Made by a program: the position numbers and the translations under genes | Shown here: positions 1 to 64,000 of the stretch, piece after piece | How the letters are laid out: the number at the start of each line of letters is the position of its first letter | Position numbering within the stretch: position 1 is the first letter of the stretch | Source of the DNA: an uncultured Nitrospiraceae bacterium | GTDB lineage: Bacteria > Nitrospirota > Thermodesulfovibrionia > Thermodesulfovibrionales > Dissulfurispiraceae | Length of the DNA stretch: 64,000 nt | Reading direction: 5' to 3' | NCBI GenBank assembly: GCA_963727805.1 | Contig: CAVSHF010000005.1 | Span: 864,001-928,000, forward strand | Notes under the pieces: generated by a model | Told to the model about the DNA's origin: nothing | Database searches by the model: none | The model's input: the letters and a program-made list of their open reading frames with translations, nothing else

Positions 1-217
1 ACACCTAACAATCGTCTCCCTTGGACTCCAGGTCTGTTCGGAATTGCAACGTAGAACATGCACGTGGCCCTGTCAGCCAGTCATTCGAAATGAATTTGTT
101 TTCTGGGAATTTCCAGTTGTACTCAGCATAATAATCAGGATGCTCTCAGGTAGTGACTGCTGTGAGAACATGCAAGCCGAATATAGTGAAAATTAGATCA
201 AGTAAACTGTTTATAGC

Positions 218-276
218 TGCACGGAAGCAACATGCACGGAAGCAATATTGACTTGGACTAGACATTCTGATATTAT
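218..276 (+). promoter_or_regulatory. Sigma70-like promoter of tnsE-like gene with upstream 13-bp direct repeat
   Basis: TTGACT(248-253)-17 bp-TATTAT(271-276); TGCACGGAAGCAA at 218-230 and 233-245. Confidence 0.5.
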
Positions 277-336
277 CCTGAAAACTGGCTAATAATATAT
301 TAGACATATAAGAACCTGCTTGATAAAGAATTCCAG

Positions 337-2037
337 GTGCCCTCGAACAAAAGAGATATAGACGGCCTCATACTGCGGGGATTATCTGATCCCAGATTCA
401 AAGATCGGATATTCAGACTTTGCTGGATACAAGACATATTTACTAAGCCATCCCAAAACTCTTACAAGGTCCTCTTCCAGGATGTAAACTCGCCAATGTA
501 CTTACGGGAGAGTATTTTCCCGGAACACCTCTCTTATTACACCATAGGATCTTACTATCAGAATTCCAGGCTATACAACAACAGACCTGAAATAGGCGAC
601 ACTATCCCTATAGAAATAGAATCTACAGAAAGCAATCTTATAAAAAGAATCTCCGATGTGATTACGGATGATGAGTATGATCTCAGAACCTTTTTTACAC
701 CGTCATCTGGCAAGGAAAAAGATTATACGTCTGAGAATAAGAGGCAATACTGTGTTATATTCGAAACCGATAAACAAATCATTATTTTCCCTTGTGCTGT
801 AATAGGTGCCACCTATTATTTCACGTCCTCTTCCATAAGGAAACTGATATTTGTGGGGAACCTGGAAGGGCTCTACGAAAAACCTGTCAAGATTGATTAC
901 GAGATAAAAACGGCAATGATAGTCATGAAACCGGGATCGGCAAACGAGGACGCAAAGAATATCGTCCGGTTCGTGAAAGACCTCTACGCCGATGAACTGT
1001 GGAAAACTATCAGGATTAATCTTTTGCAGGAAAAGAGGTCGGTAGAGATATTCGGAGGAGAATCATCTTTCGTTCCTCTTAAGATCGATTTCCCAGTCAA
1101 ACAGAATATTCCCATGTGGGTCAGAGCATTAAAGTTTCCTGGAAACAACGGCACGAAAGAGAAGATTTTGGTCTTTGAGATATTGAGGGAGTATAGTCGC
1201 TATGATTTCGAATATCTCATACGCGTGAGGAGGGAACAGAGCAATGTAACCTCGGCCGAAAATGAGCTCATACCGACGGAAGCTAAAAAGACCAGCAGCA
1301 CGATAATTAATGAGCCGCCAATCTCTACCCTGAGCCCAGTCACTATCATATACAACGTTGATGATAAGAACCCCAATGCTGAAAAAATCAAGATTATCGA
1401 TCTGCACATAGCAGCTACTGATTCCACAATCCGTCCACTGCGCGAAATCTCCGACGAATTAGTGGATATAAGTCTCATTCAACCCGAATTGCACGGAGAG
1501 GAGTCCGTGAGACCAGGATCTATTGAGCAATCACATCAAGAACCGCAAAAGACGAAAAATAAATTAGCCTTTAGCCTCAAGGATTTTTGGTATATGACTG
1601 AGATACTCAAAAGCCACACAGATGTTGTAAATTTCCAAGTATATGAACCGCAGTTAATGCCAGCGAGGGATGAGGCAAGTCAAAAATTCTCTCTGAGGGA
1701 AGCGTACAACAAGGTATCCAGACAAAGGAGAGAATATCTGCATGTGACATTCAAATACCTCAACTTTAGTGTATGCCTCATAGAAATAGATCAGACTGCC
1801 TTGCCAAGCGGTTGTTCCACTTATGGATTGGTGATCAAGGGTGATTACAAGTTTACCCAGAGCAACATCGAAGATGTTCTGAATGCCTATGTAAGACGTG
1901 CGAAGATCGTGATGATTTCCGATAAAATGAAAAAACAGGGATTCATATTCTTATCTAAACATCATCCTGGAAAGACAGAAGACAGTTATTATGAAAGGTG
2001 GTGTGAGGAGCTTTTGAGAAAGATAAAGATTTTATGA
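337..2037 (+). CDS. tnsE: TnsE-like transposon target-selection protein
   Basis: 566 aa; colinear motif similarity to Tn7 TnsE (IFPCAVIGATYYF ~ IPQLELARSLFL; KILVFEIL ~ DYLVEEIV; CLIEIDQ..CST ~ LLEVDA..LST; C-terminal HP..W). Confidence 0.7.
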   Translation: MPSNKRDIDGLILRGLSDPRFKDRIFRLCWIQDIFTKPSQNSYKVLFQDVNSPMYLRESIFPEHLSYYTIGSYYQNSRLYNNRPEIGDTIPIEIESTESNLIKRISDVITDDEYDLRTFFTPSSGKEKDYTSENKRQYCVIFETDKQIIIFPCAVIGATYYFTSSSIRKLIFVGNLEGLYEKPVKIDYEIKTAMIVMKPGSANEDAKNIVRFVKDLYADELWKTIRINLLQEKRSVEIFGGESSFVPLKIDFPVKQNIPMWVRALKFPGNNGTKEKILVFEILREYSRYDFEYLIRVRREQSNVTSAENELIPTEAKKTSSTIINEPPISTLSPVTIIYNVDDKNPNAEKIKIIDLHIAATDSTIRPLREISDELVDISLIQPELHGEESVRPGSIEQSHQEPQKTKNKLAFSLKDFWYMTEILKSHTDVVNFQVYEPQLMPARDEASQKFSLREAYNKVSRQRREYLHVTFKYLNFSVCLIEIDQTALPSGCSTYGLVIKGDYKFTQSNIEDVLNAYVRRAKIVMISDKMKKQGFIFLSKHHPGKTEDSYYERWCEELLRKIKIL

Positions 2038-2157
2038 TGGAGTTTGCTTATTTCGGTCTATTTTTGCAAGCCATATGATTCAATCCTCAGTGTATATCAG
2101 CTTAACCTTTTCTGGATGAAATTCGCGTAGCATTGGTAGGATAACGGAAAATATAAA

Positions 2158-2186
2158 TTGACAGAGTAATAGTAGTCTGCTAAGCT
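2158..2186 (+). promoter_or_regulatory. Sigma70-like promoter
   Basis: TTGACA(2158-2163)-17 bp-TAAGCT(2181-2186) with extended TGn. Confidence 0.55.
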
Positions 2187-2195
2187 TTGTGATAG

Positions 2196-2250
2196 GAGGG
2201 GGGTCGACCGCCTTCAGTTTCTGATGGCGGTCGGTCATCCCTTTTTTATT
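2196..2250 (+). terminator. Intrinsic terminator-like hairpin with T-run
   Basis: CGACCGCC-t-TCAG/ttt/CTGA-t-GGCGGTCG stem followed by CCCTTTTTT. Confidence 0.7.
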
Positions 2251-2324
2251 GCTATTTACCAACGCCTCGAGTGTATTAATATCCGGAAGTGTGGATGTTG
2301 CAGTAATCATTCAGGAGGGAATAT

Positions 2325-3458
2325 ATGGCAATCAAGAGGGTATTTGTCAGTGATGTTCATATGAGTCCTGGTTGGAGTTTGCCCACCCCTCAGCGCTCAT
2401 ACGACTGGTTTAGCATCAGCCAAGCGCAAGAATTTGGGGCTTTCCTTGATAAAATGATTACTGATAAAACGATAGGCGAAGTGATACTTTTGGGTGACCT
2501 CATGGATGGATGGGTTTATCCAATCGAGACTAAGCCACCTATATATGCCGAGACAGCCAGCGCACTTCATATTGCCCCTATTATGAAGAAATTGAGGGAA
2601 CTTGCCAGGAATAAGCCGGTTATCTATGTTATAGGGAATCACGATATGACCCTAGCAGAGGCACAATTTGACAATTTCAGAACAACCGGGCTTGCGGGGA
2701 TTACATTTCAGGATATTTATGAAACGCCGGACGGACTTTTTGCTGCTCACGGGCATCAATATACCATGTATAACGCCGTTGATCCGAAACACGATTCAAA
2801 ACACAAACTTCCTCTAGGGCATTACATTTCCCGTCTTGCAGCCACTGTGGCCGAACGAAAAAACATCCGCTACAGCACTGCTGATATTGCAGCTATTGTC
2901 AGGGAAAGCTGTTCCGCTCAGTTAATAGCTTCGGGATTATTTGACCTGCTAGTGAATATACCGTTAAATCATTTAGCTAATGAATTGGGCAACATGGGAG
3001 ATAAAACTCAGATTAAAACGGTTGACGGCAAAAAAACTACTTTAGCTGCAATCAAACAACAATACTCGCGATTAGCCCACGATTGGGGAGAAGAACATGG
3101 ACTCCTCGCCCCTTTACAGTCAATCGAATGGGAAACTGAAGCAGTAGGGCTCTGCGGAGTAGCCGATCAAATAGCTAGAGGCACTCTGACTTCTTTTAAC
3201 ATCACCGTGGGTAAAAGGTACAAAGTGGTAATCTTCGGACATACTCATAAAGCAGACATTGAATATTTGCAAACACCTGATTTGCCAACTTCGCCGGAAC
3301 CAATTGATCGTTACGGTATTTATGCAAATTGTGGGGCGTGGTGCCTCAAAAAAGACGAACCTACTTACGTGATAGACGAATATGATCAAACCACCGGCGA
3401 GCACAAAATTACGTTAACCTATAGAGATCCGGCTAACAATATTCAACTTACAATTTAA
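2325..3458 (+). CDS. Calcineurin-like metallophosphoesterase
   Basis: All five motifs: SDVH, GDLMD, GNHD, HGH, GHTH; RBS GGAGG. Confidence 0.85.
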   Translation: MAIKRVFVSDVHMSPGWSLPTPQRSYDWFSISQAQEFGAFLDKMITDKTIGEVILLGDLMDGWVYPIETKPPIYAETASALHIAPIMKKLRELARNKPVIYVIGNHDMTLAEAQFDNFRTTGLAGITFQDIYETPDGLFAAHGHQYTMYNAVDPKHDSKHKLPLGHYISRLAATVAERKNIRYSTADIAAIVRESCSAQLIASGLFDLLVNIPLNHLANELGNMGDKTQIKTVDGKKTTLAAIKQQYSRLAHDWGEEHGLLAPLQSIEWETEAVGLCGVADQIARGTLTSFNITVGKRYKVVIFGHTHKADIEYLQTPDLPTSPEPIDRYGIYANCGAWCLKKDEPTYVIDEYDQTTGEHKITLTYRDPANNIQLTI

Positions 3459-3472
3459 ATACATGGAGACAA

Positions 3473-4348
3473 ATGACGCTCATAGAGGAACAGTTAACCG
3501 ATAAGGAGAAACTCATGGACACATTTGAGCTTTGGTCTTACGATGTCAGTGGTGATTTGGGACAATATGCAGAGCACACTTATATTAAGTGTCCTGATAA
3601 GGGAACGTATTTTGACTGTTGGGGTAACCATCAATCTCCAACTGAAGGAGCGGGTGTCCACCGTTTTTCCTGTGAAGGGATATATGAGGTGGCTGACTGT
3701 TACAGAAAGAATATTGGGGAAATTAAAGATACAGCGGGCATTGGTGTTTATGGCGTAAACGGAGTCTGCCATCAGACCGCAAACCTGTTTCTTTATTCGA
3801 CGGGACGGGCCATAACCATTGCTGACGGGGTAAAGGGCTATTGGCTTAGCAGCCTTGCTTACGGAACATATGGTGATCTGAATCCCTTTGATACGCCCAT
3901 CAAACCACTTTTTGTGGAAGCCTGGAAACTTACTGTATACAACCCTTGCTATCAAACATACGCCGATGGGAAAGGCAAAGGTAATGAGCTTTTCCAAAGT
4001 CTCGCGAAATTACACAAAACAATTGTGCAGGACAGGATCAAGATATCGCATCCTGAACTGATCCACCATGAAGCATCCATCCTTGCAAAACAGGTATTGC
4101 CTGAACTGAACACCGACCTTTTTGAAGATATTCATATCGATTTTCTGAGAGAAAAGCGTGCCATTATAACAACCAGGTTGAAGGGAGTTGATTTAGGCAA
4201 CAAGATTAACGAAGGCGCAGCTCAGTTTCAGATATCCCTGGCTCAAAGAATAGGAGCTGAGGCGTATAAAAAACTGACAGGATTGAATGCGGGGGAAACA
4301 CTGCGGATCATAGACCCAGCAATTGCAGCAAAAGCGGCTAAACAATGA
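3473..4348 (+). CDS. Hypothetical protein, possible permuted papain-like peptidase
   Basis: 291 aa, RBS GGAG; His motif (EHTYI) precedes Cys motif (GVCHQTAN) as in permuted NlpC/P60/PPPDE folds (inference). Confidence 0.55.
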   Translation: MTLIEEQLTDKEKLMDTFELWSYDVSGDLGQYAEHTYIKCPDKGTYFDCWGNHQSPTEGAGVHRFSCEGIYEVADCYRKNIGEIKDTAGIGVYGVNGVCHQTANLFLYSTGRAITIADGVKGYWLSSLAYGTYGDLNPFDTPIKPLFVEAWKLTVYNPCYQTYADGKGKGNELFQSLAKLHKTIVQDRIKISHPELIHHEASILAKQVLPELNTDLFEDIHIDFLREKRAIITTRLKGVDLGNKINEGAAQFQISLAQRIGAEAYKKLTGLNAGETLRIIDPAIAAKAAKQ

Positions 4349-4500
4349 CAATGGACATAGCCAATTATCCATATGTTTGAATCCTTACAATTATCTGACC
4401 ATTTATAGGTGGTAGTGATGAAAATAAGGCTCGTTAGAATTCTGAATATCTTTGGACGCCCAGACAAAAATCTCAAGGATGAATTGAAGGGAGGAGTGAG

Positions 4501-5535
4501 ATGGACATAGAATTCCATTATTACATGACTCACCTGATTGCATTAAGGGCTGGCTTCAAAAAAGAAGATGCTCTGAAAATAGCCTATGCAAGCCAATATA
4601 CGGATGATAATGATGAATCGCGTAAGATCATGGGAGGGGATACGCCATACTACAATTCAATAAGCCAAACGTCGGATATTCAAAAGCCACAGGAAGAACG
4701 ACTGAGCATATACCCGATATTTCACTTCTGTCCTGGCACAAAAGATGAGATGTTCAAATATTCGCCATTGCGCAAGGATGGCGGTTTTAATCTACTTACA
4801 ACTATTCGGGATAATAGTAATGCGCGGAAGATTTTCGATGATGCTCTCAAGGCTGGCGACGTATATCGCATCGGCATCGGGACACACATGTATGCGGATA
4901 CGTTTTGCCATAGGGACTTTTCAGGGTGGAAGGATGCATTTAACTGGATCAAGCTGAAAGGATTTGCCGGAGGAGTATGGAATGCTGTGGGACCAGCAAT
5001 CGGGCATGCACTTGCGATGCATAATCCGGATATACCATCTCTTGTATGGGAAGACACGCGGCTGACTTCAAAGTACAGCCTTAAAAAAAATAAAGAACAG
5101 ATCCTCATGGCAGCAGGAAACATCTTCGATATTTATTGCGGGCTGACTAAACCGGGAAAAAAGAAATCTGCCAGCAGAGATAAGCTTCTCGGCGATCTTA
5201 GTGACGCCATAGGGAACGAGGCCGAGACCGATTCGACCAAAGATGTTCGTGTTAAAAATTACAGAATTCTTCTCGATCTCGATTATAGGGAATACGATGA
5301 ACAGCAATGGTTTGATAGTGCAGTTGATGAAGTAGTAGATCCTAAAACAGTGGGCACCTCTAATCTTAGAATGCTTATTTGGAAACAAGATTATATGAAA
5401 AGTGACTGGTACTTGTTTCAGGAGGCGGTAAAAGAGCATCATGAAGCGGCGATGTATGTTCTTAAGGATACGTTTGATTTGATGGAAATAGATGAAAAAA
5501 TGCTGGTGGGCAAGTCTACTGGTGATACGGAGTAA
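4501..5535 (+). CDS. DUF6765-like protein (Zn-dependent phospholipase C/P1 nuclease-like)
   Basis: N-terminal MDIEFHYY..A..AGF..AYASQYTDD, FHF, HMYADTFCH metal-ligand motifs. Confidence 0.7.
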   Translation: MDIEFHYYMTHLIALRAGFKKEDALKIAYASQYTDDNDESRKIMGGDTPYYNSISQTSDIQKPQEERLSIYPIFHFCPGTKDEMFKYSPLRKDGGFNLLTTIRDNSNARKIFDDALKAGDVYRIGIGTHMYADTFCHRDFSGWKDAFNWIKLKGFAGGVWNAVGPAIGHALAMHNPDIPSLVWEDTRLTSKYSLKKNKEQILMAAGNIFDIYCGLTKPGKKKSASRDKLLGDLSDAIGNEAETDSTKDVRVKNYRILLDLDYREYDEQQWFDSAVDEVVDPKTVGTSNLRMLIWKQDYMKSDWYLFQEAVKEHHEAAMYVLKDTFDLMEIDEKMLVGKSTGDTE

Positions 5536-5588
5536 TTGTATTCCTATTGTCTCTTTTAGGAATTCACAGTAACAGGAGAAAGGAAATT

Positions 5589-7049
5589 ATGCCTCTTGCG
5601 ATTCGTCCATCTCATTTTTATAGCCTTTTAAGTCCATCCGAATGTGCATTGCGGCTATATCTAAATCATCAGGGGATCGAGCCTGAAACGCCAGGAGCAT
5701 TTGAGCAGGTGCTTTTTCGACTGGGACAGAGACATGAGAAGAATCATCTGGCTACCTTTTGTGCTTTTTCAGATCTGACAGGCAAATCAGCAGAAGCAAC
5801 TGTGGAGGAATTAAATAGAAGAGCACCAGTTATATATCAAGGTACCCTCCGAGCCACAGTGCAAATAGATGATAATCTGATCGAGATCGTTGGCATTCCG
5901 GATTTCATGATCTGGGACGAGACGGGCTATGTAATTCGCGATTGCAAAATATCACGGCACATAGATGAAGCACGCCATCCTGAAATACCTCGGCAAATGC
6001 AAACATACGGATGGCTTTTCGAAAAGATAACCGGCAACAGACCTTTAAGGCTTGAGGTGTTAAAAGGCGATGGCATCATAGAAACCTTAGACTATGCCGG
6101 AGAAAGTGTGCCTTTATCGTATCTGCAATCTTTGGCGGAGATCATTTCCCTGAATGAGGAGCCGTATTCACCGGTCGGATGGAGTAAATGCGGTAGCTGT
6201 GGATATAACGAACTATGTTGGACACGCGCTTCTGATCAAAGGGATGTCGCTTTGGTATACGAGCTTGATCAAAACCTCGCCAAGCGTTTGCGCGAACTAG
6301 GTGTTTTGACAATAGAGCAACTCGTTGGTCGATATAATGAGCCAACACTGTCAGAACTCAAGAGGCCTTGGGGGGCCCGAGAACAAAAGGTTGGGAAAAA
6401 AGCAGAAAGGATACTTTTACAGTCAAGAGCAATGATCGCTAAGAAAGAAATTATCCTTAAAAAGCCTGCGATCCCGATATCAAAGAATTATGCCATGTTC
6501 GATCTTGAGGGGCTCCCTCCGCAATTGGATGAACTCGACAAGATTTACCTGTGGGGCGTTCAGGTATTCGGTGAAATGCCGAGTCCCTTCCTTCATTCTC
6601 TTGCAAATATTGGATCGGAAGGCGACAGGCAGGGATGGGAGGATTTCCTGATGATCGCTAAATCGATTTTCTCAACTTATGGAGTTATTCCCTTTGTACA
6701 CTGGGCGCCATATGAGAAAACCAAAATAAAGATTTATATGGAACGATACGGCGATATCGAGGGGCTAGCTGAGAAGGTCCTCTCCAACCTGGTCGATCTA
6801 TTGCCAATTACACGCGAGGCAGTCGTAATCCCCGAACCGAGCTATAGTCTGAAAGTTGTCGAGAAGTACGTCGGATTCAAGCGGACACAAGATGAGTACG
6901 GTGGCGATTGGTCAATCGCCAAATATATTGAAGCGGTGGAAACGGATGATGAAAATAAGAGAAAATCGCTTATCAATGAGATCTTAAAATATAACGAAGA
7001 AGATCTTCAGGCTACTTGGGCAGTGTTTGATTGGTTGAAAACTCTTTAA
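5589..7049 (+). CDS. TM0106-family RecB-like nuclease with C-terminal RNase H-like domain
   Basis: GIPDF..IRDCK nuclease motif, CxxC...C cluster, FDLE and YSLK..YNEED RNase_H_2-type motifs. Confidence 0.85.
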   Translation: MPLAIRPSHFYSLLSPSECALRLYLNHQGIEPETPGAFEQVLFRLGQRHEKNHLATFCAFSDLTGKSAEATVEELNRRAPVIYQGTLRATVQIDDNLIEIVGIPDFMIWDETGYVIRDCKISRHIDEARHPEIPRQMQTYGWLFEKITGNRPLRLEVLKGDGIIETLDYAGESVPLSYLQSLAEIISLNEEPYSPVGWSKCGSCGYNELCWTRASDQRDVALVYELDQNLAKRLRELGVLTIEQLVGRYNEPTLSELKRPWGAREQKVGKKAERILLQSRAMIAKKEIILKKPAIPISKNYAMFDLEGLPPQLDELDKIYLWGVQVFGEMPSPFLHSLANIGSEGDRQGWEDFLMIAKSIFSTYGVIPFVHWAPYEKTKIKIYMERYGDIEGLAEKVLSNLVDLLPITREAVVIPEPSYSLKVVEKYVGFKRTQDEYGGDWSIAKYIEAVETDDENKRKSLINEILKYNEEDLQATWAVFDWLKTL

Positions 7050-7123
7050 GTAATTTACATGCTCAATTGCTGAAAAGCTCGCATTTATAAAACAGGTGTA
7101 CAATTACCCAATAAGGTAAATGC

Positions 7124-7351
7124 TCATCTCAGTTTTGAAGCATACATTTTTTTAACTACCCTGCTTATGAAGCTATTCAATCCTCTTCCCTCAATAGCTA
7201 ACCGTTTCATTTGCTCAATATTGTTGTTGCCAGCACTGTGGTAGTTGTACAGATAAAGAGACCCATCTTTAAATTGAACTTTTATAAAGTCGACTCCAAT
7301 TTCATAAGCAATAACTCCCGAATCGCCTCCAAGATTCTTGTAACTGTCCAT
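7124..7351 (-). CDS. Small KTSC-like protein
   Basis: SGVIAYEIG..IKVQFKDGSLYLY..GRGLNSFI pattern; RBS GGAG. Confidence 0.6.
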   Translation of the reverse strand: MDSYKNLGGDSGVIAYEIGVDFIKVQFKDGSLYLYNYHSAGNNNIEQMKRLAIEGRGLNSFISRVVKKMYASKLR

Positions 7352-7695
7352 AATTATCTCCATTCTGGTTTGATGTTTAAGAATCTAAATATCACTATTA
7401 TGTAGCATGCTTATTGTTTCGAGACTAGCATATTGATTAAATAATTACAACTGTTAGTCAAACAACTAGTCAAAAGGGCGATGCAATATTAATCAAACTC
7501 ATACCGCCACAGGGATAGTAAGTGTCGCGGAAGAACAACGACTTAAACTCAGATGTCTCATTCAGCTTTAAGACAACCTCAGAAGGTGGCGAGCTGCGGC
7601 CATCATATATTGAACGGTCGGCTTCCATCGAAATTACTGGTCCGCATCATCTTTATAAGAACGCGCTGATACTAATAATCCCCTCCAGCCCTAAT

Positions 7696-7721
7696 TTATA
7701 ATGTCATATATGACATTATAA
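7696..7721. promoter_or_regulatory. Perfect 26-bp palindrome, candidate operator
   Basis: TTATAATGTCATA|TATGACATTATAA, about 65 bp upstream of HTH gene; degenerate ATATATGA copy follows. Confidence 0.65.
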
Positions 7722-7787
7722 TAATATATATGATATAATTAATTATAATATGGAATATAAATGTTATATTCGACAAAAGGCTTAAAG

Positions 7788-8030
7788 ATGGCAAAGATCG
7801 AGTGGACCGAAATCACCAAGGGACTCATTAAATCACAGTTGGCGCTGAGAAATATTTCTTACCTAGAGTTGTCAAGGAAACTGGACAAGATCGGTGTAAC
7901 GGAAACGCCACAGAGCATAAACAGCAAACTTAATAGGGGTAGTTTTCCCGCAACATTCTTTATTCAATGCTTGAGAGCTATCGGATGTAAGTTAACGATC
8001 AAATGTAAAGGGGATGATCTCTATGAATAG
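7788..8030 (+). CDS. DUF6471-like Cro/HTH regulator
   Basis: W...K.LIKSQL..R.ISY.EL..KL..IGV.ET..SI..K.NRG.F.A.FF.QCL.AIG pattern. Confidence 0.8.
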   Translation: MAKIEWTEITKGLIKSQLALRNISYLELSRKLDKIGVTETPQSINSKLNRGSFPATFFIQCLRAIGCKLTIKCKGDDLYE

Positions 8031-8126
8031 AACCGCGAATTTTAACAAATAGAAGAGTTGGAAGCTCAATAAAGGTATGTTCACATGGCTTTAGATAGGG
8101 AAAGTCATCAAAAAGGAGACTATATC

Positions 8127-8738
8127 ATGAAAAAAAGTATGATCGAGCTGACTACAGTACCTTCAAGTAAGAAGAACATCGAAGAATCAGTGTGCGAAAC
8201 ATCTGAGATTCGCTTTTATCGGGCAAATGAGAAACTCTATGGTGCCTTTAGCAATCTCTATCGCAGGAATATTCTTTTTGAGGGGCGGGTGTATCCTTCA
8301 GCTGAGCACGCTTACCAAGCAGGGAAAGCTAGAAAGGAAGCTGTAAGAGAATGGATATTGAGTGCGCCTTCTCCCGCCCTAGTGGCAATGGCGGCTCATG
8401 GACTTTACACTTGGGATATTGTGCCCAATTGGGCTGCTATTAAATTTGAACGTATGCAACAGGTACTGCATGCCAAATTTACTCAACACGATGACCTCTG
8501 TGAATTGCTGCTTTCTACTGGCGATGCGCGACTTGTTGAAGCGGGTACGGTCGATAGTCCTATTAACCGGCTATGGGGCGAAGTAAACGGTAAGGGTCAG
8601 AACATGTTGGGTGTCCTATTAATGAAATTGAGAGTAGCACTACAGAGCGAACTCGCTTTCCAAAAGGACATAACAAAGTGTAGAATTAACAATCTCAGAG
8701 TAATTGGAAGACAGGACACTATTTGTGTAGGGGAATAA
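8127..8738 (+). CDS. NADAR (YbiA-like) N-glycosidase / ADP-ribosylhydrolase
   Basis: FY..YGAFSN, SAEHAYQA.K, KFTQH..L..LL.TG, WG..GQNMLG..LM motifs; RBS AAGGAG. Confidence 0.9.
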   Translation: MKKSMIELTTVPSSKKNIEESVCETSEIRFYRANEKLYGAFSNLYRRNILFEGRVYPSAEHAYQAGKARKEAVREWILSAPSPALVAMAAHGLYTWDIVPNWAAIKFERMQQVLHAKFTQHDDLCELLLSTGDARLVEAGTVDSPINRLWGEVNGKGQNMLGVLLMKLRVALQSELAFQKDITKCRINNLRVIGRQDTICVGE

Positions 8739-8758
8739 CATTCTAATTTTTTCTCTAA

Positions 8759-10711
8759 TTGACTAACAAAGTCGTGGGAAAGCCTTATCAATCAGAACTA
8801 AACAAGCTACCCGAGACTTATCGTTGGGCAGTGTCACAAAGTATTGCCCCCCTTGTAAAAGCAATAAAGACATCAGCACATCTTCCTCTGATAGCAGTAG
8901 GGTCTGGTGGCTCGCTGTCTGCTGCCGAAGTTATGGTGTCGTGCCATGAACATTATTTTGGTGGTATTGCTCGGTCGGTCACGCCTTTGGAACTCATATC
9001 AGCGCTCCCTGCAAATGGACATGCATCTGTTTGGTTCTTCACCGCAAGCGGAGGGAATATAGACATTCAAAGAGCTTTCGAGCATACTCTGCTATTAGAG
9101 CCGAAGCAGGTATCTGCAATAGTTGGTCGATCTGGAAGTCCTATGGCGAAGCTTCTTGTTGAACATCAATACGCCGATATCTTTGAATTTGATTTGCCTT
9201 CGGGAAGAGATGGCTTCCTTGCTACAAGTTCCTTACTTGCATTCTCCATTTTGATTTGTCGGGGATACAGCGAAGCCCTGCCCGATAGTGATTTGCCGGC
9301 ATCATTTAGAAGTCTTCTGAAAAAGACGCTGCCTTCGAACTTAACATTAAATCAGATCGAGGACGCCAGCCAATCCCTTTGGCGACGGTCAACATTACAT
9401 GTTCTTTACAGCAATGAGCTCAAGGCGGCTGCAATTGATATCGAGTCGAAATTTATTGAAGCGGGCTTATGCTCAGTGCATTTGGCGGACTTCAGGAATT
9501 TTGCTCATGGCCGTCATCATTGGTTGGCTAAACATGAAGATACAAGTGCTATTCTCGCTTTATCAATACCTTCTGATGCTAACTTAGCAACCCAGACTAT
9601 TAAATTGATACCCAACAACATCCCCCGTCTTCACATTCCAGTACAGACAAGAGGCGCCTCGGCATGGCTTACAGGTTTAATTCTTTCATTGTATTTAACT
9701 GGATATGCCGGCAACGCAAGGAAAATTGATCCGGGACGTCCCGGCGTCCCATCTTTTGGGAGCAAGATATATGGTCTTAATACTATCTCTGGTTTTTTGA
9801 GTTCATTCAGCCGCATCGATGCGGCAATTAGACGAAAGGTAAGCACGCATAAAAGTCTTCTTTCTCCACGTCGAAAGAGGCTTTGGGGAAAAGCTTATCA
9901 TTCTTTTGAGAAACGTCTTTTGAACGCTTATTTTGGCGGCATAGTTATGGATTATGACGGCACCGTTGTTGACAGTCGTAATCGCTATGACCCGCCAACT
10001 GTGGAGATGAGTAAGCAAATAGTGCGATTGCTAAGGGAGGGGATTGTCATAGGTTTTGCTACCGGCAGAGGCAAATCTATTCGTAATGACCTTAGAAGCG
10101 TAATCCCTAAGAAATTCTGGGGACAAGTTTTGGTTGGCTATTATAACGGCGCTGAAATATCACTTCTCACTGATGGTAATGTTCCGGATGGATCGTCACC
10201 TCCTTGCGATGATTTGCAGAAATTACTAAATACCCTAGCTGAAAATATCGAAATAGCCTCCTTGGCAAAAGTGGCACCAAGAAAATTTCAACTAACCATT
10301 GAACCAACGAGTATGGTTCCAGAGACTTTTCTTTGGGAATTAGCACGGAGCGAATTGTGCGCAGCTGAAAATATGTCCGAGAATATCTATCGTTCTAGCC
10401 ATTCAATAGATATCTTGGCACGAGGAGTATCAAAGGTTTCTGTTATTGCGGAAGTTAGCAAGAGAATTGGGCGTAACGTCGACGTGCTAACCATAGGTGA
10501 TCGCGGCAAATGGCCAGGCAACGATTCTACTCTACTAACACACATTTATTCATTAAGTGTCGACGAAGTCTCCTTTTCGAAGGATACCTGTTGGAATGTA
10601 TGCCCTGCCGGTGTGCGGGGGCCGCAGGGAACACTTTATTATCTGAGTAACCTCCTGCCAGTCCCAAGATTGCGTTTCAGTGCCGTTAAGTTTTCTGCAA
10701 TGGGAGAGTAA
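8759..10711 (+). CDS. SIS (sugar-phosphate-binding) domains fused to HAD phosphatase
   Basis: GSGGS, TASGGN, FAHGRH SIS motifs; HAD motif I MDYDGT, II ATGRG, III/IV SK..GD.G..GND. Confidence 0.85.
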   Translation: MTNKVVGKPYQSELNKLPETYRWAVSQSIAPLVKAIKTSAHLPLIAVGSGGSLSAAEVMVSCHEHYFGGIARSVTPLELISALPANGHASVWFFTASGGNIDIQRAFEHTLLLEPKQVSAIVGRSGSPMAKLLVEHQYADIFEFDLPSGRDGFLATSSLLAFSILICRGYSEALPDSDLPASFRSLLKKTLPSNLTLNQIEDASQSLWRRSTLHVLYSNELKAAAIDIESKFIEAGLCSVHLADFRNFAHGRHHWLAKHEDTSAILALSIPSDANLATQTIKLIPNNIPRLHIPVQTRGASAWLTGLILSLYLTGYAGNARKIDPGRPGVPSFGSKIYGLNTISGFLSSFSRIDAAIRRKVSTHKSLLSPRRKRLWGKAYHSFEKRLLNAYFGGIVMDYDGTVVDSRNRYDPPTVEMSKQIVRLLREGIVIGFATGRGKSIRNDLRSVIPKKFWGQVLVGYYNGAEISLLTDGNVPDGSSPPCDDLQKLLNTLAENIEIASLAKVAPRKFQLTIEPTSMVPETFLWELARSELCAAENMSENIYRSSHSIDILARGVSKVSVIAEVSKRIGRNVDVLTIGDRGKWPGNDSTLLTHIYSLSVDEVSFSKDTCWNVCPAGVRGPQGTLYYLSNLLPVPRLRFSAVKFSAMGE

Positions 10712-10713
10712 AT

Positions 10714-11874
10714 GTGAATCATGCACTCGGACTCCGGGTACTTAGTGAAATAATGGGGTGGGATGATAATCAGGCAAGGACAGAGTTCAGGTGGCTATCC
10801 TTTATGTCTCGATACAAATATGATGGGTATGGAGACTATCTCGCAGGAGCACGTTTTATAGAAAGCCTCGCAACGTGGTTGCAACAATTCAATTTTACAG
10901 ATAGAAGTATTGCTTATGAATACATTAAGAATGATTTGATCTATATTAGTCCTGCTGAAATGCAAAGACTTATTGAAAAGTTGTTTCCTGAAGTTGTTCA
11001 GCGTCATTTAGCAAAGACAGTGGCAACTTATCTTAAAATACCGTCGCACAAGGTATGGGCTAGTAAGGAGACCGTTGAAGAATTTGACTGGCAAAAACGA
11101 AAGACTTTATTCATGAGCTTAAGCGATGGTGCAAGAATTGATATTTTCCGAAGGGTAAATGCTTCGACAATTTCTAATGAGCAGATTGTCGCAGCAACCC
11201 AGATAGATAAAACAAAGTGGGGAAGCTTAATAAAGGACTTAAGAGACGATCTGGATAAACTACGTCCCGGGCAGGGCAGGAATGCCACCGTGTCTCGAAT
11301 TTATCTGATAGATGATTTTACGGCATCAGGAACAACCTTGCTTAGGTATGATGAGAAAGAAGCAAATTATAAAGGCAAACTCGATAGATTTTATAATTCA
11401 ATCGATTTTGCTCAGAACGAATTGAAATCTGATTTTGGAGATATTCTTGATAAAAAATGGGAGCTTATTATCCATCATTATATCGGGACCGAACAGGTAA
11501 CTCATGTCATAAAGAAAAGGTATGAAGAATCACTATCCATAAAGGCAACGTGGAATCCAAGAGTCGACTTCACTTTTGGCATGATTCTCGCCCAAAATAC
11601 AGCATTGGACAAGCAGTCTAATCACCCATTCGTTGAACTATGTAAAAAATATTATGATCCTTCACTCGAAGGCAAGGGCTTGCACGCTGGTGCGAGCGGT
11701 AATCCTGACCTGACTTTTGGCTATGGTCAATGTGCGCTACCTCTCGTTCTCGAACACAATACGCCTAACAATTCACTACCTTTAATGTGGGCTGAGACCA
11801 GAGGGGCAAACGGACGACATGCTATGCGACCACTTTTTCGGCGAAGACAGAGATACAGTGATTTAGCCGAGTGA
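10714..11874 (+). CDS. Phosphoribosyltransferase-like protein (PRTase conflict-effector type)
   Basis: PRPP-binding loop IYLIDDFTASGTT; C-terminal FGYG..HNTPNNSLP..W..PLFRR. Confidence 0.75.
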   Translation: MNHALGLRVLSEIMGWDDNQARTEFRWLSFMSRYKYDGYGDYLAGARFIESLATWLQQFNFTDRSIAYEYIKNDLIYISPAEMQRLIEKLFPEVVQRHLAKTVATYLKIPSHKVWASKETVEEFDWQKRKTLFMSLSDGARIDIFRRVNASTISNEQIVAATQIDKTKWGSLIKDLRDDLDKLRPGQGRNATVSRIYLIDDFTASGTTLLRYDEKEANYKGKLDRFYNSIDFAQNELKSDFGDILDKKWELIIHHYIGTEQVTHVIKKRYEESLSIKATWNPRVDFTFGMILAQNTALDKQSNHPFVELCKKYYDPSLEGKGLHAGASGNPDLTFGYGQCALPLVLEHNTPNNSLPLMWAETRGANGRHAMRPLFRRRQRYSDLAE

Positions 11875-11880
11875 CAGAAT

Positions 11881-13821
11881 ATGGCAAATCCATTTGAAAA
11901 GAGGGCTACTGAGTATCTGCGTGATGACGCAGCGTTTCTTTCGGTAATCACACCGGAACCTTTGCACACTTTCTTTGAGCGTCATGCCAAAGCTGGAACT
12001 CTTTACGACAGGCTTTGCATGGTTATTGGAACCCCGGGTAGCGGCAAGACAACCATTGCCACTCTGCTTCAGTTGCGGACAGTTGAGACTTTACTGAATA
12101 GTTCAAACATAGAAGAATATAAAGTTCTATTACATGCATTAACAAGATGTGGCGTTGTAAGAGAAAAGAAAATTGAAATTGTTGGATGTCGGCTACCCCT
12201 TGAGTCAGAATATCGAGAATTCTGGGAACTCCCATACAAGGAAGATATCAAGATTGGATTGGTAAAGTCCTTTATTCAATCGAGAGCAATTATTTCTTGG
12301 ATGAAAAACCTAGAAGCAAACGGACGTTATAAGCTGGATAACATAAATATAGTGTATCGGGATGGGACTGAAGCTGCGTCTGAGGCAGTTGGGGGTGTTA
12401 CCGCCTCTAATGTCTTTAGCAAAGCGAAAATAGTTGAACGGTCAATATACGAAATAGGTGCCGCTCTCATCCCGCCAAGTGAGAGTTCCCTGAAGAATGA
12501 AGTTATAGCTCCATACCATCCTTTTGATATTATCAATTACTTTTTAATCGATGAATCCGCAACAGGGACGCAAAGAAAGCTAAAACCATTAGTGATGCTA
12601 GACGATGCACACACGCTTCATCCAAAACAACTTTTGGAGGTACAAAATTGGTTGGCTAGAAGGGAGATGACAATTGGACGTTGGCTATTGATGCGGCTAG
12701 ATGCGCAAACGCCTAAGGAGATTATTGATAGCTTCGGGACAGATGCTGACGTCGAGGGAGAATCAAGGATCAACAAGAGTCGCGAAATAACGCATATCTG
12801 GCTTCAAAGTGGTGTGGGACGGCGGAGGCAGCGGGAAGATTTCCGAAAAATGGCCAGGAGTATGGCAGATAAGTATTTACGGTTAATGCCCCTCTTTACT
12901 CGCCAAGGGATTTCTCGTTTCTCGGATATCCTGGGTATTAATGTAAAAGAAATATCTGATACTAAGATGAAAGATCTTGAAAAGCAAGTGAGCAAACTTC
13001 AGAAACAAAAGGGGATAAGTAATCCGCGAAGAGGAAGTTTAGAAGGTGATATCGACAGATATTTCGATAATTCTGATACAGCTGATAAGGGACAAGATGT
13101 CCGTTTAGCGATGCTTCATATAATGTTTCATCGCTATGCCAACAGGGTTCCACAAAAGAGCCTGTTTAATATAGGCGAAGAGGATTATGGACCGGACCCA
13201 TCTAAGCCACTAAAGGTAACATCTGCACTTGCCGACGGTGCAAGAATATTCTTACTGCATAAGTATAGTCGACCCTATTATTACGGTATAGATACTTTAT
13301 GCGATGGAAGTTCCGAAAATGCTGAATTGTTTCTGCAATTAGCAGGCAGATTAGTGGAAGCGGCTGAAGCTCGCATCATAAAATCGCCGAATGAGAATGC
13401 AGCACTGGCTCCTCAATATCAGCATCAATTGCTCACTGAACGTGCAAGAGAGATTGTTGACGACTGGTCTTTTCCAGCTTTTAACGAGGTCAAAGCCCTT
13501 TGCGCTCACATGGCGAAGCAGTGTGTAGAAAAATCTCTTGAACCTAATGCTCCTTTAGACGGGGGGGCAATAGCATTTGGAATATTGCAAGATGAGTTTG
13601 ACGAAATTGCGACAAATCATCCCGAGCTGGCAAAAGTCATTAAGTTTGGCGTGGCATATAACGCAATATCGTTAAGACATAGATATTTGGCGAAGAACAA
13701 GGAATGGTGTTTAATCGAACTAACAGGGCCTGTTCAAATTGTATATGGGTTAACTTTGAACAGAGGCGGCTTTTTAGAAAGACGCGTCCCAGATTTATTG
13801 AAGGCACTGGAGAAGAAATAG
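11881..13821 (+). CDS. ORC/CDC6-like (STAND-related) P-loop ATPase
   Basis: Walker A GTPGSGKTT, Walker B VMLDDAH, YYYG..L..S.N motif. Confidence 0.75.
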   Translation: MANPFEKRATEYLRDDAAFLSVITPEPLHTFFERHAKAGTLYDRLCMVIGTPGSGKTTIATLLQLRTVETLLNSSNIEEYKVLLHALTRCGVVREKKIEIVGCRLPLESEYREFWELPYKEDIKIGLVKSFIQSRAIISWMKNLEANGRYKLDNINIVYRDGTEAASEAVGGVTASNVFSKAKIVERSIYEIGAALIPPSESSLKNEVIAPYHPFDIINYFLIDESATGTQRKLKPLVMLDDAHTLHPKQLLEVQNWLARREMTIGRWLLMRLDAQTPKEIIDSFGTDADVEGESRINKSREITHIWLQSGVGRRRQREDFRKMARSMADKYLRLMPLFTRQGISRFSDILGINVKEISDTKMKDLEKQVSKLQKQKGISNPRRGSLEGDIDRYFDNSDTADKGQDVRLAMLHIMFHRYANRVPQKSLFNIGEEDYGPDPSKPLKVTSALADGARIFLLHKYSRPYYYGIDTLCDGSSENAELFLQLAGRLVEAAEARIIKSPNENAALAPQYQHQLLTERAREIVDDWSFPAFNEVKALCAHMAKQCVEKSLEPNAPLDGGAIAFGILQDEFDEIATNHPELAKVIKFGVAYNAISLRHRYLAKNKEWCLIELTGPVQIVYGLTLNRGGFLERRVPDLLKALEKK

Positions 13822-13823
13822 CC

Positions 13824-14921
13824 ATGGCCATTCCGTCTTGGCATAAGTCTATTGACCATTATGATAAAGATGTTAGCATTTTCTATGTACTTCACTTCTC
13901 GGAAGCACATAGAAAATGCCTGCTTATTGCAGGAGCCGGGTTCGACCCAAGGACAACTGTCCTCGCAAGAGAACTTTCGGCTACGCTAGGAAATCGATTG
14001 GAAGCCCTGTTTATAAGGGAAGAGCGTCCAAACCCAGATACTACACTTGTTGAGCGGGCTGAAAGAAACTTAAGTTCCCTTCAGCAGATGTGCCCAATTA
14101 ATCGGGTTCTCAGCATTGCTGTATTTTCTGATGATAATGCTGTTGTTGGAGGCATTAATGCAGTTTCTAACATAGTGAACGTCGACTTGGCATCCTATAC
14201 AGATATAATTATAGATTTCAGTGCGCTATCGATAGGCATCAGTTTTCCGGTGGTCAAGTATATTTACGATAGCCTTCGGAAGGATGGAACCAATACCAAT
14301 ATTCATTTGGCGGCTGTTTCCAATCCCGAATTGGATTCATTAATATCGTCTGTTCCAAATGATCGAGTAACAGAGGTGCGTGGATTCTCTCGAATTGATA
14401 AACTTTATGGAGAGGTCGAAAAAGCAAAACTTTGGCTTCCTCAATTGTCAGGAGGCAGGCACGAGACTCTAAGAATAATATTTGATGATGTTAAGCCTCA
14501 CGACTGCTGCCCAATTTTACCTTTCCCTTCCGATGACGCAAAGAAAGGCGATAACTTGGCGGCCAACTTTATATCAGAACTGGAAAATGAATGGAATGTT
14601 GATACAAGGAATTTTGTGTATGCTGATGAACGAAATCCGTTAGATATCTACAGAACGATTTTACGGATAGATGAGGAACGCAAGCCAGTTTTTGAAAGTT
14701 TCGGAGGTTCCGTTATAATTCTGTCGCCTCTCGGCAGCAAAATGCTTGCTATGGGAGCACTGATTGCTGCTTTAGAAAAACATTTTCCAGTGGTTTACGT
14801 TGAAGCTTTGGAGTATAATGTGGATTGGCATCGCGTAGATGCTATAACTGGAAATGCCTCAATGTCAGCTCACATTTGGTTATATGGTGAAGCCTATTTA
14901 AGAGATATTCGTAATGCCTAA
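13824..14921 (+). CDS. Hypothetical two-Rossmann-domain (CARF-like) protein
   Basis: IAGAGFDPR, IIIDFSAL, ILSPLGSK..A.G motifs reminiscent of CARF folds; translationally coupled to both neighbours. Confidence 0.55.
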   Translation: MAIPSWHKSIDHYDKDVSIFYVLHFSEAHRKCLLIAGAGFDPRTTVLARELSATLGNRLEALFIREERPNPDTTLVERAERNLSSLQQMCPINRVLSIAVFSDDNAVVGGINAVSNIVNVDLASYTDIIIDFSALSIGISFPVVKYIYDSLRKDGTNTNIHLAAVSNPELDSLISSVPNDRVTEVRGFSRIDKLYGEVEKAKLWLPQLSGGRHETLRIIFDDVKPHDCCPILPFPSDDAKKGDNLAANFISELENEWNVDTRNFVYADERNPLDIYRTILRIDEERKPVFESFGGSVIILSPLGSKMLAMGALIAALEKHFPVVYVEALEYNVDWHRVDAITGNASMSAHIWLYGEAYLRDIRNA

Positions 14922-15990
14922 AGATATGAGAAACATTTCCCATAAAAATAAACCGAGAGTGTTTGGCACAGGGCTCTTTGCTCTGGATGTCGTTCTTAGT
15001 GCAGATCCAGCGGAGCCTATTTATTGTTGGGCCGGCGGCACCTGTGGCAATGTTTTGATAATATTGAGTTATCTGGGCTGGAGAGCATCTCCCATCGCAC
15101 GGCTTAACGGGGATCCCTCATCGATACGTGTAAAAGACGATATGTCTCGATGGGATGTGAGCCTTGCTTTTGCTAAGCAGTCTCCGACTGCTACTACACC
15201 TATTATTGCTCAGCAAAACTATCGTGATAAAGGCGGAGATGCGACCCATAAATTTGCTTTTACCTGTCCGATGTGTGGTGCGTCATTACCTTTTTACAAG
15301 GCAGTTCCAAATATTGCAGCGAAGCGCATTGCTGAGCAAATAGAGAATCCTCACGTATTCTTTTTCGATAGAGTATCGGTTAGTGCGCTAACCTTAGCGA
15401 AAAGGTGTAAAGAACTCGGAGCGGTTATTTTCTTTGAACCATCTGCTAAAGGTGACCCCAAGCAATTCTCGGAGGCGGTACAGTTGGCTCATGTCATTAA
15501 GTACTCGCAAGAACGTTTTAGTTTTTTTGTTGACGAGTATAAATCGGCTGGAGAATTGCCCTTCATAGAGATTCAAACGATGGGACGGGAAGGATTAATA
15601 TTTCGTTCAAGTCTGCCTAATGCGAAATCAGAGGAATGGACAAAGCTACCGGCAACGGCTGTAGAACAGGTCGAAGATACGTGTGGTTGCGGTGACTGGA
15701 CCACTGCTGGCCTTATATCGAAATTGTGTGATGTTGAAGGAGTAGAAGGGCTTAAAACAAAGTCTTTGAAAGATATTATGCGTGCTTTGAATTTTGGACA
15801 GGCTCTAGCTTCTTGGAATTGCAGGTTTGTGGGAGCTCGGGGCGGAATGTATCGAGTTGACAGGAGAAGATTTGAAAGAGAAATATCGGAAATTACCAAT
15901 GAGAGTGTCCAAATGACAAGAACGCATACGAAGAAATTATACGATGAGACACCAATGAGAATGATTTGTCCATCCTGCTGCGGAACCTAA
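14914..15990 (+). CDS. PfkB/ribokinase-family kinase with Zn-ribbon-like insert
   Basis: GGTCGNV and DTCGCGD signatures; CPMC insert and C-terminal CPSCC. Confidence 0.85.
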   Translation: MPKDMRNISHKNKPRVFGTGLFALDVVLSADPAEPIYCWAGGTCGNVLIILSYLGWRASPIARLNGDPSSIRVKDDMSRWDVSLAFAKQSPTATTPIIAQQNYRDKGGDATHKFAFTCPMCGASLPFYKAVPNIAAKRIAEQIENPHVFFFDRVSVSALTLAKRCKELGAVIFFEPSAKGDPKQFSEAVQLAHVIKYSQERFSFFVDEYKSAGELPFIEIQTMGREGLIFRSSLPNAKSEEWTKLPATAVEQVEDTCGCGDWTTAGLISKLCDVEGVEGLKTKSLKDIMRALNFGQALASWNCRFVGARGGMYRVDRRRFEREISEITNESVQMTRTHTKKLYDETPMRMICPSCCGT

Positions 15991-16021
15991 TTAAGTGAAA
16001 GGCCCGCAACATTTTAAGATT

Positions 16022-17077
16022 TCAATACCCAATTTCAGCAAGATCGCGAATCGGATTTATTTGTCCTTCCAGATAGTTTCTGAGGACATCCTCTTTTTGT
16101 TCAGTATAGTCTTTCAATATTGAATAAGATGTGATATCTACTGCCTTATAGAACATATCATAGTTACCACTAAGACTGGTTGTCCAAGGGGCGGGATAGG
16201 ACATTTTCGTGTAGATTTCCGAAGATAAAATTGATGCCAGCCATTTACACTGAAAATTATCTTTACCTTTATTCAAGATGTAATCAATATTAAGATCCTC
16301 AGAAAGCTTTCGAGACTTCTTCTTATCGGGCTTTGTCAGGATGACATTGAGAGATTCTATTCCTAGCTCTGCTAATTTCCTGCAAAGGGAAACTAAGCCT
16401 TCATTGAAACCAAAATGAGGATATCCTACGAAATGTTTACCATAAGAGGGACTTTTTTGTTTGACATCGCAAGCATACAATTTATCCTTGTGCTCAATAA
16501 AAAAGTCCACATCATATCTGAATCGGAATAGTTCAGCAAATAATCTGCTTAAAGCGATCTCTTTAATAAGATTAATCTTGGTACGGTTATACTGGATTAA
16601 GACCCTAACAAGCTTCTCCCATCTTTTATTATCTTCCTTTTCTTCCACTGGGGCTTTTTCTTTCCACCATCCACCAGTCAGTTTCTTTTTATTCTTAAGC
16701 CAACGATTATTGATTTCGGGAATATCAGATTGCGATATGGTCAAACAATCAAAGGACTTTTCTGCTTCATTGAAAGAAACTAAAAACACCCTAACTTGTC
16801 TGTTCAGAAAATGCACAAATAGTTTTATATCTAAATCTGTTACTAAGTTATCAGGATTTGATAGCTTATATGCCTCCCCGACACATTGATCCGGAAACCA
16901 CCAATTAGATGAATAAGACAAAGAAGAATCCGATAAAATATCCTTTGCGAATGCCCTTTCAATCAATATTCCTTCTATTCTCTCTACTTTGTTATGTCTG
17001 AATGTGCCAATCAATTTGTTCACATCGTTAAAGTCAATGGATTCAAGAAGCACGTCTTGATTTAACCACTTTGTCAT
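16022..17077 (-). CDS. Putative PD-(D/E)xK nuclease
   Basis: DVDFFI...CDVKQK; homologous to 19845-21341; RBS AGGAGG. Confidence 0.55.
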   Translation of the reverse strand: MTKWLNQDVLLESIDFNDVNKLIGTFRHNKVERIEGILIERAFAKDILSDSSLSYSSNWWFPDQCVGEAYKLSNPDNLVTDLDIKLFVHFLNRQVRVFLVSFNEAEKSFDCLTISQSDIPEINNRWLKNKKKLTGGWWKEKAPVEEKEDNKRWEKLVRVLIQYNRTKINLIKEIALSRLFAELFRFRYDVDFFIEHKDKLYACDVKQKSPSYGKHFVGYPHFGFNEGLVSLCRKLAELGIESLNVILTKPDKKKSRKLSEDLNIDYILNKGKDNFQCKWLASILSSEIYTKMSYPAPWTTSLSGNYDMFYKAVDITSYSILKDYTEQKEDVLRNYLEGQINPIRDLAEIGY

Positions 17078-17395
17078 TATTACCTCCTTCTACCACCAAG
17101 ACATTAGCGGATCACAGTCACGGCTATTCTCATCAGCTTATTTCGTGCGAATATATATTAATCTCTATACACGCACTTCTGAACCTAATTCCATCATAGC
17201 AGTAGCGTATATAATTGGCGAAACTTTTTGTATAGGATATATTCTCATGCATATCACAATTATTAATTGTCCATTGTATCACACCAAGACTGGAAGATAA
17301 ATTATGATGAATACGCCCGTGGCACACGAAATCACAATAAGTGATGAAGATGATTCAGGTTATGAGACAAAATTTTCCGGAGTTCATAATAAATC

Positions 17396-17445
17396 TTGAC
17401 AAAGTGCGATCATCTGGGTAAAATCTGGTATAAATAATACCCAGA
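17396..17445 (+). promoter_or_regulatory. Promoter of MTase with overlapping inverted repeat (candidate autoregulatory operator)
   Basis: TTGACA(17396-17401)-17 bp-TAAAAT; TCTGGGTA(17413-17420)...TACCCAGA(17438-17445). Confidence 0.6.
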
Positions 17446-17452
17446 GGTAATA

Positions 17453-18613
17453 ATGCCGCAAATTCACATTAAGTTGGACAAGGCGACACACGAAAGATTG
17501 AGCAAAAAAGCTCGAGAGTTCAACTTTAGCATCCAGGAATTCGCCGAAAGGGCCCTGTCGCTGGCGGTTGACAACCCGCTTGAAACCATTTTCTCCTCCA
17601 AAAATAATGAAGACAGTAATTCAGAGACTTTGTTTACATTTATCGACCTGTTTGCCGGGATTGGAGGGATACGCTTGGCACTGGAACAGAATAAAGGGAA
17701 ATGTATTTTTTCTTCAGAATGGGACAGGTGGTCACAAAAGACATACTTTGACAACTTCGGAGAAATGCCTGCAGGAGACATTAATGAAGTTCGGTTGAAG
17801 GAGATTCCCGATCATGACATCCTATCAGCTGGATTTCCTTGCCAGCCCTTCTCTATAGCTGGAGTCTCCAAGAAAAAAAGTCTCGGGAAAGAACACGGCT
17901 TCAAGGATAAAACTCAAGGGACACTTTTTTTCAAAGTCGCCGAAATTATCGAGGCCAAGCGACCCAAGGCGTTCCTGCTCGAAAATGTTAAACACCTGAG
18001 AAATCACGACAGGGGGCAGACCTTCGCAATCATCGAGGGTACTCTCCGGGAACTCGGATATACTATTGTCCATGATATAGTCAACGCTGCTCACTATGTC
18101 CCGCAGCACAGGGAAAGGCTTTTTATTGTAGGCTTCAATAGGGATATTTACGGCGAAAAAGTGGACTTTAATTTCCCAGAAATACCCAACGCAAACCCAC
18201 ACCTTGGCTCTATTCTTGAAAAGAGGGTAGATGCCAAATATACGCTGTCGGATAAGCTGTGGAAATATCTTCAGGACTACGCTGAAAAACACCGCCGGAA
18301 AGGAAACGGCTTTGGTTATGGGCTGTTCGGCTCGAAAGATGTGGCACGCACGCTAAGTGCCAGATACCATAAGGACGGGTCAGAAATTCTTATAAAGAAC
18401 GGGAATTTAAATCCACGCAGGCTCACACCGCATGAATGTGCCAGACTCATGGGATTCCCTCACAACTTCAAGATAATGGTATCCGATACGCAGGCATACC
18501 GGCAGTTCGGAAATTCCGTAGTTGTTCCGGTCGTTGCTGCCGTTGCCTCGGAGCTGGTCAAAGCCGCTGGGCTGGGTGCGGCGTCAACCCGACAGTCCGT
18601 ACGGAATGGCTGA
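17453..18613 (+). CDS. dcm: C5-cytosine DNA methyltransferase (Dcm/M.EcoRII-like) with N-terminal ribbon-helix-helix
   Basis: FIDLFAGIGG, GFPCQPFS, ENV, PQHRER, TLSARYHKDGSEIL, RRLTP.EC, QFGNSV. Confidence 0.95.
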   Translation: MPQIHIKLDKATHERLSKKAREFNFSIQEFAERALSLAVDNPLETIFSSKNNEDSNSETLFTFIDLFAGIGGIRLALEQNKGKCIFSSEWDRWSQKTYFDNFGEMPAGDINEVRLKEIPDHDILSAGFPCQPFSIAGVSKKKSLGKEHGFKDKTQGTLFFKVAEIIEAKRPKAFLLENVKHLRNHDRGQTFAIIEGTLRELGYTIVHDIVNAAHYVPQHRERLFIVGFNRDIYGEKVDFNFPEIPNANPHLGSILEKRVDAKYTLSDKLWKYLQDYAEKHRRKGNGFGYGLFGSKDVARTLSARYHKDGSEILIKNGNLNPRRLTPHECARLMGFPHNFKIMVSDTQAYRQFGNSVVVPVVAAVASELVKAAGLGAASTRQSVRNG

Positions 18614-19067
18614 TATTGTCGACACTGCTACCAGAAGCAGGATGATGGCTGGGATCAGAAGCAAGGACACCGGTCCCGAACTTGAAATAAGGAAAAAACT
18701 TTTCGCAAAGAGATTTCGCTACCGCCTTCATGACAGGAGGCTGCCCGGGAAACCGGACATAGTACTCCCCAGATACGGGGCGGTTATCTTCTTCCACGGA
18801 TGTTTCTGGCATGCCCACGATTGTCATCTATTCAGATTGCCTTCTTCCCGCGTTGCTTTCTGGGAGAAGAAACTGCTTCGGAATGCAGAAAAGGACAGGG
18901 AAAGCCGTGACGAACTGAAAGAACTTGGCTGGCGTATCATGACCATATGGGAATGTTCTTTCAGGGGTCCCGGGAAAAAAAGGGATAAAGAGATTGATGC
19001 AATTATCGCAACGGCTGTACAATGGCTGCAATCGGGGAAGAACGATGATATTGAAGTCAGGGGATAA
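18606..19067 (+). CDS. vsr: Very short patch repair endonuclease
   Basis: MADIVD..TRSRMM..I.SKDT.PE, LPGKPD, FFHGCFWH, GWR...IWEC. Confidence 0.95.
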   Translation: MADIVDTATRSRMMAGIRSKDTGPELEIRKKLFAKRFRYRLHDRRLPGKPDIVLPRYGAVIFFHGCFWHAHDCHLFRLPSSRVAFWEKKLLRNAEKDRESRDELKELGWRIMTIWECSFRGPGKKRDKEIDAIIATAVQWLQSGKNDDIEVRG

Positions 19068-19073
19068 ACAGAG

Positions 19074-19829
19074 ATGACTATAAGTTTGTTCGATGTACAC
19101 AGAAAACTGATGCCCTCGCCGACGGAAGTAATAAACGAAGCTATAGAAAGAATACTCGTGCCACCCGATAATACTCCCGTCTATATCAAAAGCAATTTCA
19201 GTAAGCTTGTTGAGGAAATACAGGTTGATGCTTATGAAATATACTTGAAAGCTGAAAATGCTATTGGCCAAGAAACCTTTAAGAAGGCCTTGTCCGACAG
19301 ATGTCCGGAAGATGCAAGCAGGGATGAAGTCATCAAGATTGTCTGTTCGATGTTTCATGAATTCGACAGGTTCTATCTGTCGCTGACGCAGTCCCGCAGA
19401 CCGCGGGCTGGCAGTGCTTTTGAAATAGTACTGAAGACCCTGTTTAAACACATGAAATATCCGTTCGATGAACAACAGGTGATAAACGGCAAGCCTGATT
19501 TTCTTATGCCGAGCAAGAAGCATTACGACAAAAACCCAATGGACTGCATCATATTCACCGCAAAAAGGAGTCTGAGGGAGAGATGGCGTCAAATTGTTAC
19601 CGAGGGCACAAGAGGGCTGGGATTTTATCTTGCCACAATCGATGAGGCTGTTAGCCCCCCTCAGCTGGAGGAAATGTTAAACCACAGGATTTATGTCATT
19701 GTTCCTATCAATATCAAGCAAAAGGTAAAGGTATATGCTGACGCACAGAATGTCATAACCTTTGAGGAGTTTTTCAGACACCATCTGGACCCTGCGGTAG
19801 ACCGATGGAGAGATAAAGGAGTCATATAG
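19074..19829 (+). CDS. Type II restriction endonuclease, EcoRII-C/PspGI/SsoII family (likely CCWGG or CCNGG)
   Basis: SRRPRAGSAFE, KPDF..P, AKRSLRERWRQ; no EcoRII N-terminal effector domain. Confidence 0.9.
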   Translation: MTISLFDVHRKLMPSPTEVINEAIERILVPPDNTPVYIKSNFSKLVEEIQVDAYEIYLKAENAIGQETFKKALSDRCPEDASRDEVIKIVCSMFHEFDRFYLSLTQSRRPRAGSAFEIVLKTLFKHMKYPFDEQQVINGKPDFLMPSKKHYDKNPMDCIIFTAKRSLRERWRQIVTEGTRGLGFYLATIDEAVSPPQLEEMLNHRIYVIVPINIKQKVKVYADAQNVITFEEFFRHHLDPAVDRWRDKGVI

Positions 19830-19844
19830 ACGGCAATTTGCCCA

Positions 19845-21341
19845 TCACCTGAGAATGTTCTTTCTCCTTTTCGCCACTTCGTCCATAATACTTTTATCCC
19901 CATCAATCTTGCCAAAAAGTTTTTCAGCATGATAAGTATTCCCAGTGCCGATTATCATAAATTCTTCCGGGTTAAGCGGTTCTTGTACTCTTCGATAAGA
20001 GTCTCGACCTGAATCCACACCAGATGTTTCAAAACAGTCATCGCTATCTTTTTTACTTCTTCTAATTGTCTCCGTTACAATCTTGCTGGTAATCCATAAC
20101 AAATTATCTGCTAGTTTCTTATCTTGGATTAGAGGGATAGGGGAGAGCTTGTCCCCCTGCCTCGGATCCACCAATATTACATGCAAAAGGGGTTTGTTAT
20201 CCCTGGAAAGCCATTCAATCAGCTTAACAAAAGGGTTAATATCCAGTCCAAACCTATCGTCTGCAGTAGGATATTTTCTTTTAAATTCGACCGGAACAAT
20301 CTCACCCTCGACCTTAATGAAACAATCCAAGTCAGAAGGCTGCCTTGCGAACAAAGGGAATAGCCAGCAATTCATGAAAATTCTACTTATTGCAAGTGAC
20401 TCGATCTCTTCCGGAGGTAGTTTGTCAATCGCTTCAAGCACTGCATTGTCAATTCCAGAATTATCCGGATTCTTAGGTTCAACAGCGTTGCCTAATCCAA
20501 GCTTTTCTTTGACAAAAACATCGATTGGCAAAGCGCGCGATTTGTTCTCGCCGTATAAGATTGCATTATACATCTCTTTGTCAAAGTTGACCCGTGTAAC
20601 GATTGAATTTCGACTCTTAAGATATTTGGCTATTTCATCATCAAAATCATTCCATCTATTGTGATGATGTTCGAGTCTGAACCAATATTTCGGAACCTCG
20701 CCCATCGGTGTTTCCTGAGGGTAGATAACTTCAACCAATAATCTGTTAAGTCTGCGGATTTCTGTCTTCTCACCCGATGTAAGTTCTCGCGATGATTCTC
20801 TCCTCCAACTTTCTGTCTTTTTTACGAGGTCATATATCTGGCATGTTAATAGCAGTTGTTGATTCTTATTTATTATCTTCTCGTATAGACTCGGCAAACT
20901 GATTACTTCATTGAGCCAACTCACGGTATTAATATCAGCGTTTATTTCGCCAATTGCATAGCCTGCATCAGAGATTTTCTGGCACAGTATCCTGATATCT
21001 ATTCTTGGATTTTTAAATTCACGAGAAGAAAATTCGATGACCTTCTTAAATTGGAAAGCCCATCCTTTTGTCATTAATTGTGAAGTTCGACGGCAATATT
21101 CTTCGAGCTGTGATATGAATTTGTACTCAAATATAAAAGCCGGTACGCGTTTCATCCCTTCTGCCATCAGCAACTCTCCGAAGTGCTCTCGATTGGATAT
21201 ATCAAACCGCTTGTTATAGTGAGCACAGCAAATGCTTCGTTGAGTGGCTCTTTTCATTTGTGAAGAAACTTTATTGGAATTTATCAAGTCCTCACACTGA
21301 TCACTCTTGTGTTCTTTGCGAAACTTATCCAGCTTATTCAT
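19845..21341 (-). CDS. Putative PD-(D/E)xK nuclease
   Basis: SDLDCFI...VEFKRKYP; homologous to 16022-17077. Confidence 0.55.
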   Translation of the reverse strand: MNKLDKFRKEHKSDQCEDLINSNKVSSQMKRATQRSICCAHYNKRFDISNREHFGELLMAEGMKRVPAFIFEYKFISQLEEYCRRTSQLMTKGWAFQFKKVIEFSSREFKNPRIDIRILCQKISDAGYAIGEINADINTVSWLNEVISLPSLYEKIINKNQQLLLTCQIYDLVKKTESWRRESSRELTSGEKTEIRRLNRLLVEVIYPQETPMGEVPKYWFRLEHHHNRWNDFDDEIAKYLKSRNSIVTRVNFDKEMYNAILYGENKSRALPIDVFVKEKLGLGNAVEPKNPDNSGIDNAVLEAIDKLPPEEIESLAISRIFMNCWLFPLFARQPSDLDCFIKVEGEIVPVEFKRKYPTADDRFGLDINPFVKLIEWLSRDNKPLLHVILVDPRQGDKLSPIPLIQDKKLADNLLWITSKIVTETIRRSKKDSDDCFETSGVDSGRDSYRRVQEPLNPEEFMIIGTGNTYHAEKLFGKIDGDKSIMDEVAKRRKNILR

Positions 21342-21376
21342 AAGCCTCCCTATAGTTGTTGCATGACTTGGGATAA

Positions 21377-22294
21377 TTATTGTCCCAGATTTAGAAGGTC
21401 AGGCTGATCCTTTCGTGGGATGTGTTCCTCAACTTTTATGATTTCAAAGGATTTGTTTACGAAAGTATTAGCGATCTTATCGAATGTTCTCTTGAGACGC
21501 AGCTGAACCCGCAGTATATCGCCATTTGCAAACCGTTCACCCGACAGTATTTTATTGGTAAATTCCTTGTCCATAATTTTTGCAGCTATTTTATTACCTT
21601 TGTAAAAGAATTCCCATTTGTGATTTGCATCGAACACGATTTTGAATATATTTAGGAAAACATCTTCAACTATATCCGCTTGAGCATCTTGAGCTATCAT
21701 CACCGCTGTCGGATAGTCACGAAGAAGTAGGCTCATGAATTCTTCACGCTTGACTGCGATTAATGACTCGTTTGTTTTTGATCTCAATTCCACATCATCT
21801 ATCGCAGGGTCATAGTTTAACCTATCGAACTGCCGCTCAAAAGCATTGTGAACCCTGTCATTTTTGTTGTAGATATTGAATGTTCTCTTGTCGACAATGG
21901 TGATATTCCCACTATTGTTCGAGATTTCTATCCCAGTGTCTATTTCTTTATATTTTTCTGGCTTTTCACCCTTGAGGTTCAGTTTGAGCCTAATCAGTTC
22001 AACATAGATTTTGATAATTTCGGGGATACTGAATGCATGTTCGGATAAAACCCCTGCTATGGCACCCTCTATGATGTCAAAAGGAACATCAAAGCTGCCT
22101 GCCTGAAAAGGCTTAATTCTCACTTCAATACTCTTGCCCGTTATTAAATCCCTGTTTATCTCTTCGATTATTTCAGTGAAGGCTAAAAGTGTAGCGGCAA
22201 GGGTCTTGGAGTTGACTTCATTCTCTTTACAGCCGAAATGGAATAGAAAATTATCAGAGGATATCTGTTCAATCATATTCACCTCGGGCAGCAT
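21377..22294 (-). CDS. Hypothetical protein
   Basis: 305-aa ORF; F..GSF motif, beta-rich C-terminus; no catalytic motif recognised. Confidence 0.6.
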   Translation of the reverse strand: MLPEVNMIEQISSDNFLFHFGCKENEVNSKTLAATLLAFTEIIEEINRDLITGKSIEVRIKPFQAGSFDVPFDIIEGAIAGVLSEHAFSIPEIIKIYVELIRLKLNLKGEKPEKYKEIDTGIEISNNSGNITIVDKRTFNIYNKNDRVHNAFERQFDRLNYDPAIDDVELRSKTNESLIAVKREEFMSLLLRDYPTAVMIAQDAQADIVEDVFLNIFKIVFDANHKWEFFYKGNKIAAKIMDKEFTNKILSGERFANGDILRVQLRLKRTFDKIANTFVNKSFEIIKVEEHIPRKDQPDLLNLGQ

Positions 22295-22405
22295 TCATCA
22301 TCACTATTGTAGCTTCACAGCATGTTTACAAAATCGTACTCCTTTGTACGCATCATTGCAAGCGAAAAATATGTCCAGTCCCATTTTGCCTTGCATGGCA
22401 TTAAT

Positions 22406-22972
22406 TTATCGTGCTTCGCCCAGGAACTTTTTGAGCTTTTCTATGTCCGTCTGCGCCAGTTTAATCGCCTTTCCCGGTGCTTCACCTGATACCTCTGCCA
22501 GAATCTTCCGCATCTCCGTCCTCAGCAGTTCGAATTCGTCTATAAACACCTTCAGTGTCTTGTGCCTGAGTTGAGAGATAATTTTCTTAATATCCGCAGC
22601 CGCTTCATCGAATCTATTAAGTCGCGACAAGGCCGTGCCGCGAGCAACAAGAGCCCTGCTGAATCCGGGCTTAAGATCCAAAGCCTTGTTGAAATCCAAT
22701 ACAGCAGAATCGTTCTTGCCTACCATCAGCGCAGCCATACCGCGGTATAGATAGGCTTGAAAATAGGTGCTGTCAAGCTGAAGCGCTTTCTCAAAATCCT
22801 CAGTCGCCTTGTCGATCTCGCGGATCTGCAAGTAAGCTTGACCCCTGATGGTATGGATAATAGGCGGAAGAAACCGTGAATGAAGGAGTTTTGTAAGCAG
22901 TTCGATGCTCTCCTCCATTCTGCCAGCACAAAAAAGTACTTGGGCTTCATTTAACAACTCCATCGATATCAT
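22406..22972 (-). CDS. TPR repeat protein
   Basis: Repeated RG.AY..A..DF.KAL.L.P TPR units. Confidence 0.85.
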   Translation of the reverse strand: MISMELLNEAQVLFCAGRMEESIELLTKLLHSRFLPPIIHTIRGQAYLQIREIDKATEDFEKALQLDSTYFQAYLYRGMAALMVGKNDSAVLDFNKALDLKPGFSRALVARGTALSRLNRFDEAAADIKKIISQLRHKTLKVFIDEFELLRTEMRKILAEVSGEAPGKAIKLAQTDIEKLKKFLGEAR

Positions 22973-23058
22973 GGTGACTTCCTCCGGTAATGAGACTAGA
23001 TATTTCTCTTTACCACAGAACCCGTGGCTTCAGGGTTTTACTAATCTTTTTTCAGAAG

Positions 23059-23496
23059 CTATGCCCTATCTGTGCATCTCTGGTCAATGGAACTAAGGAT
23101 CTCCTTAAAAAGAATCTCATCATCATTATTCGTATCTGTAATCATTGTTGTAACGCCATAGTGCAGCATGATATTTACATTGAACACTTCGCATTTCCTG
23201 AAATCGGTCCTGACTCCTACAATTTGTTTCCCTAGCCCGTAGGCAAAGCCAACCTCCCAACATGTTCCGGAGTCAGCGTCCGGACCGTCCAGTATTGCCA
23301 GAATGGTGTCTGCTTTTTCGACACCACTCTTACAGACCCTAAAGATTTCCTCAGGGGCAGTGTCCAGTCCAGCACATTCTTCTTGTGGCAAGATTACAGT
23401 GAATCCATTTTTCACAAGAAAATTCCGCAGTTTTATGTTCCACTGCTTCTCTGCAGTGGAGAATAAAGGCCCAGCCAAATAGATCTTTTTCACCAA
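23059..23496 (-). CDS. Nucleoside 2-deoxyribosyltransferase / nucleotide N-hydrolase family
   Basis: IYLAGPLFS, LPQE, DSGTCWEVGFA, RTDFR, N.M motifs. Confidence 0.9.
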   Translation of the reverse strand: MVKKIYLAGPLFSTAEKQWNIKLRNFLVKNGFTVILPQEECAGLDTAPEEIFRVCKSGVEKADTILAILDGPDADSGTCWEVGFAYGLGKQIVGVRTDFRKCEVFNVNIMLHYGVTTMITDTNNDDEILFKEILSSIDQRCTDRA

Positions 23497-23750
23497 AAGC
23501 CTCCTTACGAATGGGGTTGCCTCTAAATAAGAAACTCTTTCCCAATCAAGTGCTTATAAGATTCATATATCGTACCTTTATATCAGCGTCTAAAATGACT
23601 TTACCCTTTGCTTTTGTCCTTTAATGCCTGAGCGCAACATATCCCCGTAGTTGATTATCGGGGAATAACGTATCCCCTTAATCTCAGGCAAGGAAAACCG
23701 TCGAGCATCTTTGAGCAGTTCGCTTCTTAAAGCTGTATATTTTTAGGGTA

Positions 23751-23779
23751 TTTACAGCGAACGTTCGTTCGCCTATAAT
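23751..23779 (+). promoter_or_regulatory. Promoter with SOS (LexA) box in the spacer
   Basis: TTTACA-17 bp-TATAAT; the spacer contains GCGAAC-GTTC-GTTCGC (GAAC-N4-GTTC). Confidence 0.8.
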
Positions 23780-23785
23780 AAAAGT

Positions 23786-24379
23786 ATGTCAAAAGCAATT
23801 TCTGCGGATGCACTCCAAGAGAGAGCTGATAAAATTAGAGACTTTTACTCAGCTAGAGATCGAATGCCGAGCTATTCTGAAATTGCCGGGATATTGGGAT
23901 TCAACTCAAAAAGTTCGGTATTCAAACTAATCGCAAAACTTGAGCAGAATAATTATCTTTTACGAGATGAAACCGGCAGGCTTATCCCTGGGCAGATGAA
24001 ACACTCCCTTCGTGTTTTGGGCACCATCGAAGCTGGGTTTCCAAGTCCGGCCGAAGAGGAACTCGCCGATACACTTTCGCTGGATGAATTGCTCATTAAA
24101 AACCCTCAGGCAACATTTCTTCTGAAGGTATCCGGTGATTCCATGTCTGAAGCAGGGATATTGCCTGGTGACATGGTCATAATTGATCGCTCGCTGGAGC
24201 CAAAAGGCGGCGATATAGTAATCGCTGAAGTGGACGGCAATTGGACGATGAAGTATCTCGACAAACAGGGTGACGAAGTAACTTTGGTACCTGCTAATCG
24301 GAAATATAAACCTATTAAACCACTACGAGAGTTAAAGATCGCCGGGGTTGTCACTTCAGTCATACGAAAATATCAATAA
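23786..24379 (+). CDS. lexA: LexA-family repressor (wHTH + S24 peptidase)
   Basis: PSYSEIA..LG..S.S HTH; AG cleavage site (EAGFPS); GDSM Ser and TMK Lys catalytic motifs. Confidence 0.9.
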   Translation: MSKAISADALQERADKIRDFYSARDRMPSYSEIAGILGFNSKSSVFKLIAKLEQNNYLLRDETGRLIPGQMKHSLRVLGTIEAGFPSPAEEELADTLSLDELLIKNPQATFLLKVSGDSMSEAGILPGDMVIIDRSLEPKGGDIVIAEVDGNWTMKYLDKQGDEVTLVPANRKYKPIKPLRELKIAGVVTSVIRKYQ

Positions 24380-24393
24380 CCTTTTGACAGTTC

Positions 24394-25410
24394 ATGACCA
24401 AGAAATCGTCACCTAAATTAAAAGACCTAGCTGCGATGAGCCGCAAATGGCCTAAGCTTGGCAAGGCCGAGGCTGATAAGTTAATGCAGGACATTGAAGG
24501 GATGAGGCATCCAGTCTGCCCAGTCTGCGCAGAAAAAGATGCTGTCAGCAGGGACAACTTTGAACTGCCCTCTGAGGTGGACTTTACTGGTGGGGTGCGG
24601 GGTAGATTTTATAAGAAACCATGCAGAAAGGGAAAAAACAATATGGAAATATTATCGGAGAAAATCACAGAAGTATGCGATATGGAAGTCGAGTTTAAAG
24701 GTCGGGAACACCAGGTTCTTTACGAACATGCCAAGAAGAATATGCCCAAGAAGATACTGGACGGTCTTATGATTAGCTGGGCTCTTGGCGATATACTGCG
24801 GAAGAAGTTAAAGGAACTAAGAGACAAAATGAGTCCGCAGGCGCGAGCGGCGGCTGAGAAGAAAACACAACGGATGGAGCTTGCCTTAGATATCACCGAA
24901 AAACTTTTCGGAGAAGCTCCACTTCACTTAAAGAGACCACAGACGGTCGAACTTGCCAAACTCAAGATACGACAACTTCTTGTTCTCGCGCAAGTAAAGG
25001 CCTTACCTATCCCAAAAGACATCAGGGAGAAGATCGTTACTTCGCTTGGGAGCGACAACATTGTGGTGCGCATGGAGAAGAGGTGGCGTATTGTCAGAAC
25101 TGTAATATCTGCTGAAAGGGAAGGTCTTTACGAAGCTGCCGAACACGCAACGGGAGAAGTTTTAACGGATCTGTGTGAGGGCGTTACTCCGCAGAACGGG
25201 CATGGAGAAGTAGATTTCAAGCCTTGCCCTGTAAAGCTAAAGAAAGAAGGGAAGGTATGGATAGCAAGCTGTCCTAGTCTGGATATCCACTCTCGGGGAG
25301 CGACAAAAAACAAGGCTAGGGAAAACCTCGGCGAAGCCATTCGCCTTTTCATAAAAACATGCTCTAGCAGGGGAACCCAAGAAAATGACCAGAAAAGAAA
25401 AGACATATAG
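24394..25410 (+). CDS. Mosaic protein with C-terminal HicB-like domain and several other antitoxin-like segments
   Basis: HicB-type KEGKVWIASCPSLDIHSRGATKNKARENLGEAI; also EVDFTGGVRGRFY, ELRDKMSPQARAAAEKK, LTDLCEGVTPQNGHGEVDF. The start may be the internal ATG at 24643. Confidence 0.6.
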   Translation: MTKKSSPKLKDLAAMSRKWPKLGKAEADKLMQDIEGMRHPVCPVCAEKDAVSRDNFELPSEVDFTGGVRGRFYKKPCRKGKNNMEILSEKITEVCDMEVEFKGREHQVLYEHAKKNMPKKILDGLMISWALGDILRKKLKELRDKMSPQARAAAEKKTQRMELALDITEKLFGEAPLHLKRPQTVELAKLKIRQLLVLAQVKALPIPKDIREKIVTSLGSDNIVVRMEKRWRIVRTVISAEREGLYEAAEHATGEVLTDLCEGVTPQNGHGEVDFKPCPVKLKKEGKVWIASCPSLDIHSRGATKNKARENLGEAIRLFIKTCSSRGTQENDQKRKDI

Positions 25411-25927
25411 GTTTGCCGCCGTAGCGTACAATGTTGATCCTGAACTAGTCGATAACAGGACAGTCCGGATAATGAAGGTCAAGGCCTTACGATCAGATTC
25501 TTCAGAGAAAATCGCAGAGAATCGAATAGAGAAGCTGAATAAGCAGACAGGAGTCACATGGACGCTCCACAGCGAACCTCACAGATTGTCGGACCGCCAG
25601 GAGCGGGCAAATAGAATGGCCAGGTTTACGGGGCGAGCGAACGACGCTATGTGGGCGACTATTATGTCGCATCGGGATTTCTGGGGCGAGATTGAAAAAC
25701 TGACACAGTCAGAGAAATATATGTCTGCGAAAGGTCCTGACCGGGTGCTTATGAAAATCGAGCTGCTGCACGGGAAAGTCGGAAATACGGAATCACTTCG
25801 GGAAGCTGCTGAGTTTGCTAGGTTAGCCGCGTTGGAGACGACGCGAAAGGTGTACCGGCGGAGCACGAAGAAATGCGGACGCCATACCCATGGAATCGAT
25901 GCGCGAAGCAGTGAGGGGGCTGCATAA
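25385..25927 (+). CDS. Hypothetical protein in lexA operon
   Basis: 180-aa ORF overlapping the upstream stop. Confidence 0.5.
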   Translation: MTRKEKTYRFAAVAYNVDPELVDNRTVRIMKVKALRSDSSEKIAENRIEKLNKQTGVTWTLHSEPHRLSDRQERANRMARFTGRANDAMWATIMSHRDFWGEIEKLTQSEKYMSAKGPDRVLMKIELLHGKVGNTESLREAAEFARLAALETTRKVYRRSTKKCGRHTHGIDARSSEGAA

Positions 25928-26223
25928 ATTTGGACTCATAACTACGAAAGAGAACGGTGATATATCGAAGGCAAGACGCAGGTGTAATTTTTTCTATCTG
26001 TCAGTGGACCTCAATAAAGAAAACCTTGAACTCTCCGATAAGATATATTATGTGTTCCGGGGAGGTTGCAGTATGGGCGAGAAGTGGAGTAGATGCAATC
26101 ATTTGTAAATCTATAAGTATGAAAAAGATGAAAGACATAGGAAGCGAAAAAGCAACAAATGATTTAAATGATAGTAGCATAAAGTGCGATACAATAATTA
26201 AGGAGTAACGGAGGATTGATCAT

Positions 26224-26385
26224 ATGCCGACGTACATTATCAGTCTATTAATTATCCTTTTCGTATATATAGTTCTAAGAATGGTTTTTAGATATTATGA
26301 AAAGAAGAACGACGCAATGATGTCCGAATGGATAGCAGCGGTAAGGAAATATGCTTCTAACCTGTCTCAATCAAAAAAACAGTAG
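26224..26385 (+). CDS. Small single-TM protein (53 aa)
   Basis: Read manually: MPTYIISLLIILFVYIVLRMVF..., RBS GGAGGA. Confidence 0.5.
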   Translation: MPTYIISLLIILFVYIVLRMVFRYYEKKNDAMMSEWIAAVRKYASNLSQSKKQ

Positions 26386-26741
26386 TATATAAGCTACAAT
26401 GTTTTTAGGGGGACACATCCCCAAACCCTATCTTCCGACTTCCTGGAATATAAATATCTACGATAATCCTTACCGCAACTGATTGCGGTCATCAACCACT
26501 AGGATATTAAAACGCCAATCCAAGGAAGCAATCATGCCAAAAACGGCAAAGAAGAACCCAATTAATAATATCATGGCACATTACACGGGGCGACAAACTA
26601 TGCTCCCTATGCCTTCGTGTCATTACAGGTAGTTCGCAATTTTCATAACGCCGGCATTGTGCTATAGTTATAAGAAAATACATGTAAAGAAGGATGCTTC
26701 ATACATTACTTGTTAGCTTGACAGTGTGGAGGGGCAAATCA

Positions 26742-27494
26742 ATGCCGGACACCGGTTATGGAGAGCATGGCTTTAAGGAACTTGAAAAGTTATATTGTGA
26801 GAAGCCTTATCAAGGGCAGAACCCCCAGGTTGCTAAAGTTATCTTCCTCGGGCGGGATGCCAATTACCCAAGAATAATAGGGGATAGCGATTTCTTTAAA
26901 TTTATAATTGAATATCATAGAGACGGCGTAGCTTTCTGGAAAAAGTACGGCATACATCACCCATTTCTTCATCCTGAATACCCATATAATAAAAATAAGG
27001 ACAAACGATACAAGGACGGCGTTAAGTATCATGAAGTATTTGCAAAAATGTGCTTAAGTGCAAAATATGCAGAGTATATATCTTTTGTGGAGATACTTAA
27101 TCGGCCAACTGCGGGCAATACTGGACAAGATACAGAAGACTGGTTTGAAAAAAATATTTCTGACGGGCATATAGCTTTTCTGGAAGAAACGTTCAGGAGC
27201 GCAGGCAAAACAATAATATTTATTCCTAAGACTGTAATCGGTGTCGACCTTAAAAAAGTTAAAGACAAGACAGGCCGTTTTGCATGGTTATTGGCAAAGG
27301 ATCGGAACTCAGACAAAGACGAACCTGACTGCATATTAACGGAAGGAAAAGTTAGTTTCTATAAGTGCAACCATTTTTCAGGTGCAATATCAAACCATCA
27401 TTTATGCTGCATATCGAATATAATAAGAAATTGTGCCGACCCTTATATCTGGGGAACAAATAAAGGTGCCGGAAACGGCCCCGCCTCTGGGTGA
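26742..27494 (+). CDS. Hypothetical protein (possibly UDG-like fold)
   Basis: GQNP..AKVIFLG.DAN N-terminal and HFS C-terminal motifs; RBS GGAGG. Confidence 0.55.
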   Translation: MPDTGYGEHGFKELEKLYCEKPYQGQNPQVAKVIFLGRDANYPRIIGDSDFFKFIIEYHRDGVAFWKKYGIHHPFLHPEYPYNKNKDKRYKDGVKYHEVFAKMCLSAKYAEYISFVEILNRPTAGNTGQDTEDWFEKNISDGHIAFLEETFRSAGKTIIFIPKTVIGVDLKKVKDKTGRFAWLLAKDRNSDKDEPDCILTEGKVSFYKCNHFSGAISNHHLCCISNIIRNCADPYIWGTNKGAGNGPASG

Positions 27495-27527
27495 TTTCCG
27501 GCGTTAGCCGGAGGGAAATTTATTATT

Positions 27528-27923
27528 ATGAACAAACAAGTCTCCATATATTGCAGGGCCTGCGCTGAAAGTATTCTCAAACAATGGAAGGGCTGGCCCC
27601 ATAGGGACGCGGTTCCTTTACTCCCGACATCGATTGATGGCAAGTGCGAAAATTGCGGTGGAAATGAAACACTCATTTCAACCGATATCACTTGGTTTAA
27701 TTATCACAACGAATACAGCACCGGGTTGCCCGATTACTGGCTTCTGAAAATTAACCCCAATGGAAACAAGTGGGGGTTCCCGTACTACACTGAAAGTGCA
27801 TGCCGTAAATGCAACGAGAGAACAATACTGAGCTTGATGAATTACCCAAATGGTTCACGAGAAATCAGGTATAATTGTGAAAAATGCGGCGTGTTAACGT
27901 GGGGGACCAACAAAGGGACATGA
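27528..27923 (+). CDS. Hypothetical Zn-finger protein (4 CxxC)
   Basis: CRAC, CENC, CRKC, CEKC; RBS GGAGG. Confidence 0.65.
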   Translation: MNKQVSIYCRACAESILKQWKGWPHRDAVPLLPTSIDGKCENCGGNETLISTDITWFNYHNEYSTGLPDYWLLKINPNGNKWGFPYYTESACRKCNERTILSLMNYPNGSREIRYNCEKCGVLTWGTNKGT

Positions 27924-28012
27924 AAATGACGACAAGAACGTTACGCCTTCTAAATATTGAATAAAATCTGAAGCCCTGATAAAGTCAGATATTACAAGGC
28001 ACGGGAGGTTTT

Positions 28013-29209
28013 ATGATTCATAAGAAGCTTGCATTAAGACTATTTGAAGCCTCTTATATTCAGAGGTGGAATGAAAAAATAAGGCCGGTCGAATTAACCG
28101 AGCTTGATAAGCACGCCCACAAGATGATCATCGCCTATTGCCTGGCGAAATACGAGGAATTGAAAGGAGAGAAGATCGAGTGGCATTCCATCATCAAAAG
28201 CGGAATCTATGAGCTGCTGCGAAGAGTCGTTATTTCAGATATTAAGTCCCCTATCTATACAAAAATTAAGAATGAATTTAAGAATGAATATGCTGAACTA
28301 AACAAATGGGTTTTCAAGAATCTGGCGACAGAATTAACAGGGCTTGCCAAAGGCTCTTTAAAAGAAGAGATATTGCAGTACCTGACAACGGAAGACTATT
28401 TTGATGAAAAGACAAACGCAATCATGAAGGCAGCACATGGTTATGCGAGCTACTGGGAATTCCAGATTATACGTCAAGCAAACCCCTTCGGTTATCAGAT
28501 TCCCGAAATTCACAAACTGATGATAAACGATCTGGAAAATCATCTTGACCTGATAGGGATGAGGAAGATATTGACGGAGCACAAGATATCGGATTTTATC
28601 AGCCTCTGTGGACAGCTTCGATTCCAAATAAGGTGGGGGCATACACCCCGAATCCCCAAAACCTCTGTTCTTGGGCATATGCTATTAGTGGCGTGCATCA
28701 GCTACCTTCTAACAAGAGAGTTGGATGCCTGCCCCGCTAGAATCTACAATAACTTCTTCGGAGGTCTTTTCCATGACTTGCCCGAAGTTGTTACAAGAGA
28801 TATCATCTCCCCTGTCAAAAATGCCGTTGAAGGAATGCCTGAAGCGATAAGCCAGATTGAGAGAGAGCTTGCGGCCGCCGAGATTTACCCGTTGCTTGAA
28901 GATCCTTGGATACCTGAGTTCAAGTATTTTACTGAAAACGAATTCGAAGGCAAGATTATGAAAGATGGGAAGGTGGAATTTGTCTCAAGCGAAGACATTA
29001 ACAATCGTTACAATGAGGATGCATTTAGCCCTATAGACGGCAAGCTTATTGAAGTGTCCGACAAATTTTCTGCTTTTTTGGAAGCCTATGCAGCCGATTC
29101 AATCGGCATAAAAACGCCTCATCTCCAGGAGGGGCTGCAAATTCCCAAGAAGTTTAAAGATACTTCGGTGGCCGGATTGTCTATTTCAGAGCTTTTCGTA
29201 GATTTTTAA
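28013..29209 (+). CDS. Duplicated HD-domain protein (YfbR-like 5'-deoxynucleotidase fold)
   Basis: QRWN..ELDK.AH first half; RW..TPRIP.TSVLGH, FHDLPE..TRDI, DK.SA.LEA second half. Confidence 0.85.
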   Translation: MIHKKLALRLFEASYIQRWNEKIRPVELTELDKHAHKMIIAYCLAKYEELKGEKIEWHSIIKSGIYELLRRVVISDIKSPIYTKIKNEFKNEYAELNKWVFKNLATELTGLAKGSLKEEILQYLTTEDYFDEKTNAIMKAAHGYASYWEFQIIRQANPFGYQIPEIHKLMINDLENHLDLIGMRKILTEHKISDFISLCGQLRFQIRWGHTPRIPKTSVLGHMLLVACISYLLTRELDACPARIYNNFFGGLFHDLPEVVTRDIISPVKNAVEGMPEAISQIERELAAAEIYPLLEDPWIPEFKYFTENEFEGKIMKDGKVEFVSSEDINNRYNEDAFSPIDGKLIEVSDKFSAFLEAYAADSIGIKTPHLQEGLQIPKKFKDTSVAGLSISELFVDF

Positions 29210-29694
29210 GCAAGAAGAGATCCCTTCTGAAAAGGCACCAATGGATCATATTTGACCTCAATTTGACTTAAGTTAGACGTTCAGAATGCCGTTGATAGCC
29301 AATCCATCAATGTCTGCACGGCGTGACAAATTATGGTTCCTAAAGCGACAACTTATCGTTCACGTCACAGATTGATTCCCTTTTTCTGTCTCTTTCTTCC
29401 CTTATTTACAGGTCAAAGAAGCCCATGCGACCGCCCCCCGCTTCACAGACAGGCACGACTTTTACTGCAAGACCAGCCGATGTTGCGCGAGCTTGAAGTT
29501 CAGCAGCAATTGAGTTCTGATCGCCATTTATCTTTCGACCAAATGGATCATTCATGGGAATAATGATAAAATCAACGCTTTGTTACTTGATGTGTGCAAC
29601 TTTGAAGTAGGGCATTAGGGCCTCCTTTTATGTCTGTCTTGGCAAAGTGCCTGCTAGTCTTCTTAACTATCTAGACCGGGCTTTGTCGCTGAGT

Positions 29695-30924
29695 TTAAAT
29701 GCCCCTCTTATCCCCTGTTCCTTTTTTCGTTATCGCCCCGATCCTTACATTGTTTCTGGCAATCAAATCTCTTATGTCCCCTCTCTCATCAAGATGTAGA
29801 AAATTCCCCGTTGTTTTCAAGACACTTTCTCTACAAACTGCTATATGTCGCCTCTTTAGATGTTCGATAACGCTCTGTATCTCATCACAGGTTATAGCGT
29901 AATACTCCATACTGAAGGGATCAGCAATAACCTTATAAAAAAAGGGCAGGTAGAGCAGATCTTTTGTCAATTCTGTCTTTCCTAATTCATTCCTTTCGCA
30001 GAATGTTATAAGATTTTCGGGGAAATTCTCAAAGATCATTATTAATCCCGAAAATAACAGGTACTGAATCTTTAATGGGATATCATAGAAAAGAATATGC
30101 CTCCGCTTAATGACAGGAAAGTCAATTCGTTGTGCCATGGATTCATGGTCCAGTAACCCCTTATCGAATCCCCAGTTGTAGGCAATTTTTATAAACTGCT
30201 GCAAGACACTGTAAAACAGAAATGAATAGGCATAGCGATCGCCGAAACTGAAGATACCAGTCTCCAAAATTTTATATAGCTCTTTTATGGCCCTCAGCCC
30301 ATATGAGTCTGGGTCTACAAACTCTGGTTCCGATTTTGAGAAGTCAAATCCGCACTTATAACAGATCGGGAAATTCTTGTAATAATAACTTCTTCTCAGC
30401 GTTATCGGTATACCGCACTGGGAGCACCGGTCTAATAAGAAGCATCCATGAACAATGCAGGCAGTCGAAAAAGAAAGCCTCCACCTCTTCCTAAAATATC
30501 TGGCGTGGTGCGCTTTTAAGCATAGTGGGCAAAACCTCAGACCGTATCCCTTCGTTATCCTGCTGCGGATAACCAGGGGCTGTATGAATGGCATGCTTGT
30601 GGCTGATATCTCTTCGGCAAGATACCCCTGGTAGGACTTGAGAGTAAGGTTGCAAAGTATTTCATTGCTCAAGAGACACTTGTGCTCAAGCGCCTCCAAA
30701 AGCTTTTGATCAGGTGAAATATCCACATCTCTTGTCCATAAGATATTTTTCCATTCGGGCAGATAAAGGTTTACAAATGTGGCAGGATCCGTCAAGTGAG
30801 CAAGGGCAGTTCTAGTCAGCCATGAACTGAGAAGTTCATCATCCTGAGGAGTAAGACAATATCGGAATTTGTTATTTGCGAAATTGATACGCTTGCTGTC
30901 TATCTTATAAGCAAGAAGGCTCAT
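29695..30924 (-). CDS. tniQ: TniQ family target-selector adaptor
   Basis: P.DDELLSSWL.R.A; FCPLCL..YFR..WR..C..H..L.D.C..C; ATGA overlap with tnsC. Confidence 0.9.
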   Translation of the reverse strand: MSLLAYKIDSKRINFANNKFRYCLTPQDDELLSSWLTRTALAHLTDPATFVNLYLPEWKNILWTRDVDISPDQKLLEALEHKCLLSNEILCNLTLKSYQGYLAEEISATSMPFIQPLVIRSRITKGYGLRFCPLCLKAHHARYFRKRWRLSFSTACIVHGCFLLDRCSQCGIPITLRRSYYYKNFPICYKCGFDFSKSEPEFVDPDSYGLRAIKELYKILETGIFSFGDRYAYSFLFYSVLQQFIKIAYNWGFDKGLLDHESMAQRIDFPVIKRRHILFYDIPLKIQYLLFSGLIMIFENFPENLITFCERNELGKTELTKDLLYLPFFYKVIADPFSMEYYAITCDEIQSVIEHLKRRHIAVCRESVLKTTGNFLHLDERGDIRDLIARNNVRIGAITKKGTGDKRGI

Positions 30925-31826
30925 ACATCTACCAGTGCAAGCCCGCGTCTCTGGGATGGCCTGATAAATCCACACTCCTTTATAATATCCTCTGTTATCT
31001 TCTCGCTACCTGATTTTATCCCAAATATGGCCGCCTCGCTGATGACGCTGATTATCTCCCCAATTAATCCCTCGCTTAAAGCCAAGACCGTCCTGCCTAT
31101 TTTGCTGTTTGTCGATATCTTGGAGAGTTTTCTTAACGGCAACATCATTTCTATGCTTGCAAGCAGGGATGCGTAATCCGCATTGAGTCTCCAAAGCGGG
31201 AGCAACATTGGCCTGAATCTACTACTGATCTGCATGTCGGTACTGGTGGCATTTAGAGCATCCTTTATACCAACAAGGACTATAGGTAGCATCAGCGCAT
31301 TGCTGATATTCTTCAGCGCGTTCATAAAAGCTTTCTGCTTTGGAACCGACCCACTTAAGATATTGTGGATCTCATCTACAATGAGCACCCCAACGCCCAT
31401 ACTTTCAAAATGATATTTTATTTCTGATGCCTTTTTAGTTAAAGAATCGCTCTTTCTGTGGGGAATTAGTATTGTGTCCAGGATTGCATCATAAAGACCG
31501 TTCGGATCAGGAGTGATCGGTGCCTGCACACAAACTACCGACATTGCCGGTTCTTCCCTTCCATCCGTTGGCAGATGTAATCTCTCGAATTTCTTAACCA
31601 GACTCGTTTTGCCGTTATGACTGTCACCAATAATCAAAAGACATGGCATCCTCGATTTCTTCGGTTCATTTAACAGGTCCTCCATCTTCAGGAGAATTAC
31701 TTCAGCCTTTGGATACATAATAAATTTGTCCGCCTTTATATATCGTATCCGTTCGCGGTCAGGGCTCCACAGCAGTTCCTCTGCTTCCGGGCTTAGAACT
31801 ATTTTATCCTGCACAATATCCATCAA
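30921..31826 (-). CDS. tnsC: TnsC/TniB AAA+ ATPase
   Basis: Walker A GDSHNGKT, Walker B LIVDEIH, QISSRF, SEG.IG. Confidence 0.93.
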   Translation of the reverse strand: MMDIVQDKIVLSPEAEELLWSPDRERIRYIKADKFIMYPKAEVILLKMEDLLNEPKKSRMPCLLIIGDSHNGKTSLVKKFERLHLPTDGREEPAMSVVCVQAPITPDPNGLYDAILDTILIPHRKSDSLTKKASEIKYHFESMGVGVLIVDEIHNILSGSVPKQKAFMNALKNISNALMLPIVLVGIKDALNATSTDMQISSRFRPMLLPLWRLNADYASLLASIEMMLPLRKLSKISTNSKIGRTVLALSEGLIGEIISVISEAAIFGIKSGSEKITEDIIKECGFIRPSQRRGLALVDV

Positions 31827-33781
31827 CGTCTTTCATCCTCATCTGACTCTCTGCGAATCACTTCTATGTCTTTGAAAGGCTTGGGGTTTGTAAAAATATC
31901 ATCAACCCGAGCTTCCACCGCTTTCCGAGTGCTTTCAGGTTCGTCCTTAACAGCCTTATGAAGAGGTTCGGCTTTCCCTTCGTCCGTCTGTCCCGTGCCT
32001 TTCCCCATTTTCTCCTTATGGTGCTGTTTGCCGGTACGCTGTCTCCTGACGGCCTTAGTTTTTTTGACGGCTTCATCCTCGATTTTCTTCAGTTCCGCAT
32101 TTGCCTTGAAAATATCGTACTCATTGTAATCTTCCATGTTCTTATCTTTGAGATATTTCTGGCTCTTTCTTAGGTCCCATATCGATATCGGAGGGAAGGC
32201 AACGTTTCTGTAAGGAATCTCAAAATACTCCTTCAGATCAGGAGCATAAAAATACAAAATGCTTATATCATACGGATTATACTTGAATATGTATTTCGTC
32301 CTTTTCTTGCCGGGCGTTTCCATTTCACTATATTTTCTGAGGACATCGCTATAATAATGTATGTGTTCCCATACCACATTGGCCCTCTGGATAGTCCGCT
32401 CTATAGATGGGAAAAGAGAGATTCTCAACTTGCGTGCCTCTTCTCCCTGGATTATTTCCGGAAGCCCGGTACCGGGTGTAGTTTCGTCCCCGAAGATACC
32501 CATCTCATATTTCTTGTACGGCATCATATAACCTATGCCTGAGTGAGGACTCTTATGGTATTTGTTGACGATAAGTTGCGTAGCCCATTTTTCAGTTTCT
32601 TTTATCGTCATACAGGCCGTTGCCTCCGAATCGTATTCTCCTTTGGCCTGCGGATTCGAGAATGTCGTCCCGGGAAGAGCATGCACTTCATTGTTTAAAG
32701 TCTCAATAAACCTCTCGATGTGGCCACCGTATTTTGGTTGTCGGCGAGGCCTGAACTTTACCTCCAAATTATTATCTTCACAAAATCTCTTCAGATCTTT
32801 TCCTCTGTACCAGCTGGCATTGTCGGTATATATGATGATATTTTTTGTCAATCCCCATACGCTCCACTCTCCCTCGACACCTACTCTAGCCAAAACTTCC
32901 TGTTTCGGCATAGCTCCCATATAAATGCATTGTCCGATCGTGAAAAAACTCGGGTGGTCCACTGAAAAATCAAACCCATATACCGACCTGCTAAAAACAT
33001 CTTCAGCAACAACTGCATATGCTTTTCCGATGGATTGTCTGTATAGTTCATCGACAATCAAGAGATCAAGCGGCGTCTCATCTATTTCAATAACATCCAG
33101 TGGATGTTCGACAATAAAAGAGCCAACTATCGGATCGTAAATGGTCCTGGCTTTGGCAGCTCCTTCTGTACGCTTCATGATTTCTCTCTTTGATATCTCA
33201 CCTATTCTGTTTTTGATAGTATTTTTGTGAGGAGCCTTTAATTTCGCATTTTTGCACTTTACCTTTACGTCTTCCTGAAGTTTCTTAAGCCTCAGTCTTT
33301 TCCCCTTCTGTAAATATTCCTCGATAGTTTCGGCCACGACGACATCAACTGCCGGATCTATTCTGTGGGTACCCTTTCCTCCTCTTTTGTTATAGTTCGG
33401 GGCTAGGGAGCTCAACTGCCCTGTTGCTTCATATCTTTTTATCCAGTCATATAAAGTAACATCAGTTAGACCAAATGCCTCTGCTCTTGCTATAACCTCT
33501 TTTTTTGTCCTGTCAGACCTCAGAAGAGGCTTTATTATCTCGTATCTTTGCTTCGCTATTTCCCAGTGCTCTTCCTCAATGTGCTCTGCAGGTTCCACTT
33601 TGTTATTTTCGGCCGGTGCGCTCGCCGGGGTCATCCTGAGCTGTAAGATGGGGTAGAGCCCTGTCTCGCCGCTTTCCGGGTCTCTCAGGAGAACTTCCTT
33701 GAAATTGACTGCGTTGATGACCTCGTGCTTCTTGTCACCTATGTAAACGATGCTCCCTTTGGATAACGATAATCCTTTCAT
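31823..33781 (-). CDS. tnsB: TnsB/TniA DDE transposase
   Basis: EIDETP, DVFSR, YTDN, GHIER; Mu-transposase-like C-terminal region; ATGA overlap with tnsA. Confidence 0.95.
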   Translation of the reverse strand: MKGLSLSKGSIVYIGDKKHEVINAVNFKEVLLRDPESGETGLYPILQLRMTPASAPAENNKVEPAEHIEEEHWEIAKQRYEIIKPLLRSDRTKKEVIARAEAFGLTDVTLYDWIKRYEATGQLSSLAPNYNKRGGKGTHRIDPAVDVVVAETIEEYLQKGKRLRLKKLQEDVKVKCKNAKLKAPHKNTIKNRIGEISKREIMKRTEGAAKARTIYDPIVGSFIVEHPLDVIEIDETPLDLLIVDELYRQSIGKAYAVVAEDVFSRSVYGFDFSVDHPSFFTIGQCIYMGAMPKQEVLARVGVEGEWSVWGLTKNIIIYTDNASWYRGKDLKRFCEDNNLEVKFRPRRQPKYGGHIERFIETLNNEVHALPGTTFSNPQAKGEYDSEATACMTIKETEKWATQLIVNKYHKSPHSGIGYMMPYKKYEMGIFGDETTPGTGLPEIIQGEEARKLRISLFPSIERTIQRANVVWEHIHYYSDVLRKYSEMETPGKKRTKYIFKYNPYDISILYFYAPDLKEYFEIPYRNVAFPPISIWDLRKSQKYLKDKNMEDYNEYDIFKANAELKKIEDEAVKKTKAVRRQRTGKQHHKEKMGKGTGQTDEGKAEPLHKAVKDEPESTRKAVEARVDDIFTNPKPFKDIEVIRRESDEDERR

Positions 33782-34425
33782 CGGTTTGCCTTCAAAATTG
33801 TGCTGTTGGTTAAAGGCTTGTTCAGGTCTGTCACCAGGATCTTTGTCCAGACAAGATGCCAGATCGAAGGGAGTATCCACGCACGCTCAAGCCGGTCTTT
33901 CGCTATGCCATCGAGAATATCCGATACACTCATGCCATTTCCATCAAGATTAATAAGTATCCGGTCTTTATACGATCCGAGAAGTTTTGGCGCTTCTCTG
34001 TATCCGTAAAGAAAATTAAGATTATCGAGGCGCTGGCCTCTAATATCGGTGTCGAGGACCACCTTGAAGTCCATACCATTAGCTGCGGCGTATTCCTCAC
34101 ATGTCGCAAACTTGAGCTTTAACAGAGGAGCCTTCTCCGGATCCAGGAGGTCCTTCTCGGATTTGACTTCCATGAGAAGCGGCTTTCTGCCAGTTTCCGG
34201 TTTGTAATATATAAGGCAATCCGGATAATAAGGACTGCTCGGCCTTCTCGGATTCGGCACTTCAACCTGTTGAGCCACGTATCTTTCTATCTCATCCTCA
34301 AACTCAAGCGTCTGATAAAAATCCCGTTCTACAGGAGACTCGTAATCCACGTGTCCGCCGTTTTTCATACTGTAAAAGTAGCCCGTCGGCACTCTGTTGC
34401 CAGGTGGTATTTTCCTGATCTTCAT
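33778..34425 (-). CDS. tnsA: TnsA endonuclease
   Basis: YESPVERD...LEF, YYPD, EVK motifs. Confidence 0.92.
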   Translation of the reverse strand: MKIRKIPPGNRVPTGYFYSMKNGGHVDYESPVERDFYQTLEFEDEIERYVAQQVEVPNPRRPSSPYYPDCLIYYKPETGRKPLLMEVKSEKDLLDPEKAPLLKLKFATCEEYAAANGMDFKVVLDTDIRGQRLDNLNFLYGYREAPKLLGSYKDRILINLDGNGMSVSDILDGIAKDRLERAWILPSIWHLVWTKILVTDLNKPLTNSTILKANR

Positions 34426-34469
34426 GAGTAAATTATACTTTGTCCGGAGTCCATTTGCAACTTTTGTAA

Positions 34470-34665
34470 ATTAGTTAATCTATTTATTGTATTATTGTAA
34501 TTGGTTAAGCTATATTATGTTAAAGTTAAGTTATTTATTGTCTCTTTCTGTTTTTTTGAAAACGAGACCATATTTTGTCGTATCTTATTGATTTAAGGTG
34601 ATATAAAGATGTGTTATGGGAGGCAGAGCGATAAAATTAAGTTAAGCTATCTTGTGGGAATGACA
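34470..34665 (-). repeat. Transposon end: terminal TGTCATT plus four TnsB-binding-type repeats
   Basis: Minus strand: CCCACAAGATAGCTTAACTTAA (34637-34658), GACAATAAATAACTTAACTTTA (34521-34542), AACATAATATAGCTTAACCAAT (34500-34521), TACAATAAATAGATTAACTAAT (34470-34491). Confidence 0.85.
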
Positions 34666-35025
34666 ACATGATGCACCGTCATGCTGCTCACGATAAGATC
34701 GAAGGCGCCAGTCAAACTGACTCCCTTATCGAAATTTACAAATTCTGTATACACATTTGCTAAACCCCGTCGCGCAACTTTATCATCCACCACACTCAGC
34801 ATGCCCTTCGAACTATCGACGCCGATAATACATCGTACATAGGGCTTCAGCCGGAGCGTCACAAGACCTGTTCCACAGCCGAAATCGAGAATATCCATAT
34901 TCTTGGCGGGCTTGACGATCCTGATTATTGCATCGGCAATATCATTTGCAAGTTTGATTCTCTCCGGATTCAGGTCCCCCCTGCGCAGCTTCAATATCGA
35001 AATTTCTCCGCTCTTCTGCATTCAA
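34666..35025 (-). pseudogene. Class I SAM-dependent methyltransferase, truncated by transposon and frameshifted near start
   Basis: ILDFGCGTG and FDLIVSSMTVHHV, then runs straight into the transposon end; the RBS-TTG frame (NAEERRNFDIEAAQ) shifts at a G6 run near 34,976-34,981. Confidence 0.8.
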
Positions 35026-35156
35026 TTTGTTTACTCCTTCCCGTTCTCAATGCTCCACAAATGATTCTATCCTGCTAATATGTCTGCTTTTAATATGTTT
35101 GTATACTATCGTAGAGGACAAAGAAAGTACACTGCCTTCATTGTTAGGGATCCAAC

Positions 35157-36893
35157 ATGAAAAACAGGGAAATTGCAAAGATATTTAATGAAATCGCCGA
35201 CCTTCTCGAAATAAAAAACGAGAACCCCTTTCGAATTCGAGCGTACCGCAGGGCCGCCCTTAATGTCGAAGGATTAGCTAGGAACATCGAAGACCTTACC
35301 GAAAGGGAGTTAATCAAGGTCCCCGGCATCGGCAAAGACCTCGCGGGCAAGATTGCCGAATACCTGAAAACCGAAAAGATCGTGGCCCATGAAGAGTTGA
35401 AAAAAGAGATCCCGCCGGAGATTCTGGCGCTTGAAGCGGTACCGGGACTTGGCCCCAAGACCGCTATTCTCCTTCATGATAAATTGAACCTCAAGAGCAT
35501 TGATGAACTCGAACAGCTTGCAATGAAACATAAGCTCGCAGGACTGCCAGGGATTAAGGCAAAGACCGAAGAAAATATATTGAAGGGGATAGGGATGCTC
35601 AAAAGGGGCATAGAGCGCCAGCCGTTAGGCAAGGTACTTCCTATTGCCCAGGACATTGTCGATCAGCTCAAAGGCAAAGCGCCTATTATCAGGATCGATA
35701 TCGCCGGCAGCCTGAGGAGATGGAAGGATACAGTGAAGGATATCGACATTCTAGCGATGTCCACCAATCCCAAAGAGGTGATGCGTACCTTTGTCAATCT
35801 TCCGCATGTAAAAGACGTACTGATGCAAGGCGCGACAAAATCGAGTGTAATCATCAAAGAGGGCTTACAGGTGGACCTTCGCGTTGTCGAAAAGGAATCA
35901 TATGGTGCCGCTCTTGCCTATTTTACCGGCAGCAAGGAGCACAACATCAGGCTACGGGAGATAGCGCTTAAGAGAGGGCTCACTATTAACGAGTATGGAA
36001 TATTCCGGGTAAAGGACAACAAAAAGCTTGGCGGAGAAAATGAGGAGGATGCTTACAGGATACTCAATCTGCAGTATGTACCTCCTGAGATGAGGGAAGA
36101 CCGCGGAGAGATAGAAGCGGCGATCGAGGGGAAATTACCGAAGCTCGTCACTGTCGAGGATATCAGAGGCGATCTCCATGTTCATTCAAAATGGAGCGAC
36201 GGCAGCCATACGTTCGAGCAGCTTGTTGAAGCCGCGAAAAAGATGGGCTATTCCTATTTCGCCTTGACAGATCATTCGAAGGGCCTTGCCGTTGCGCGCG
36301 GCCTTACCGTTGAAAGACTTATGGATCAGAAAAATGAGATCATTGCCCTAAACAAGAAGCTGCAAAACTTCAGAATCCTCCAGGGGACAGAAGTTGATAT
36401 AAGAAATGACGGGACACTCGACTATTCCGACGACGTCCTTCAGATGCTCGATATTGTGGTCGCATCGATCCATTCAGGCTTTAAGCAGACGAGGGAACAG
36501 ATAACATCACGAATTGTCTCAGCCATGAAGAATCCGCATGTGAGCATCATTGCCCATCCAACCGGCAGGCTCATCGGTGAAAGGGATGCTTATGAAGTGG
36601 ACATGGATGAAGTATTGAAGATGGCGAAAGAAACAGGAACGGTAATGGAGATTAATGCTTATCCTTTGAGGCTTGACCTTCATGATGTTTACGCAAAAAA
36701 GGCAAAGGAAATGGGCATTCCCATCGTCATAAGCACCGATGCCCATGTTACGACACAATTTAACTTTATGTCATATGGTGTCTCGATCGCGCGGCGCAGC
36801 TGGCTTGAAAAGAAAGATGTCGCCAACACTCTAGAGGCAAGACAGTTGCTGAAAAAACTAAAACCGTATGGGAAGAAAGAGAATGGAAGGTAA
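35157..36893 (+). CDS. polX: DNA polymerase X with PHP domain
   Basis: ENPFRIRAYRRAA, GSLRR..DIDIL, YFTGS, DLHVHS..SDG, TDHS, TDAH. Confidence 0.95.
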   Translation: MKNREIAKIFNEIADLLEIKNENPFRIRAYRRAALNVEGLARNIEDLTERELIKVPGIGKDLAGKIAEYLKTEKIVAHEELKKEIPPEILALEAVPGLGPKTAILLHDKLNLKSIDELEQLAMKHKLAGLPGIKAKTEENILKGIGMLKRGIERQPLGKVLPIAQDIVDQLKGKAPIIRIDIAGSLRRWKDTVKDIDILAMSTNPKEVMRTFVNLPHVKDVLMQGATKSSVIIKEGLQVDLRVVEKESYGAALAYFTGSKEHNIRLREIALKRGLTINEYGIFRVKDNKKLGGENEEDAYRILNLQYVPPEMREDRGEIEAAIEGKLPKLVTVEDIRGDLHVHSKWSDGSHTFEQLVEAAKKMGYSYFALTDHSKGLAVARGLTVERLMDQKNEIIALNKKLQNFRILQGTEVDIRNDGTLDYSDDVLQMLDIVVASIHSGFKQTREQITSRIVSAMKNPHVSIIAHPTGRLIGERDAYEVDMDEVLKMAKETGTVMEINAYPLRLDLHDVYAKKAKEMGIPIVISTDAHVTTQFNFMSYGVSIARRSWLEKKDVANTLEARQLLKKLKPYGKKENGR

Positions 36894-37572
36894 TTCATCA
36901 ATGCTGAATGAAATCGAAGTTCGCATCCTTGGCTGTCTGATCGAGAAGGAAATTACAACGCCAGAGTATTATCCGTTGACATTACACTCACTAACCAGCG
37001 CTTGCAACCAAAAATCGAACCGTTGTCCGATCGTATCATATGACGAGAATACCGCAGCGCATTGGCTTGAAGAACTGCGGAAAAAAGGGATTGTACAGTC
37101 GATCAATACTCCGAGCAGTCGTGCAGTTAAATATCGGCATTCCTTTCTTGAAGAATTCAGGCTCATTCCAAGTGAGGCGGTTATTCTTTGTGAACTGATG
37201 CTTCGCGGCCCTCAGACCATGGGAGAAATTAGGGCACACACCGAAAGAATGTATGAGTTCAGGGGGCAGGATGAGATTGAAGAAACCTTGCGGGGCGTGA
37301 TGGAACGTGATGAGCCCTTGATTATTAAATTACAGCGGCAATCGGGCAAAAAAGAAGCGAGATATATGCATATGTTGTCGGGTATACCCGGAAAACAGGA
37401 AAAGGACCAGGACGCTTCAGTGATGGGTTCCAGGCAACAGTATCTGACGGATGATGAGCGAATTGGTAAGCTGGAGGAAGAGTTGTTGGCACTCCGCAGG
37501 GAATTGGATGGATGGAGAAATTCTTTCGAAGAATTCAGAGCACAATTCCACAAAAAAGAGAATTATTCCTAA
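36883..37572 (+). CDS. YceH/DUF480 family protein
   Basis: RILGCLIEKE.TTPEYYPLT..L..ACNQKSNR; LMLRGPQT.GE. Confidence 0.9.
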   Translation: MEGNSSMLNEIEVRILGCLIEKEITTPEYYPLTLHSLTSACNQKSNRCPIVSYDENTAAHWLEELRKKGIVQSINTPSSRAVKYRHSFLEEFRLIPSEAVILCELMLRGPQTMGEIRAHTERMYEFRGQDEIEETLRGVMERDEPLIIKLQRQSGKKEARYMHMLSGIPGKQEKDQDASVMGSRQQYLTDDERIGKLEEELLALRRELDGWRNSFEEFRAQFHKKENYS

Positions 37573-37576
37573 CAAC

Positions 37577-37738
37577 TTACTTTGCATCCTTCATGCTTCC
37601 TTTGTTAGCCGAGCCCTCAGGCTCCCTGATAGCAAGGTCCTTGCAGTAATCAGGGCACTTCTGCCCAGCTTTCATCGAGAACTGTTTCTGGCAGGTCTCC
37701 CTCCATGCGCATATAATACACAACTCTTTTTCTTCCAT
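37577..37738 (-). CDS. Small Cys-rich protein (53 aa)
   Basis: Read manually: MEEKELCIICAWRETCQKQFS...CPDYCKD; abuts the upstream stop, RBS GGAGG. Confidence 0.6.
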   Translation of the reverse strand: MEEKELCIICAWRETCQKQFSMKAGQKCPDYCKDLAIREPEGSANKGSMKDAK

Positions 37739-38593
37739 TTATGCCCCTCCCCTGAAATGCCTCGTCAGGACCCGTTCGATATTCGAGACAATGCCGTCCT
37801 TTGCATTTATTATAAACACTTTAGGCAGCTCTATTCCGTCGCAAGCGATCTCGAAGAGTTCCTTCTCCATCCGTCTTACCGCCGGTGGCTCGCGAAAACG
37901 ATTCTTCAGCTCGTGTTCGAACATCGGTACGATCTTGTCCTTCATCCTCAACTCAGTATCCATAAAGAATATTGAAATCTCCGGCATCAGGTCGCCGACT
38001 CTGTCGAAAAAGGCGCTTATCTCGTTCTGATATACCTGCCTGGGCGGTGATGATTTGATCTCCATATAGAGGATGAACCCTTCAATCCTGGAGAGGAGGT
38101 CGTAGTCTCCGCCGACAACCCTGTGTCTGATCTTCACTCCCCAGACCGCCTCAGCTGAAAAATCCTTCCTAAAGATCTCTGCGACAAACCATTCGAGAGT
38201 ATTCCCAAAACTCCTGATCGGCCCTTTCAGAAGCCTGCATGAATCCCCCTCAGGCCTCACAATACCGATGTCTATGAGATAGCGAATATACTCTGCCGTG
38301 ACCTCTTTTGTAGCATAACGCGTTACTTGAGCAAGCGAGAATAATGGCTGGTGCTTGATGATGTCGCGTAGAAAGAGGCGAAACGAATACTTCCTAAGCA
38401 TTTCATAGTATCCATCGATGAATTGCTTCCCGGGGACCAGGAGGTCGTCGGACGGCTCCTTTTTGTAAATACTGATCCCCCGCCGCCTGAGAATGACCGG
38501 AAGCGATGGAGAGAGCCTGTTCAAGCGCTCCCTGAGCCGCTTGACCTCGTTTCTCAGCGCACGAATCTCTTCACTTTCCTGAAGGGCCTTCAT
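37739..38593 (-). CDS. Hypothetical protein with PD-(D/E)xK-like domain
   Basis: G.TLEWFV, GGDYDL..YMEIKSS. Confidence 0.65.
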   Translation of the reverse strand: MKALQESEEIRALRNEVKRLRERLNRLSPSLPVILRRRGISIYKKEPSDDLLVPGKQFIDGYYEMLRKYSFRLFLRDIIKHQPLFSLAQVTRYATKEVTAEYIRYLIDIGIVRPEGDSCRLLKGPIRSFGNTLEWFVAEIFRKDFSAEAVWGVKIRHRVVGGDYDLLSRIEGFILYMEIKSSPPRQVYQNEISAFFDRVGDLMPEISIFFMDTELRMKDKIVPMFEHELKNRFREPPAVRRMEKELFEIACDGIELPKVFIINAKDGIVSNIERVLTRHFRGGA

Positions 38594-38779
38594 ATCTTAT
38601 TGTAGCAATTATTGGGACCTTGAGAAAAGACTCAAATCATATACTATTACGTGTTGCACAATCGAATCCACAATTTGCCGAAATTTGAATTAATCTCCCC
38701 GCCATGATAAAATGAAACTCGTTTATTTGTGTGGCAATACGTATAAACTATTAACAATCAAGGGAAAACCATTACTAAT

Positions 38780-40024
38780 ATGCCGAATGTCATTCCTTTC
38801 AGAGGGCTTCTCTTCAATCGCGACAAGGTTTCTGGCGATAATGTCGTAGCTCCGCCGTATGATGTTATATCCCCAGAGTACAAAGAAGTGCTTTATACCA
38901 AAAGTCCCTACAATATCGTCCGCATCGACTTCGGGAAGGAGTTGCCTGAAGATACGAAAGAAAGTAACAAATATACGCGCGCCAAGGCTTTGCTCGATCA
39001 ATGGACACGTGAAAAAATTCTAGTAAAGGACAGGGAGCCTGCTTTCTATGCTTATGAGATGGATTATAACGTAATGGGCAAGAACAAGCGGCTTAAGGGC
39101 ATTTTCGCCCTCGTGAAGATCGTTGAACTAGGCAACGGCGTATATCCTCATGAAATGACTCACGCGAAGCCGAAGGCCGACCGACTAGACCTCATGAGAT
39201 ACTGCGAGGCAAATATAAGCCCTATATATAGTATTTATAACAGCCCTGAAAGATTGACATCAAAAGTCCTTGATGCGATTAGGAAGGAACCTTACCTGAC
39301 AGCAAAGGATGCCGACGGTGCAGTGCATAGGCTATTCAAAATTGCAGACAAGGTAAAGACGGGGCTGATTTCGAAGGACTTGCTCGACAAGGCCATATTC
39401 ATCGCCGATGGACACCACCGCTATGAGGTAGCCCTCGAATTCAAGAAAGAGATGGACCAAAAAACGCGCAGGACTGACGATGAGCCACGGCCGTGGGATT
39501 ATGTTCTCATGTTTCTCGCAAACATGTCGGACGAAGGGATCACCATTCTTCCCACTCATCGTATGGTCAAAGGCATTGCCGATAATGTGTCCATTCTGGA
39601 AAAACTTAAACCCGATTTTAAGATGAGGGAACTTCCTCTTGCTGCCGACATAACAAGCCAGATCTTCTCGGAAGGGGAGCACACCTTCGGTCTCTTTTTG
39701 AAAGCAGACCAGAAGTGGCACGTACTGACATACATGGGGGGCAAACTGAAAGACCTCCATCCGGCCCTCAATAATCTTGATGTTGTGGTGCTTCATGAGC
39801 TGATCCTTAAAAGAGACCTTGGCATTACCGAAGTTGCCTATGAAATGGACGTTATAGAAGCAATGAGAAAGGTGCACCGCGGCGATTTTGATGCCGTTTT
39901 TTTCCTCAATCCCACGGGGGTCGGAGCTATCGAGCTCGTAGCATCAGCTAATCTGCGGATGCCGCCGAAATCGACGTATTTCTATCCCAAGCTCTTGACC
40001 GGAATGGTCATCAACAAATTCTAA
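38780..40024 (+). CDS. DUF1015 family protein
   Basis: APPYDVI, PHE.T, IADGHHRY, MPPKSTYFYPK. Confidence 0.92.
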   Translation: MPNVIPFRGLLFNRDKVSGDNVVAPPYDVISPEYKEVLYTKSPYNIVRIDFGKELPEDTKESNKYTRAKALLDQWTREKILVKDREPAFYAYEMDYNVMGKNKRLKGIFALVKIVELGNGVYPHEMTHAKPKADRLDLMRYCEANISPIYSIYNSPERLTSKVLDAIRKEPYLTAKDADGAVHRLFKIADKVKTGLISKDLLDKAIFIADGHHRYEVALEFKKEMDQKTRRTDDEPRPWDYVLMFLANMSDEGITILPTHRMVKGIADNVSILEKLKPDFKMRELPLAADITSQIFSEGEHTFGLFLKADQKWHVLTYMGGKLKDLHPALNNLDVVVLHELILKRDLGITEVAYEMDVIEAMRKVHRGDFDAVFFLNPTGVGAIELVASANLRMPPKSTYFYPKLLTGMVINKF

Positions 40025-41050
<1,026 letters not shown>

Positions 41051-41052
41051 TC

Positions 41053-42282
41053 ATGGCGCGTAAGAACAGTATATCGCCTGCAGTAGGAGATATACTTGGT
41101 AAAATGACGATTGAAGATCTTCCTATCAAAGGGAAACGAGTCTTTATCAGGGTCGACTTCAATGTGCCCATCGACACCAATATGGGCATCACCGACGACC
41201 GCAGGATTAGGTCCGCACTTCCTACCATCAACTATGCTATCGATGAGGGTGCAAAGGTAATCCTCGCATCACATCTTGGGAGACCCAAGGGCAAAGTTGA
41301 TCCCCGCTACAGTATTGCGCCCGTAGCAAAGAGGCTGCAGCGTCTCCTGAACAAAGAGGTGTTCTTCGCACCCGACAGCGTCGGACCCCAGGTTGAAAGC
41401 ATAGTCGCAAAGATGAAGGATGGGGATGTTCTTCTCCTTGAGAACCTCCGTTTCCATGTTGAGGAGGAAAAGAATGATGAGAATTATGCGAAATTACTTT
41501 CTAGACTCGCGGATTTTTATGTAAATGATGCCTTCGGGGCGGCTCACCGGGCGCACGCTTCGACGGTAGGGATCACAAAATTTCTTCCATCGGCGGCCGG
41601 CTTTCTCATGAAAAAAGAGATCGAATACCTGAAGGGTGTTGTCGAAAACCCCGTAAGACCCTTTGTGGCTATACTCGGCGGATCGAAAGTCTCCGGCAAG
41701 ATCGGAGTGCTTCAACACCTCGCCGACAAGGTTGACAAGGTCATCGTAGGCGGCGGCATGGCCTATACCTTTATCAAAGCAATGGACTACGAGATCGGCG
41801 ACTCGCTCCTAGAGGCCGAGATGCTCGGCTTCGCCAAAGAAACGATAGAGCAGTTGAAGAAGAACAAGGTGAAATTCTATCTCCCCGTCGACAGTGTTGT
41901 CGCACAGACGATCGAACGCGGCGCCGAAACGAAGATCGTCACCACGCAGGAAATCCCTAAGGGCTGGAAGGCCCTCGATATCGGTCCGGCATCGGTGAAG
42001 CTCTTTTCAGAGGCGATCCAGGATGCTAAAACGATCATATGGAACGGGCCGATGGGCGTTTTTGAGATAGACGCTTTTTCACGAGGGACGTATGCGATCG
42101 CCCATGCGGTTGCTGATGCCTACGCCCTTACGATCGTGGGCGGAGGGGATACGGACTACGCGGTGCACAAGGCGGGGGTCAGCGATACGATCACCTTCAT
42201 CTCCACGGGCGGCGGCGCATCACTTCAGCTACTTGAAGGAAAAGACCTGCCGGGAATATCGGCGTTGAGCAACAAACAATAA
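41053..42282 (+). CDS. pgk: Phosphoglycerate kinase
   Basis: RVDFNVP, SHLGRP, LENLRF, NDAFG..HR, STGGGA. Confidence 0.98.
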   Translation: MARKNSISPAVGDILGKMTIEDLPIKGKRVFIRVDFNVPIDTNMGITDDRRIRSALPTINYAIDEGAKVILASHLGRPKGKVDPRYSIAPVAKRLQRLLNKEVFFAPDSVGPQVESIVAKMKDGDVLLLENLRFHVEEEKNDENYAKLLSRLADFYVNDAFGAAHRAHASTVGITKFLPSAAGFLMKKEIEYLKGVVENPVRPFVAILGGSKVSGKIGVLQHLADKVDKVIVGGGMAYTFIKAMDYEIGDSLLEAEMLGFAKETIEQLKKNKVKFYLPVDSVVAQTIERGAETKIVTTQEIPKGWKALDIGPASVKLFSEAIQDAKTIIWNGPMGVFEIDAFSRGTYAIAHAVADAYALTIVGGGDTDYAVHKAGVSDTITFISTGGGASLQLLEGKDLPGISALSNKQ

Positions 42283-42307
42283 TAGTCGAGGGTTAATAAA
42301 ATATGAG

Positions 42308-42340
42308 GGAGGCTCGGGTAGTCCCCAGGGCCTCCCTTTT
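42308..42340 (+). terminator. Intrinsic terminator after pgk
   Basis: GGGAGGC...GCCTCCC followed by TTTT. Confidence 0.6.
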
Positions 42341-42480
42341 CTCCAACTGGCAATTATCAAAATTCACAGTCCGAGAATATGACTCTGCTGCCTTCGAAGT
42401 TTCCTTATTTGAATTTAAACTGAATTGATCTCCCAGGGCGAACGGCCTGTTCTATCAATCCGCATAGGCTGGGTCAACCC

Positions 42481-42888
42481 TCAGGAGAGCACTTCCACAA
42501 TCTCTTCGCATACCTTATGAGGAAGTTTTTCGTTATCAAATGAAAGGATTCCTCTCTTCATCTCGACGACGGACGGAGTTTTGCTCTCGAACCGCTTGAT
42601 AAGGTATTGAGCGGCAACCTCGGGCTTGATGACGTCTCCACAGGTAAATATGTCGACTGCGGCATAAGAATATTCGGGCCAGGTATGGATGGAGAGATGT
42701 GATTCGGCGATAACCACCATTCCGCTGATCCCGAAAGGATTGAATTCATGGAATGATACGTCGATAATAGTCGCTTTCGCCTCTTTAGCGGCTGAGACCA
42801 AAGCTCCCTTCACCTTGTTCAGGTCTTTAAGAATCTCGGGATTACAGTCCCTCAACTCTACCAATAGATGGGTACCTAAAGCATACAA
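42481..42888 (-). CDS. speD: S-adenosylmethionine decarboxylase proenzyme
   Basis: IAESHLSIHTWPE, DIFTCG. Confidence 0.95.
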   Translation of the reverse strand: MYALGTHLLVELRDCNPEILKDLNKVKGALVSAAKEAKATIIDVSFHEFNPFGISGMVVIAESHLSIHTWPEYSYAAVDIFTCGDVIKPEVAAQYLIKRFESKTPSVVEMKRGILSFDNEKLPHKVCEEIVEVLS

Positions 42889-43947
42889 TTTCTTACCCCC
42901 CCTCAGTAAAGAATTGAAGAAAGAACAATCGCTCTTAAGCTTTAAATATTAAGGTAATTGGCACTTTATTGTCAAGATAATTATCGTCTCGGCTGCCGTA
43001 CCGCAGCCATCGAATAATAAAGCTGAGACAAAATGCATTGACACTTCCCCGAGAAAACTACAAATGATTTGCTATCTGTACATCCCGAAGGTCAGGACGG
43101 TGCAACATACACGGACTGCGGAAACAGCGCTGGGAAAGCAATCGAAGGCAGGGGTTGATACCCAATCTTATTAAGGCTCCGGCAGAATCGCTCGGTGAGA
43201 GCGGCCTTTCTGTCAGCACTATGCATTTCTTCAACCCAAAGTTGGAAATCGATGTCGAAATTATCCTCGGCAGTGATATCATTGGGAGACGCAACTGGGT
43301 GCGGCATGATCAGAACAGTAATAGGCATGGGTTCTTGTTTAGCATCCGCCCCTCTATTCATTACCAATCGATCAAGAAATATGTCTCAGCGCGAGTTCAG
43401 AAGGGACCGCCTTGGACAGAAATAATATTCTTATGGTCGATCCCGATCCTGATCAAGAGCAGGATATACTAGGGGAAGCTTATCAGAACGGTTCATTGTA
43501 ATCGAGGATGCTGAGGGGGGGAGTTCCTCAGCAGCATGCAGGAGAGAGATATCGGCCTTGTACTCATGGACTTTTAGTGAGCGGGCTTGATATTATTGTC
43601 TGCATCAGGAAGATCCCGCTGTGGATTGGCATGCCTATTATCATTAAATTAGTGTCAAAAATATCCTCCATGCTATCAACAAGGCAAAAACTGCTGGAGT
43701 AAACAAAGTCCTTTTCAGGATGATTACACCCTCCTCTATAAAATTGAGTGGCATGATTGAGAAATACTTCAATGCAGAATTTGATGCTCAAAGCGGCAGA
43801 AGGCCCTTCTTCAAAAAGCTAGAAGCTTGGCAGCTCTAAAATCCTCTTTAGTCCACAAGTTGTGTGCCTGACGCTTTTGCCAGTCAGTTATCTACTATGC
43901 TATGATGACTAATTCTATAGATGTTCCATAAACTTTGGAGGTGTTTG

Positions 43948-44724
43948 ATGCGAAAGATCTTTAGTTTGTTTGTATTAGCAGTGCTGGTTTTCGCCACCCA
44001 GGCTTGCGCCTTGTCCGAGAAGGAGCATGACAAGAAAGCTCATGACTGTGCGGCGTGTCATATCCTAAAAAATGAAGAGGCTGCCGTAATCCTGAAAGAT
44101 GTTGCTCCCGATCTAAAAATATTGAGTGTAAGCCAAGGACCGGTCAAAGGCCTCTGGGAGGTCTTCCTCCAAGCGGGCGGACGCAAGGCAGTCGTATATA
44201 TCGATTATTCGAAAAAGAACTTTTTCAGCGGTGCTATCATCGAAATAAATGGGAAGAAGAACCTGACCCAGGAAAAATTCGACGAGTTGAATAAAATCGA
44301 CGTTTCAAAGATACCGTTGGATGGTGCACTCGTGATGGGAGATAAAAACGCAAAATACAAGGTCATTGTCTTCAGTGATCCTGATTGCCCTTACTGCGGT
44401 AAGCTCCATCAGGAGATGAAGAAGGTAGTCGAAAAGAGAAAGGACATCTCATTTTTCATCAAGCTCATCCCTCTCCCTATGCATCCGGATGCCGGCTGGA
44501 AGGCAAAGAGCATACTCTGCAAAAAGTCCCTACAGCTTCTCGAAGACAATTTCGATGGCAAGCAGATTCCGAAAATAGAGTGTGACACAAAAGCAATTGA
44601 AGACAATACAAAGCTTGCCGGTGAAATCGGCATCTCAGGCACGCCGGCTCTCGTGCTTCCTAACGGGAGGATCGTACCAGGGGTTCGTGAAGCAGACGCG
44701 CTTATCGAGCTGATCACAAAGTAA
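43948..44724 (+). CDS. dsbC: DsbC-type thiol:disulfide isomerase
   Basis: Signal peptide, FSDPDCPYC, GTP cis-Pro. Confidence 0.85.
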   Translation: MRKIFSLFVLAVLVFATQACALSEKEHDKKAHDCAACHILKNEEAAVILKDVAPDLKILSVSQGPVKGLWEVFLQAGGRKAVVYIDYSKKNFFSGAIIEINGKKNLTQEKFDELNKIDVSKIPLDGALVMGDKNAKYKVIVFSDPDCPYCGKLHQEMKKVVEKRKDISFFIKLIPLPMHPDAGWKAKSILCKKSLQLLEDNFDGKQIPKIECDTKAIEDNTKLAGEIGISGTPALVLPNGRIVPGVREADALIELITK

Positions 44725-44833
44725 TCAGGCTTTTATCATCTAGGAGGGGAAGCGTCTGGTACGCCTCCCCTCTGTTATTTCAGCCATATCCAACTCATGC
44801 TTTTTAGGTAAGTAATGATAAAATAAGAGCGCT

Positions 44834-45536
44834 ATGGAATGGTTACATCTGGATGACCTGGCGAAGCTTGCACTTGCGACCCTCACGGGGGCCGCTATCG
44901 GTTTTGAGAGAGAGGCTCACGGCCAAGCGGCAGGACTAAGGACTAATAATCCTTGTCTGTACCGGCGCCTGCCTGATGATGCTCCTGTCCCTCCACATGG
45001 AAGAAATGTACCGCACTGTCGGCGTCACAGAGTCGGTGGTCCGACTCGATCCGGGCAGGATTGCCTCATACGCCATCGCAAGCATGGGCTTCCTCGGCGC
45101 AGGAGCGATCATCAAAGGCAAGGGGACAATAAAGGGCCTTACTACTGCAGCAGGGCTTTGGCTCGTGACGGGCGTCGGCCTCTCTATTGGCGCTGAGTTT
45201 ATCATGCCGGCAGTTTTTACTACCGTCATCAGCCTTATCTTTCTTTACGGACTGCGCAGGCTGAAGATCGTTCTTCCTCGCACCGAATTCATCGTCCTCA
45301 CTATCAGGTGCAGCGGCATCTGCAACCCCATTGAGCGGATTAGAGAGGTCATCTCTGAATATCGTTACGTAACGGTGCATTTTATCAATTACACGAATGA
45401 AATAAAAAGACTGAATTTCGCTTATCGCATTCGAATCTCCCACAGGGCGCAGGTCCGTTTCGAGGACATCACCGATAAACTTGCTACTATTGAATGTATC
45501 GACGAGATCAGATGGGAGGAGAGTGACATCCCCTGA
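44834..45536 (+). pseudogene. MgtC/SapB family protein with +1 frameshift near 44,947
   Basis: IGFERE..G.AAGLRT in one frame continues as ILVCTGACL..DPGRIA..GFLGAG..GLTTAAGLW in another; may be a sequencing indel. Confidence 0.8.
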
Positions 45537-45667
45537 ATTCGTTCCATCCATGGATATTGACTCTCTGCCTTTCCCAGTTGTTTCCTCATCGAATCAGTTT
45601 GCATTGAAGCCCATTATTTGTTAAAGTAGCATTAAATGAGTTACTACATTATAGGAGGTACGTTACA

Positions 45668-46207
45668 ATGAAGCGCTTCTTTATGTGTGTTGTTGTCGTG
45701 TTAATGTTTGCCTCACTGATTGGGTGCGCCCAGAAACAGATTGCCCAGCCCGAACAGCCTGCTGTAAAGCCTGCTGAGACTGCGCCTTCGAAGGCTGAGC
45801 CGGTCACCGAAAAGCAGCAACCAATGGTTAAGCAGGAAGAAATGACGGCTTCGGCAAAGGAAATTGAGGCAAAAGTCAAAGACGTTTATTTCGCCTTCGA
45901 CAAATATGATCTAGACGATTCGGCAAAAACAACCCTCAAAGGCCTTGCCGCCATGCTGGGAAAGAGAAATACCAAGGTCATCATAGAAGGCAATTGTGAC
46001 GAGAGGGGCACAAAAGAGTATAACCTCGCACTTGGAGACAAAAGGGCAAATGCGGCTAAGCAGTACCTAGTTTCCCTCGGTATACCTTCAGCAAAGCTTG
46101 ACACCATCAGCTACGGCAAAGAAAAGCCAGTATGCACCGAGAGCACTGAGGATTGCTGGGCTAAAAACAGAAGGGACCACTTCGTACTCGTTGAGGGAGG
46201 CCGTTAA
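45668..46207 (+). CDS. pal: Peptidoglycan-associated lipoprotein
   Basis: Lipobox LIGC; YFAFDK, EGNCDERGT.EYN.ALG..RA, SYGKEKP, KNRR. Confidence 0.95.
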   Translation: MKRFFMCVVVVLMFASLIGCAQKQIAQPEQPAVKPAETAPSKAEPVTEKQQPMVKQEEMTASAKEIEAKVKDVYFAFDKYDLDDSAKTTLKGLAAMLGKRNTKVIIEGNCDERGTKEYNLALGDKRANAAKQYLVSLGIPSAKLDTISYGKEKPVCTESTEDCWAKNRRDHFVLVEGGR

Positions 46208-46209
46208 CG

Positions 46210-47166
46210 ATGAATAGACGCCGGGAAACAGGAACGGTTGTTTCAGGTAGGAGGCCCTCACCGCTTCAGGCAACCTTTCGCCGTCTCCTGCTTCCCTTGT
46301 TGTCTCTCGTTGCGCTGTCCCTATTCGGCTGTGCAACCGGTTCCGAAATGGAAACTACCAAGAGCAACCTTGCTCAACTGCAGGTCCAGTCTGTGAATCG
46401 CGATAGGGATATTGCCCAAATAAGGGACCAGATTGCGGCAATATCAAAAGACCTGAATACTCTCACGGCGATCAAGGAGAGTCAGTCAACCCTGCTTACA
46501 CAAGTGAGCGATTATTCGAAGGAATTGCAATCACTCAGAGGCCGTTTCGACGAAAATAAATATTTCATTGATAAGACGATCAAAGATCTCACTTCTGAGA
46601 TGGACCTCGAAAAGGCCAGGACTTTGGCACTCGAAAATGAGTTGAAAGGGATCAAGACATCGGTGCCGGTCAAGGAGGCGCCGAAAGCTGTCGACCAAGG
46701 TGGAGAAAAAGCCCTTGCTGTTACTACGGAGTCGGCACCCACGGGCCCGGATGATGCAGCGAAGCTTTATGATGAGGCCCATATTGCTCTTAAGGAAAAG
46801 AAATACGCCGAGGCTAGAAAGATGTTTGAACGCTTTGTAAAGGGATATCCCAAAGAGGCCCTTACTGCAAACTCGTATTTCTGGATAGGAGAAACCTATT
46901 ATTCGGAGAAGAAATATGAAGACGCCATCCTCGCCTATGAAGATTTTCTAAAGAAATACCCCAACCATGAGAAGGCGCGCGCGGCCATGCTCAAGCAGGG
47001 GTTCTCATTCCTCGAACTCGGAGACAAAAAAACAGGCAAGGTGATCCTTGAAACGCTCATAGAGAAGTACCCCAAGTCCAAAGAGGCTGACCTGGCCCAG
47101 AAGAAACTCAAGGAAATCTCAAAATCAACCTCGACTCCCACTCCCAAGTCGAAGAAAAAGAAGTAA
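46210..47166 (+). CDS. cpoB: Tol-Pal system protein CpoB/YbgF
   Basis: Follows pal; lipobox, coiled coil, TPRs (YFWIGETYY). Confidence 0.85.
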   Translation: MNRRRETGTVVSGRRPSPLQATFRRLLLPLLSLVALSLFGCATGSEMETTKSNLAQLQVQSVNRDRDIAQIRDQIAAISKDLNTLTAIKESQSTLLTQVSDYSKELQSLRGRFDENKYFIDKTIKDLTSEMDLEKARTLALENELKGIKTSVPVKEAPKAVDQGGEKALAVTTESAPTGPDDAAKLYDEAHIALKEKKYAEARKMFERFVKGYPKEALTANSYFWIGETYYSEKKYEDAILAYEDFLKKYPNHEKARAAMLKQGFSFLELGDKKTGKVILETLIEKYPKSKEADLAQKKLKEISKSTSTPTPKSKKKK

Positions 47167-47239
47167 TAATCTCTCTGACGGCACATCGAAGCGTGACCGG
47201 GTATTGTCAAACCTATCGTGATCGCGCAATAATAAGGCG

Positions 47240-48226
47240 ATGAACGAGATCAGAGACCCATTCGCACGCATCATCGATTATATGAGGATATCTATAATCG
47301 ATCGCTGCAATCTGAGATGCATTTACTGCATGCCTGAAGCCGGCATTACCCCTCTCGATCACGAGCTCATTCTTAAATATGAGGAGATCATTAGGATCGT
47401 GAAGGTTGCCGCCAACCTCGGCGTCAAAAAAATCAGGCTTACCGGAGGGGAACCACTGATACGGCGGAACCTCCCATATCTCATCTCATCGCTTGCAGAC
47501 ATCCACGGAATCGAAGACATAAGTCTTACAACGAACGGTATCCGCCTCAAGAATCTGGCAGTCACCCTTGCTGATGCCGGTCTCAGGAGAGTGAATGTGA
47601 GCCTCGATTCCTTGCAGCCAGACCGGTACCGAGAGATTACCAGGGGCGGCGCCCTAAGCGAGGCCATGGAGGGAATTGCAGCGGCAGAACAGGCAGGCCT
47701 TCACCCAGTAAAAATTAATATGGTTCCGATACGAGGATTTAACGACGATGAAATCGAAGACTTTGCGAGATTAACATTGACCAGGTCTATCCATGTGCGG
47801 TTCATCGAATTTATGCCGATCGGTGCCACCGAGTTTTGGAACGAAGACAAATATCTCTCCACCGAAGAAATCAAAAAACGCGTCGATCGAATTGCCCACC
47901 TCATGCCGGTAAAGGTACGCCGAAACGGTCCAGCGCGTTACTTCAGCTTTGAAGGCGCGCCCGGCGTGGTTGGATTTATCAGCGCCCTGACGCACCACTT
48001 CTGTGATTCCTGCAACCGTCTGAGATTAACCTCTGACGGCAAGCTGAGGCCCTGCCTTTTTTCAGAAACCGAGATCGACCTGAAATCGGCTCTGCGCTGC
48101 GGAGCATCGGACAAAGAGATTGAACGTCTGCTACGGCTCGCCATAGAGATCAAACCCGACAGTCATACCCTGTCAAAAGAAAAAAGCTTCGTCCATTTAA
48201 AACCAATGTCTAAGATCGGCGGATAG
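47240..48226 (+). CDS. moaA: GTP 3',8-cyclase
   Basis: CNLRCIYC, LTGGEP, FCDSCNRLR, C-terminal IGG. Confidence 0.97.
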   Translation: MNEIRDPFARIIDYMRISIIDRCNLRCIYCMPEAGITPLDHELILKYEEIIRIVKVAANLGVKKIRLTGGEPLIRRNLPYLISSLADIHGIEDISLTTNGIRLKNLAVTLADAGLRRVNVSLDSLQPDRYREITRGGALSEAMEGIAAAEQAGLHPVKINMVPIRGFNDDEIEDFARLTLTRSIHVRFIEFMPIGATEFWNEDKYLSTEEIKKRVDRIAHLMPVKVRRNGPARYFSFEGAPGVVGFISALTHHFCDSCNRLRLTSDGKLRPCLFSETEIDLKSALRCGASDKEIERLLRLAIEIKPDSHTLSKEKSFVHLKPMSKIGG

Positions 48227-48227
48227 C

Positions 48228-49007
48228 GTGTCCGGCAAGATCCCTCTTTCTGTCGCGATCGTTACAAGAAACGAAGAACGCAATATTGGGGACGCCCTTG
48301 AAAGCGTCAGGGATTTCGATGATATCGTGGTCATCGACGCATTTAGCGAGGACCGGACCGTCGAGATATGCAGGAACTACACAGACCGCGTATATCAACA
48401 CGAATGGCCAGGGTTCTCACGCCAAAAGCAGAGAGCCGTCGATTACGCAAAAAATGCCTGGATTCTGATTCTCGACGCTGATGAGCGAGTGACTCCTGAG
48501 TTGAAAGATGAAATGATGGAGGAAATATCCGATGGTGAATGCAGTGGATTTTATATCCCGAGGAAAAACTATTTCCTCGGCAAGTGGATACACCACAGCG
48601 GCTGGTGGCCGGATTATACGCTGAGGATCTTCAGAAAAGATTCTGCTCGTGTCGAACCGCGTGAAGTGCACGAAAAGATCCTTGTCCATGGGGTCACGAA
48701 GCATCTAAAAAGCCCGCTTCAGCACTACACCTACCGGACACTCAGCGATTACATGAAAAAGATGGAGACCTACTCGACTCTTGCAGCCAAGGAGATCGTT
48801 CGGCAAAAAGGACGGCCCTCCCCGCTCTCTCTCTTGCTCAACCCTCTGGCCGTCTTTGTGAAAATGTACTTCCTCCGGCAGGGATTCCGAGATGGCATCC
48901 ATGGCTTCATGCTTGCCATGCTCTATGCCTTTCAGACCTTTCTCAAGTATGCAAAAGCCCTGGAAAATGACTTGACCCTTGCTTCCTCCATAGACAAAAG
49001 TCCTTGA
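48228..49007 (+). CDS. GT2 glycosyltransferase (WaaE/KdtX-like)
   Basis: NEE.NI, LDADE, VHE, GFRDG. Confidence 0.9.
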   Translation: MSGKIPLSVAIVTRNEERNIGDALESVRDFDDIVVIDAFSEDRTVEICRNYTDRVYQHEWPGFSRQKQRAVDYAKNAWILILDADERVTPELKDEMMEEISDGECSGFYIPRKNYFLGKWIHHSGWWPDYTLRIFRKDSARVEPREVHEKILVHGVTKHLKSPLQHYTYRTLSDYMKKMETYSTLAAKEIVRQKGRPSPLSLLLNPLAVFVKMYFLRQGFRDGIHGFMLAMLYAFQTFLKYAKALENDLTLASSIDKSP

Positions 49008-49040
49008 CATTGCTTTTAACAATCGTTTCTAATAGTAGTC

Positions 49041-50498
49041 ATGGTAATCTCTACCTGTTTCAGAGGGGCTCTTTTCTCTTCCCTGCTTATTTTCTGTTTC
49101 GCGCATGTTGGATTTTGCGGGGAGAAGAGCACTGGTGAGATCATAGCCAAAGTTGTCGACTCGACTGCAACGGTCGATGCACCTCCGCAGCAGGTTGCCA
49201 AGGAGATAGATCCTCCTGCACAGCCAAAGCACGATGCAGTTTCTACCATTATGGTCCCTGCTGCTTCAGATACGTCGCTTCTTCCCGAAAGTCAGATGGG
49301 GGCATCGGCGACCACAGCACCCCCCGCTGTTTATAGCGCTGCTTCTTCAGGTGAGCAAGGTTCCCGGTCTAAAATAACCCCTCCCCTTTCAATATCGCTT
49401 TCACCCTCTGATAAAACAGCGACCAAGGCGATAGAAAAAAGCTTTGCCCTGTACACAAATAATTTAAAAAAGAGATTCTCGGTCTGGCTCGAAAGGTCCG
49501 CAAGGTACCTTGAAGTCATGAAGGATATTTTGAAAGATAAAAATATGCCCGAAGAACTTGTCTTCCTTCCTATTGTCGAAAGTGGATTCAATCCCAAGGC
49601 ATATTCATCAGCTCGGGCTGCTGGTCCTTGGCAGTTCATCGCGGGTACAGCAAAGCGTTATGGTCTGGTAATCGACTGGTGGAGGGACGAAAGAAAAGAT
49701 CCCGTCAAGTCGACTGTTGCAGCCGCCGACTATCTGAAAGATTTATATGGCATGTTTGGCTCCTGGAGCCTGGCACTCGCAGCTTATAATGCCGGAGAAG
49801 GAAGGATCGCAAAGGCCTTGAGAAGGACCGACTCCGACAACCTTTGGTCCCTTCTCGACACCAAGCAGATCAGGCAGGAAACAAAAGATTACGTCCCGCA
49901 CTATATCGCCGCCACAATCATTGCAAATACACCTGAGAATTATGGGTTCAACGATCTTTCTTACCACGAACCCTTTGAATATGACGAAGTGGTCGTCTAT
50001 ACTCCTGTAGATCTTGAGGTCATAGCAAAGTGTGCAGGGACAGGAGTGGATGAAATCAGGGAACTAAACCCCGAATTGCGCAGATGGAGCACTCCCCCCA
50101 ACATGACGGAGTACACCTTAAGATTACCGGTCGGGACCGCAGATGCCTTCATCGAGAACCTTTCGAACATGCCCGATGATAAGCTCTTCAGTTATGATTC
50201 ATATACGGTTAAGAAAAACGAAACATTGAAGAAAATCGCCGCCAGAACAGGGGTATCAGTGAGCACAATACTCGCCATGAACTCATTGTCGGGCATCGAA
50301 AGACTTCACGCCGGAGAAACGATCAAGCTACCGCCGCAGGGACAACATTTCGCCGACATCGATGACAAGATGACGGCCCGCAAGGTGTCCTTGAAATCAA
50401 CAAACAAGGGCCAGATAGTCAAGAAAGGTGATAAGTCCAGAAGCAAGAAGGCCACTCATGGTAAGTCCAAGTCCAAGGTCAAGACCAAGAAGACCTGA
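49041..50498 (+). CDS. mltD: MltD-like lytic transglycosylase with LysM
   Basis: IVESGF, AAGPWQFI, AAYNAGEG, ETKDYVP, LysM YTVK. Confidence 0.9.
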   Translation: MVISTCFRGALFSSLLIFCFAHVGFCGEKSTGEIIAKVVDSTATVDAPPQQVAKEIDPPAQPKHDAVSTIMVPAASDTSLLPESQMGASATTAPPAVYSAASSGEQGSRSKITPPLSISLSPSDKTATKAIEKSFALYTNNLKKRFSVWLERSARYLEVMKDILKDKNMPEELVFLPIVESGFNPKAYSSARAAGPWQFIAGTAKRYGLVIDWWRDERKDPVKSTVAAADYLKDLYGMFGSWSLALAAYNAGEGRIAKALRRTDSDNLWSLLDTKQIRQETKDYVPHYIAATIIANTPENYGFNDLSYHEPFEYDEVVVYTPVDLEVIAKCAGTGVDEIRELNPELRRWSTPPNMTEYTLRLPVGTADAFIENLSNMPDDKLFSYDSYTVKKNETLKKIAARTGVSVSTILAMNSLSGIERLHAGETIKLPPQGQHFADIDDKMTARKVSLKSTNKGQIVKKGDKSRSKKATHGKSKSKVKTKKT

Positions 50499-50758
50499 TA
50501 TTAAAGTCACGAAGGCTTAATCCCACAGTCCCATGCGCGATTGGGAGCATGGCCGCTCTGCCCCTTGTTTTTTTTTGATAATAATGGAAGTACCCACTCA
50601 TCTCTTTGTCATGCTTACAATATGTATCCGCACTGCACCCAGATTGATGGCCTTAACTCGGGATAATCGCGACAGCCCAACCAAACTAGAGATGATATAT
50701 CTACTTTAGAGTTAGCGGGAGGAAAGTCGCATCCTATGGCTTGAACCGGATCGTCAAG

Positions 50759-50809
50759 TTCGAATAAGCATCATGCTGCACCTGCGCAGCAGAATAATGC
50801 TTATTCGAA
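50759..50809. repeat. Long intergenic inverted repeat
   Basis: TTCGAATAAGCAT(50759-50771)...ATGCTTATTCGAA(50797-50809) with inner TGCTGC/GCAGCA. Confidence 0.7.
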
Positions 50810-51104
50810 ATACGTTGAGCAGGAGGTTGCTGCAGGTGATGGTTGCCAAAAATACTTCATTTCCTATTGGGCACGTCAATTGGTAATCACGAAAGTTTCA
50901 TTCACGTAAAAAGTGTAGACTCATAGCCAATGAAACCAATATTGTTAGAATTGCTCAACCCGAAATTAATAATCGTTTACTGACTCGAAAAATTGGATAT
51001 ATGGCTGAATTAGTGTACAGCTGATGCCAGGTGAACTGATCGCGGAAGAAAGCGCTATTCGCTCAGACAGCGGTGAAGGTCAAGCGCGGTGCAACCACTC
51101 GGAT

Positions 51105-51785
51105 CTATTCTGCAAGCCTTGCTTTAGCCTCTCCCACGAGGGCTGAATTCGGGTATTTTGTGACCAAGTCTTTATACTTAGCTTGTGCCTCTTCAGTTTT
51201 GCCCTGCACTTCAAGTATCTTGCCACTTTCCATGAGCGCCATGTCACGGAAAATGCCGTCTTGCAATCCCGCCAGAGTATTAAGCACAGCAAGAGCGTTA
51301 ATGGTATCACCTTTCTTCAGATAAGTCTCGGCCATCTTATAATAAGCGAGGGGAATGATCTTTGAATCGGGGAACTTCTCGTTCAGTTCCCTCAGCGACT
51401 TGATTGCGTCATCATAACTGCCGAGTTCATACTGGCAATAGGCAATGTAGAGAAGGACATCGGCCTTCTGCTTCACATCATAAGATTTTCTGAAAAGCTC
51501 GAGGGCTTTTTTATAATTCTCCCCGGTTACTACTGGCTGCGTGACATTCTCATTGTAGAAAAGCCGGTAGGCTTCGCGCTGCAGACCAGCGGCCTTGTCC
51601 CCTTCGGATTTAGTGTAGATAAAGAAAGCGCCGACAGAAACCAGCAGGACGAGAAAAATGGCAAGACCTATAACGAGCATGCGCTGCCTCTCTTTGATTC
51701 GAGAGCGAATGTCCGCTACTGCCCCCCTGAGGTCTTGGTCGGGGCCGTCATGTTTCTCGCTGTGTTTCTTTATGACCTTCGGCAT
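51105..51785 (-). CDS. YfgM-like membrane-anchored TPR protein
   Basis: Single TM followed by TPR repeats. Confidence 0.75.
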   Translation of the reverse strand: MPKVIKKHSEKHDGPDQDLRGAVADIRSRIKERQRMLVIGLAIFLVLLVSVGAFFIYTKSEGDKAAGLQREAYRLFYNENVTQPVVTGENYKKALELFRKSYDVKQKADVLLYIAYCQYELGSYDDAIKSLRELNEKFPDSKIIPLAYYKMAETYLKKGDTINALAVLNTLAGLQDGIFRDMALMESGKILEVQGKTEEAQAKYKDLVTKYPNSALVGEAKARLAE

Positions 51786-52441
51786 TACATTCCTCCAATA
51801 GCTTTCTTAACAAGAATCCTTGCGTGGTTAAATATGTCGTCAATTTTAGCCCGGTCAATTCCGGCAGAAAGAAGAATTCTAGCGGCATAATCACGGTTTA
51901 TGAGATCTGACGGAGCATGCGTGTCGGTATTGACGGTCAGCGGAATACCTAGAGGAATGGCTGACTGCGCTACATGGCCGTTCGACAAACTGTGGCCTTT
52001 CCGGGCAGTGATCTCGAGCGTGATGCCTTTTTCTCTTGCAAAGAGAAGGTCATCTCGGGAAATCAGGCCGGGATGGGCGAGTATGTCAGCGCCCGCTTCG
52101 ATAGCCGCCTTGTTGGTGCCTTCGATAACCGGCTCGACAATGGTTTCGCCATGAACAATGACTATCAGCGCGCCAAGTTTACGCGCCTCTTTCACAATAT
52201 CCGGAATCAGCGCCGGAGGCACATGCGTAATCTCGGCACCCGGCAACAAGGTAATGGGCATAATGTCCTTCAGTGCACGAACGACCTTCACGATTCTCGG
52301 GATGATAAGATCGATATTGGAGTGGTCCATGTGGTCCGTAATCGCAAGAGCCTTATAGCCCATCGAAACCGCTCTGCGAGCGAGTTCCGCAGGAATGAGT
52401 TCTCCGTCACTGAATATGCTGTGGGTATGAAGATCTATCAT
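51785..52441 (-). CDS. PHP-domain protein (histidinol phosphatase-like)
   Basis: DLHTHS..SDG, ITDH, VHGET, AHPG, TDTH. Confidence 0.9.
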   Translation of the reverse strand: MIDLHTHSIFSDGELIPAELARRAVSMGYKALAITDHMDHSNIDLIIPRIVKVVRALKDIMPITLLPGAEITHVPPALIPDIVKEARKLGALIVIVHGETIVEPVIEGTNKAAIEAGADILAHPGLISRDDLLFAREKGITLEITARKGHSLSNGHVAQSAIPLGIPLTVNTDTHAPSDLINRDYAARILLSAGIDRAKIDDIFNHARILVKKAIGGM

Positions 52442-52657
52442 ATTGTTAACTTTCAGAATAACGGATAGAAGCGCCAAATGTAAAGCTTTCGCAAGCTGAC
52501 ATGACAGTAGCCCACCGCCCTGTATTTTGATATACTTGCGATAGGGTCGCACCCATAGCCGTACGATAGATCGCGATCATATCGTGGCTGTTTTTAGTAC
52601 CAGTACTATATCCTAATCCATGATCGAGCTGCACACTCATGATCCGGAGGACATTCG

Positions 52658-54790
52658 ATGGCCTATGAGTTGAAACATACGACGAACAAGAAGGTATCGA
52701 AAGGGTCATTTTATCCCCTCGGCGCAACACTCCACCCGGACGGAGTCAATTTCACCCTGTATTCCCAGAATGCGCGCGAGGTTTTTTTGCTCCTTTTCGA
52801 CAAGCTGGATACTGACCCTTCGGATATCATCAAGCTCGAAAACAGGACCAAATATATCTGGCACGCTTTTGTGCAGGGATTGAAAGCAGGACAATTATAT
52901 GGCTTCAAGGTCAGAGGCGATTTCAATCCTTCCCGCGGGATGAGATTCAACGAACACAAAGTCCTTATTGATCCCTACTGCAAGGCCCTTACCGGCAAGT
53001 TCATCAATACCGACAATCTTCTCCTCGCATATGATACAAATTCCTCAGCCAGGGACCTTTCGCTCGCCGCACATGACAACACAAGCATAGTGCCGAAATC
53101 GATCGTCATCGATGACGGTTTCGACTGGCAGGCAGACTCCCCATCCCATATCCCGCTCGAAAAATTGATCATTTACGAAGTCCACCTCAAGGGATTTACT
53201 GCTCATCCATCATCGGGAGTAAGCAAACCCGGCACTTATTTAGGGTTCGTTGAGAAGATCCCGTATTTGAGAGATCTAGGGATCAATGCCGTCGAACTGC
53301 TCCCCATCCATGAGTTTTATGTCGATGATTTTCTGCTGAATAAGGGTCTCACAAACTATTGGGGATACAACACCATCGGATTCTTTGCTCCCGAATCCTC
53401 ATATTCGTCCCAGCACTATCCCGGCTGCCAGGTCGAAGAGTTCAAAACGCTGGTGCGCGAACTGCACAAGGCTGGGATCGAAGTGATTCTCGATGTCGTC
53501 TTCAACCACACCGGCGAAGGGAATGAACTTGGCCCGACGATGTGCTTTAGGGGTATCGATAATCCCACCTATTATTCTCTCACCGGGACTCCCTCTGATC
53601 CGTTTCGTTATTACATAAACTATACGGGATGCGGCAATAGCGTGAAATTTGAAAACAGCCAGGTGATACGCTTCACACTCGACTCTCTCAGGTATTGGGT
53701 CGAGACGATGCATGTGGACGGTTTCAGGTTCGACCTCGCCTCTGTGCTCGGGAGGGAATACGGCGGGTTCAGGACCTCGTCATGCTTCTTCGATGCGATT
53801 TCTCAAGACCCCGTTCTCTGCCGGTCTAAGCTTATTGCCGAACCATGGGATCTCGGCACCTATCAGGTCGGCAACTTCCCTGTCGACTGGTCAGAGTGGA
53901 ACGGCAGGTTCAGGGACACGATTAGGAAATTCGGTAAAGGCGATGCCGGTCAGTTAAGAGACCTGGGCTGGAGGCTCACCGGTTCTGCAGACTTGTATGC
54001 TGACGACGGCAGGTCGGCATACAATAGCGTTAATTTCATCACCTGCCACGATGGGTTTACCTTGAACGACCTCGTTTCATATAACTACAAACACAATAAT
54101 GCGAACCTCGAAAATAATAATGACGGGACTGATGATAATAACTCATGGAATTGCGGCGCAGAAGGCGAAAGCGACGATCCAAACATCATCGCCCTCCGCA
54201 AGCAGCTCATAAAGAATTTCGCCTGTTGTCTCCTTTTTCCAGCTGGCACCCCCATGCTGCTCGGTGGCGACGAGTTCATGCGGTCCCAAGAAGGCAATAA
54301 CAATGCATACTGCCAGGACAATGCCATAAGTTGGTTCGATTGGTCCAACCTGGAAAAGCACTCAGATATTTTTGTCTTTTTCAGGAAGGCCATCGCATTT
54401 ACCAGGAAATACACCGTCCTTCAGAACAGGAAATTCCTTGCTGGTGTCGATGAAGACGGCAACAAAATACCCGACATCTCATGGTTTGGCCCTAACAGTG
54501 GCAGAGCAGAGTGGGAGGATCCAGAGATGCGCGTCCTCTGTTATATGCTCGACGGAGCAGAGGAGGATTCCGAATTGGGCAACTATCAGCTCTATCTGAT
54601 CCTGAATGCGGACTACAACGCGCACAGCGTGAGCCTGCCGCACCTTGACGGCGAGAGGTGGTGCAGGGTAGTAGACACAAGCCTGGGCGCCGGAGAGGAT
54701 TTCCTTGATGGCGGAAAAGAAATTGAACTCGATCCACCGGATGTCTACATTGCCAATCCGCGAAGCACAGTCGTTCTGCTTGGAAGATAA
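52658..54790 (+). CDS. glgX: Glycogen debranching enzyme (GH13 isoamylase)
   Basis: PLGAT, NYWGY, DVVFNH, DGFRFDLA, AEPWD, CHDGF. Confidence 0.96.
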   Translation: MAYELKHTTNKKVSKGSFYPLGATLHPDGVNFTLYSQNAREVFLLLFDKLDTDPSDIIKLENRTKYIWHAFVQGLKAGQLYGFKVRGDFNPSRGMRFNEHKVLIDPYCKALTGKFINTDNLLLAYDTNSSARDLSLAAHDNTSIVPKSIVIDDGFDWQADSPSHIPLEKLIIYEVHLKGFTAHPSSGVSKPGTYLGFVEKIPYLRDLGINAVELLPIHEFYVDDFLLNKGLTNYWGYNTIGFFAPESSYSSQHYPGCQVEEFKTLVRELHKAGIEVILDVVFNHTGEGNELGPTMCFRGIDNPTYYSLTGTPSDPFRYYINYTGCGNSVKFENSQVIRFTLDSLRYWVETMHVDGFRFDLASVLGREYGGFRTSSCFFDAISQDPVLCRSKLIAEPWDLGTYQVGNFPVDWSEWNGRFRDTIRKFGKGDAGQLRDLGWRLTGSADLYADDGRSAYNSVNFITCHDGFTLNDLVSYNYKHNNANLENNNDGTDDNNSWNCGAEGESDDPNIIALRKQLIKNFACCLLFPAGTPMLLGGDEFMRSQEGNNNAYCQDNAISWFDWSNLEKHSDIFVFFRKAIAFTRKYTVLQNRKFLAGVDEDGNKIPDISWFGPNSGRAEWEDPEMRVLCYMLDGAEEDSELGNYQLYLILNADYNAHSVSLPHLDGERWCRVVDTSLGAGEDFLDGGKEIELDPPDVYIANPRSTVVLLGR

Positions 54791-54889
54791 AGTCGGCAAA
54801 TAGTGATGTGGAATTAGAGACCTCGGATGGTAATCTCCTTGCTACAATCCTGTCGCCTCTGCCAAAATATTAAAATGCTAGGGATTGAG

Positions 54890-55951
54890 ATGAACAAGAA
54901 CGTCATCATTGGCATGAGCGGAGGTGTCGATTCCTCTGTCACTGCTTATCTGCTGAAGGAGCAGGGATACGAAGTCGAAGGTGTGAGCCTGATACTTTTC
55001 GACTCCCGATCACGTAAGGCATTGGGCCATGCACCCTGCTCGATCGAATCTGTCGCGGATGCCAGGATTACTGCCCAGGCAATTGGGATCCGGCACAGCC
55101 ATGCCGATATGCGAGATTTATTTGCGGAGAAGGTCATCAAGCCCTTTATCGATACCTATGCAAAAGGCTCAACACCTAACCCCTGCATACTCTGCAACAG
55201 ATACATCAAATTCCTTTCGCTTATCAAGGCCGCTGATGAGCGGGGATTCAGTTTCATCTCGACCGGCCATTACGCTAGAGTATTGCAGACCGACACAGGA
55301 CCGCGCTTACGGCGAGGAATGGATCCAAGTAAAGACCAGTCCTATGTTCTTCATTATCTTAGCAAGGACATACTCAGTCGCCTCATATTGCCGCTCGGTG
55401 AAAAAACGAAACCTGAGGTTCGCACGATCGCTCAGACCCTCAACCTGCCATCCGCAAAGAGGCCTGAGAGTCAAGAGATATGCTTTCTTGAAGAAAGGCA
55501 TTATGTTGCTTTCATGGAACATCTTAACAAGGATGCGCAAGGGCAGGTTGTCGATATCAAATCAGAAAAGGTAATCGGCAGCCACAGGGGAATTCACCTT
55601 TTTACCATCGGACAGCGGAAAAGGCTACCTGCAACCGGAAGGCCGATGTACGTTGTTAAGATTGATCCCTTGAAAAACTCCGTTTATATCGGCCCGCGTG
55701 AGATGGCGCTGATGAGAGAGTTTATAGTGCGCGATGTGAATTGGCTGATATCCCCCGACAAGGGTCATCTCCGCGCCACAGTGAAAGTGCGCTCGACAAT
55801 GACGGACGAACCCGCTTCACTAAAGATATTAGATGACGGCACTGTCAGCGTCGCCTATGATGAGCCTCAGTGGGCACCCGCTCCGGGACAGAGCGCCGTT
55901 TTTTATCAGGGCGATAACGTTTTAGGCGGTGGCCCGATTGTCCCCTTCTAG
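54890..55951 (+). CDS. mnmA: tRNA 2-thiouridylase
   Basis: MSGGVDS, TPNPC..CN, TGHYAR, KDQSY, ESQEICF, TIGQR, PGQ. Confidence 0.96.
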   Translation: MNKNVIIGMSGGVDSSVTAYLLKEQGYEVEGVSLILFDSRSRKALGHAPCSIESVADARITAQAIGIRHSHADMRDLFAEKVIKPFIDTYAKGSTPNPCILCNRYIKFLSLIKAADERGFSFISTGHYARVLQTDTGPRLRRGMDPSKDQSYVLHYLSKDILSRLILPLGEKTKPEVRTIAQTLNLPSAKRPESQEICFLEERHYVAFMEHLNKDAQGQVVDIKSEKVIGSHRGIHLFTIGQRKRLPATGRPMYVVKIDPLKNSVYIGPREMALMREFIVRDVNWLISPDKGHLRATVKVRSTMTDEPASLKILDDGTVSVAYDEPQWAPAPGQSAVFYQGDNVLGGGPIVPF

Positions 55952-56205
55952 GACTCCCCCCCTATAGAGCACATTTATGTCATTGTTTTTTAGAGCATTC
56001 GGATTGTCGTGTTAACGACTCAACCTTTCGCTGGCCGGATATATCTTTCATCCATCGAGGAAATCGCCACTATAGTTGCTGCTTAGTGGGCGGAGGATGT
56101 CATACAGTCTGTCAATCTCATTTGAAAGCGAACGCGTCAAATTGTCCCTTGCACAAATCTGAAATTGTGGATTACAATATCCGCGGGATATGAGTCATTA
56201 ATCTT

Positions 56206-57950
56206 ACGGGCGTGTAACATACTATTAACATGGAAACGTCCCTCTCTGCAGGACGGACAAAGTTAAAAGGTTGGGATGGCGAAAAGCCGGCGATTATACT
56301 CACATGAAGCAGCCACATTGATTTCACTGGATTCTTTCTGTCCGAAGTCGTCACACTTATCGCTTCCTATTGACAAAATCATATTTTTAAAAACTATCAA
56401 CCCGCGAGGAGATAATTATGCCATCGCAGACTCTCACTGTTGAGACTGAAGTAGCCGGTTCACTGGCGCAGGAAGTGGCCAAACGTTCAGGCCAGAACCT
56501 CAATGCCTGTTACCAGTGCCGTCGGTGCGCCGCAGGATGCCCTGTTGGCGACGATACTGGGGTCACACCAGACCGCCTGATCAGAATGGTCGTTTTGGGT
56601 GACAGGGAGGCGGCCCTCAATAACCTTCTTGTCTGGAAATGCGTAGCATGCTATACCTGCGGTACCCGCTGCCCGAACAGCATCCATACGGCCAGGATCA
56701 CCGAAACCCTAAAACAGATGATCAAGGAACAGCACCTGCAACCGATGGTTCCGAAGGTGGCGAACTTCCACAGCGCCTTTCTGGCCTCAACCTCCCACTT
56801 CGGCAGGGTAAACGAGATGGAGTTTATGGGTATCTATGATTTTAAAACTGCCATAAACGAGCTTACAAAAGGTGGGGGAATAAAGGCGTTTATCACTGAC
56901 CTGAAGAACCAGATGCAACTCGGCAAGGCGATGATGAAGCTCAAGAGGTTTCATATCGGCTTAGAAAAGATAAAAGGCCTTGCTGAAGTAAAACGCCTGT
57001 ACAACAAAGCGAAGGGCAAATAGATGTTGTATTCAAAGACTTTGGGGGCGGCTCCGGCTGCCTTAACTACGAGGTAAAATAAAATGGAAATGGCCTATTA
57101 TCCGGGATGTTCGCTTCATGCCTCCACTGCGCTCTATGATATCCAGTGCAAGGAAGTGCTGGGCAAGCTTGATGTGGATCTCAGAGAGATCAAAGACTGG
57201 AACTGCTGCGGCGCCACTTCTGCGGCAAAGACAAATGACTTTCTGGCGATAGCCCTGCCGGCCCGCAATCTGGGGATTGCCGAGTCAAGCGGTTATGCCG
57301 AGATGATGATTCCCTGCGCCTCCTGTTACAGCCGCACTCTCATCGCGCAGAAGACGCTCGAGAGCGACAAGGACCTGAGGGACAAGATCAACGCCGAGCT
57401 TTCCGAAAAAATCAAGGGGAAGATCAAACTGCTGTCTATCCTCGACCTGCTGGTCAAGAAGTCGAAATCCGGGGAGATTGCGGCAAAGGCGACAAAAAAG
57501 CTTACCGGCCTGAAGCCGGCATGCTATTACGGCTGTCTCCAGACCCGGTACCCCATGGACGTTGAGTTTTCCGACAGCATCGAAAACCCTCAAGGCATGG
57601 AGACGGTATGCAAGGCCTTGGGAGCAGAGGCCCTCGACTGGGGCTATAAAACCGACTGCTGCGGCGCTTCAGCCTCGGTCAATGATACCGACCTGTCTAT
57701 CAAACTCATGTCCAATATCATGAAGGACGCTGTGGGCCGCGGGGCGAACTGCTTCGTCACCACATGCCCTATGTGCCAGTTGAATATGGATGCCTATCAG
57801 GAGAAGGCCGGTGAAAAGTACGGCATCAGTGCAAGGCTGCCTGTCTATTTTATTACCGAGCTGATCGGGGTCTCGATGGGCATCGGGGCCCTCGAGCTGC
57901 AGCTTGACAGGCATTTCATAGAAGCAATAGGACTTTTGAAAGGATTGGAA
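56206..57950 (+). repeat. Copy 1 of about 1.75-kb direct duplication (hdrCB plus upstream region)
   Basis: Appears identical to 58873-60617 (offset 2667); proteins identical. Confidence 0.9.
56418..57023 (+). CDS. hdrC: Heterodisulfide reductase subunit C-like (copy 1)
   Basis: CYQCRRCAAGCP and WKCVACYTCGTRCP. Confidence 0.9.
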   Translation: MPSQTLTVETEVAGSLAQEVAKRSGQNLNACYQCRRCAAGCPVGDDTGVTPDRLIRMVVLGDREAALNNLLVWKCVACYTCGTRCPNSIHTARITETLKQMIKEQHLQPMVPKVANFHSAFLASTSHFGRVNEMEFMGIYDFKTAINELTKGGGIKAFITDLKNQMQLGKAMMKLKRFHIGLEKIKGLAEVKRLYNKAKGK

Positions 57951-57959
57951 TTGCTATAA
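57084..57959 (+). CDS. hdrB: Heterodisulfide reductase subunit B-like (copy 1)
   Basis: YYPGCS, WNCCG, YYGC, CCG, CPMCQ.N (two CCG domains). Confidence 0.92.
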   Translation: MEMAYYPGCSLHASTALYDIQCKEVLGKLDVDLREIKDWNCCGATSAAKTNDFLAIALPARNLGIAESSGYAEMMIPCASCYSRTLIAQKTLESDKDLRDKINAELSEKIKGKIKLLSILDLLVKKSKSGEIAAKATKKLTGLKPACYYGCLQTRYPMDVEFSDSIENPQGMETVCKALGAEALDWGYKTDCCGASASVNDTDLSIKLMSNIMKDAVGRGANCFVTTCPMCQLNMDAYQEKAGEKYGISARLPVYFITELIGVSMGIGALELQLDRHFIEAIGLLKGLELL

Positions 57960-57981
57960 ACGACTCTAACTGCTTCCACTG

Positions 57982-58011
57982 AGAGAATCCGGGTTAAAGC
58001 CCGGATTCTCT
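57982..58011. terminator. Hairpin between convergent genes
   Basis: AGAGAATCCGGG-ttaaag-CCCGGATTCTCT, 12-bp stem. Confidence 0.75.
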
Positions 58012-58062
58012 TCAATCAATCGGCAGCGACCCGATAACCCGTCTTAGGAATCTCCGAATGGC

Positions 58063-58464
58063 TCAATACCCCTGCCCCGACCTCGACGCCGGCGGTGTGG
58101 TCACCGTTCGGACCACTGGTTGAATCTCGTACTTATAATTGCAGGTTGCCTGTGTGTTCTGATTGTTTGTCCACATCAAGCAATAGATGTCCTCGTGATC
58201 AGGCACATACGTTCCATCATCCGAATTGACGTTGCGTCTCTCAAGGGGAAAAAAGATCTTGTCGCCGGCATGGTAATGAACATTAAAATCGACAGGCACA
58301 GAAGCAAAAAAGGAATAGATGAACTTCTGGCCGCCCTTGACCGATATACATTCTTCATGTATGCCGCCCGGTTTGATCTGAGTCATGCCACTTTCCTTCA
58401 CAGGCGCTACAGCGCATGAAGCAAGGAGGAGCAACGAAAAAGCAAACATCATCATCCTTATCAT
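58063..58464 (-). CDS. Hypothetical lipoprotein
   Basis: RBS GAGGTG; signal peptide with lipobox LASC. Confidence 0.7.
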   Translation of the reverse strand: MIRMMMFAFSLLLLASCAVAPVKESGMTQIKPGGIHEECISVKGGQKFIYSFFASVPVDFNVHYHAGDKIFFPLERRNVNSDDGTYVPDHEDIYCLMWTNNQNTQATCNYKYEIQPVVRTVTTPPASRSGQGY

Positions 58465-58872
58465 CTTTTTCACCTCATTTTTAAAGATATCGCACCCCGG
58501 TTGCTTGACAACGACCGGATGCCTAAACATACTATATCCGGATTGATGTCATCATGCAAACACGCTAACATCTTGCAATCCTTAATATCATATATCATTG
58601 TTTTTTCTTATTACCTGATAAGCTGATATTGACATAAGTTTGCTCGAATACAGAGTTCCACCGGTTCTAAAACAGCCCTGCACAAGGCATTGAGTCTAAT
58701 GCCCCTGTCCGACGACGTCCGCTCCTCGATATCGTGCAAAAGCGAACGTGTCAAATTGCCCCTTGCACAAATCTGAAATTGTGGATTACAATATTCGCGG
58801 TGCATGGTTCATTAATCTTACAGACGTTGATTTTTGGTAAGGCAATGCCCCGCCAGAACAAGTCGCAAACCA

Positions 58873-60617
58873 ACGGGCGTGTAACATACTATTAACATGG
58901 AAACGTCCCTCTCTGCAGGACGGACAAAGTTAAAAGGTTGGGATGGCGAAAAGCCGGCGATTATACTCACATGAAGCAGCCACATTGATTTCACTGGATT
59001 CTTTCTGTCCGAAGTCGTCACACTTATCGCTTCCTATTGACAAAATCATATTTTTAAAAACTATCAACCCGCGAGGAGATAATTATGCCATCGCAGACTC
59101 TCACTGTTGAGACTGAAGTAGCCGGTTCACTGGCGCAGGAAGTGGCCAAACGTTCAGGCCAGAACCTCAATGCCTGTTACCAGTGCCGTCGGTGCGCCGC
59201 AGGATGCCCTGTTGGCGACGATACTGGGGTCACACCAGACCGCCTGATCAGAATGGTCGTTTTGGGTGACAGGGAGGCGGCCCTCAATAACCTTCTTGTC
59301 TGGAAATGCGTAGCATGCTATACCTGCGGTACCCGCTGCCCGAACAGCATCCATACGGCCAGGATCACCGAAACCCTAAAACAGATGATCAAGGAACAGC
59401 ACCTGCAACCGATGGTTCCGAAGGTGGCGAACTTCCACAGCGCCTTTCTGGCCTCAACCTCCCACTTCGGCAGGGTAAACGAGATGGAGTTTATGGGTAT
59501 CTATGATTTTAAAACTGCCATAAACGAGCTTACAAAAGGTGGGGGAATAAAGGCGTTTATCACTGACCTGAAGAACCAGATGCAACTCGGCAAGGCGATG
59601 ATGAAGCTCAAGAGGTTTCATATCGGCTTAGAAAAGATAAAAGGCCTTGCTGAAGTAAAACGCCTGTACAACAAAGCGAAGGGCAAATAGATGTTGTATT
59701 CAAAGACTTTGGGGGCGGCTCCGGCTGCCTTAACTACGAGGTAAAATAAAATGGAAATGGCCTATTATCCGGGATGTTCGCTTCATGCCTCCACTGCGCT
59801 CTATGATATCCAGTGCAAGGAAGTGCTGGGCAAGCTTGATGTGGATCTCAGAGAGATCAAAGACTGGAACTGCTGCGGCGCCACTTCTGCGGCAAAGACA
59901 AATGACTTTCTGGCGATAGCCCTGCCGGCCCGCAATCTGGGGATTGCCGAGTCAAGCGGTTATGCCGAGATGATGATTCCCTGCGCCTCCTGTTACAGCC
60001 GCACTCTCATCGCGCAGAAGACGCTCGAGAGCGACAAGGACCTGAGGGACAAGATCAACGCCGAGCTTTCCGAAAAAATCAAGGGGAAGATCAAACTGCT
60101 GTCTATCCTCGACCTGCTGGTCAAGAAGTCGAAATCCGGGGAGATTGCGGCAAAGGCGACAAAAAAGCTTACCGGCCTGAAGCCGGCATGCTATTACGGC
60201 TGTCTCCAGACCCGGTACCCCATGGACGTTGAGTTTTCCGACAGCATCGAAAACCCTCAAGGCATGGAGACGGTATGCAAGGCCTTGGGAGCAGAGGCCC
60301 TCGACTGGGGCTATAAAACCGACTGCTGCGGCGCTTCAGCCTCGGTCAATGATACCGACCTGTCTATCAAACTCATGTCCAATATCATGAAGGACGCTGT
60401 GGGCCGCGGGGCGAACTGCTTCGTCACCACATGCCCTATGTGCCAGTTGAATATGGATGCCTATCAGGAGAAGGCCGGTGAAAAGTACGGCATCAGTGCA
60501 AGGCTGCCTGTCTATTTTATTACCGAGCTGATCGGGGTCTCGATGGGCATCGGGGCCCTCGAGCTGCAGCTTGACAGGCATTTCATAGAAGCAATAGGAC
60601 TTTTGAAAGGATTGGAA
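58873..60617 (+). repeat. Copy 2 of about 1.75-kb direct duplication
   Basis: Matches 56206-57950. Confidence 0.9.
59085..59690 (+). CDS. hdrC: Heterodisulfide reductase subunit C-like (copy 2)
   Basis: Identical protein to copy 1. Confidence 0.9.
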   Translation: MPSQTLTVETEVAGSLAQEVAKRSGQNLNACYQCRRCAAGCPVGDDTGVTPDRLIRMVVLGDREAALNNLLVWKCVACYTCGTRCPNSIHTARITETLKQMIKEQHLQPMVPKVANFHSAFLASTSHFGRVNEMEFMGIYDFKTAINELTKGGGIKAFITDLKNQMQLGKAMMKLKRFHIGLEKIKGLAEVKRLYNKAKGK

Positions 60618-60626
60618 CTGCTATGA
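59751..60626 (+). CDS. hdrB: Heterodisulfide reductase subunit B-like (copy 2)
   Basis: Identical protein to copy 1. Confidence 0.92.
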   Translation: MEMAYYPGCSLHASTALYDIQCKEVLGKLDVDLREIKDWNCCGATSAAKTNDFLAIALPARNLGIAESSGYAEMMIPCASCYSRTLIAQKTLESDKDLRDKINAELSEKIKGKIKLLSILDLLVKKSKSGEIAAKATKKLTGLKPACYYGCLQTRYPMDVEFSDSIENPQGMETVCKALGAEALDWGYKTDCCGASASVNDTDLSIKLMSNIMKDAVGRGANCFVTTCPMCQLNMDAYQEKAGEKYGISARLPVYFITELIGVSMGIGALELQLDRHFIEAIGLLKGLELL

Positions 60627-61501
60627 GCGACTCTACTGCTTCCACTAAAAAAGGATCGGTTCTTATCGTCGGCGGCGGAATTGGAGGCATGCAGGCATCG
60701 CTTGACCTTGCTGACAGTGGGTTCAAGGTGCACATGGTCCAGAAAGATTCTTCCATTGGCGGCGTCATGTCGATGCTTGACAAGACTTTCCCCACAGGTG
60801 ACTGTGCCATGTGCATGATATCTCCCAAGATGGTCGATGTAGGCCGTCACATGAATATAGATATCCACTCCTGTTCTGAGATTGTAGCATTGAAGGGCGA
60901 TGCCGGCGAATTTACCGCCACAATCAGGAAGAAGGCACGCTCAGTGGATAAGACAAAGTGTACGGGCTGCGGCGAGTGCACGCGGAACTGCCCTGTGAGA
61001 AACGTCATACAGATTCCGGATCACGTTCCCCCTCCTCCGCTCAAAGAGGAATGGCAGCAAGTACTCAACGAAACTGTTGCTGCTTATGAGGATGCCCCAA
61101 GAGCGCTTATCTCCATTCTTCAGGACATAAATCATAAGCTAAAGTACCTGCCGCTCCCCATGATCGGCAATCTCGCCCATCGGCTGGGGATCCCAGAGTC
61201 GCACATCCTTTCTGTCGCGACTTTCTACAATGCATTCAGCTTAGTTCCTGTCGGGCGACACATCATCGAGGTCTGTTCAGGAACGGCCTGCCACGTCAAA
61301 GGGTCGAAACGCCTTATTGATCGACTGAGTGAGTCACTGCAAGTTGCTCCCGGGCAGACCACCAAGGATGATCGTTTTACGCTGCGTACTGTCAACTGTA
61401 TCGGCTGCTGCGCCCTCGCACCCGCAATGCGCATGGACGGAGAGGTCTACGGATACGTGAAGATCTCGGAGCTGCCAAAGATACTGAAAGATCATGCATG
61501 A
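60623..61501 (+). CDS. HdrA N-terminal segment fused to NuoE/HydC-like [2Fe-2S] domain
   Basis: GGGIGGMQASLDLA..LDKTFPTGDCAMC (HdrA), CTGCGECTRNCP, then VATFY, CSGTACHVKG, CIGCCALAP (NuoE). Confidence 0.85.
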   Translation: MSDSTASTKKGSVLIVGGGIGGMQASLDLADSGFKVHMVQKDSSIGGVMSMLDKTFPTGDCAMCMISPKMVDVGRHMNIDIHSCSEIVALKGDAGEFTATIRKKARSVDKTKCTGCGECTRNCPVRNVIQIPDHVPPPPLKEEWQQVLNETVAAYEDAPRALISILQDINHKLKYLPLPMIGNLAHRLGIPESHILSVATFYNAFSLVPVGRHIIEVCSGTACHVKGSKRLIDRLSESLQVAPGQTTKDDRFTLRTVNCIGCCALAPAMRMDGEVYGYVKISELPKILKDHA

Positions 61502-61514
61502 GGGGAATCTATCC

Positions 61515-63413
61515 ATGGAAATATTGAAAAATGTTAATGAGCTTGAATCTCTTCGTACCCGACTCATTCAAGCGGAAAACAAGAAAAAAACGCTCGTTAC
61601 TGTCTGTTGCGGATCTGGGTGTCTCTCCAATGGGGCTCTGAAGGTAGCCGCAGCTTTGAAAAAGGGCTTAGCGCAGCCCGGGATGGAAGGATCTGTTGAG
61701 GTCAAGACCACTGGCTGTCATGGTTTTTGCGAGCGTGGCCCTATTACGGTGATTGAGCCCGAGGGCATCCTTTATCAGGGTGTAGGACGTAAACAGTTAG
61801 ATAAAGACGTTGATGAGATAGTGGAGACTCTACAAAAGGGGGGAGAGCCCGTTAAACGGCTGCTCTACAAAGATTTAGAAACTAAAGATGTTATTGCACA
61901 TTTTAAAGATATCCCCTTTTACGCCAAGCAACGCAGGGTGGCTTTACGCAACAACGGGATAATCGACCCTAAGAATATTGAAGACTACCTGGTTCACAAC
62001 GGTTATGCTTCTTTTGCCAAGGCTGTTTCCATGAAGCCTGAAGAAATCATTGCCTTGCTCAAAGACTCGCAACTGCGTGGCCGAGGCGGCGCTGGTTTTC
62101 TTACAGGTCAGAAGTGGGAACTATCACGAAGGTCCGAAGCGTTCCCTAAATACGTGATCTGTAATGGTGATGAGGGTGACCCCGGCGCCTTTATGGACCG
62201 GTCCATAATGGAAGGCGATCCCCATTCTGTGCTTGAGGGCATGCTCATCGCGGCATGGGCCATCGCTGGCGGCCAGGGACCGATCGCCGGATACCTTTAT
62301 GTGCGCGCTGAGTACCCACTAGCAGTTGAAAATTTGACACTTGCTGTGAAGCAGGCAAGGGCCTATGGACTTCTGGGGAAGAACATCTTAGGTTCTGGAT
62401 TCGACTTTGACATAACGATCAACCGCGGCGCTGGAGCATTTGTGTGCGGCGAAGAGACTGCACTTATAGCTTCTATTGAAGGAAAGCCAGGCCTACCACG
62501 ACCCAGGCCGCCTTTCCCCGCCCAGGAGGGGCTCTTTGGCAAGCCTACAAATATTAACAACGTCGAAACCCTTGCCAACGTGCCAATGATCATCGAAAAA
62601 GGCGCTGAATGGTTCAGAAGCATCGGCGTCGAAAAGAATGGCGGCACCAAAGTATTCAGCCTCGTGGGAAAGGTTAACTATACAGGCCTTGTGGAAGTGC
62701 CCATGGGAACAACCATCCGCGAAGTGGTCTTCGGCATAGGGGGCGGCATCCAAGGCGGCAAGAAGTTCAAAGCAGTGCAGACTGGCGGACCCTCTGGCGG
62801 CTGTATCCCAGAGTCGTTGCTGGACCTTCCCCTTACCTATGAAGGACTGATGCAGGCAGGGTCTATCATGGGGTCCGGTGGTATGATCGTGATGGACAAC
62901 GAGACTTGTATGGTTGACGTTGCCCGTTACTTCCTGAAGTTCGTCTGCGAAGAATCATGCGGAAAGTGTATCCCCTGTCGAGAGGGCACAAAACGCATGA
63001 GTGATATCCTGGAGCGCATTTGCGCAGGAGACGGGCAGGAGGGAGATATCGAAACCTTGGAACGCATGGGTAAAGCCATTGCCGCTTCCTCTCTTTGTGG
63101 CCTGGGCCAGACGGCACCTAATCCGACGCTCTCCACGATCCGCTATTTTCGCGATGAGTACGAGGCCCATATTCGGGACAAGAGATGCCCTGCCGGAGTT
63201 TGCAAAGCCTTAATAGATTACCGTATAGACGAAAAAGCCTGCACAGGGTGCGGGGCATGCGCCAGAAACTGCCCGGTCAATGCTATAACTGGTGAAAAGA
63301 AGAAGACGCATGTACTTGATCAGGATAAATGCGTGAAGTGCGGCGCTTGTCGCGAAAGCTGCAAGTTTAATGCAGTTGTCATTGAAAAAGCCCATGAGCA
63401 CGCAGCAGTTTAA
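61515..63413 (+). CDS. NuoF/HydB-like NADH-binding flavoprotein subunit
   Basis: LRGRGGAGF, NGDEGDPGAFMDR, CGEETAL, ESCGKCIPCREG, N-terminal 2Fe-2S and C-terminal 2x[4Fe-4S]. Confidence 0.93.
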   Translation: MEILKNVNELESLRTRLIQAENKKKTLVTVCCGSGCLSNGALKVAAALKKGLAQPGMEGSVEVKTTGCHGFCERGPITVIEPEGILYQGVGRKQLDKDVDEIVETLQKGGEPVKRLLYKDLETKDVIAHFKDIPFYAKQRRVALRNNGIIDPKNIEDYLVHNGYASFAKAVSMKPEEIIALLKDSQLRGRGGAGFLTGQKWELSRRSEAFPKYVICNGDEGDPGAFMDRSIMEGDPHSVLEGMLIAAWAIAGGQGPIAGYLYVRAEYPLAVENLTLAVKQARAYGLLGKNILGSGFDFDITINRGAGAFVCGEETALIASIEGKPGLPRPRPPFPAQEGLFGKPTNINNVETLANVPMIIEKGAEWFRSIGVEKNGGTKVFSLVGKVNYTGLVEVPMGTTIREVVFGIGGGIQGGKKFKAVQTGGPSGGCIPESLLDLPLTYEGLMQAGSIMGSGGMIVMDNETCMVDVARYFLKFVCEESCGKCIPCREGTKRMSDILERICAGDGQEGDIETLERMGKAIAASSLCGLGQTAPNPTLSTIRYFRDEYEAHIRDKRCPAGVCKALIDYRIDEKACTGCGACARNCPVNAITGEKKKTHVLDQDKCVKCGACRESCKFNAVVIEKAHEHAAV

Positions 63414-63422
63414 GGAGATATC

Positions 63423-64000
63423 ATGAACGAGGCATCTAACATTTATTTCATCAACGACCAAGAAGTCAACGTCGAGCCGGGACAAACCGTTTTAGAGGCC
63501 GCCCGAAAGCTGGGCATTTGGATCCCTACACTATGCCATCGCAACCCTCTTGAGCCCGAAGGCGCCTGTCGGCTTTGCATGGTCGAAGTGGAGGCCATGG
63601 GCCGGCGCAGGCTGGTTACCAGCTGCGGATATCCCGTATCACCTGGCATAAAAGTCTATACCGAAACCCCATTAGTCAAAGAGAGCCGTCAGGTTGTGGC
63701 TGAACTCCTATTGGCCCGCTGCAGCGAGAATAAGGAGATACGGGAACTTTGCGAAAAGCTGGGGGTAACTGATACTCCTTTCTCTAAAGAAAAACATGAT
63801 TGTATGCTATGTGGTCTCTGCGTTCAAATGTGCCATCAGCGTATGCAGGTTGGCGCAATAGGCTTCATCGGCCGAGGCTACGATCGTAAAGTGGGCACTC
63901 CTTACGACCGCAATTCTGACGTTTGTATCACCTGCGGGGCATGCGAGTTCATCTGTCCCACCGGGGCCATCACAGCCAAAATGAACAGCGGCCGCAACCC
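63423..64000 (+). CDS. NuoG/HydA N-terminal-like Fe-S protein (runs off window)
   Basis: Read manually: IPTLCH..EPEGACRLCMVEV..SC, CMLCGLCVQMC, CITCGACEFICP; RBS AAGGAG. Confidence 0.85.
   Translation, partial: MNEASNIYFINDQEVNVEPGQTVLEAARKLGIWIPTLCHRNPLEPEGACRLCMVEVEAMGRRRLVTSCGYPVSPGIKVYTETPLVKESRQVVAELLLARCSENKEIRELCEKLGVTDTPFSKEKHDCMLCGLCVQMCHQRMQVGAIGFIGRGYDRKVGTPYDRNSDVCITCGACEFICPTGAITAKMNSGRN

Follow-up and report, generated by a model that had tools for sequence, protein, structure and literature searches.

A cassette of sugar-phosphate and conflict genes carried by a Tn7-like element of an uncultured Nitrospiraceae bacterium belongs to a lineage in which the core is fixed at four genes (SIS-HAD, PRTase-CE, ORC/Cdc6-like ATPase and CARF6), this core is joined by PfkB or NADAR or both, two dedicated partners that alternate, and the sugar-phosphate enzymes fill the slot of the DNA methylase of sister cassettes. 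We consider it very likely that the cassette has a defence role of some kind, and the widespread cluster to which it belongs is predicted to be, probably, an anti-virus suicide switch. PADLOC and NCBIfam contained no named system matched by the cassette, in agreement with the preliminary description of this DNA, which had not recognised it as a characterised one.

All six ORFs lie on the forward strand of the window (the whole stretch of 64,000 nucleotides that was analysed), at positions 8085-15990, and the junctions between them measure 20, 2, 6, 2 and -8 bp, figures which rest on the starts TTG 8759, GTG 10714 and ATG 13824; the co-orientation and tight spacing initially described are thus borne out. 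The two accessory genes stand at the ends: the NADAR N-glycosidase gene (8085..8738; PF08719, E 4e-25) and the PfkB kinase gene (14914..15990; PfkB, E 5e-10). The core between them consists of the SIS-HAD fusion gene (8759..10711; HAD PF08282, E 7e-8), the PRTase-CE gene (10714..11874; PF24390, E 2e-23), the ORC/Cdc6-like P-loop ATPase gene (11881..13821; PF24389, E 8e-8, above the cut-off) and the CARF6 gene (13824..14921; PADLOC model PDLC01916, E 4e-100).

The presence of sugar-phosphate enzymes beside a conflict core, proposed from the start, was confirmed at the level of the domains, and the catalytic motifs are intact. In NADAR, E74 and E152 are kept in 76/76 sequences and an invariant Asn161 stands ahead of WG; in PfkB, the D261 base is kept in 89/89 and two CxxC pairs are present. 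This kinase is closest to ketose/fructokinases, its PDB neighbours being fructokinase and ketohexokinase, and both the NADAR and the PfkB subfamilies are dedicated to this cassette. The SIS domain was not detected by Pfam on the window protein, nor did a single-sequence phmmer search with the SIS part find anything; a 65-sequence profile matched the SIS protein 2aml (E 1.3e-5) and the ESM Atlas gave 0.92. This part is a double SIS with a GSGGS loop at 48-52, of the phosphate-binding Ser type, and its E234 and H250, 16 residues apart, are kept in 122/122 sequences. The catalytic Glu and His of GlmS/FrlB have the same spacing of 16 residues, according to PMC10285752. We predict a sugar-phosphate isomerase/deglycase of GlmS/FrlB type, with a direct profile match to FrlB that is weak (probability 17). 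The HAD part is a type IIB phosphatase with the motif residues D398, D400, T/S435, K559, D581 and D589.

The PRTase presents the PRPP loop (D200 D201..G206) and, at 336-353, a Gx14PNN motif resembling that of retron III-A PRTases; a longer, fused PRTase was not found, which is weak evidence. In the ATPase, K56 (Walker A) and D241 (Walker B) are kept in 117/117 sequences and the Atlas gave 0.99 for ORC-CDC6-like. Searches with the PRTase and ATPase profiles returned no close relative of solved structure. The 365-aa model of CARF6 (pLDDT 93.8) contains two CARF units only, without an effector domain, and its closest match is Can1 (Z 14.9, rmsd 3.1, 232 aligned); with the same model, Foldseek gave only low-TM matches to universal-stress-protein-like and transporter domains. 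The model points to an effector-less tandem CARF pseudo-dimer, which we predict to be a ligand sensor. The label "triple CARF" used in PADLOC was rejected, as the model has two Rossmann units.

The genes co-occur elsewhere and their order, which the preliminary description had asked to be compared between genomes, is kept: 68 of 80 genome loci have the identical five-gene order and 5 have PfkB elsewhere, and CARF6 directly adjoins the ATPase in all 80. A chance gene cluster was rejected. PRTase and SIS-HAD are found together in 118/118 sugar-type loci, with the PRTase never exchanged, and PfkB is missing from 38 of them; SIS-HAD and PRTase also accompany CARF6 in 19/19 plasmid records, among which 10 have PfkB only, 2 NADAR only, 7 both and none neither. 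That a locus never has neither partner is weak alone, because the 118-locus set was seeded on PfkB or NADAR and because a hypergeometric calculation gives a chance probability of about 0.2 for 0/19 plasmids with neither partner. The six-gene form did not hold as a unit: SIS-HAD is fixed to the lineage, and PfkB and NADAR alternate. The first CARF-seeded sample (NADAR in 2/80) had suggested that NADAR was an unlinked passenger, a reading overturned by the reciprocal search.

The ORC-CDC6-like, PRTase-CE and CARF6 families are reportedly credited to Makarova 2020 and Nicastro 2023. Among 14 distant ORC-CDC6-like loci (14 of 22 such genomes were sampled, 2 others being sugar-type loci already counted and 6 left out), CARF6 adjoins in 14/14 and a DNA methylase in 13/14. 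We therefore place the sugar enzymes in the methylase slot, the methylase as a cassette feature being defined from this 14-locus sample and not from a publication; no DNA methyltransferase is found inside the present operon. The effector differs among the distant loci, being PRTase-CE in 5 and otherwise calcineurin, HD-CE, TIR or a kinase. PRTase-CE stands with a methylase and no sugar module in 4 of them, and in locus L206 it was seen with neither methylase nor sugar gene. PRTase-CE functions without the sugar module elsewhere, and an input role for the module is therefore favoured. The core of PRTase, ATPase and CARF initially proposed is conserved in the present lineage; across the wider family only the ATPase and CARF6 are constant, and the PRTase is a swappable effector. 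The sugar-type ATPases branch apart from the sister ATPases (SH-aLRT 100) in a quick tree with long branches and 16 chosen sugar-type rows.

The 26-bp palindrome reported upstream (7696..7721, no strand) is indeed perfect, is among the 4 perfect palindromes of at least 26 bp in the whole 3.9-Mb genome, and overlaps the -35 of a sigma70-like promoter (7710-7739) scoring 11/12. The small HTH-type gene (7761..8030, forward strand), also reported, matches DUF6471 (E 1.5e-25); its product is probably a regulator, and the palindrome is probably the operator of this protein. Outside this copy, the palindrome had no match in 111 cassette loci and is peculiar to it; the DUF6471 gene was found in 0/85 loci and in 0/150 other genomes of the class. 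The adjoining R-M system was likewise present, as a C5 R-M set 1.5 kb downstream of the cassette; a methylase lies within 1.5 kb in just 6/82 sugar-type loci and this neighbour is thus atypical among relatives. R-M system, DUF6471 gene and palindrome are therefore real neighbours, but they are not kept among relatives and were rejected as conserved parts of the cassette. Upstream of NADAR, small HTH genes of other kinds are found repeatedly.

The transposon cargo announced by the preliminary description was found to be part of an intact Tn7-like element of 44.7 kb, with termini TGT...ACA at C5:853950 and C5:898665 and a 5-bp target duplication. Its left end lies about 10 kb ahead of the window start; TniQ, TniB, a TnsB-sized ORF (weak HTH match only) and TnsA are encoded at 29.7-34.4 kb and, with the right end, occupy 29695..34665 on the reverse strand. 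The cassette is found in many phyla, yet patchily: within the class it is present in 3/301 genomes, congeners having it in 0/4. The family is large, with 1047 clusters (50% identity) matched by the SIS profile at an E of 1e-30 or lower. The ATPase had no match among annotated phages, and no RNA holder was listed. As for the defence-island enrichment that the preliminary description had asked to be tested, mobile or defence-type genes flank 32/40 loci vs 2/20 control stretches, with a control drawn from one genome and gene categories assigned by hand; the scan covered the first 140 of 254 selected ORFs (40 loci), 7 near-duplicate loci having been removed before selection.

As a whole, we propose tentatively, and with a confidence slightly short of probable, an abortive-infection-type defence gated by a metabolite. 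PfkB would phosphorylate a ketose or ketosamine to give a sugar phosphate or, alternatively, NADAR would free ribose-phosphate or ADP-ribose from an N-glycoside; the GlmS/FrlB-type SIS would isomerise or (de)aminate the sugar phosphate and the fused HAD would strip the phosphate. Between them, the sugar enzymes would control how much of an unusual sugar or sugar-nucleotide ligand is present, and in sister cassettes methylated nucleotides from the methylase would play the parallel part; PUA-Cal-HAD is triggered by a methylated nucleotide. Once infection upsets nucleotide or NAD metabolism, the CARF6 pseudo-dimer would bind the ligand and gate the ORC/Cdc6-like ATPase switch, which would release PRTase-CE, so that PRPP would be consumed or nucleotides cleaved and the cell would stall. 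The predicted assignment of the PRTase as toxic effector is rather likely. HAD and PfkB act in opposite directions, and the model leaves their direction unfixed. The constant PRTase (118/118) speaks against the model in that it fits a chemical coupling of the PRTase with the module, though a single origin explains it too.

The inseparability of PRTase and SIS-HAD (118/118 loci) speaks for another type of defence cassette, rather unlikely in our view, in which the sugar enzymes undo or erase the PRTase product. Here the PRTase would modify an amine, whether of a base, a nucleotide or a lysine, with an N-(5-phosphoribosyl) adduct and NADAR would cleave the N-glycoside directly, or the adduct would become an Amadori ketosamine removed by the FrlD-like PfkB and the FrlB-like SIS; HAD would be a phospho-switch and CARF6 may read the adduct itself. 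The alternation of NADAR and kinase is explained in this way, the FrlB/FrlD chemistry is matched by motif, NADARs are known as antitoxins and damage-control glycosidases, and DS-32 couples NADAR with a PRTase. However, PRTase-CE occurs with a methylase only in 4 loci and with neither in L206, and because it is found there without sugar genes it needs no such antidote in those loci; moreover, the direct FrlB profile match is weak (probability 17) and, among PDB entries, PfkB comes closer to fructokinase/ketohexokinase. It is improbable that SIS-HAD acts as a second effector, isomerising and dephosphorylating pentose/hexose phosphates and blocking the remaking of PRPP, with PfkB resetting the pool later: an isomerase-phosphatase fusion partnered by a ketose-type kinase suits this reading, as do the HAD domains that serve elsewhere as nucleotide-depleting effectors, but it leaves unexplained the dedicated NADAR, the PfkB-less lineage (38/118) and the methylase slot.

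A mobile operon for metabolite repair or sugar-amine catabolism, with a regulatory ATPase and CARF, is quite improbable. Three of the six genes come from housekeeping sugar-enzyme families, FrlB/FrlD-like pairs are catabolic, and one copy (G078) has housekeeping neighbours on its two sides, namely dnaE/accA and an SRP54-type GTPase. Against this, the remaining three genes come from conflict families with TIR, HD-CE and calcineurin effectors among their relatives, and the flanks of the cassette loci show no recurrent transporter, dehydrogenase or sugar-responsive regulator. We regard as very improbable an R-M-like system in which DNA would gain or lose a sugar-type mark through the module, with an ATPase that detects DNA lacking the mark and CARF6 as a structural partner. 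The module does stand in for DNA methylases and ADP-ribosylated guanine in DNA is a NADAR substrate, but SIS, HAD-IIB and PfkB families act on small molecules and the cassette has no glycosyltransferase or ADP-ribosyltransferase.

The replacement of the methylase by sugar enzymes, hinting at a sugar-based alarm signal, and the swaps between kinase and NADAR narrow the chemistry to a few ribose/ketose-phosphate compounds. It is possible, though doubtful, that they mark an immune second messenger of a new class: a sugar-phosphate or phosphoribosyl/Amadori-type molecule that isomerase, phosphatase, kinase and N-glycosidase, and not a cyclase, make and erase. A stand-alone tandem CARF would read this molecule and switch an ORC/Cdc6-like ATPase and a PRPP-draining effector. 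If true, CARF sensing would reach beyond cyclic oligoadenylates and bacterial immunity would be tied to glycation-type chemistry. The cassette provides a testable handle on a widespread class of predicted CARF-gated ATPase systems, and it gives a context to NADAR and PfkB subfamilies now annotated as housekeeping.

No description of the operon was found in the literature, in a scope that excludes Makarova 2020, Burroughs and Aravind 2020 and Nicastro 2023, and the passages searched in PMC4012209, PMC12669027, PMC12839542, PMC10853773, PMC13712802 and PMC9503650 show no such operon; nor did the literature searched contain an anti-phage experiment on ORC-CDC6-like/CARF6 cassettes. The PRTase links the cassette to retron type III-A (Retron-Eco11), since it matches PADLOC PRTase_III-A (E 6e-19) and both PRTases have the PRPP loop and the Gx14PNN motif. 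PMC12746101 states that the Retron Eco11 PRTase depletes PRPP. The retron has a reverse transcriptase, whereas our controller is the ATPase and CARF pair, and no reverse transcriptase family was found among 29 ORFs (window 1-31 kb) or 140 flank ORFs. ShosTA also has a toxic PRPP-binding PRTase, ShosT toxicity requiring PRPP binding, but its DprA-like partner is missing in ours. DS-32 (DefensePredictor) is a validated anti-phage unit with the same pairing of NADAR and PRTase, but of two genes only; our NADAR scores 57.7 bits against the DS32_2 equivalog (cut-off 240), other members 62-64 bits, and our PRTase matched no NCBIfam model. As for DarT1-NADAR, the cassette contains no DarT ADP-ribosyltransferase and no ART-sized neighbour recurs across 80 NADAR loci.

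With FrlB/FrlD and GlmS, the cassette has in common the double SIS with Glu/His 16 residues apart and a PfkB kinase, but our SIS is fused to HAD, inside a conflict cassette and without a transporter; no Frl-type linked transporter or substrate regulator recurs in the flanks. Can1 and type III CRISPR CARF effectors resemble CARF6 in their tandem CARF within one chain, but CARF6 has no nuclease domain and no adjoining cas genes: none was found among the 140 flank ORFs, and Csm1_B, the sole Cas10 model used, had no match in the one host genome searched. Finally, the cassette resembles the predicted ORC-CDC6-like/CARF6/effector/methylase cassettes, for which all three profiles (PF24389, PF24390 and PADLOC CARF6) match ours, the effector ahead of the ATPase being PRTase-CE (E 2e-23). 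The PRTase-ATPase-CARF6 block and its order are common to both, but those cassettes have a methylase and ours has SIS-HAD plus PfkB and/or NADAR instead.

The six genes of the cassette (window 8085-15990, + strand) were re-examined together with their spacing, and the junctions of 20, 2, 6, 2 and -8 bp are as the preliminary description reported them, as is the perfect 26-bp palindrome (7696-7721) upstream. Among the window proteins, Pfam names NADAR, HAD, PRTase-CE, ORC-CDC6-like and PfkB, while PADLOC assigns the fifth gene to CARF6 (E 4e-100) and the third to the retron III-A-type PRTases; none of the cassette proteins scores high enough to pass an NCBIfam anti-phage model. The host genome has one copy. 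The cassette had been described as transposon cargo, and it indeed lies inside an intact 44.7-kb Tn7-like element (G000:C5:853950-898665 on the host contig, i.e., window -10050 to 34665) with a 5-bp target duplication. The termini (TGT...ACA) have repeated end motifs, and the element is inserted some 320 bp past the gene for a miaA-like IPP transferase, which may be an attachment site. The element also carries RHS proteins, HEPN AbiV, a metallophosphoesterase, DUF6765, a TM0106 nuclease, a C5 R-M system with Vsr, PDC-S42, a nucleoside deoxyribosyltransferase, an S24 peptidase and an HD/YfbR protein. Converging on the operon and adjoining the C5 methylase is a 351-aa ORF (16022-17077, - strand) without a family match, in which a PD-(D/E)xK-like motif spotted by eye may indicate a nuclease. 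A divergent 79-aa ORF (7124-7363, - strand) partially matches PHROG 17428 and 24656, and may resemble a KTSC-type domain.

A CARF alignment search of the species-genome collection returned 228 relatives; the best 80, retained for locus analysis, bear record titles from Alpha- and Gammaproteobacteria, Acidobacteria, Planctomycetes, Desulfuromonadales, Myxococcota-type bacteria, Bacteroidota and others. Gene order is conserved: SIS-HAD, PRTase, ATPase, CARF and PfkB follow the order of the window in 68 of these 80 loci, PfkB stands at the front in 5, and the other 7 are not complete, 4 of them lying at contig ends and 3 internally. Occurrence is patchy: within the class, 3 of 301 genomes have the cassette, the host among them, and none of four congeners does. 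Among 72,556 plasmids searched, 19 have the CARF gene, all with SIS-HAD and PRTase; the ATPase was found in 18 by tblastn and in the 19th by HMM, PfkB in 17, and NADAR at 60% identity or more in 9. Five distinct IMG/VR contigs also carry the cassette (loci L084, L085 and L200-L203). The nearest ORFs around 40 loci (140 of 254 selected were scanned, with categories assigned by hand) include mobile-element genes at 22, defence-type genes at 11 (strict) or 16 (loose), and either at 32; 20 control stretches taken at even intervals along the host genome (77 ORFs) gave mobile genes in one and a toxin in one. Genes for sugar transport or catabolism do not recur in the flanks of the homologous loci. 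One copy, in genome G078, sits amid housekeeping genes.

NADAR adjoins 2 of the best 80 CARF-seeded loci, which suggested a passenger; the reciprocal NADAR-seeded search overturned this. The nine plasmid NADARs with at least 60% identity all adjoin the core, and of the 80 best NADAR matches in metagenomes, 73 have a core gene in the vicinity (52/55 among loci of at least 5 kb). The commonest form among these 80 (37 loci) is NADAR, SIS-HAD, PRTase, ATPase and CARF. HMM searches found no PfkB in these PfkB-less loci, 23 of which have flanks of 1.5 kb or more on either side; they form a deep sister lineage whose ATPases are about 22% identical to that of the window. PfkB is equally faithful, all 17 plasmid matches being in core-bearing records. 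In 118 loci that combine SIS-HAD, the ATPase and CARF, a tally built from seeded and hence biased samples, PRTase is always present, with PfkB only in 72, NADAR only in 38, both in 8 and neither in none; the corresponding numbers for the 19 CARF-bearing plasmids are 10, 2, 7 and 0. NADAR and PfkB are thus dedicated partners that alternate. The fixed core accordingly numbers four genes, and the window holds the complete set. The proposed six-gene unit therefore stands in part: its genes co-occur elsewhere and their exact order recurs in locus L138, but only four are fixed.

Some individual loci depart from these forms. The 20-kb locus L159 has a cassette-type NADAR without any core gene. In L194 (NZ_CP088118) and L195 (NZ_CP117256), a single NADAR/SIS-HAD/PfkB module lies between two divergent PRTase-ATPase-CARF triplets, each deep lineage being represented by one of them, which suggests that one sugar module can serve two switches. 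Just upstream of NADAR are small XRE-type HTH genes in L133, L152, L157, L188 and L194-L196, and a second small-gene family, with one weak TacA-like match, in L140, L141, L164, L178, L180 and L183; the regulator that accompanies NADAR thus seems to vary.

Judged from their kept catalytic motifs, counted over unique sequences of both deep lineages, the enzymes look active. The G48-S52 loop, E234 and H250 of SIS are kept in 122/122, and the 16 residues from E234 to H250 equal the spacing that PMC10285752 reports for the base and the acid in the active sites of GlmS and FrlB. The SIS profile matches the double-SIS protein 2aml over residues 8-248; compared directly with FrlB and GlmS of E. coli it gives weak matches, so that substrates like theirs are no more than candidates. 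HAD has all four motifs and is nearest to Cof/sucrose-phosphatase IIB enzymes. The PRTase keeps D200 (110/111), D201 (111/111) and the Gx14PNN motif, which PMC12746101 describes in retron PRTases, and the ATPase its Walker A Lys and Walker B Asp (117/117). PfkB, nearest to fructokinases and ketohexokinase, keeps D255, G258, G260 and D261 (89/89) and has two CxxC pairs that may be zinc ligands. NADAR is 35% identical to YbiA, with an invariant Asn directly before the WG motif. The predicted CARF6 structure (pLDDT 93.8) has two CARF units and best matches Can1 (Z 14.9, rmsd 3.1, 232 aligned), followed by Can2, Csm6, Cam1 and Card1; it has no effector domain. Csm1_B had no match in the host genome. 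Two variants were seen: a 1019-aa PRTase-ATPase read-through ORF (L046:6922-9981) and a SIS-HAD with about 940 added N-terminal residues of no Pfam family (L065:370-5133).

PF24389 matches occur in 22 of 401 genomes of the phylum, and 14 non-sugar loci drawn from positive genomes (L204-L217) served for comparison. CARF6 follows the ATPase in all 14, and 13 have a neighbouring DNA methylase; of 82 sugar-type loci, only 6 have a methylase within 1.5 kb. The effectors of the 14 non-sugar loci, in a scan that left out four long ATPases, are PRTase-CE (5), calcineurin-like (1), HD-CE (1), fused TIR (1) and fused kinase (1), and one of the ATPases carries a fused ParA-like domain. One of these non-sugar cassettes includes a dUTPase and another lies beside ThyX. 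In a quick tree with long branches, the sugar-type ATPases occupy one side of a branch (SH-aLRT 100). The family architecture is therefore a marker enzyme, a swappable effector, the ATPase and CARF6, with sugar-phosphate enzymes filling the marker slot.

We tentatively favour, at a little under an even chance, a metabolite-gated model in which the sugar module would be the input, the ATPase paired with CARF6 the switch, and PRTase-CE the effector. The last role would follow from slot logic and precedent: the PRTase of activated Retron-Eco11 lowers PRPP by about half (PMC12746101) and ShosT requires PRPP binding. PfkB and NADAR could plausibly share one output, a phosphorylated sugar as SIS-HAD substrate, which would account for their interchange. 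The trigger of PUA-Cal-HAD, a methylated nucleotide, is a precedent for ligand generation by marker enzymes. The main rival, in which the PRTase would write a phosphoribosyl or Amadori adduct for the sugar enzymes to erase, seems to us less likely: it draws on the unbroken link of PRTase to the sugar module and on DS-32, but PRTase-CE works elsewhere without sugar enzymes.

In the literature listings, abstracts and text passages searched, we found no experimental study of the cassette; nor did these, PADLOC or NCBIfam (June 2026) yield the sugar-module variant, the dedicated NADAR/PfkB subfamilies or their alternation. Makarova 2020 and Nicastro 2023 reportedly define CARF6 and PRTase-CE, and it is about equally probable that they did or did not already draw the sugar-module neighbourhood. 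Profiles exist for the component families and for the PRTase-ATPase-CARF triplet, which makes the kind a known one at the level of prediction; the cassette is real and is a variant of that predicted kind.

Follow-up and report, generated by a model that had tools for sequence, protein, structure and literature searches.

Here we describe a gene whose product is assembled from pieces of several unrelated antitoxin families. It lies behind a lexA-like gene in the window, by which we mean the whole 64,000-nucleotide stretch of DNA analysed (uncultured Nitrospiraceae bacterium, assembly GCA_963727805.1, contig CAVSHF010000005.1, positions 864,001 to 928,000). The 338 amino acids of the protein form a chain of seven segments, five of which match natural type II antitoxins that adjoin toxins: Phd/VapB (with VapC), BrnA (BrnT), a HigA-type protein (Gp49/HigB), MazE (MazF) and HicB (HicA). 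Comparison with natural genes, segment by segment, supports a poly-antitoxin anatomy. We consider it probable that the protein acts as a multivalent sponge for type II toxins of foreign toxin-antitoxin (TA) modules, released when a LexA-type repressor is inactivated. An earlier note, made from the letters alone, had proposed such a protein on the basis of five quoted stretches; all five are present, and each has been traced to natural antitoxins. To that first reading we add a sixth antitoxin-derived segment, which belongs to a Phd/GNAT-fold gene pair, a further domain (segment 3) and the location of the locus inside a Tn7-like transposon. The frame and its segments are as follows.

24394..25410, plus strand: poly-antitoxin ORF, 338 aa, single open frame
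24418..24498 (aa 9-35), plus strand: segment 1, C-terminal portion of a Phd-type antitoxin that pairs with a VapC/PIN toxin
24532..24615 (aa 47-74), plus strand: segment 2, N-terminal part of BrnA
24643..24816 (aa 84-141), plus strand: segment 3, domain also occurring stand-alone, with a beta-alpha-alpha pattern by eye
24802..24879 (aa 137-162), plus strand: segment 4, N-terminal helix of HTH_37 HigA-type antitoxins
24871..25161 (aa 160-256), plus strand: segment 5, C-terminal domain of a Phd-family protein encoded upstream of a GNAT-fold gene
25162..25218 (aa 257-275), plus strand: segment 6, C-terminal MazF-binding stretch of an AbrB-type MazE, minus the last ~9 residues
25225..25377 (aa 278-328), plus strand: segment 7, HicB-like N-terminal domain

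The single frame directly after lexA is borne out: it starts 14 nt past the stop of the lexA-like gene, which scores above the TIGR00498 cut-off, and it ends 10 residues past the HicB-like domain. At the base composition found here, a stop-free frame of 338 codons would arise by chance with a probability of about 2e-9. Searches of the whole ORF and of its seven sub-ranges against Pfam and NCBIfam give no family at cut-off, PADLOC makes no call for the protein, and PDB sequence searches return noise only. The nearest donors found for the six antitoxin-derived segments share 41-68% identity with them. Using donor-only profiles against 378 decoys, segments 2, 4, 5, 6 and 7 outscore the best decoy, a comparison that is partly circular since the profiles were built from genes found using the segments.

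The earlier note held only its HicB assignment to be strong. This assignment is upheld by homologue searches and by the HicA neighbourhood, and reaches no Pfam or NCBIfam cut-off. Segment 7 has many stand-alone matches, with a HicA-like neighbour at four of the five loci viewed (PF07927 at two), and is identical to HicA-adjacent proteins at 27 of 50 positions (54%). Judged through these homologues, aa 278-328 would represent the partial RNase H domain of a HicB N-terminus. The segments other than HicB, for which the earlier note had allowed that antitoxin matches might be missing, do match antitoxins. Segment 2 agrees with the BrnA N-terminus at 19 of 28 positions and its donor profile reaches 33.4 bits (best decoy 5.0); both donors, L023 and L024, lie directly after a BrnT-like gene, the L024 pair being identified by Pfam as PF14384 plus PF04365. 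Segment 4 shares 15 of 25 residues with the N-terminus of HTH_37 HigA-type antitoxins (donor profile 22.2 bits, best decoy 5.6), whose N-terminal helix has a toxin-binding role. Its four non-self matches in 301 genomes comprise two remnants and two complete HTH_37 antitoxins; upstream of one of the latter is a Gp49 toxin, and the other is cut by the contig end. Both plasmid matches are XRE genes adjoining RelE/ParE genes. Isolated HigA-type N-terminal helix remnants, without the HTH and near tRNA-like sequence, are seen at L031:1341-1568 and L032:1336-1659, and are possible intermediates of segment capture.

Segment 6 is identical to a MazE C-terminus at 12 of 19 positions, and its donor profile scores 13.5 bits against 3.1 for the best decoy. 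The four non-self matches are without exception C-termini of MazE proteins encoded ahead of a MazF-like frame (Pfam confirms this at L039). Taken singly, their E-values (0.0035-0.009 per genome) are weak, and about three matches would be expected by chance; we assign the segment because the matches are uniformly MazE, not because of any single E-value. In the relatives P0002-P0004 the slot of segment 6 no longer scores as MazE, which indicates that some segments decay into linkers.

The donor link of segment 1 is the weakest of the five and holds only via a profile that includes two relatives. The window copy alone has no match in 300 other genomes and otherwise returns noise. A three-row profile built from three array copies finds seven non-self matches in 301 genomes (E 5e-6 at L062, 4e-5 at L063), the best three being one Phd-type gene, one copy of it broken, directly before a PIN gene. 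These donor pairs carry PF02604 and PF01850, and the Phd-type donors directly upstream of a PIN/VapC gene agree with the segment at 12 of 27 positions; the donor-only profile scores in the relatives P0030 and P0015 only, not in the window copy. Two of the four weaker profile matches were viewed and are unrelated. Segment 3, whose stand-alone relatives are proteins of 56-111 aa, has no Pfam match and no usable Atlas match, and no toxin lies alongside at L022, the one stand-alone locus viewed. It is possibly a dimerisation or DNA-binding unit.

Segment 5, missed at first reading, comes from proteins of 150-220 aa with a Phd N-terminus; PF02604 is found at E<=0.05 in 16 of the 28 proteins scanned and above cut-off in three. 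At all three donor loci the next gene encodes the same protein of 190-200 aa. This partner has no Pfam match. The structural model of the partner has low confidence (pLDDT 56). It looks like a GNAT acetyltransferase (best Foldseek E 0.013; best VIA Z 7.2, rmsd 3.6 A over 124 residues, where a Z under 8 is not decisive), and the nearest Atlas clusters of the partner are unnamed viral ones and one weak GNAT cluster. Viral contigs yielded no relative of the segment 5 core or of its partner, and plasmids none of the partner. TA systems in which a GNAT toxin is paired with another kind of antitoxin are known, and on the modelled fold we regard the Phd-family/GNAT-fold couple as a putative, unreported TA pair. 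The couple, a Phd-family protein with a novel C-domain of ~95 aa followed by the 190-200-aa GNAT-fold gene, stands at L069:2502-3083, L028:8309-8920 and L027:2814-3151. Of six matches from one segment 5 donor search, three fell in HtpG-like genes by chance and were discarded. In a quick tree, 12 of 13 array copies of the segment cluster together; the support (SH-aLRT 89) falls short of the starred level. This clustering suggests a single capture, after which selection likely acted on the segment inside the fusion. Segment 5 is also combined with other blocks in a further set of fusion proteins (P0013/P0164-P0166 and P0060/P0167).

Comparison with donor domains confirms, for the six assigned segments, the proposal that the DNA-binding domains are absent: no kept range enters the Phd, AbrB or RHH domain of its donor, and that of segment 4 is upstream of the HTH proper, overlapping the HTH_37 model by a few residues. 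The available texts place toxin binding in the C-terminus of MazE and VapB (PMC5086665) and in the N-domain of HicB (PMC11594946), and the RHH of BrnA at its C-terminus (PMC11980606). If each segment still binds the toxin of its family, the protein, with the DNA-binding parts of the donors dropped, would neutralise toxins while repressing no TA promoter. Some relatives retain whole HTH or AbrB domains, thus loss of DNA-binding domains is not a rule.

No toxin gene was recognised nearby, as the earlier note had stated: the neighbours are lexA and an ORF without Pfam match, and there is no TA toxin match inside the element. The locus does not show the adjacent cognate toxin of a type II TA system, and with no cognate toxin found in the locus or the host genome it matches an orphan antitoxin in this respect. 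In the host genome G000 (5 contigs, 100% complete by markers) no members of the BrnT, HicA or MazF families were found; outside the 44.7-kb element it has matches to Gp49 (one), PIN (five), ParE (one) and HigB-like (two) toxins. None of nine toxin queries taken from donors of the window segments matches the host at E<=1e-3, and the two matches among 15 toxin queries in all belong to modules of relatives. We consider it unlikely that the same sponge is aimed at the chromosomal TA toxins of the host lineage itself, where it would keep translation going in SOS stress or block abortive responses to the activity of the transposon so that the element can move. Such a role would agree with the occurrence, in genomes of the host's phylum, of donors for six of the seven segments, with the 78% identity between one G003 segment and an antitoxin-like gene that neighbours a PIN gene on the G000 chromosome, and with the PIN, HigB-like, Gp49 and ParE toxins encoded elsewhere in G000. 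However, toxins matching the window's segments were not found in G000, and segment 5 donors were not found in a search of 300 genomes of the phylum and occur in Myxococcota/Deltaproteobacteria and Planctomycetota records.

Homologues of the protein are shuffled mosaics, not one colinear family. A full-length search finds eight relatives of 303-368 aa among 4000 candidates, none spanning >60% of the query, that share blocks in differing order with differing flanks. A cluster-representative search gives 398 matches at E<=0.001, and among the best 150 of these the blocks aa 84-140, 160-256 and 277-331 also occur as separate small proteins. DNA context is available for four loci: the window, G003, L029 and L026. 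In the first three the array follows the lexA paralogue, so the prediction of further lexA-linked ORFs with other segment sets holds for G003 (lexA, ORFs of 135, 444 and 373 aa, conserved downstream ORF) and L029 (lexA, ORFs of 162, 194, 342 and 65 aa, downstream ORF). L026 has a 186-aa ORF and the downstream ORF, with no adjacent lexA of that kind. Among extra modules of the relatives, the C-terminal half of TacA scores above cut-off in two of seven scanned and HigA in three of seven, and the Xre/MbcA/ParS toxin-binding domain does so in L029 and L026. The family comprises about 15 module types, 12 donor-defined and three library-defined. The slot between segments 1 and 3 illustrates the exchange: it holds BrnA in the window and in P0010, a VapB piece in P0015, and is empty in P0030. 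A search of the genome collection with the downstream ORF gives two loci; the array family is rare.

Two stretches of the G003 arrays, searched in 221 genomes each and labelled by eye, also lead to antitoxin-like genes, most of which adjoin toxin-like genes. The first stretch has eight matches in seven genomes, all small antitoxin-like genes, one type standing directly after a PIN-like gene in four of six cases. For the second, 17 of 18 matches were viewed and all are antitoxin-like: eight Phd-type C-termini before VapC-like genes, one C-terminus before a MazF-like gene, and eight HigA-type N-termini, seven of them with a RelE-like gene upstream. At L088:1381-1842 an RHH-type protein, whose type of C-terminus is a cassette in G003 and P0009, is followed by a 67-aa gene; this couple may be another unreported TA pair. 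A domain of ~100 aa (dN/dS 0.13) heads array ORFs at L021:9500-9796 (minus strand) and L026:7135-7500. Next to related arrays, TIR-like and SIR2-like (Thoeris-like) genes are recognised by eye at L029:986-2944 and L021:3557-6963.

The segments are under purifying selection, with dN/dS of about 0.2-0.3 (0.21, 0.25, 0.29, 0.18 and 0.19 for segments 1, 2, 3, 5 and 7; 0.29 pooled for the 338-aa ORF over 442 aligned codons), and therefore the array is not a graveyard. Segment 4 gives 1.13, on a stretch misaligned by a deletion. Of the four objections foreseen in the earlier note, three have been addressed, on antitoxin matches, on the make-up of the homologues and on selection, and none of these refutes its reading. 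The dN/dS values contradict the reading of the ORF as dead TA fragments fused by deletions, functionless, or as an assembly chimera, a reading that is largely refuted and that we hold to be very improbable. In its favour, the joints at 24817-24818 and 25373, where the relatives part from the window, look like deletions, and cut-down antitoxin remnants do occur in nature (L031, L032, L064). Against it stand the long frames of many relatives, open over 303-444 aa, the absence of recognised toxin fragments among the modules, a host genome without a second or source copy of any segment, and the independent contigs that bridge most joints. Of these contigs, all from other studies, X3 bridges lexA and segments 1-3 (about 94% alike), and X2 and X3 bridge segments 5-7; for the segment 3/4 joint at about 24817 there is no bridging contig among those listed, which neither supports nor refutes that joint. 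The residues K-E-L are common to both segments flanking 24817-24818, which suggests that the window ORF is an array shortened by two deletions, the first in frame at K-E-L. The joints in three loci show no convincing repeats, repeat family or att-like sites, and no recombinase lies alongside the arrays at the loci of the window's relatives that were viewed.

The array lies in an operon with the following further elements.

23751..23779, plus strand: promoter-like site TTTACA-17-TATAAT, best promoter match in the region (11/12)
23758-23771, plus strand: 14-bp palindrome [CT]GAAC-N4-GTTC[GA], within the spacer between -35 and -10
23786..24379, plus strand: LexA-family repressor paralogue with wHTH and S24 peptidase parts, heading the operon; PF00717 E 6e-29, TIGR00498 above cut-off
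25385..25927, plus strand: conserved 180-aa ORF closing the array in 4/4 loci; dN/dS 0.33-0.43

The ATG of the repressor gene lies 6 nt beyond the -10 element, and the transcript is therefore likely leaderless. The same layout of promoter and palindrome, with the same spacing, is common to the lexA genes of L029 and G003 and to the host's own lexA-dinB-like pair; upstream of the host's recA the palindrome is not found in exact form. Its core, GAAC-N4-GTTC, serves as a LexA box in other phyla. An operator-like palindrome that overlaps the promoter and recurs at an SOS-type operon of the host points to membership of a LexA regulon. The paralogue, one of two S24 genes found in all in the host genome, is 89-93% identical across three loci, with dN/dS of 0.06-0.15.

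The conserved downstream ORF bears on a further reading, in which the segments are baits or regulators: a decoy for antitoxin-attacking proteases or phage proteins, or a titrator that pulls toxins out of TA complexes and de-represses TA operons, signalling via the downstream ORF. The closing position of this ORF at all four loci, the defence cargo of the elements, and segment 3 together with the HTH/AbrB domains of relatives, which could be regulatory, all fit it. Yet the parts kept are the toxin-binding parts of characterised families, and the downstream ORF has no Pfam match, toxin and effector families included, while its tail in L029 resembles the Xre/MbcA/ParS toxin-binding domain (PF09722 just under cut-off) and is thus antitoxin-like. 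We rate this reading as quite improbable and favour the toxin sponge.

All four loci lie inside or beside Tn7-like transposons. The window contains one end of its element.

29695..34425, minus strand: tniQ, tnsC/tniB, tnsB and tnsA (PF06527, PF05621 and PF08722/PF08721 above cut-off; tnsB weaker)
34430..34670, no strand: end of the transposon (last base 34665); binding-site-like motifs recur here, and the 5-bp target duplication lies at 34666-34670

The element measures 44.7 kb (G000:C5:853,950-898,665), has inverted ends, the other one (853,950) lying beyond the window, and sits in a SAM-methyltransferase gene. With tnsA/B/C and tniQ, terminal inverted repeats and a 5-bp target duplication, the array qualifies as Tn7-like cargo. 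G003 carries the same element type in the same gene (TnsA 87%, TnsB 83%), and L029 and L026 adjoin Tn7-like genes of other families (TnsB 24-26%). The class I SAM-methyltransferase gene thus holds two related elements, of 44.7 and ~90 kb (window 34666-35021 and G000:C5:853,674-853,949; G003:C1:~958,100 and ~1,047,900), and is likely a dedicated TniQ attachment site. Defence-type cargo fills window positions 8085-22294, with a PRTase-like cluster (8759-15990), a PDC-S42-like gene (21377-22294), a restriction-modification cluster of type II methyltransferase, Vsr and restriction enzyme (17453-19829), and two long ORFs (16022-17077 and 19845-21341). At the element's left end (G000:C5:854,377-861,036), long ORFs encode 524 and 1401 aa; by eye, one of them contains YD/RHS-like repeats. 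A small gene there is possibly immunity-like. Elsewhere in the window, near-identical heterodisulfide-reductase-like gene pairs (201 + 291 aa, by eye) at 56418-57959 and 59085-60626 reflect either a duplication or an assembly artefact.

In the proposed mechanism, the LexA-type repressor would hold the operon off at the palindrome, and DNA damage or incoming single-stranded DNA would induce it; conjugation is known to induce SOS. The host and the transposon would then survive the loss of, or attack by, plasmids and other elements that bear TA modules. The array would grow by in-frame capture of antitoxin gene pieces and be trimmed by in-frame deletions. An anti-abortive-infection version is less likely than this anti-addiction one because the carrier transposon itself bears defence genes. 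The main weakness of the toxin sponge is the usually narrow specificity of antitoxins, set beside donor identities of just 41-68% and a segment 6 of 19 residues that is shortened. The available text of PMC10305079 calls anti-addiction "rather modest", cross-talk rare and type II antitoxins usually specific, and that of PMC7354431 likewise describes antitoxin specificity as usually narrow.

More broadly, and with some reservation, we lean towards the view that Tn7-like transposons carry an updatable antidote library: SOS-controlled polyproteins that capture, fuse and reshuffle antitoxin segments of the community, giving broad immunity to addiction modules. If this is true, the arrays represent a dedicated, evolved counter-weapon against TA addiction and a protein-level acquired immunity built from sub-gene cassettes. 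Whether orphan antitoxins have an anti-addiction role is debated; the arrays would be direct evidence that they do, and the role becomes testable with one gene and a panel of toxins. They would also mark, for about 15 antitoxin types, the minimal toxin-binding peptides that occur in nature, and would serve as bait for new TA families, with unassigned cassettes pointing to undiscovered ones, of which the Phd/GNAT-fold pair is a candidate. A natural multivalent antitoxin could serve as a laboratory tool for toxin cloning and plasmid curing.

Panacea is one domain family, each member of which is paired with its own adjacent toxin, whereas the array combines many domains within one orphan protein. 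The two are alike in that the Panacea or hyperpromiscuous antitoxin domains also tie an antitoxin theme to many toxin folds (PMC10440598, available text). Polyvalent proteins of phages and conjugative elements likewise join unrelated conflict domains in one polypeptide of variable architecture; in the available text, their "antitoxin" mentions concern enzyme domains, not chains of antitoxin segments (PMC5512222). Phage antitoxin mimics, like the proposed antidote, are carried by mobile elements and directed against TA toxins. T4 Dmd covers two such toxins, RnlA and LsoA (PMC7354431), and orphan DarG-like enzymes occur in phages (PMC11825919, PMC11481870); unlike the array, these mimics, as described in the available texts, are single domains with one or two targets and reside on phages.

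Orphan antitoxins provide the anti-addiction model, with chromosomal CcdA against CcdB of the F plasmid: an antitoxin without its own toxin, proposed to counter the toxins of invading elements (PMC7354431). The known cases in the available text of that source are single whole antitoxins of one family, whereas the array joins many unrelated families in frame, shuffled, behind a LexA paralogue on a transposon. In the literature covered, which leaves out most subscription papers and all supplements, no fused multi-family antitoxin was found. Closest in logic are AID and rAID-1, in which orphan T6SS immunity genes form variable arrays; these, too, are orphan antidotes that have diverse origins and reside on mobile elements (10.1101/471110). 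In the available text, AID arrays consist of whole genes against injected effectors, and rAID-1 is associated with a recombinase and cassette repeats (10.1101/471110); the array here, in contrast, would set sub-gene segments in one frame against intracellular type II toxins and falls outside AID/rAID. The architecture is real, with a likely, predicted function. In its predicted action the array resembles an anti-addiction orphan antitoxin and in its organisation an acquired immunity array, and it is a member of neither as described.
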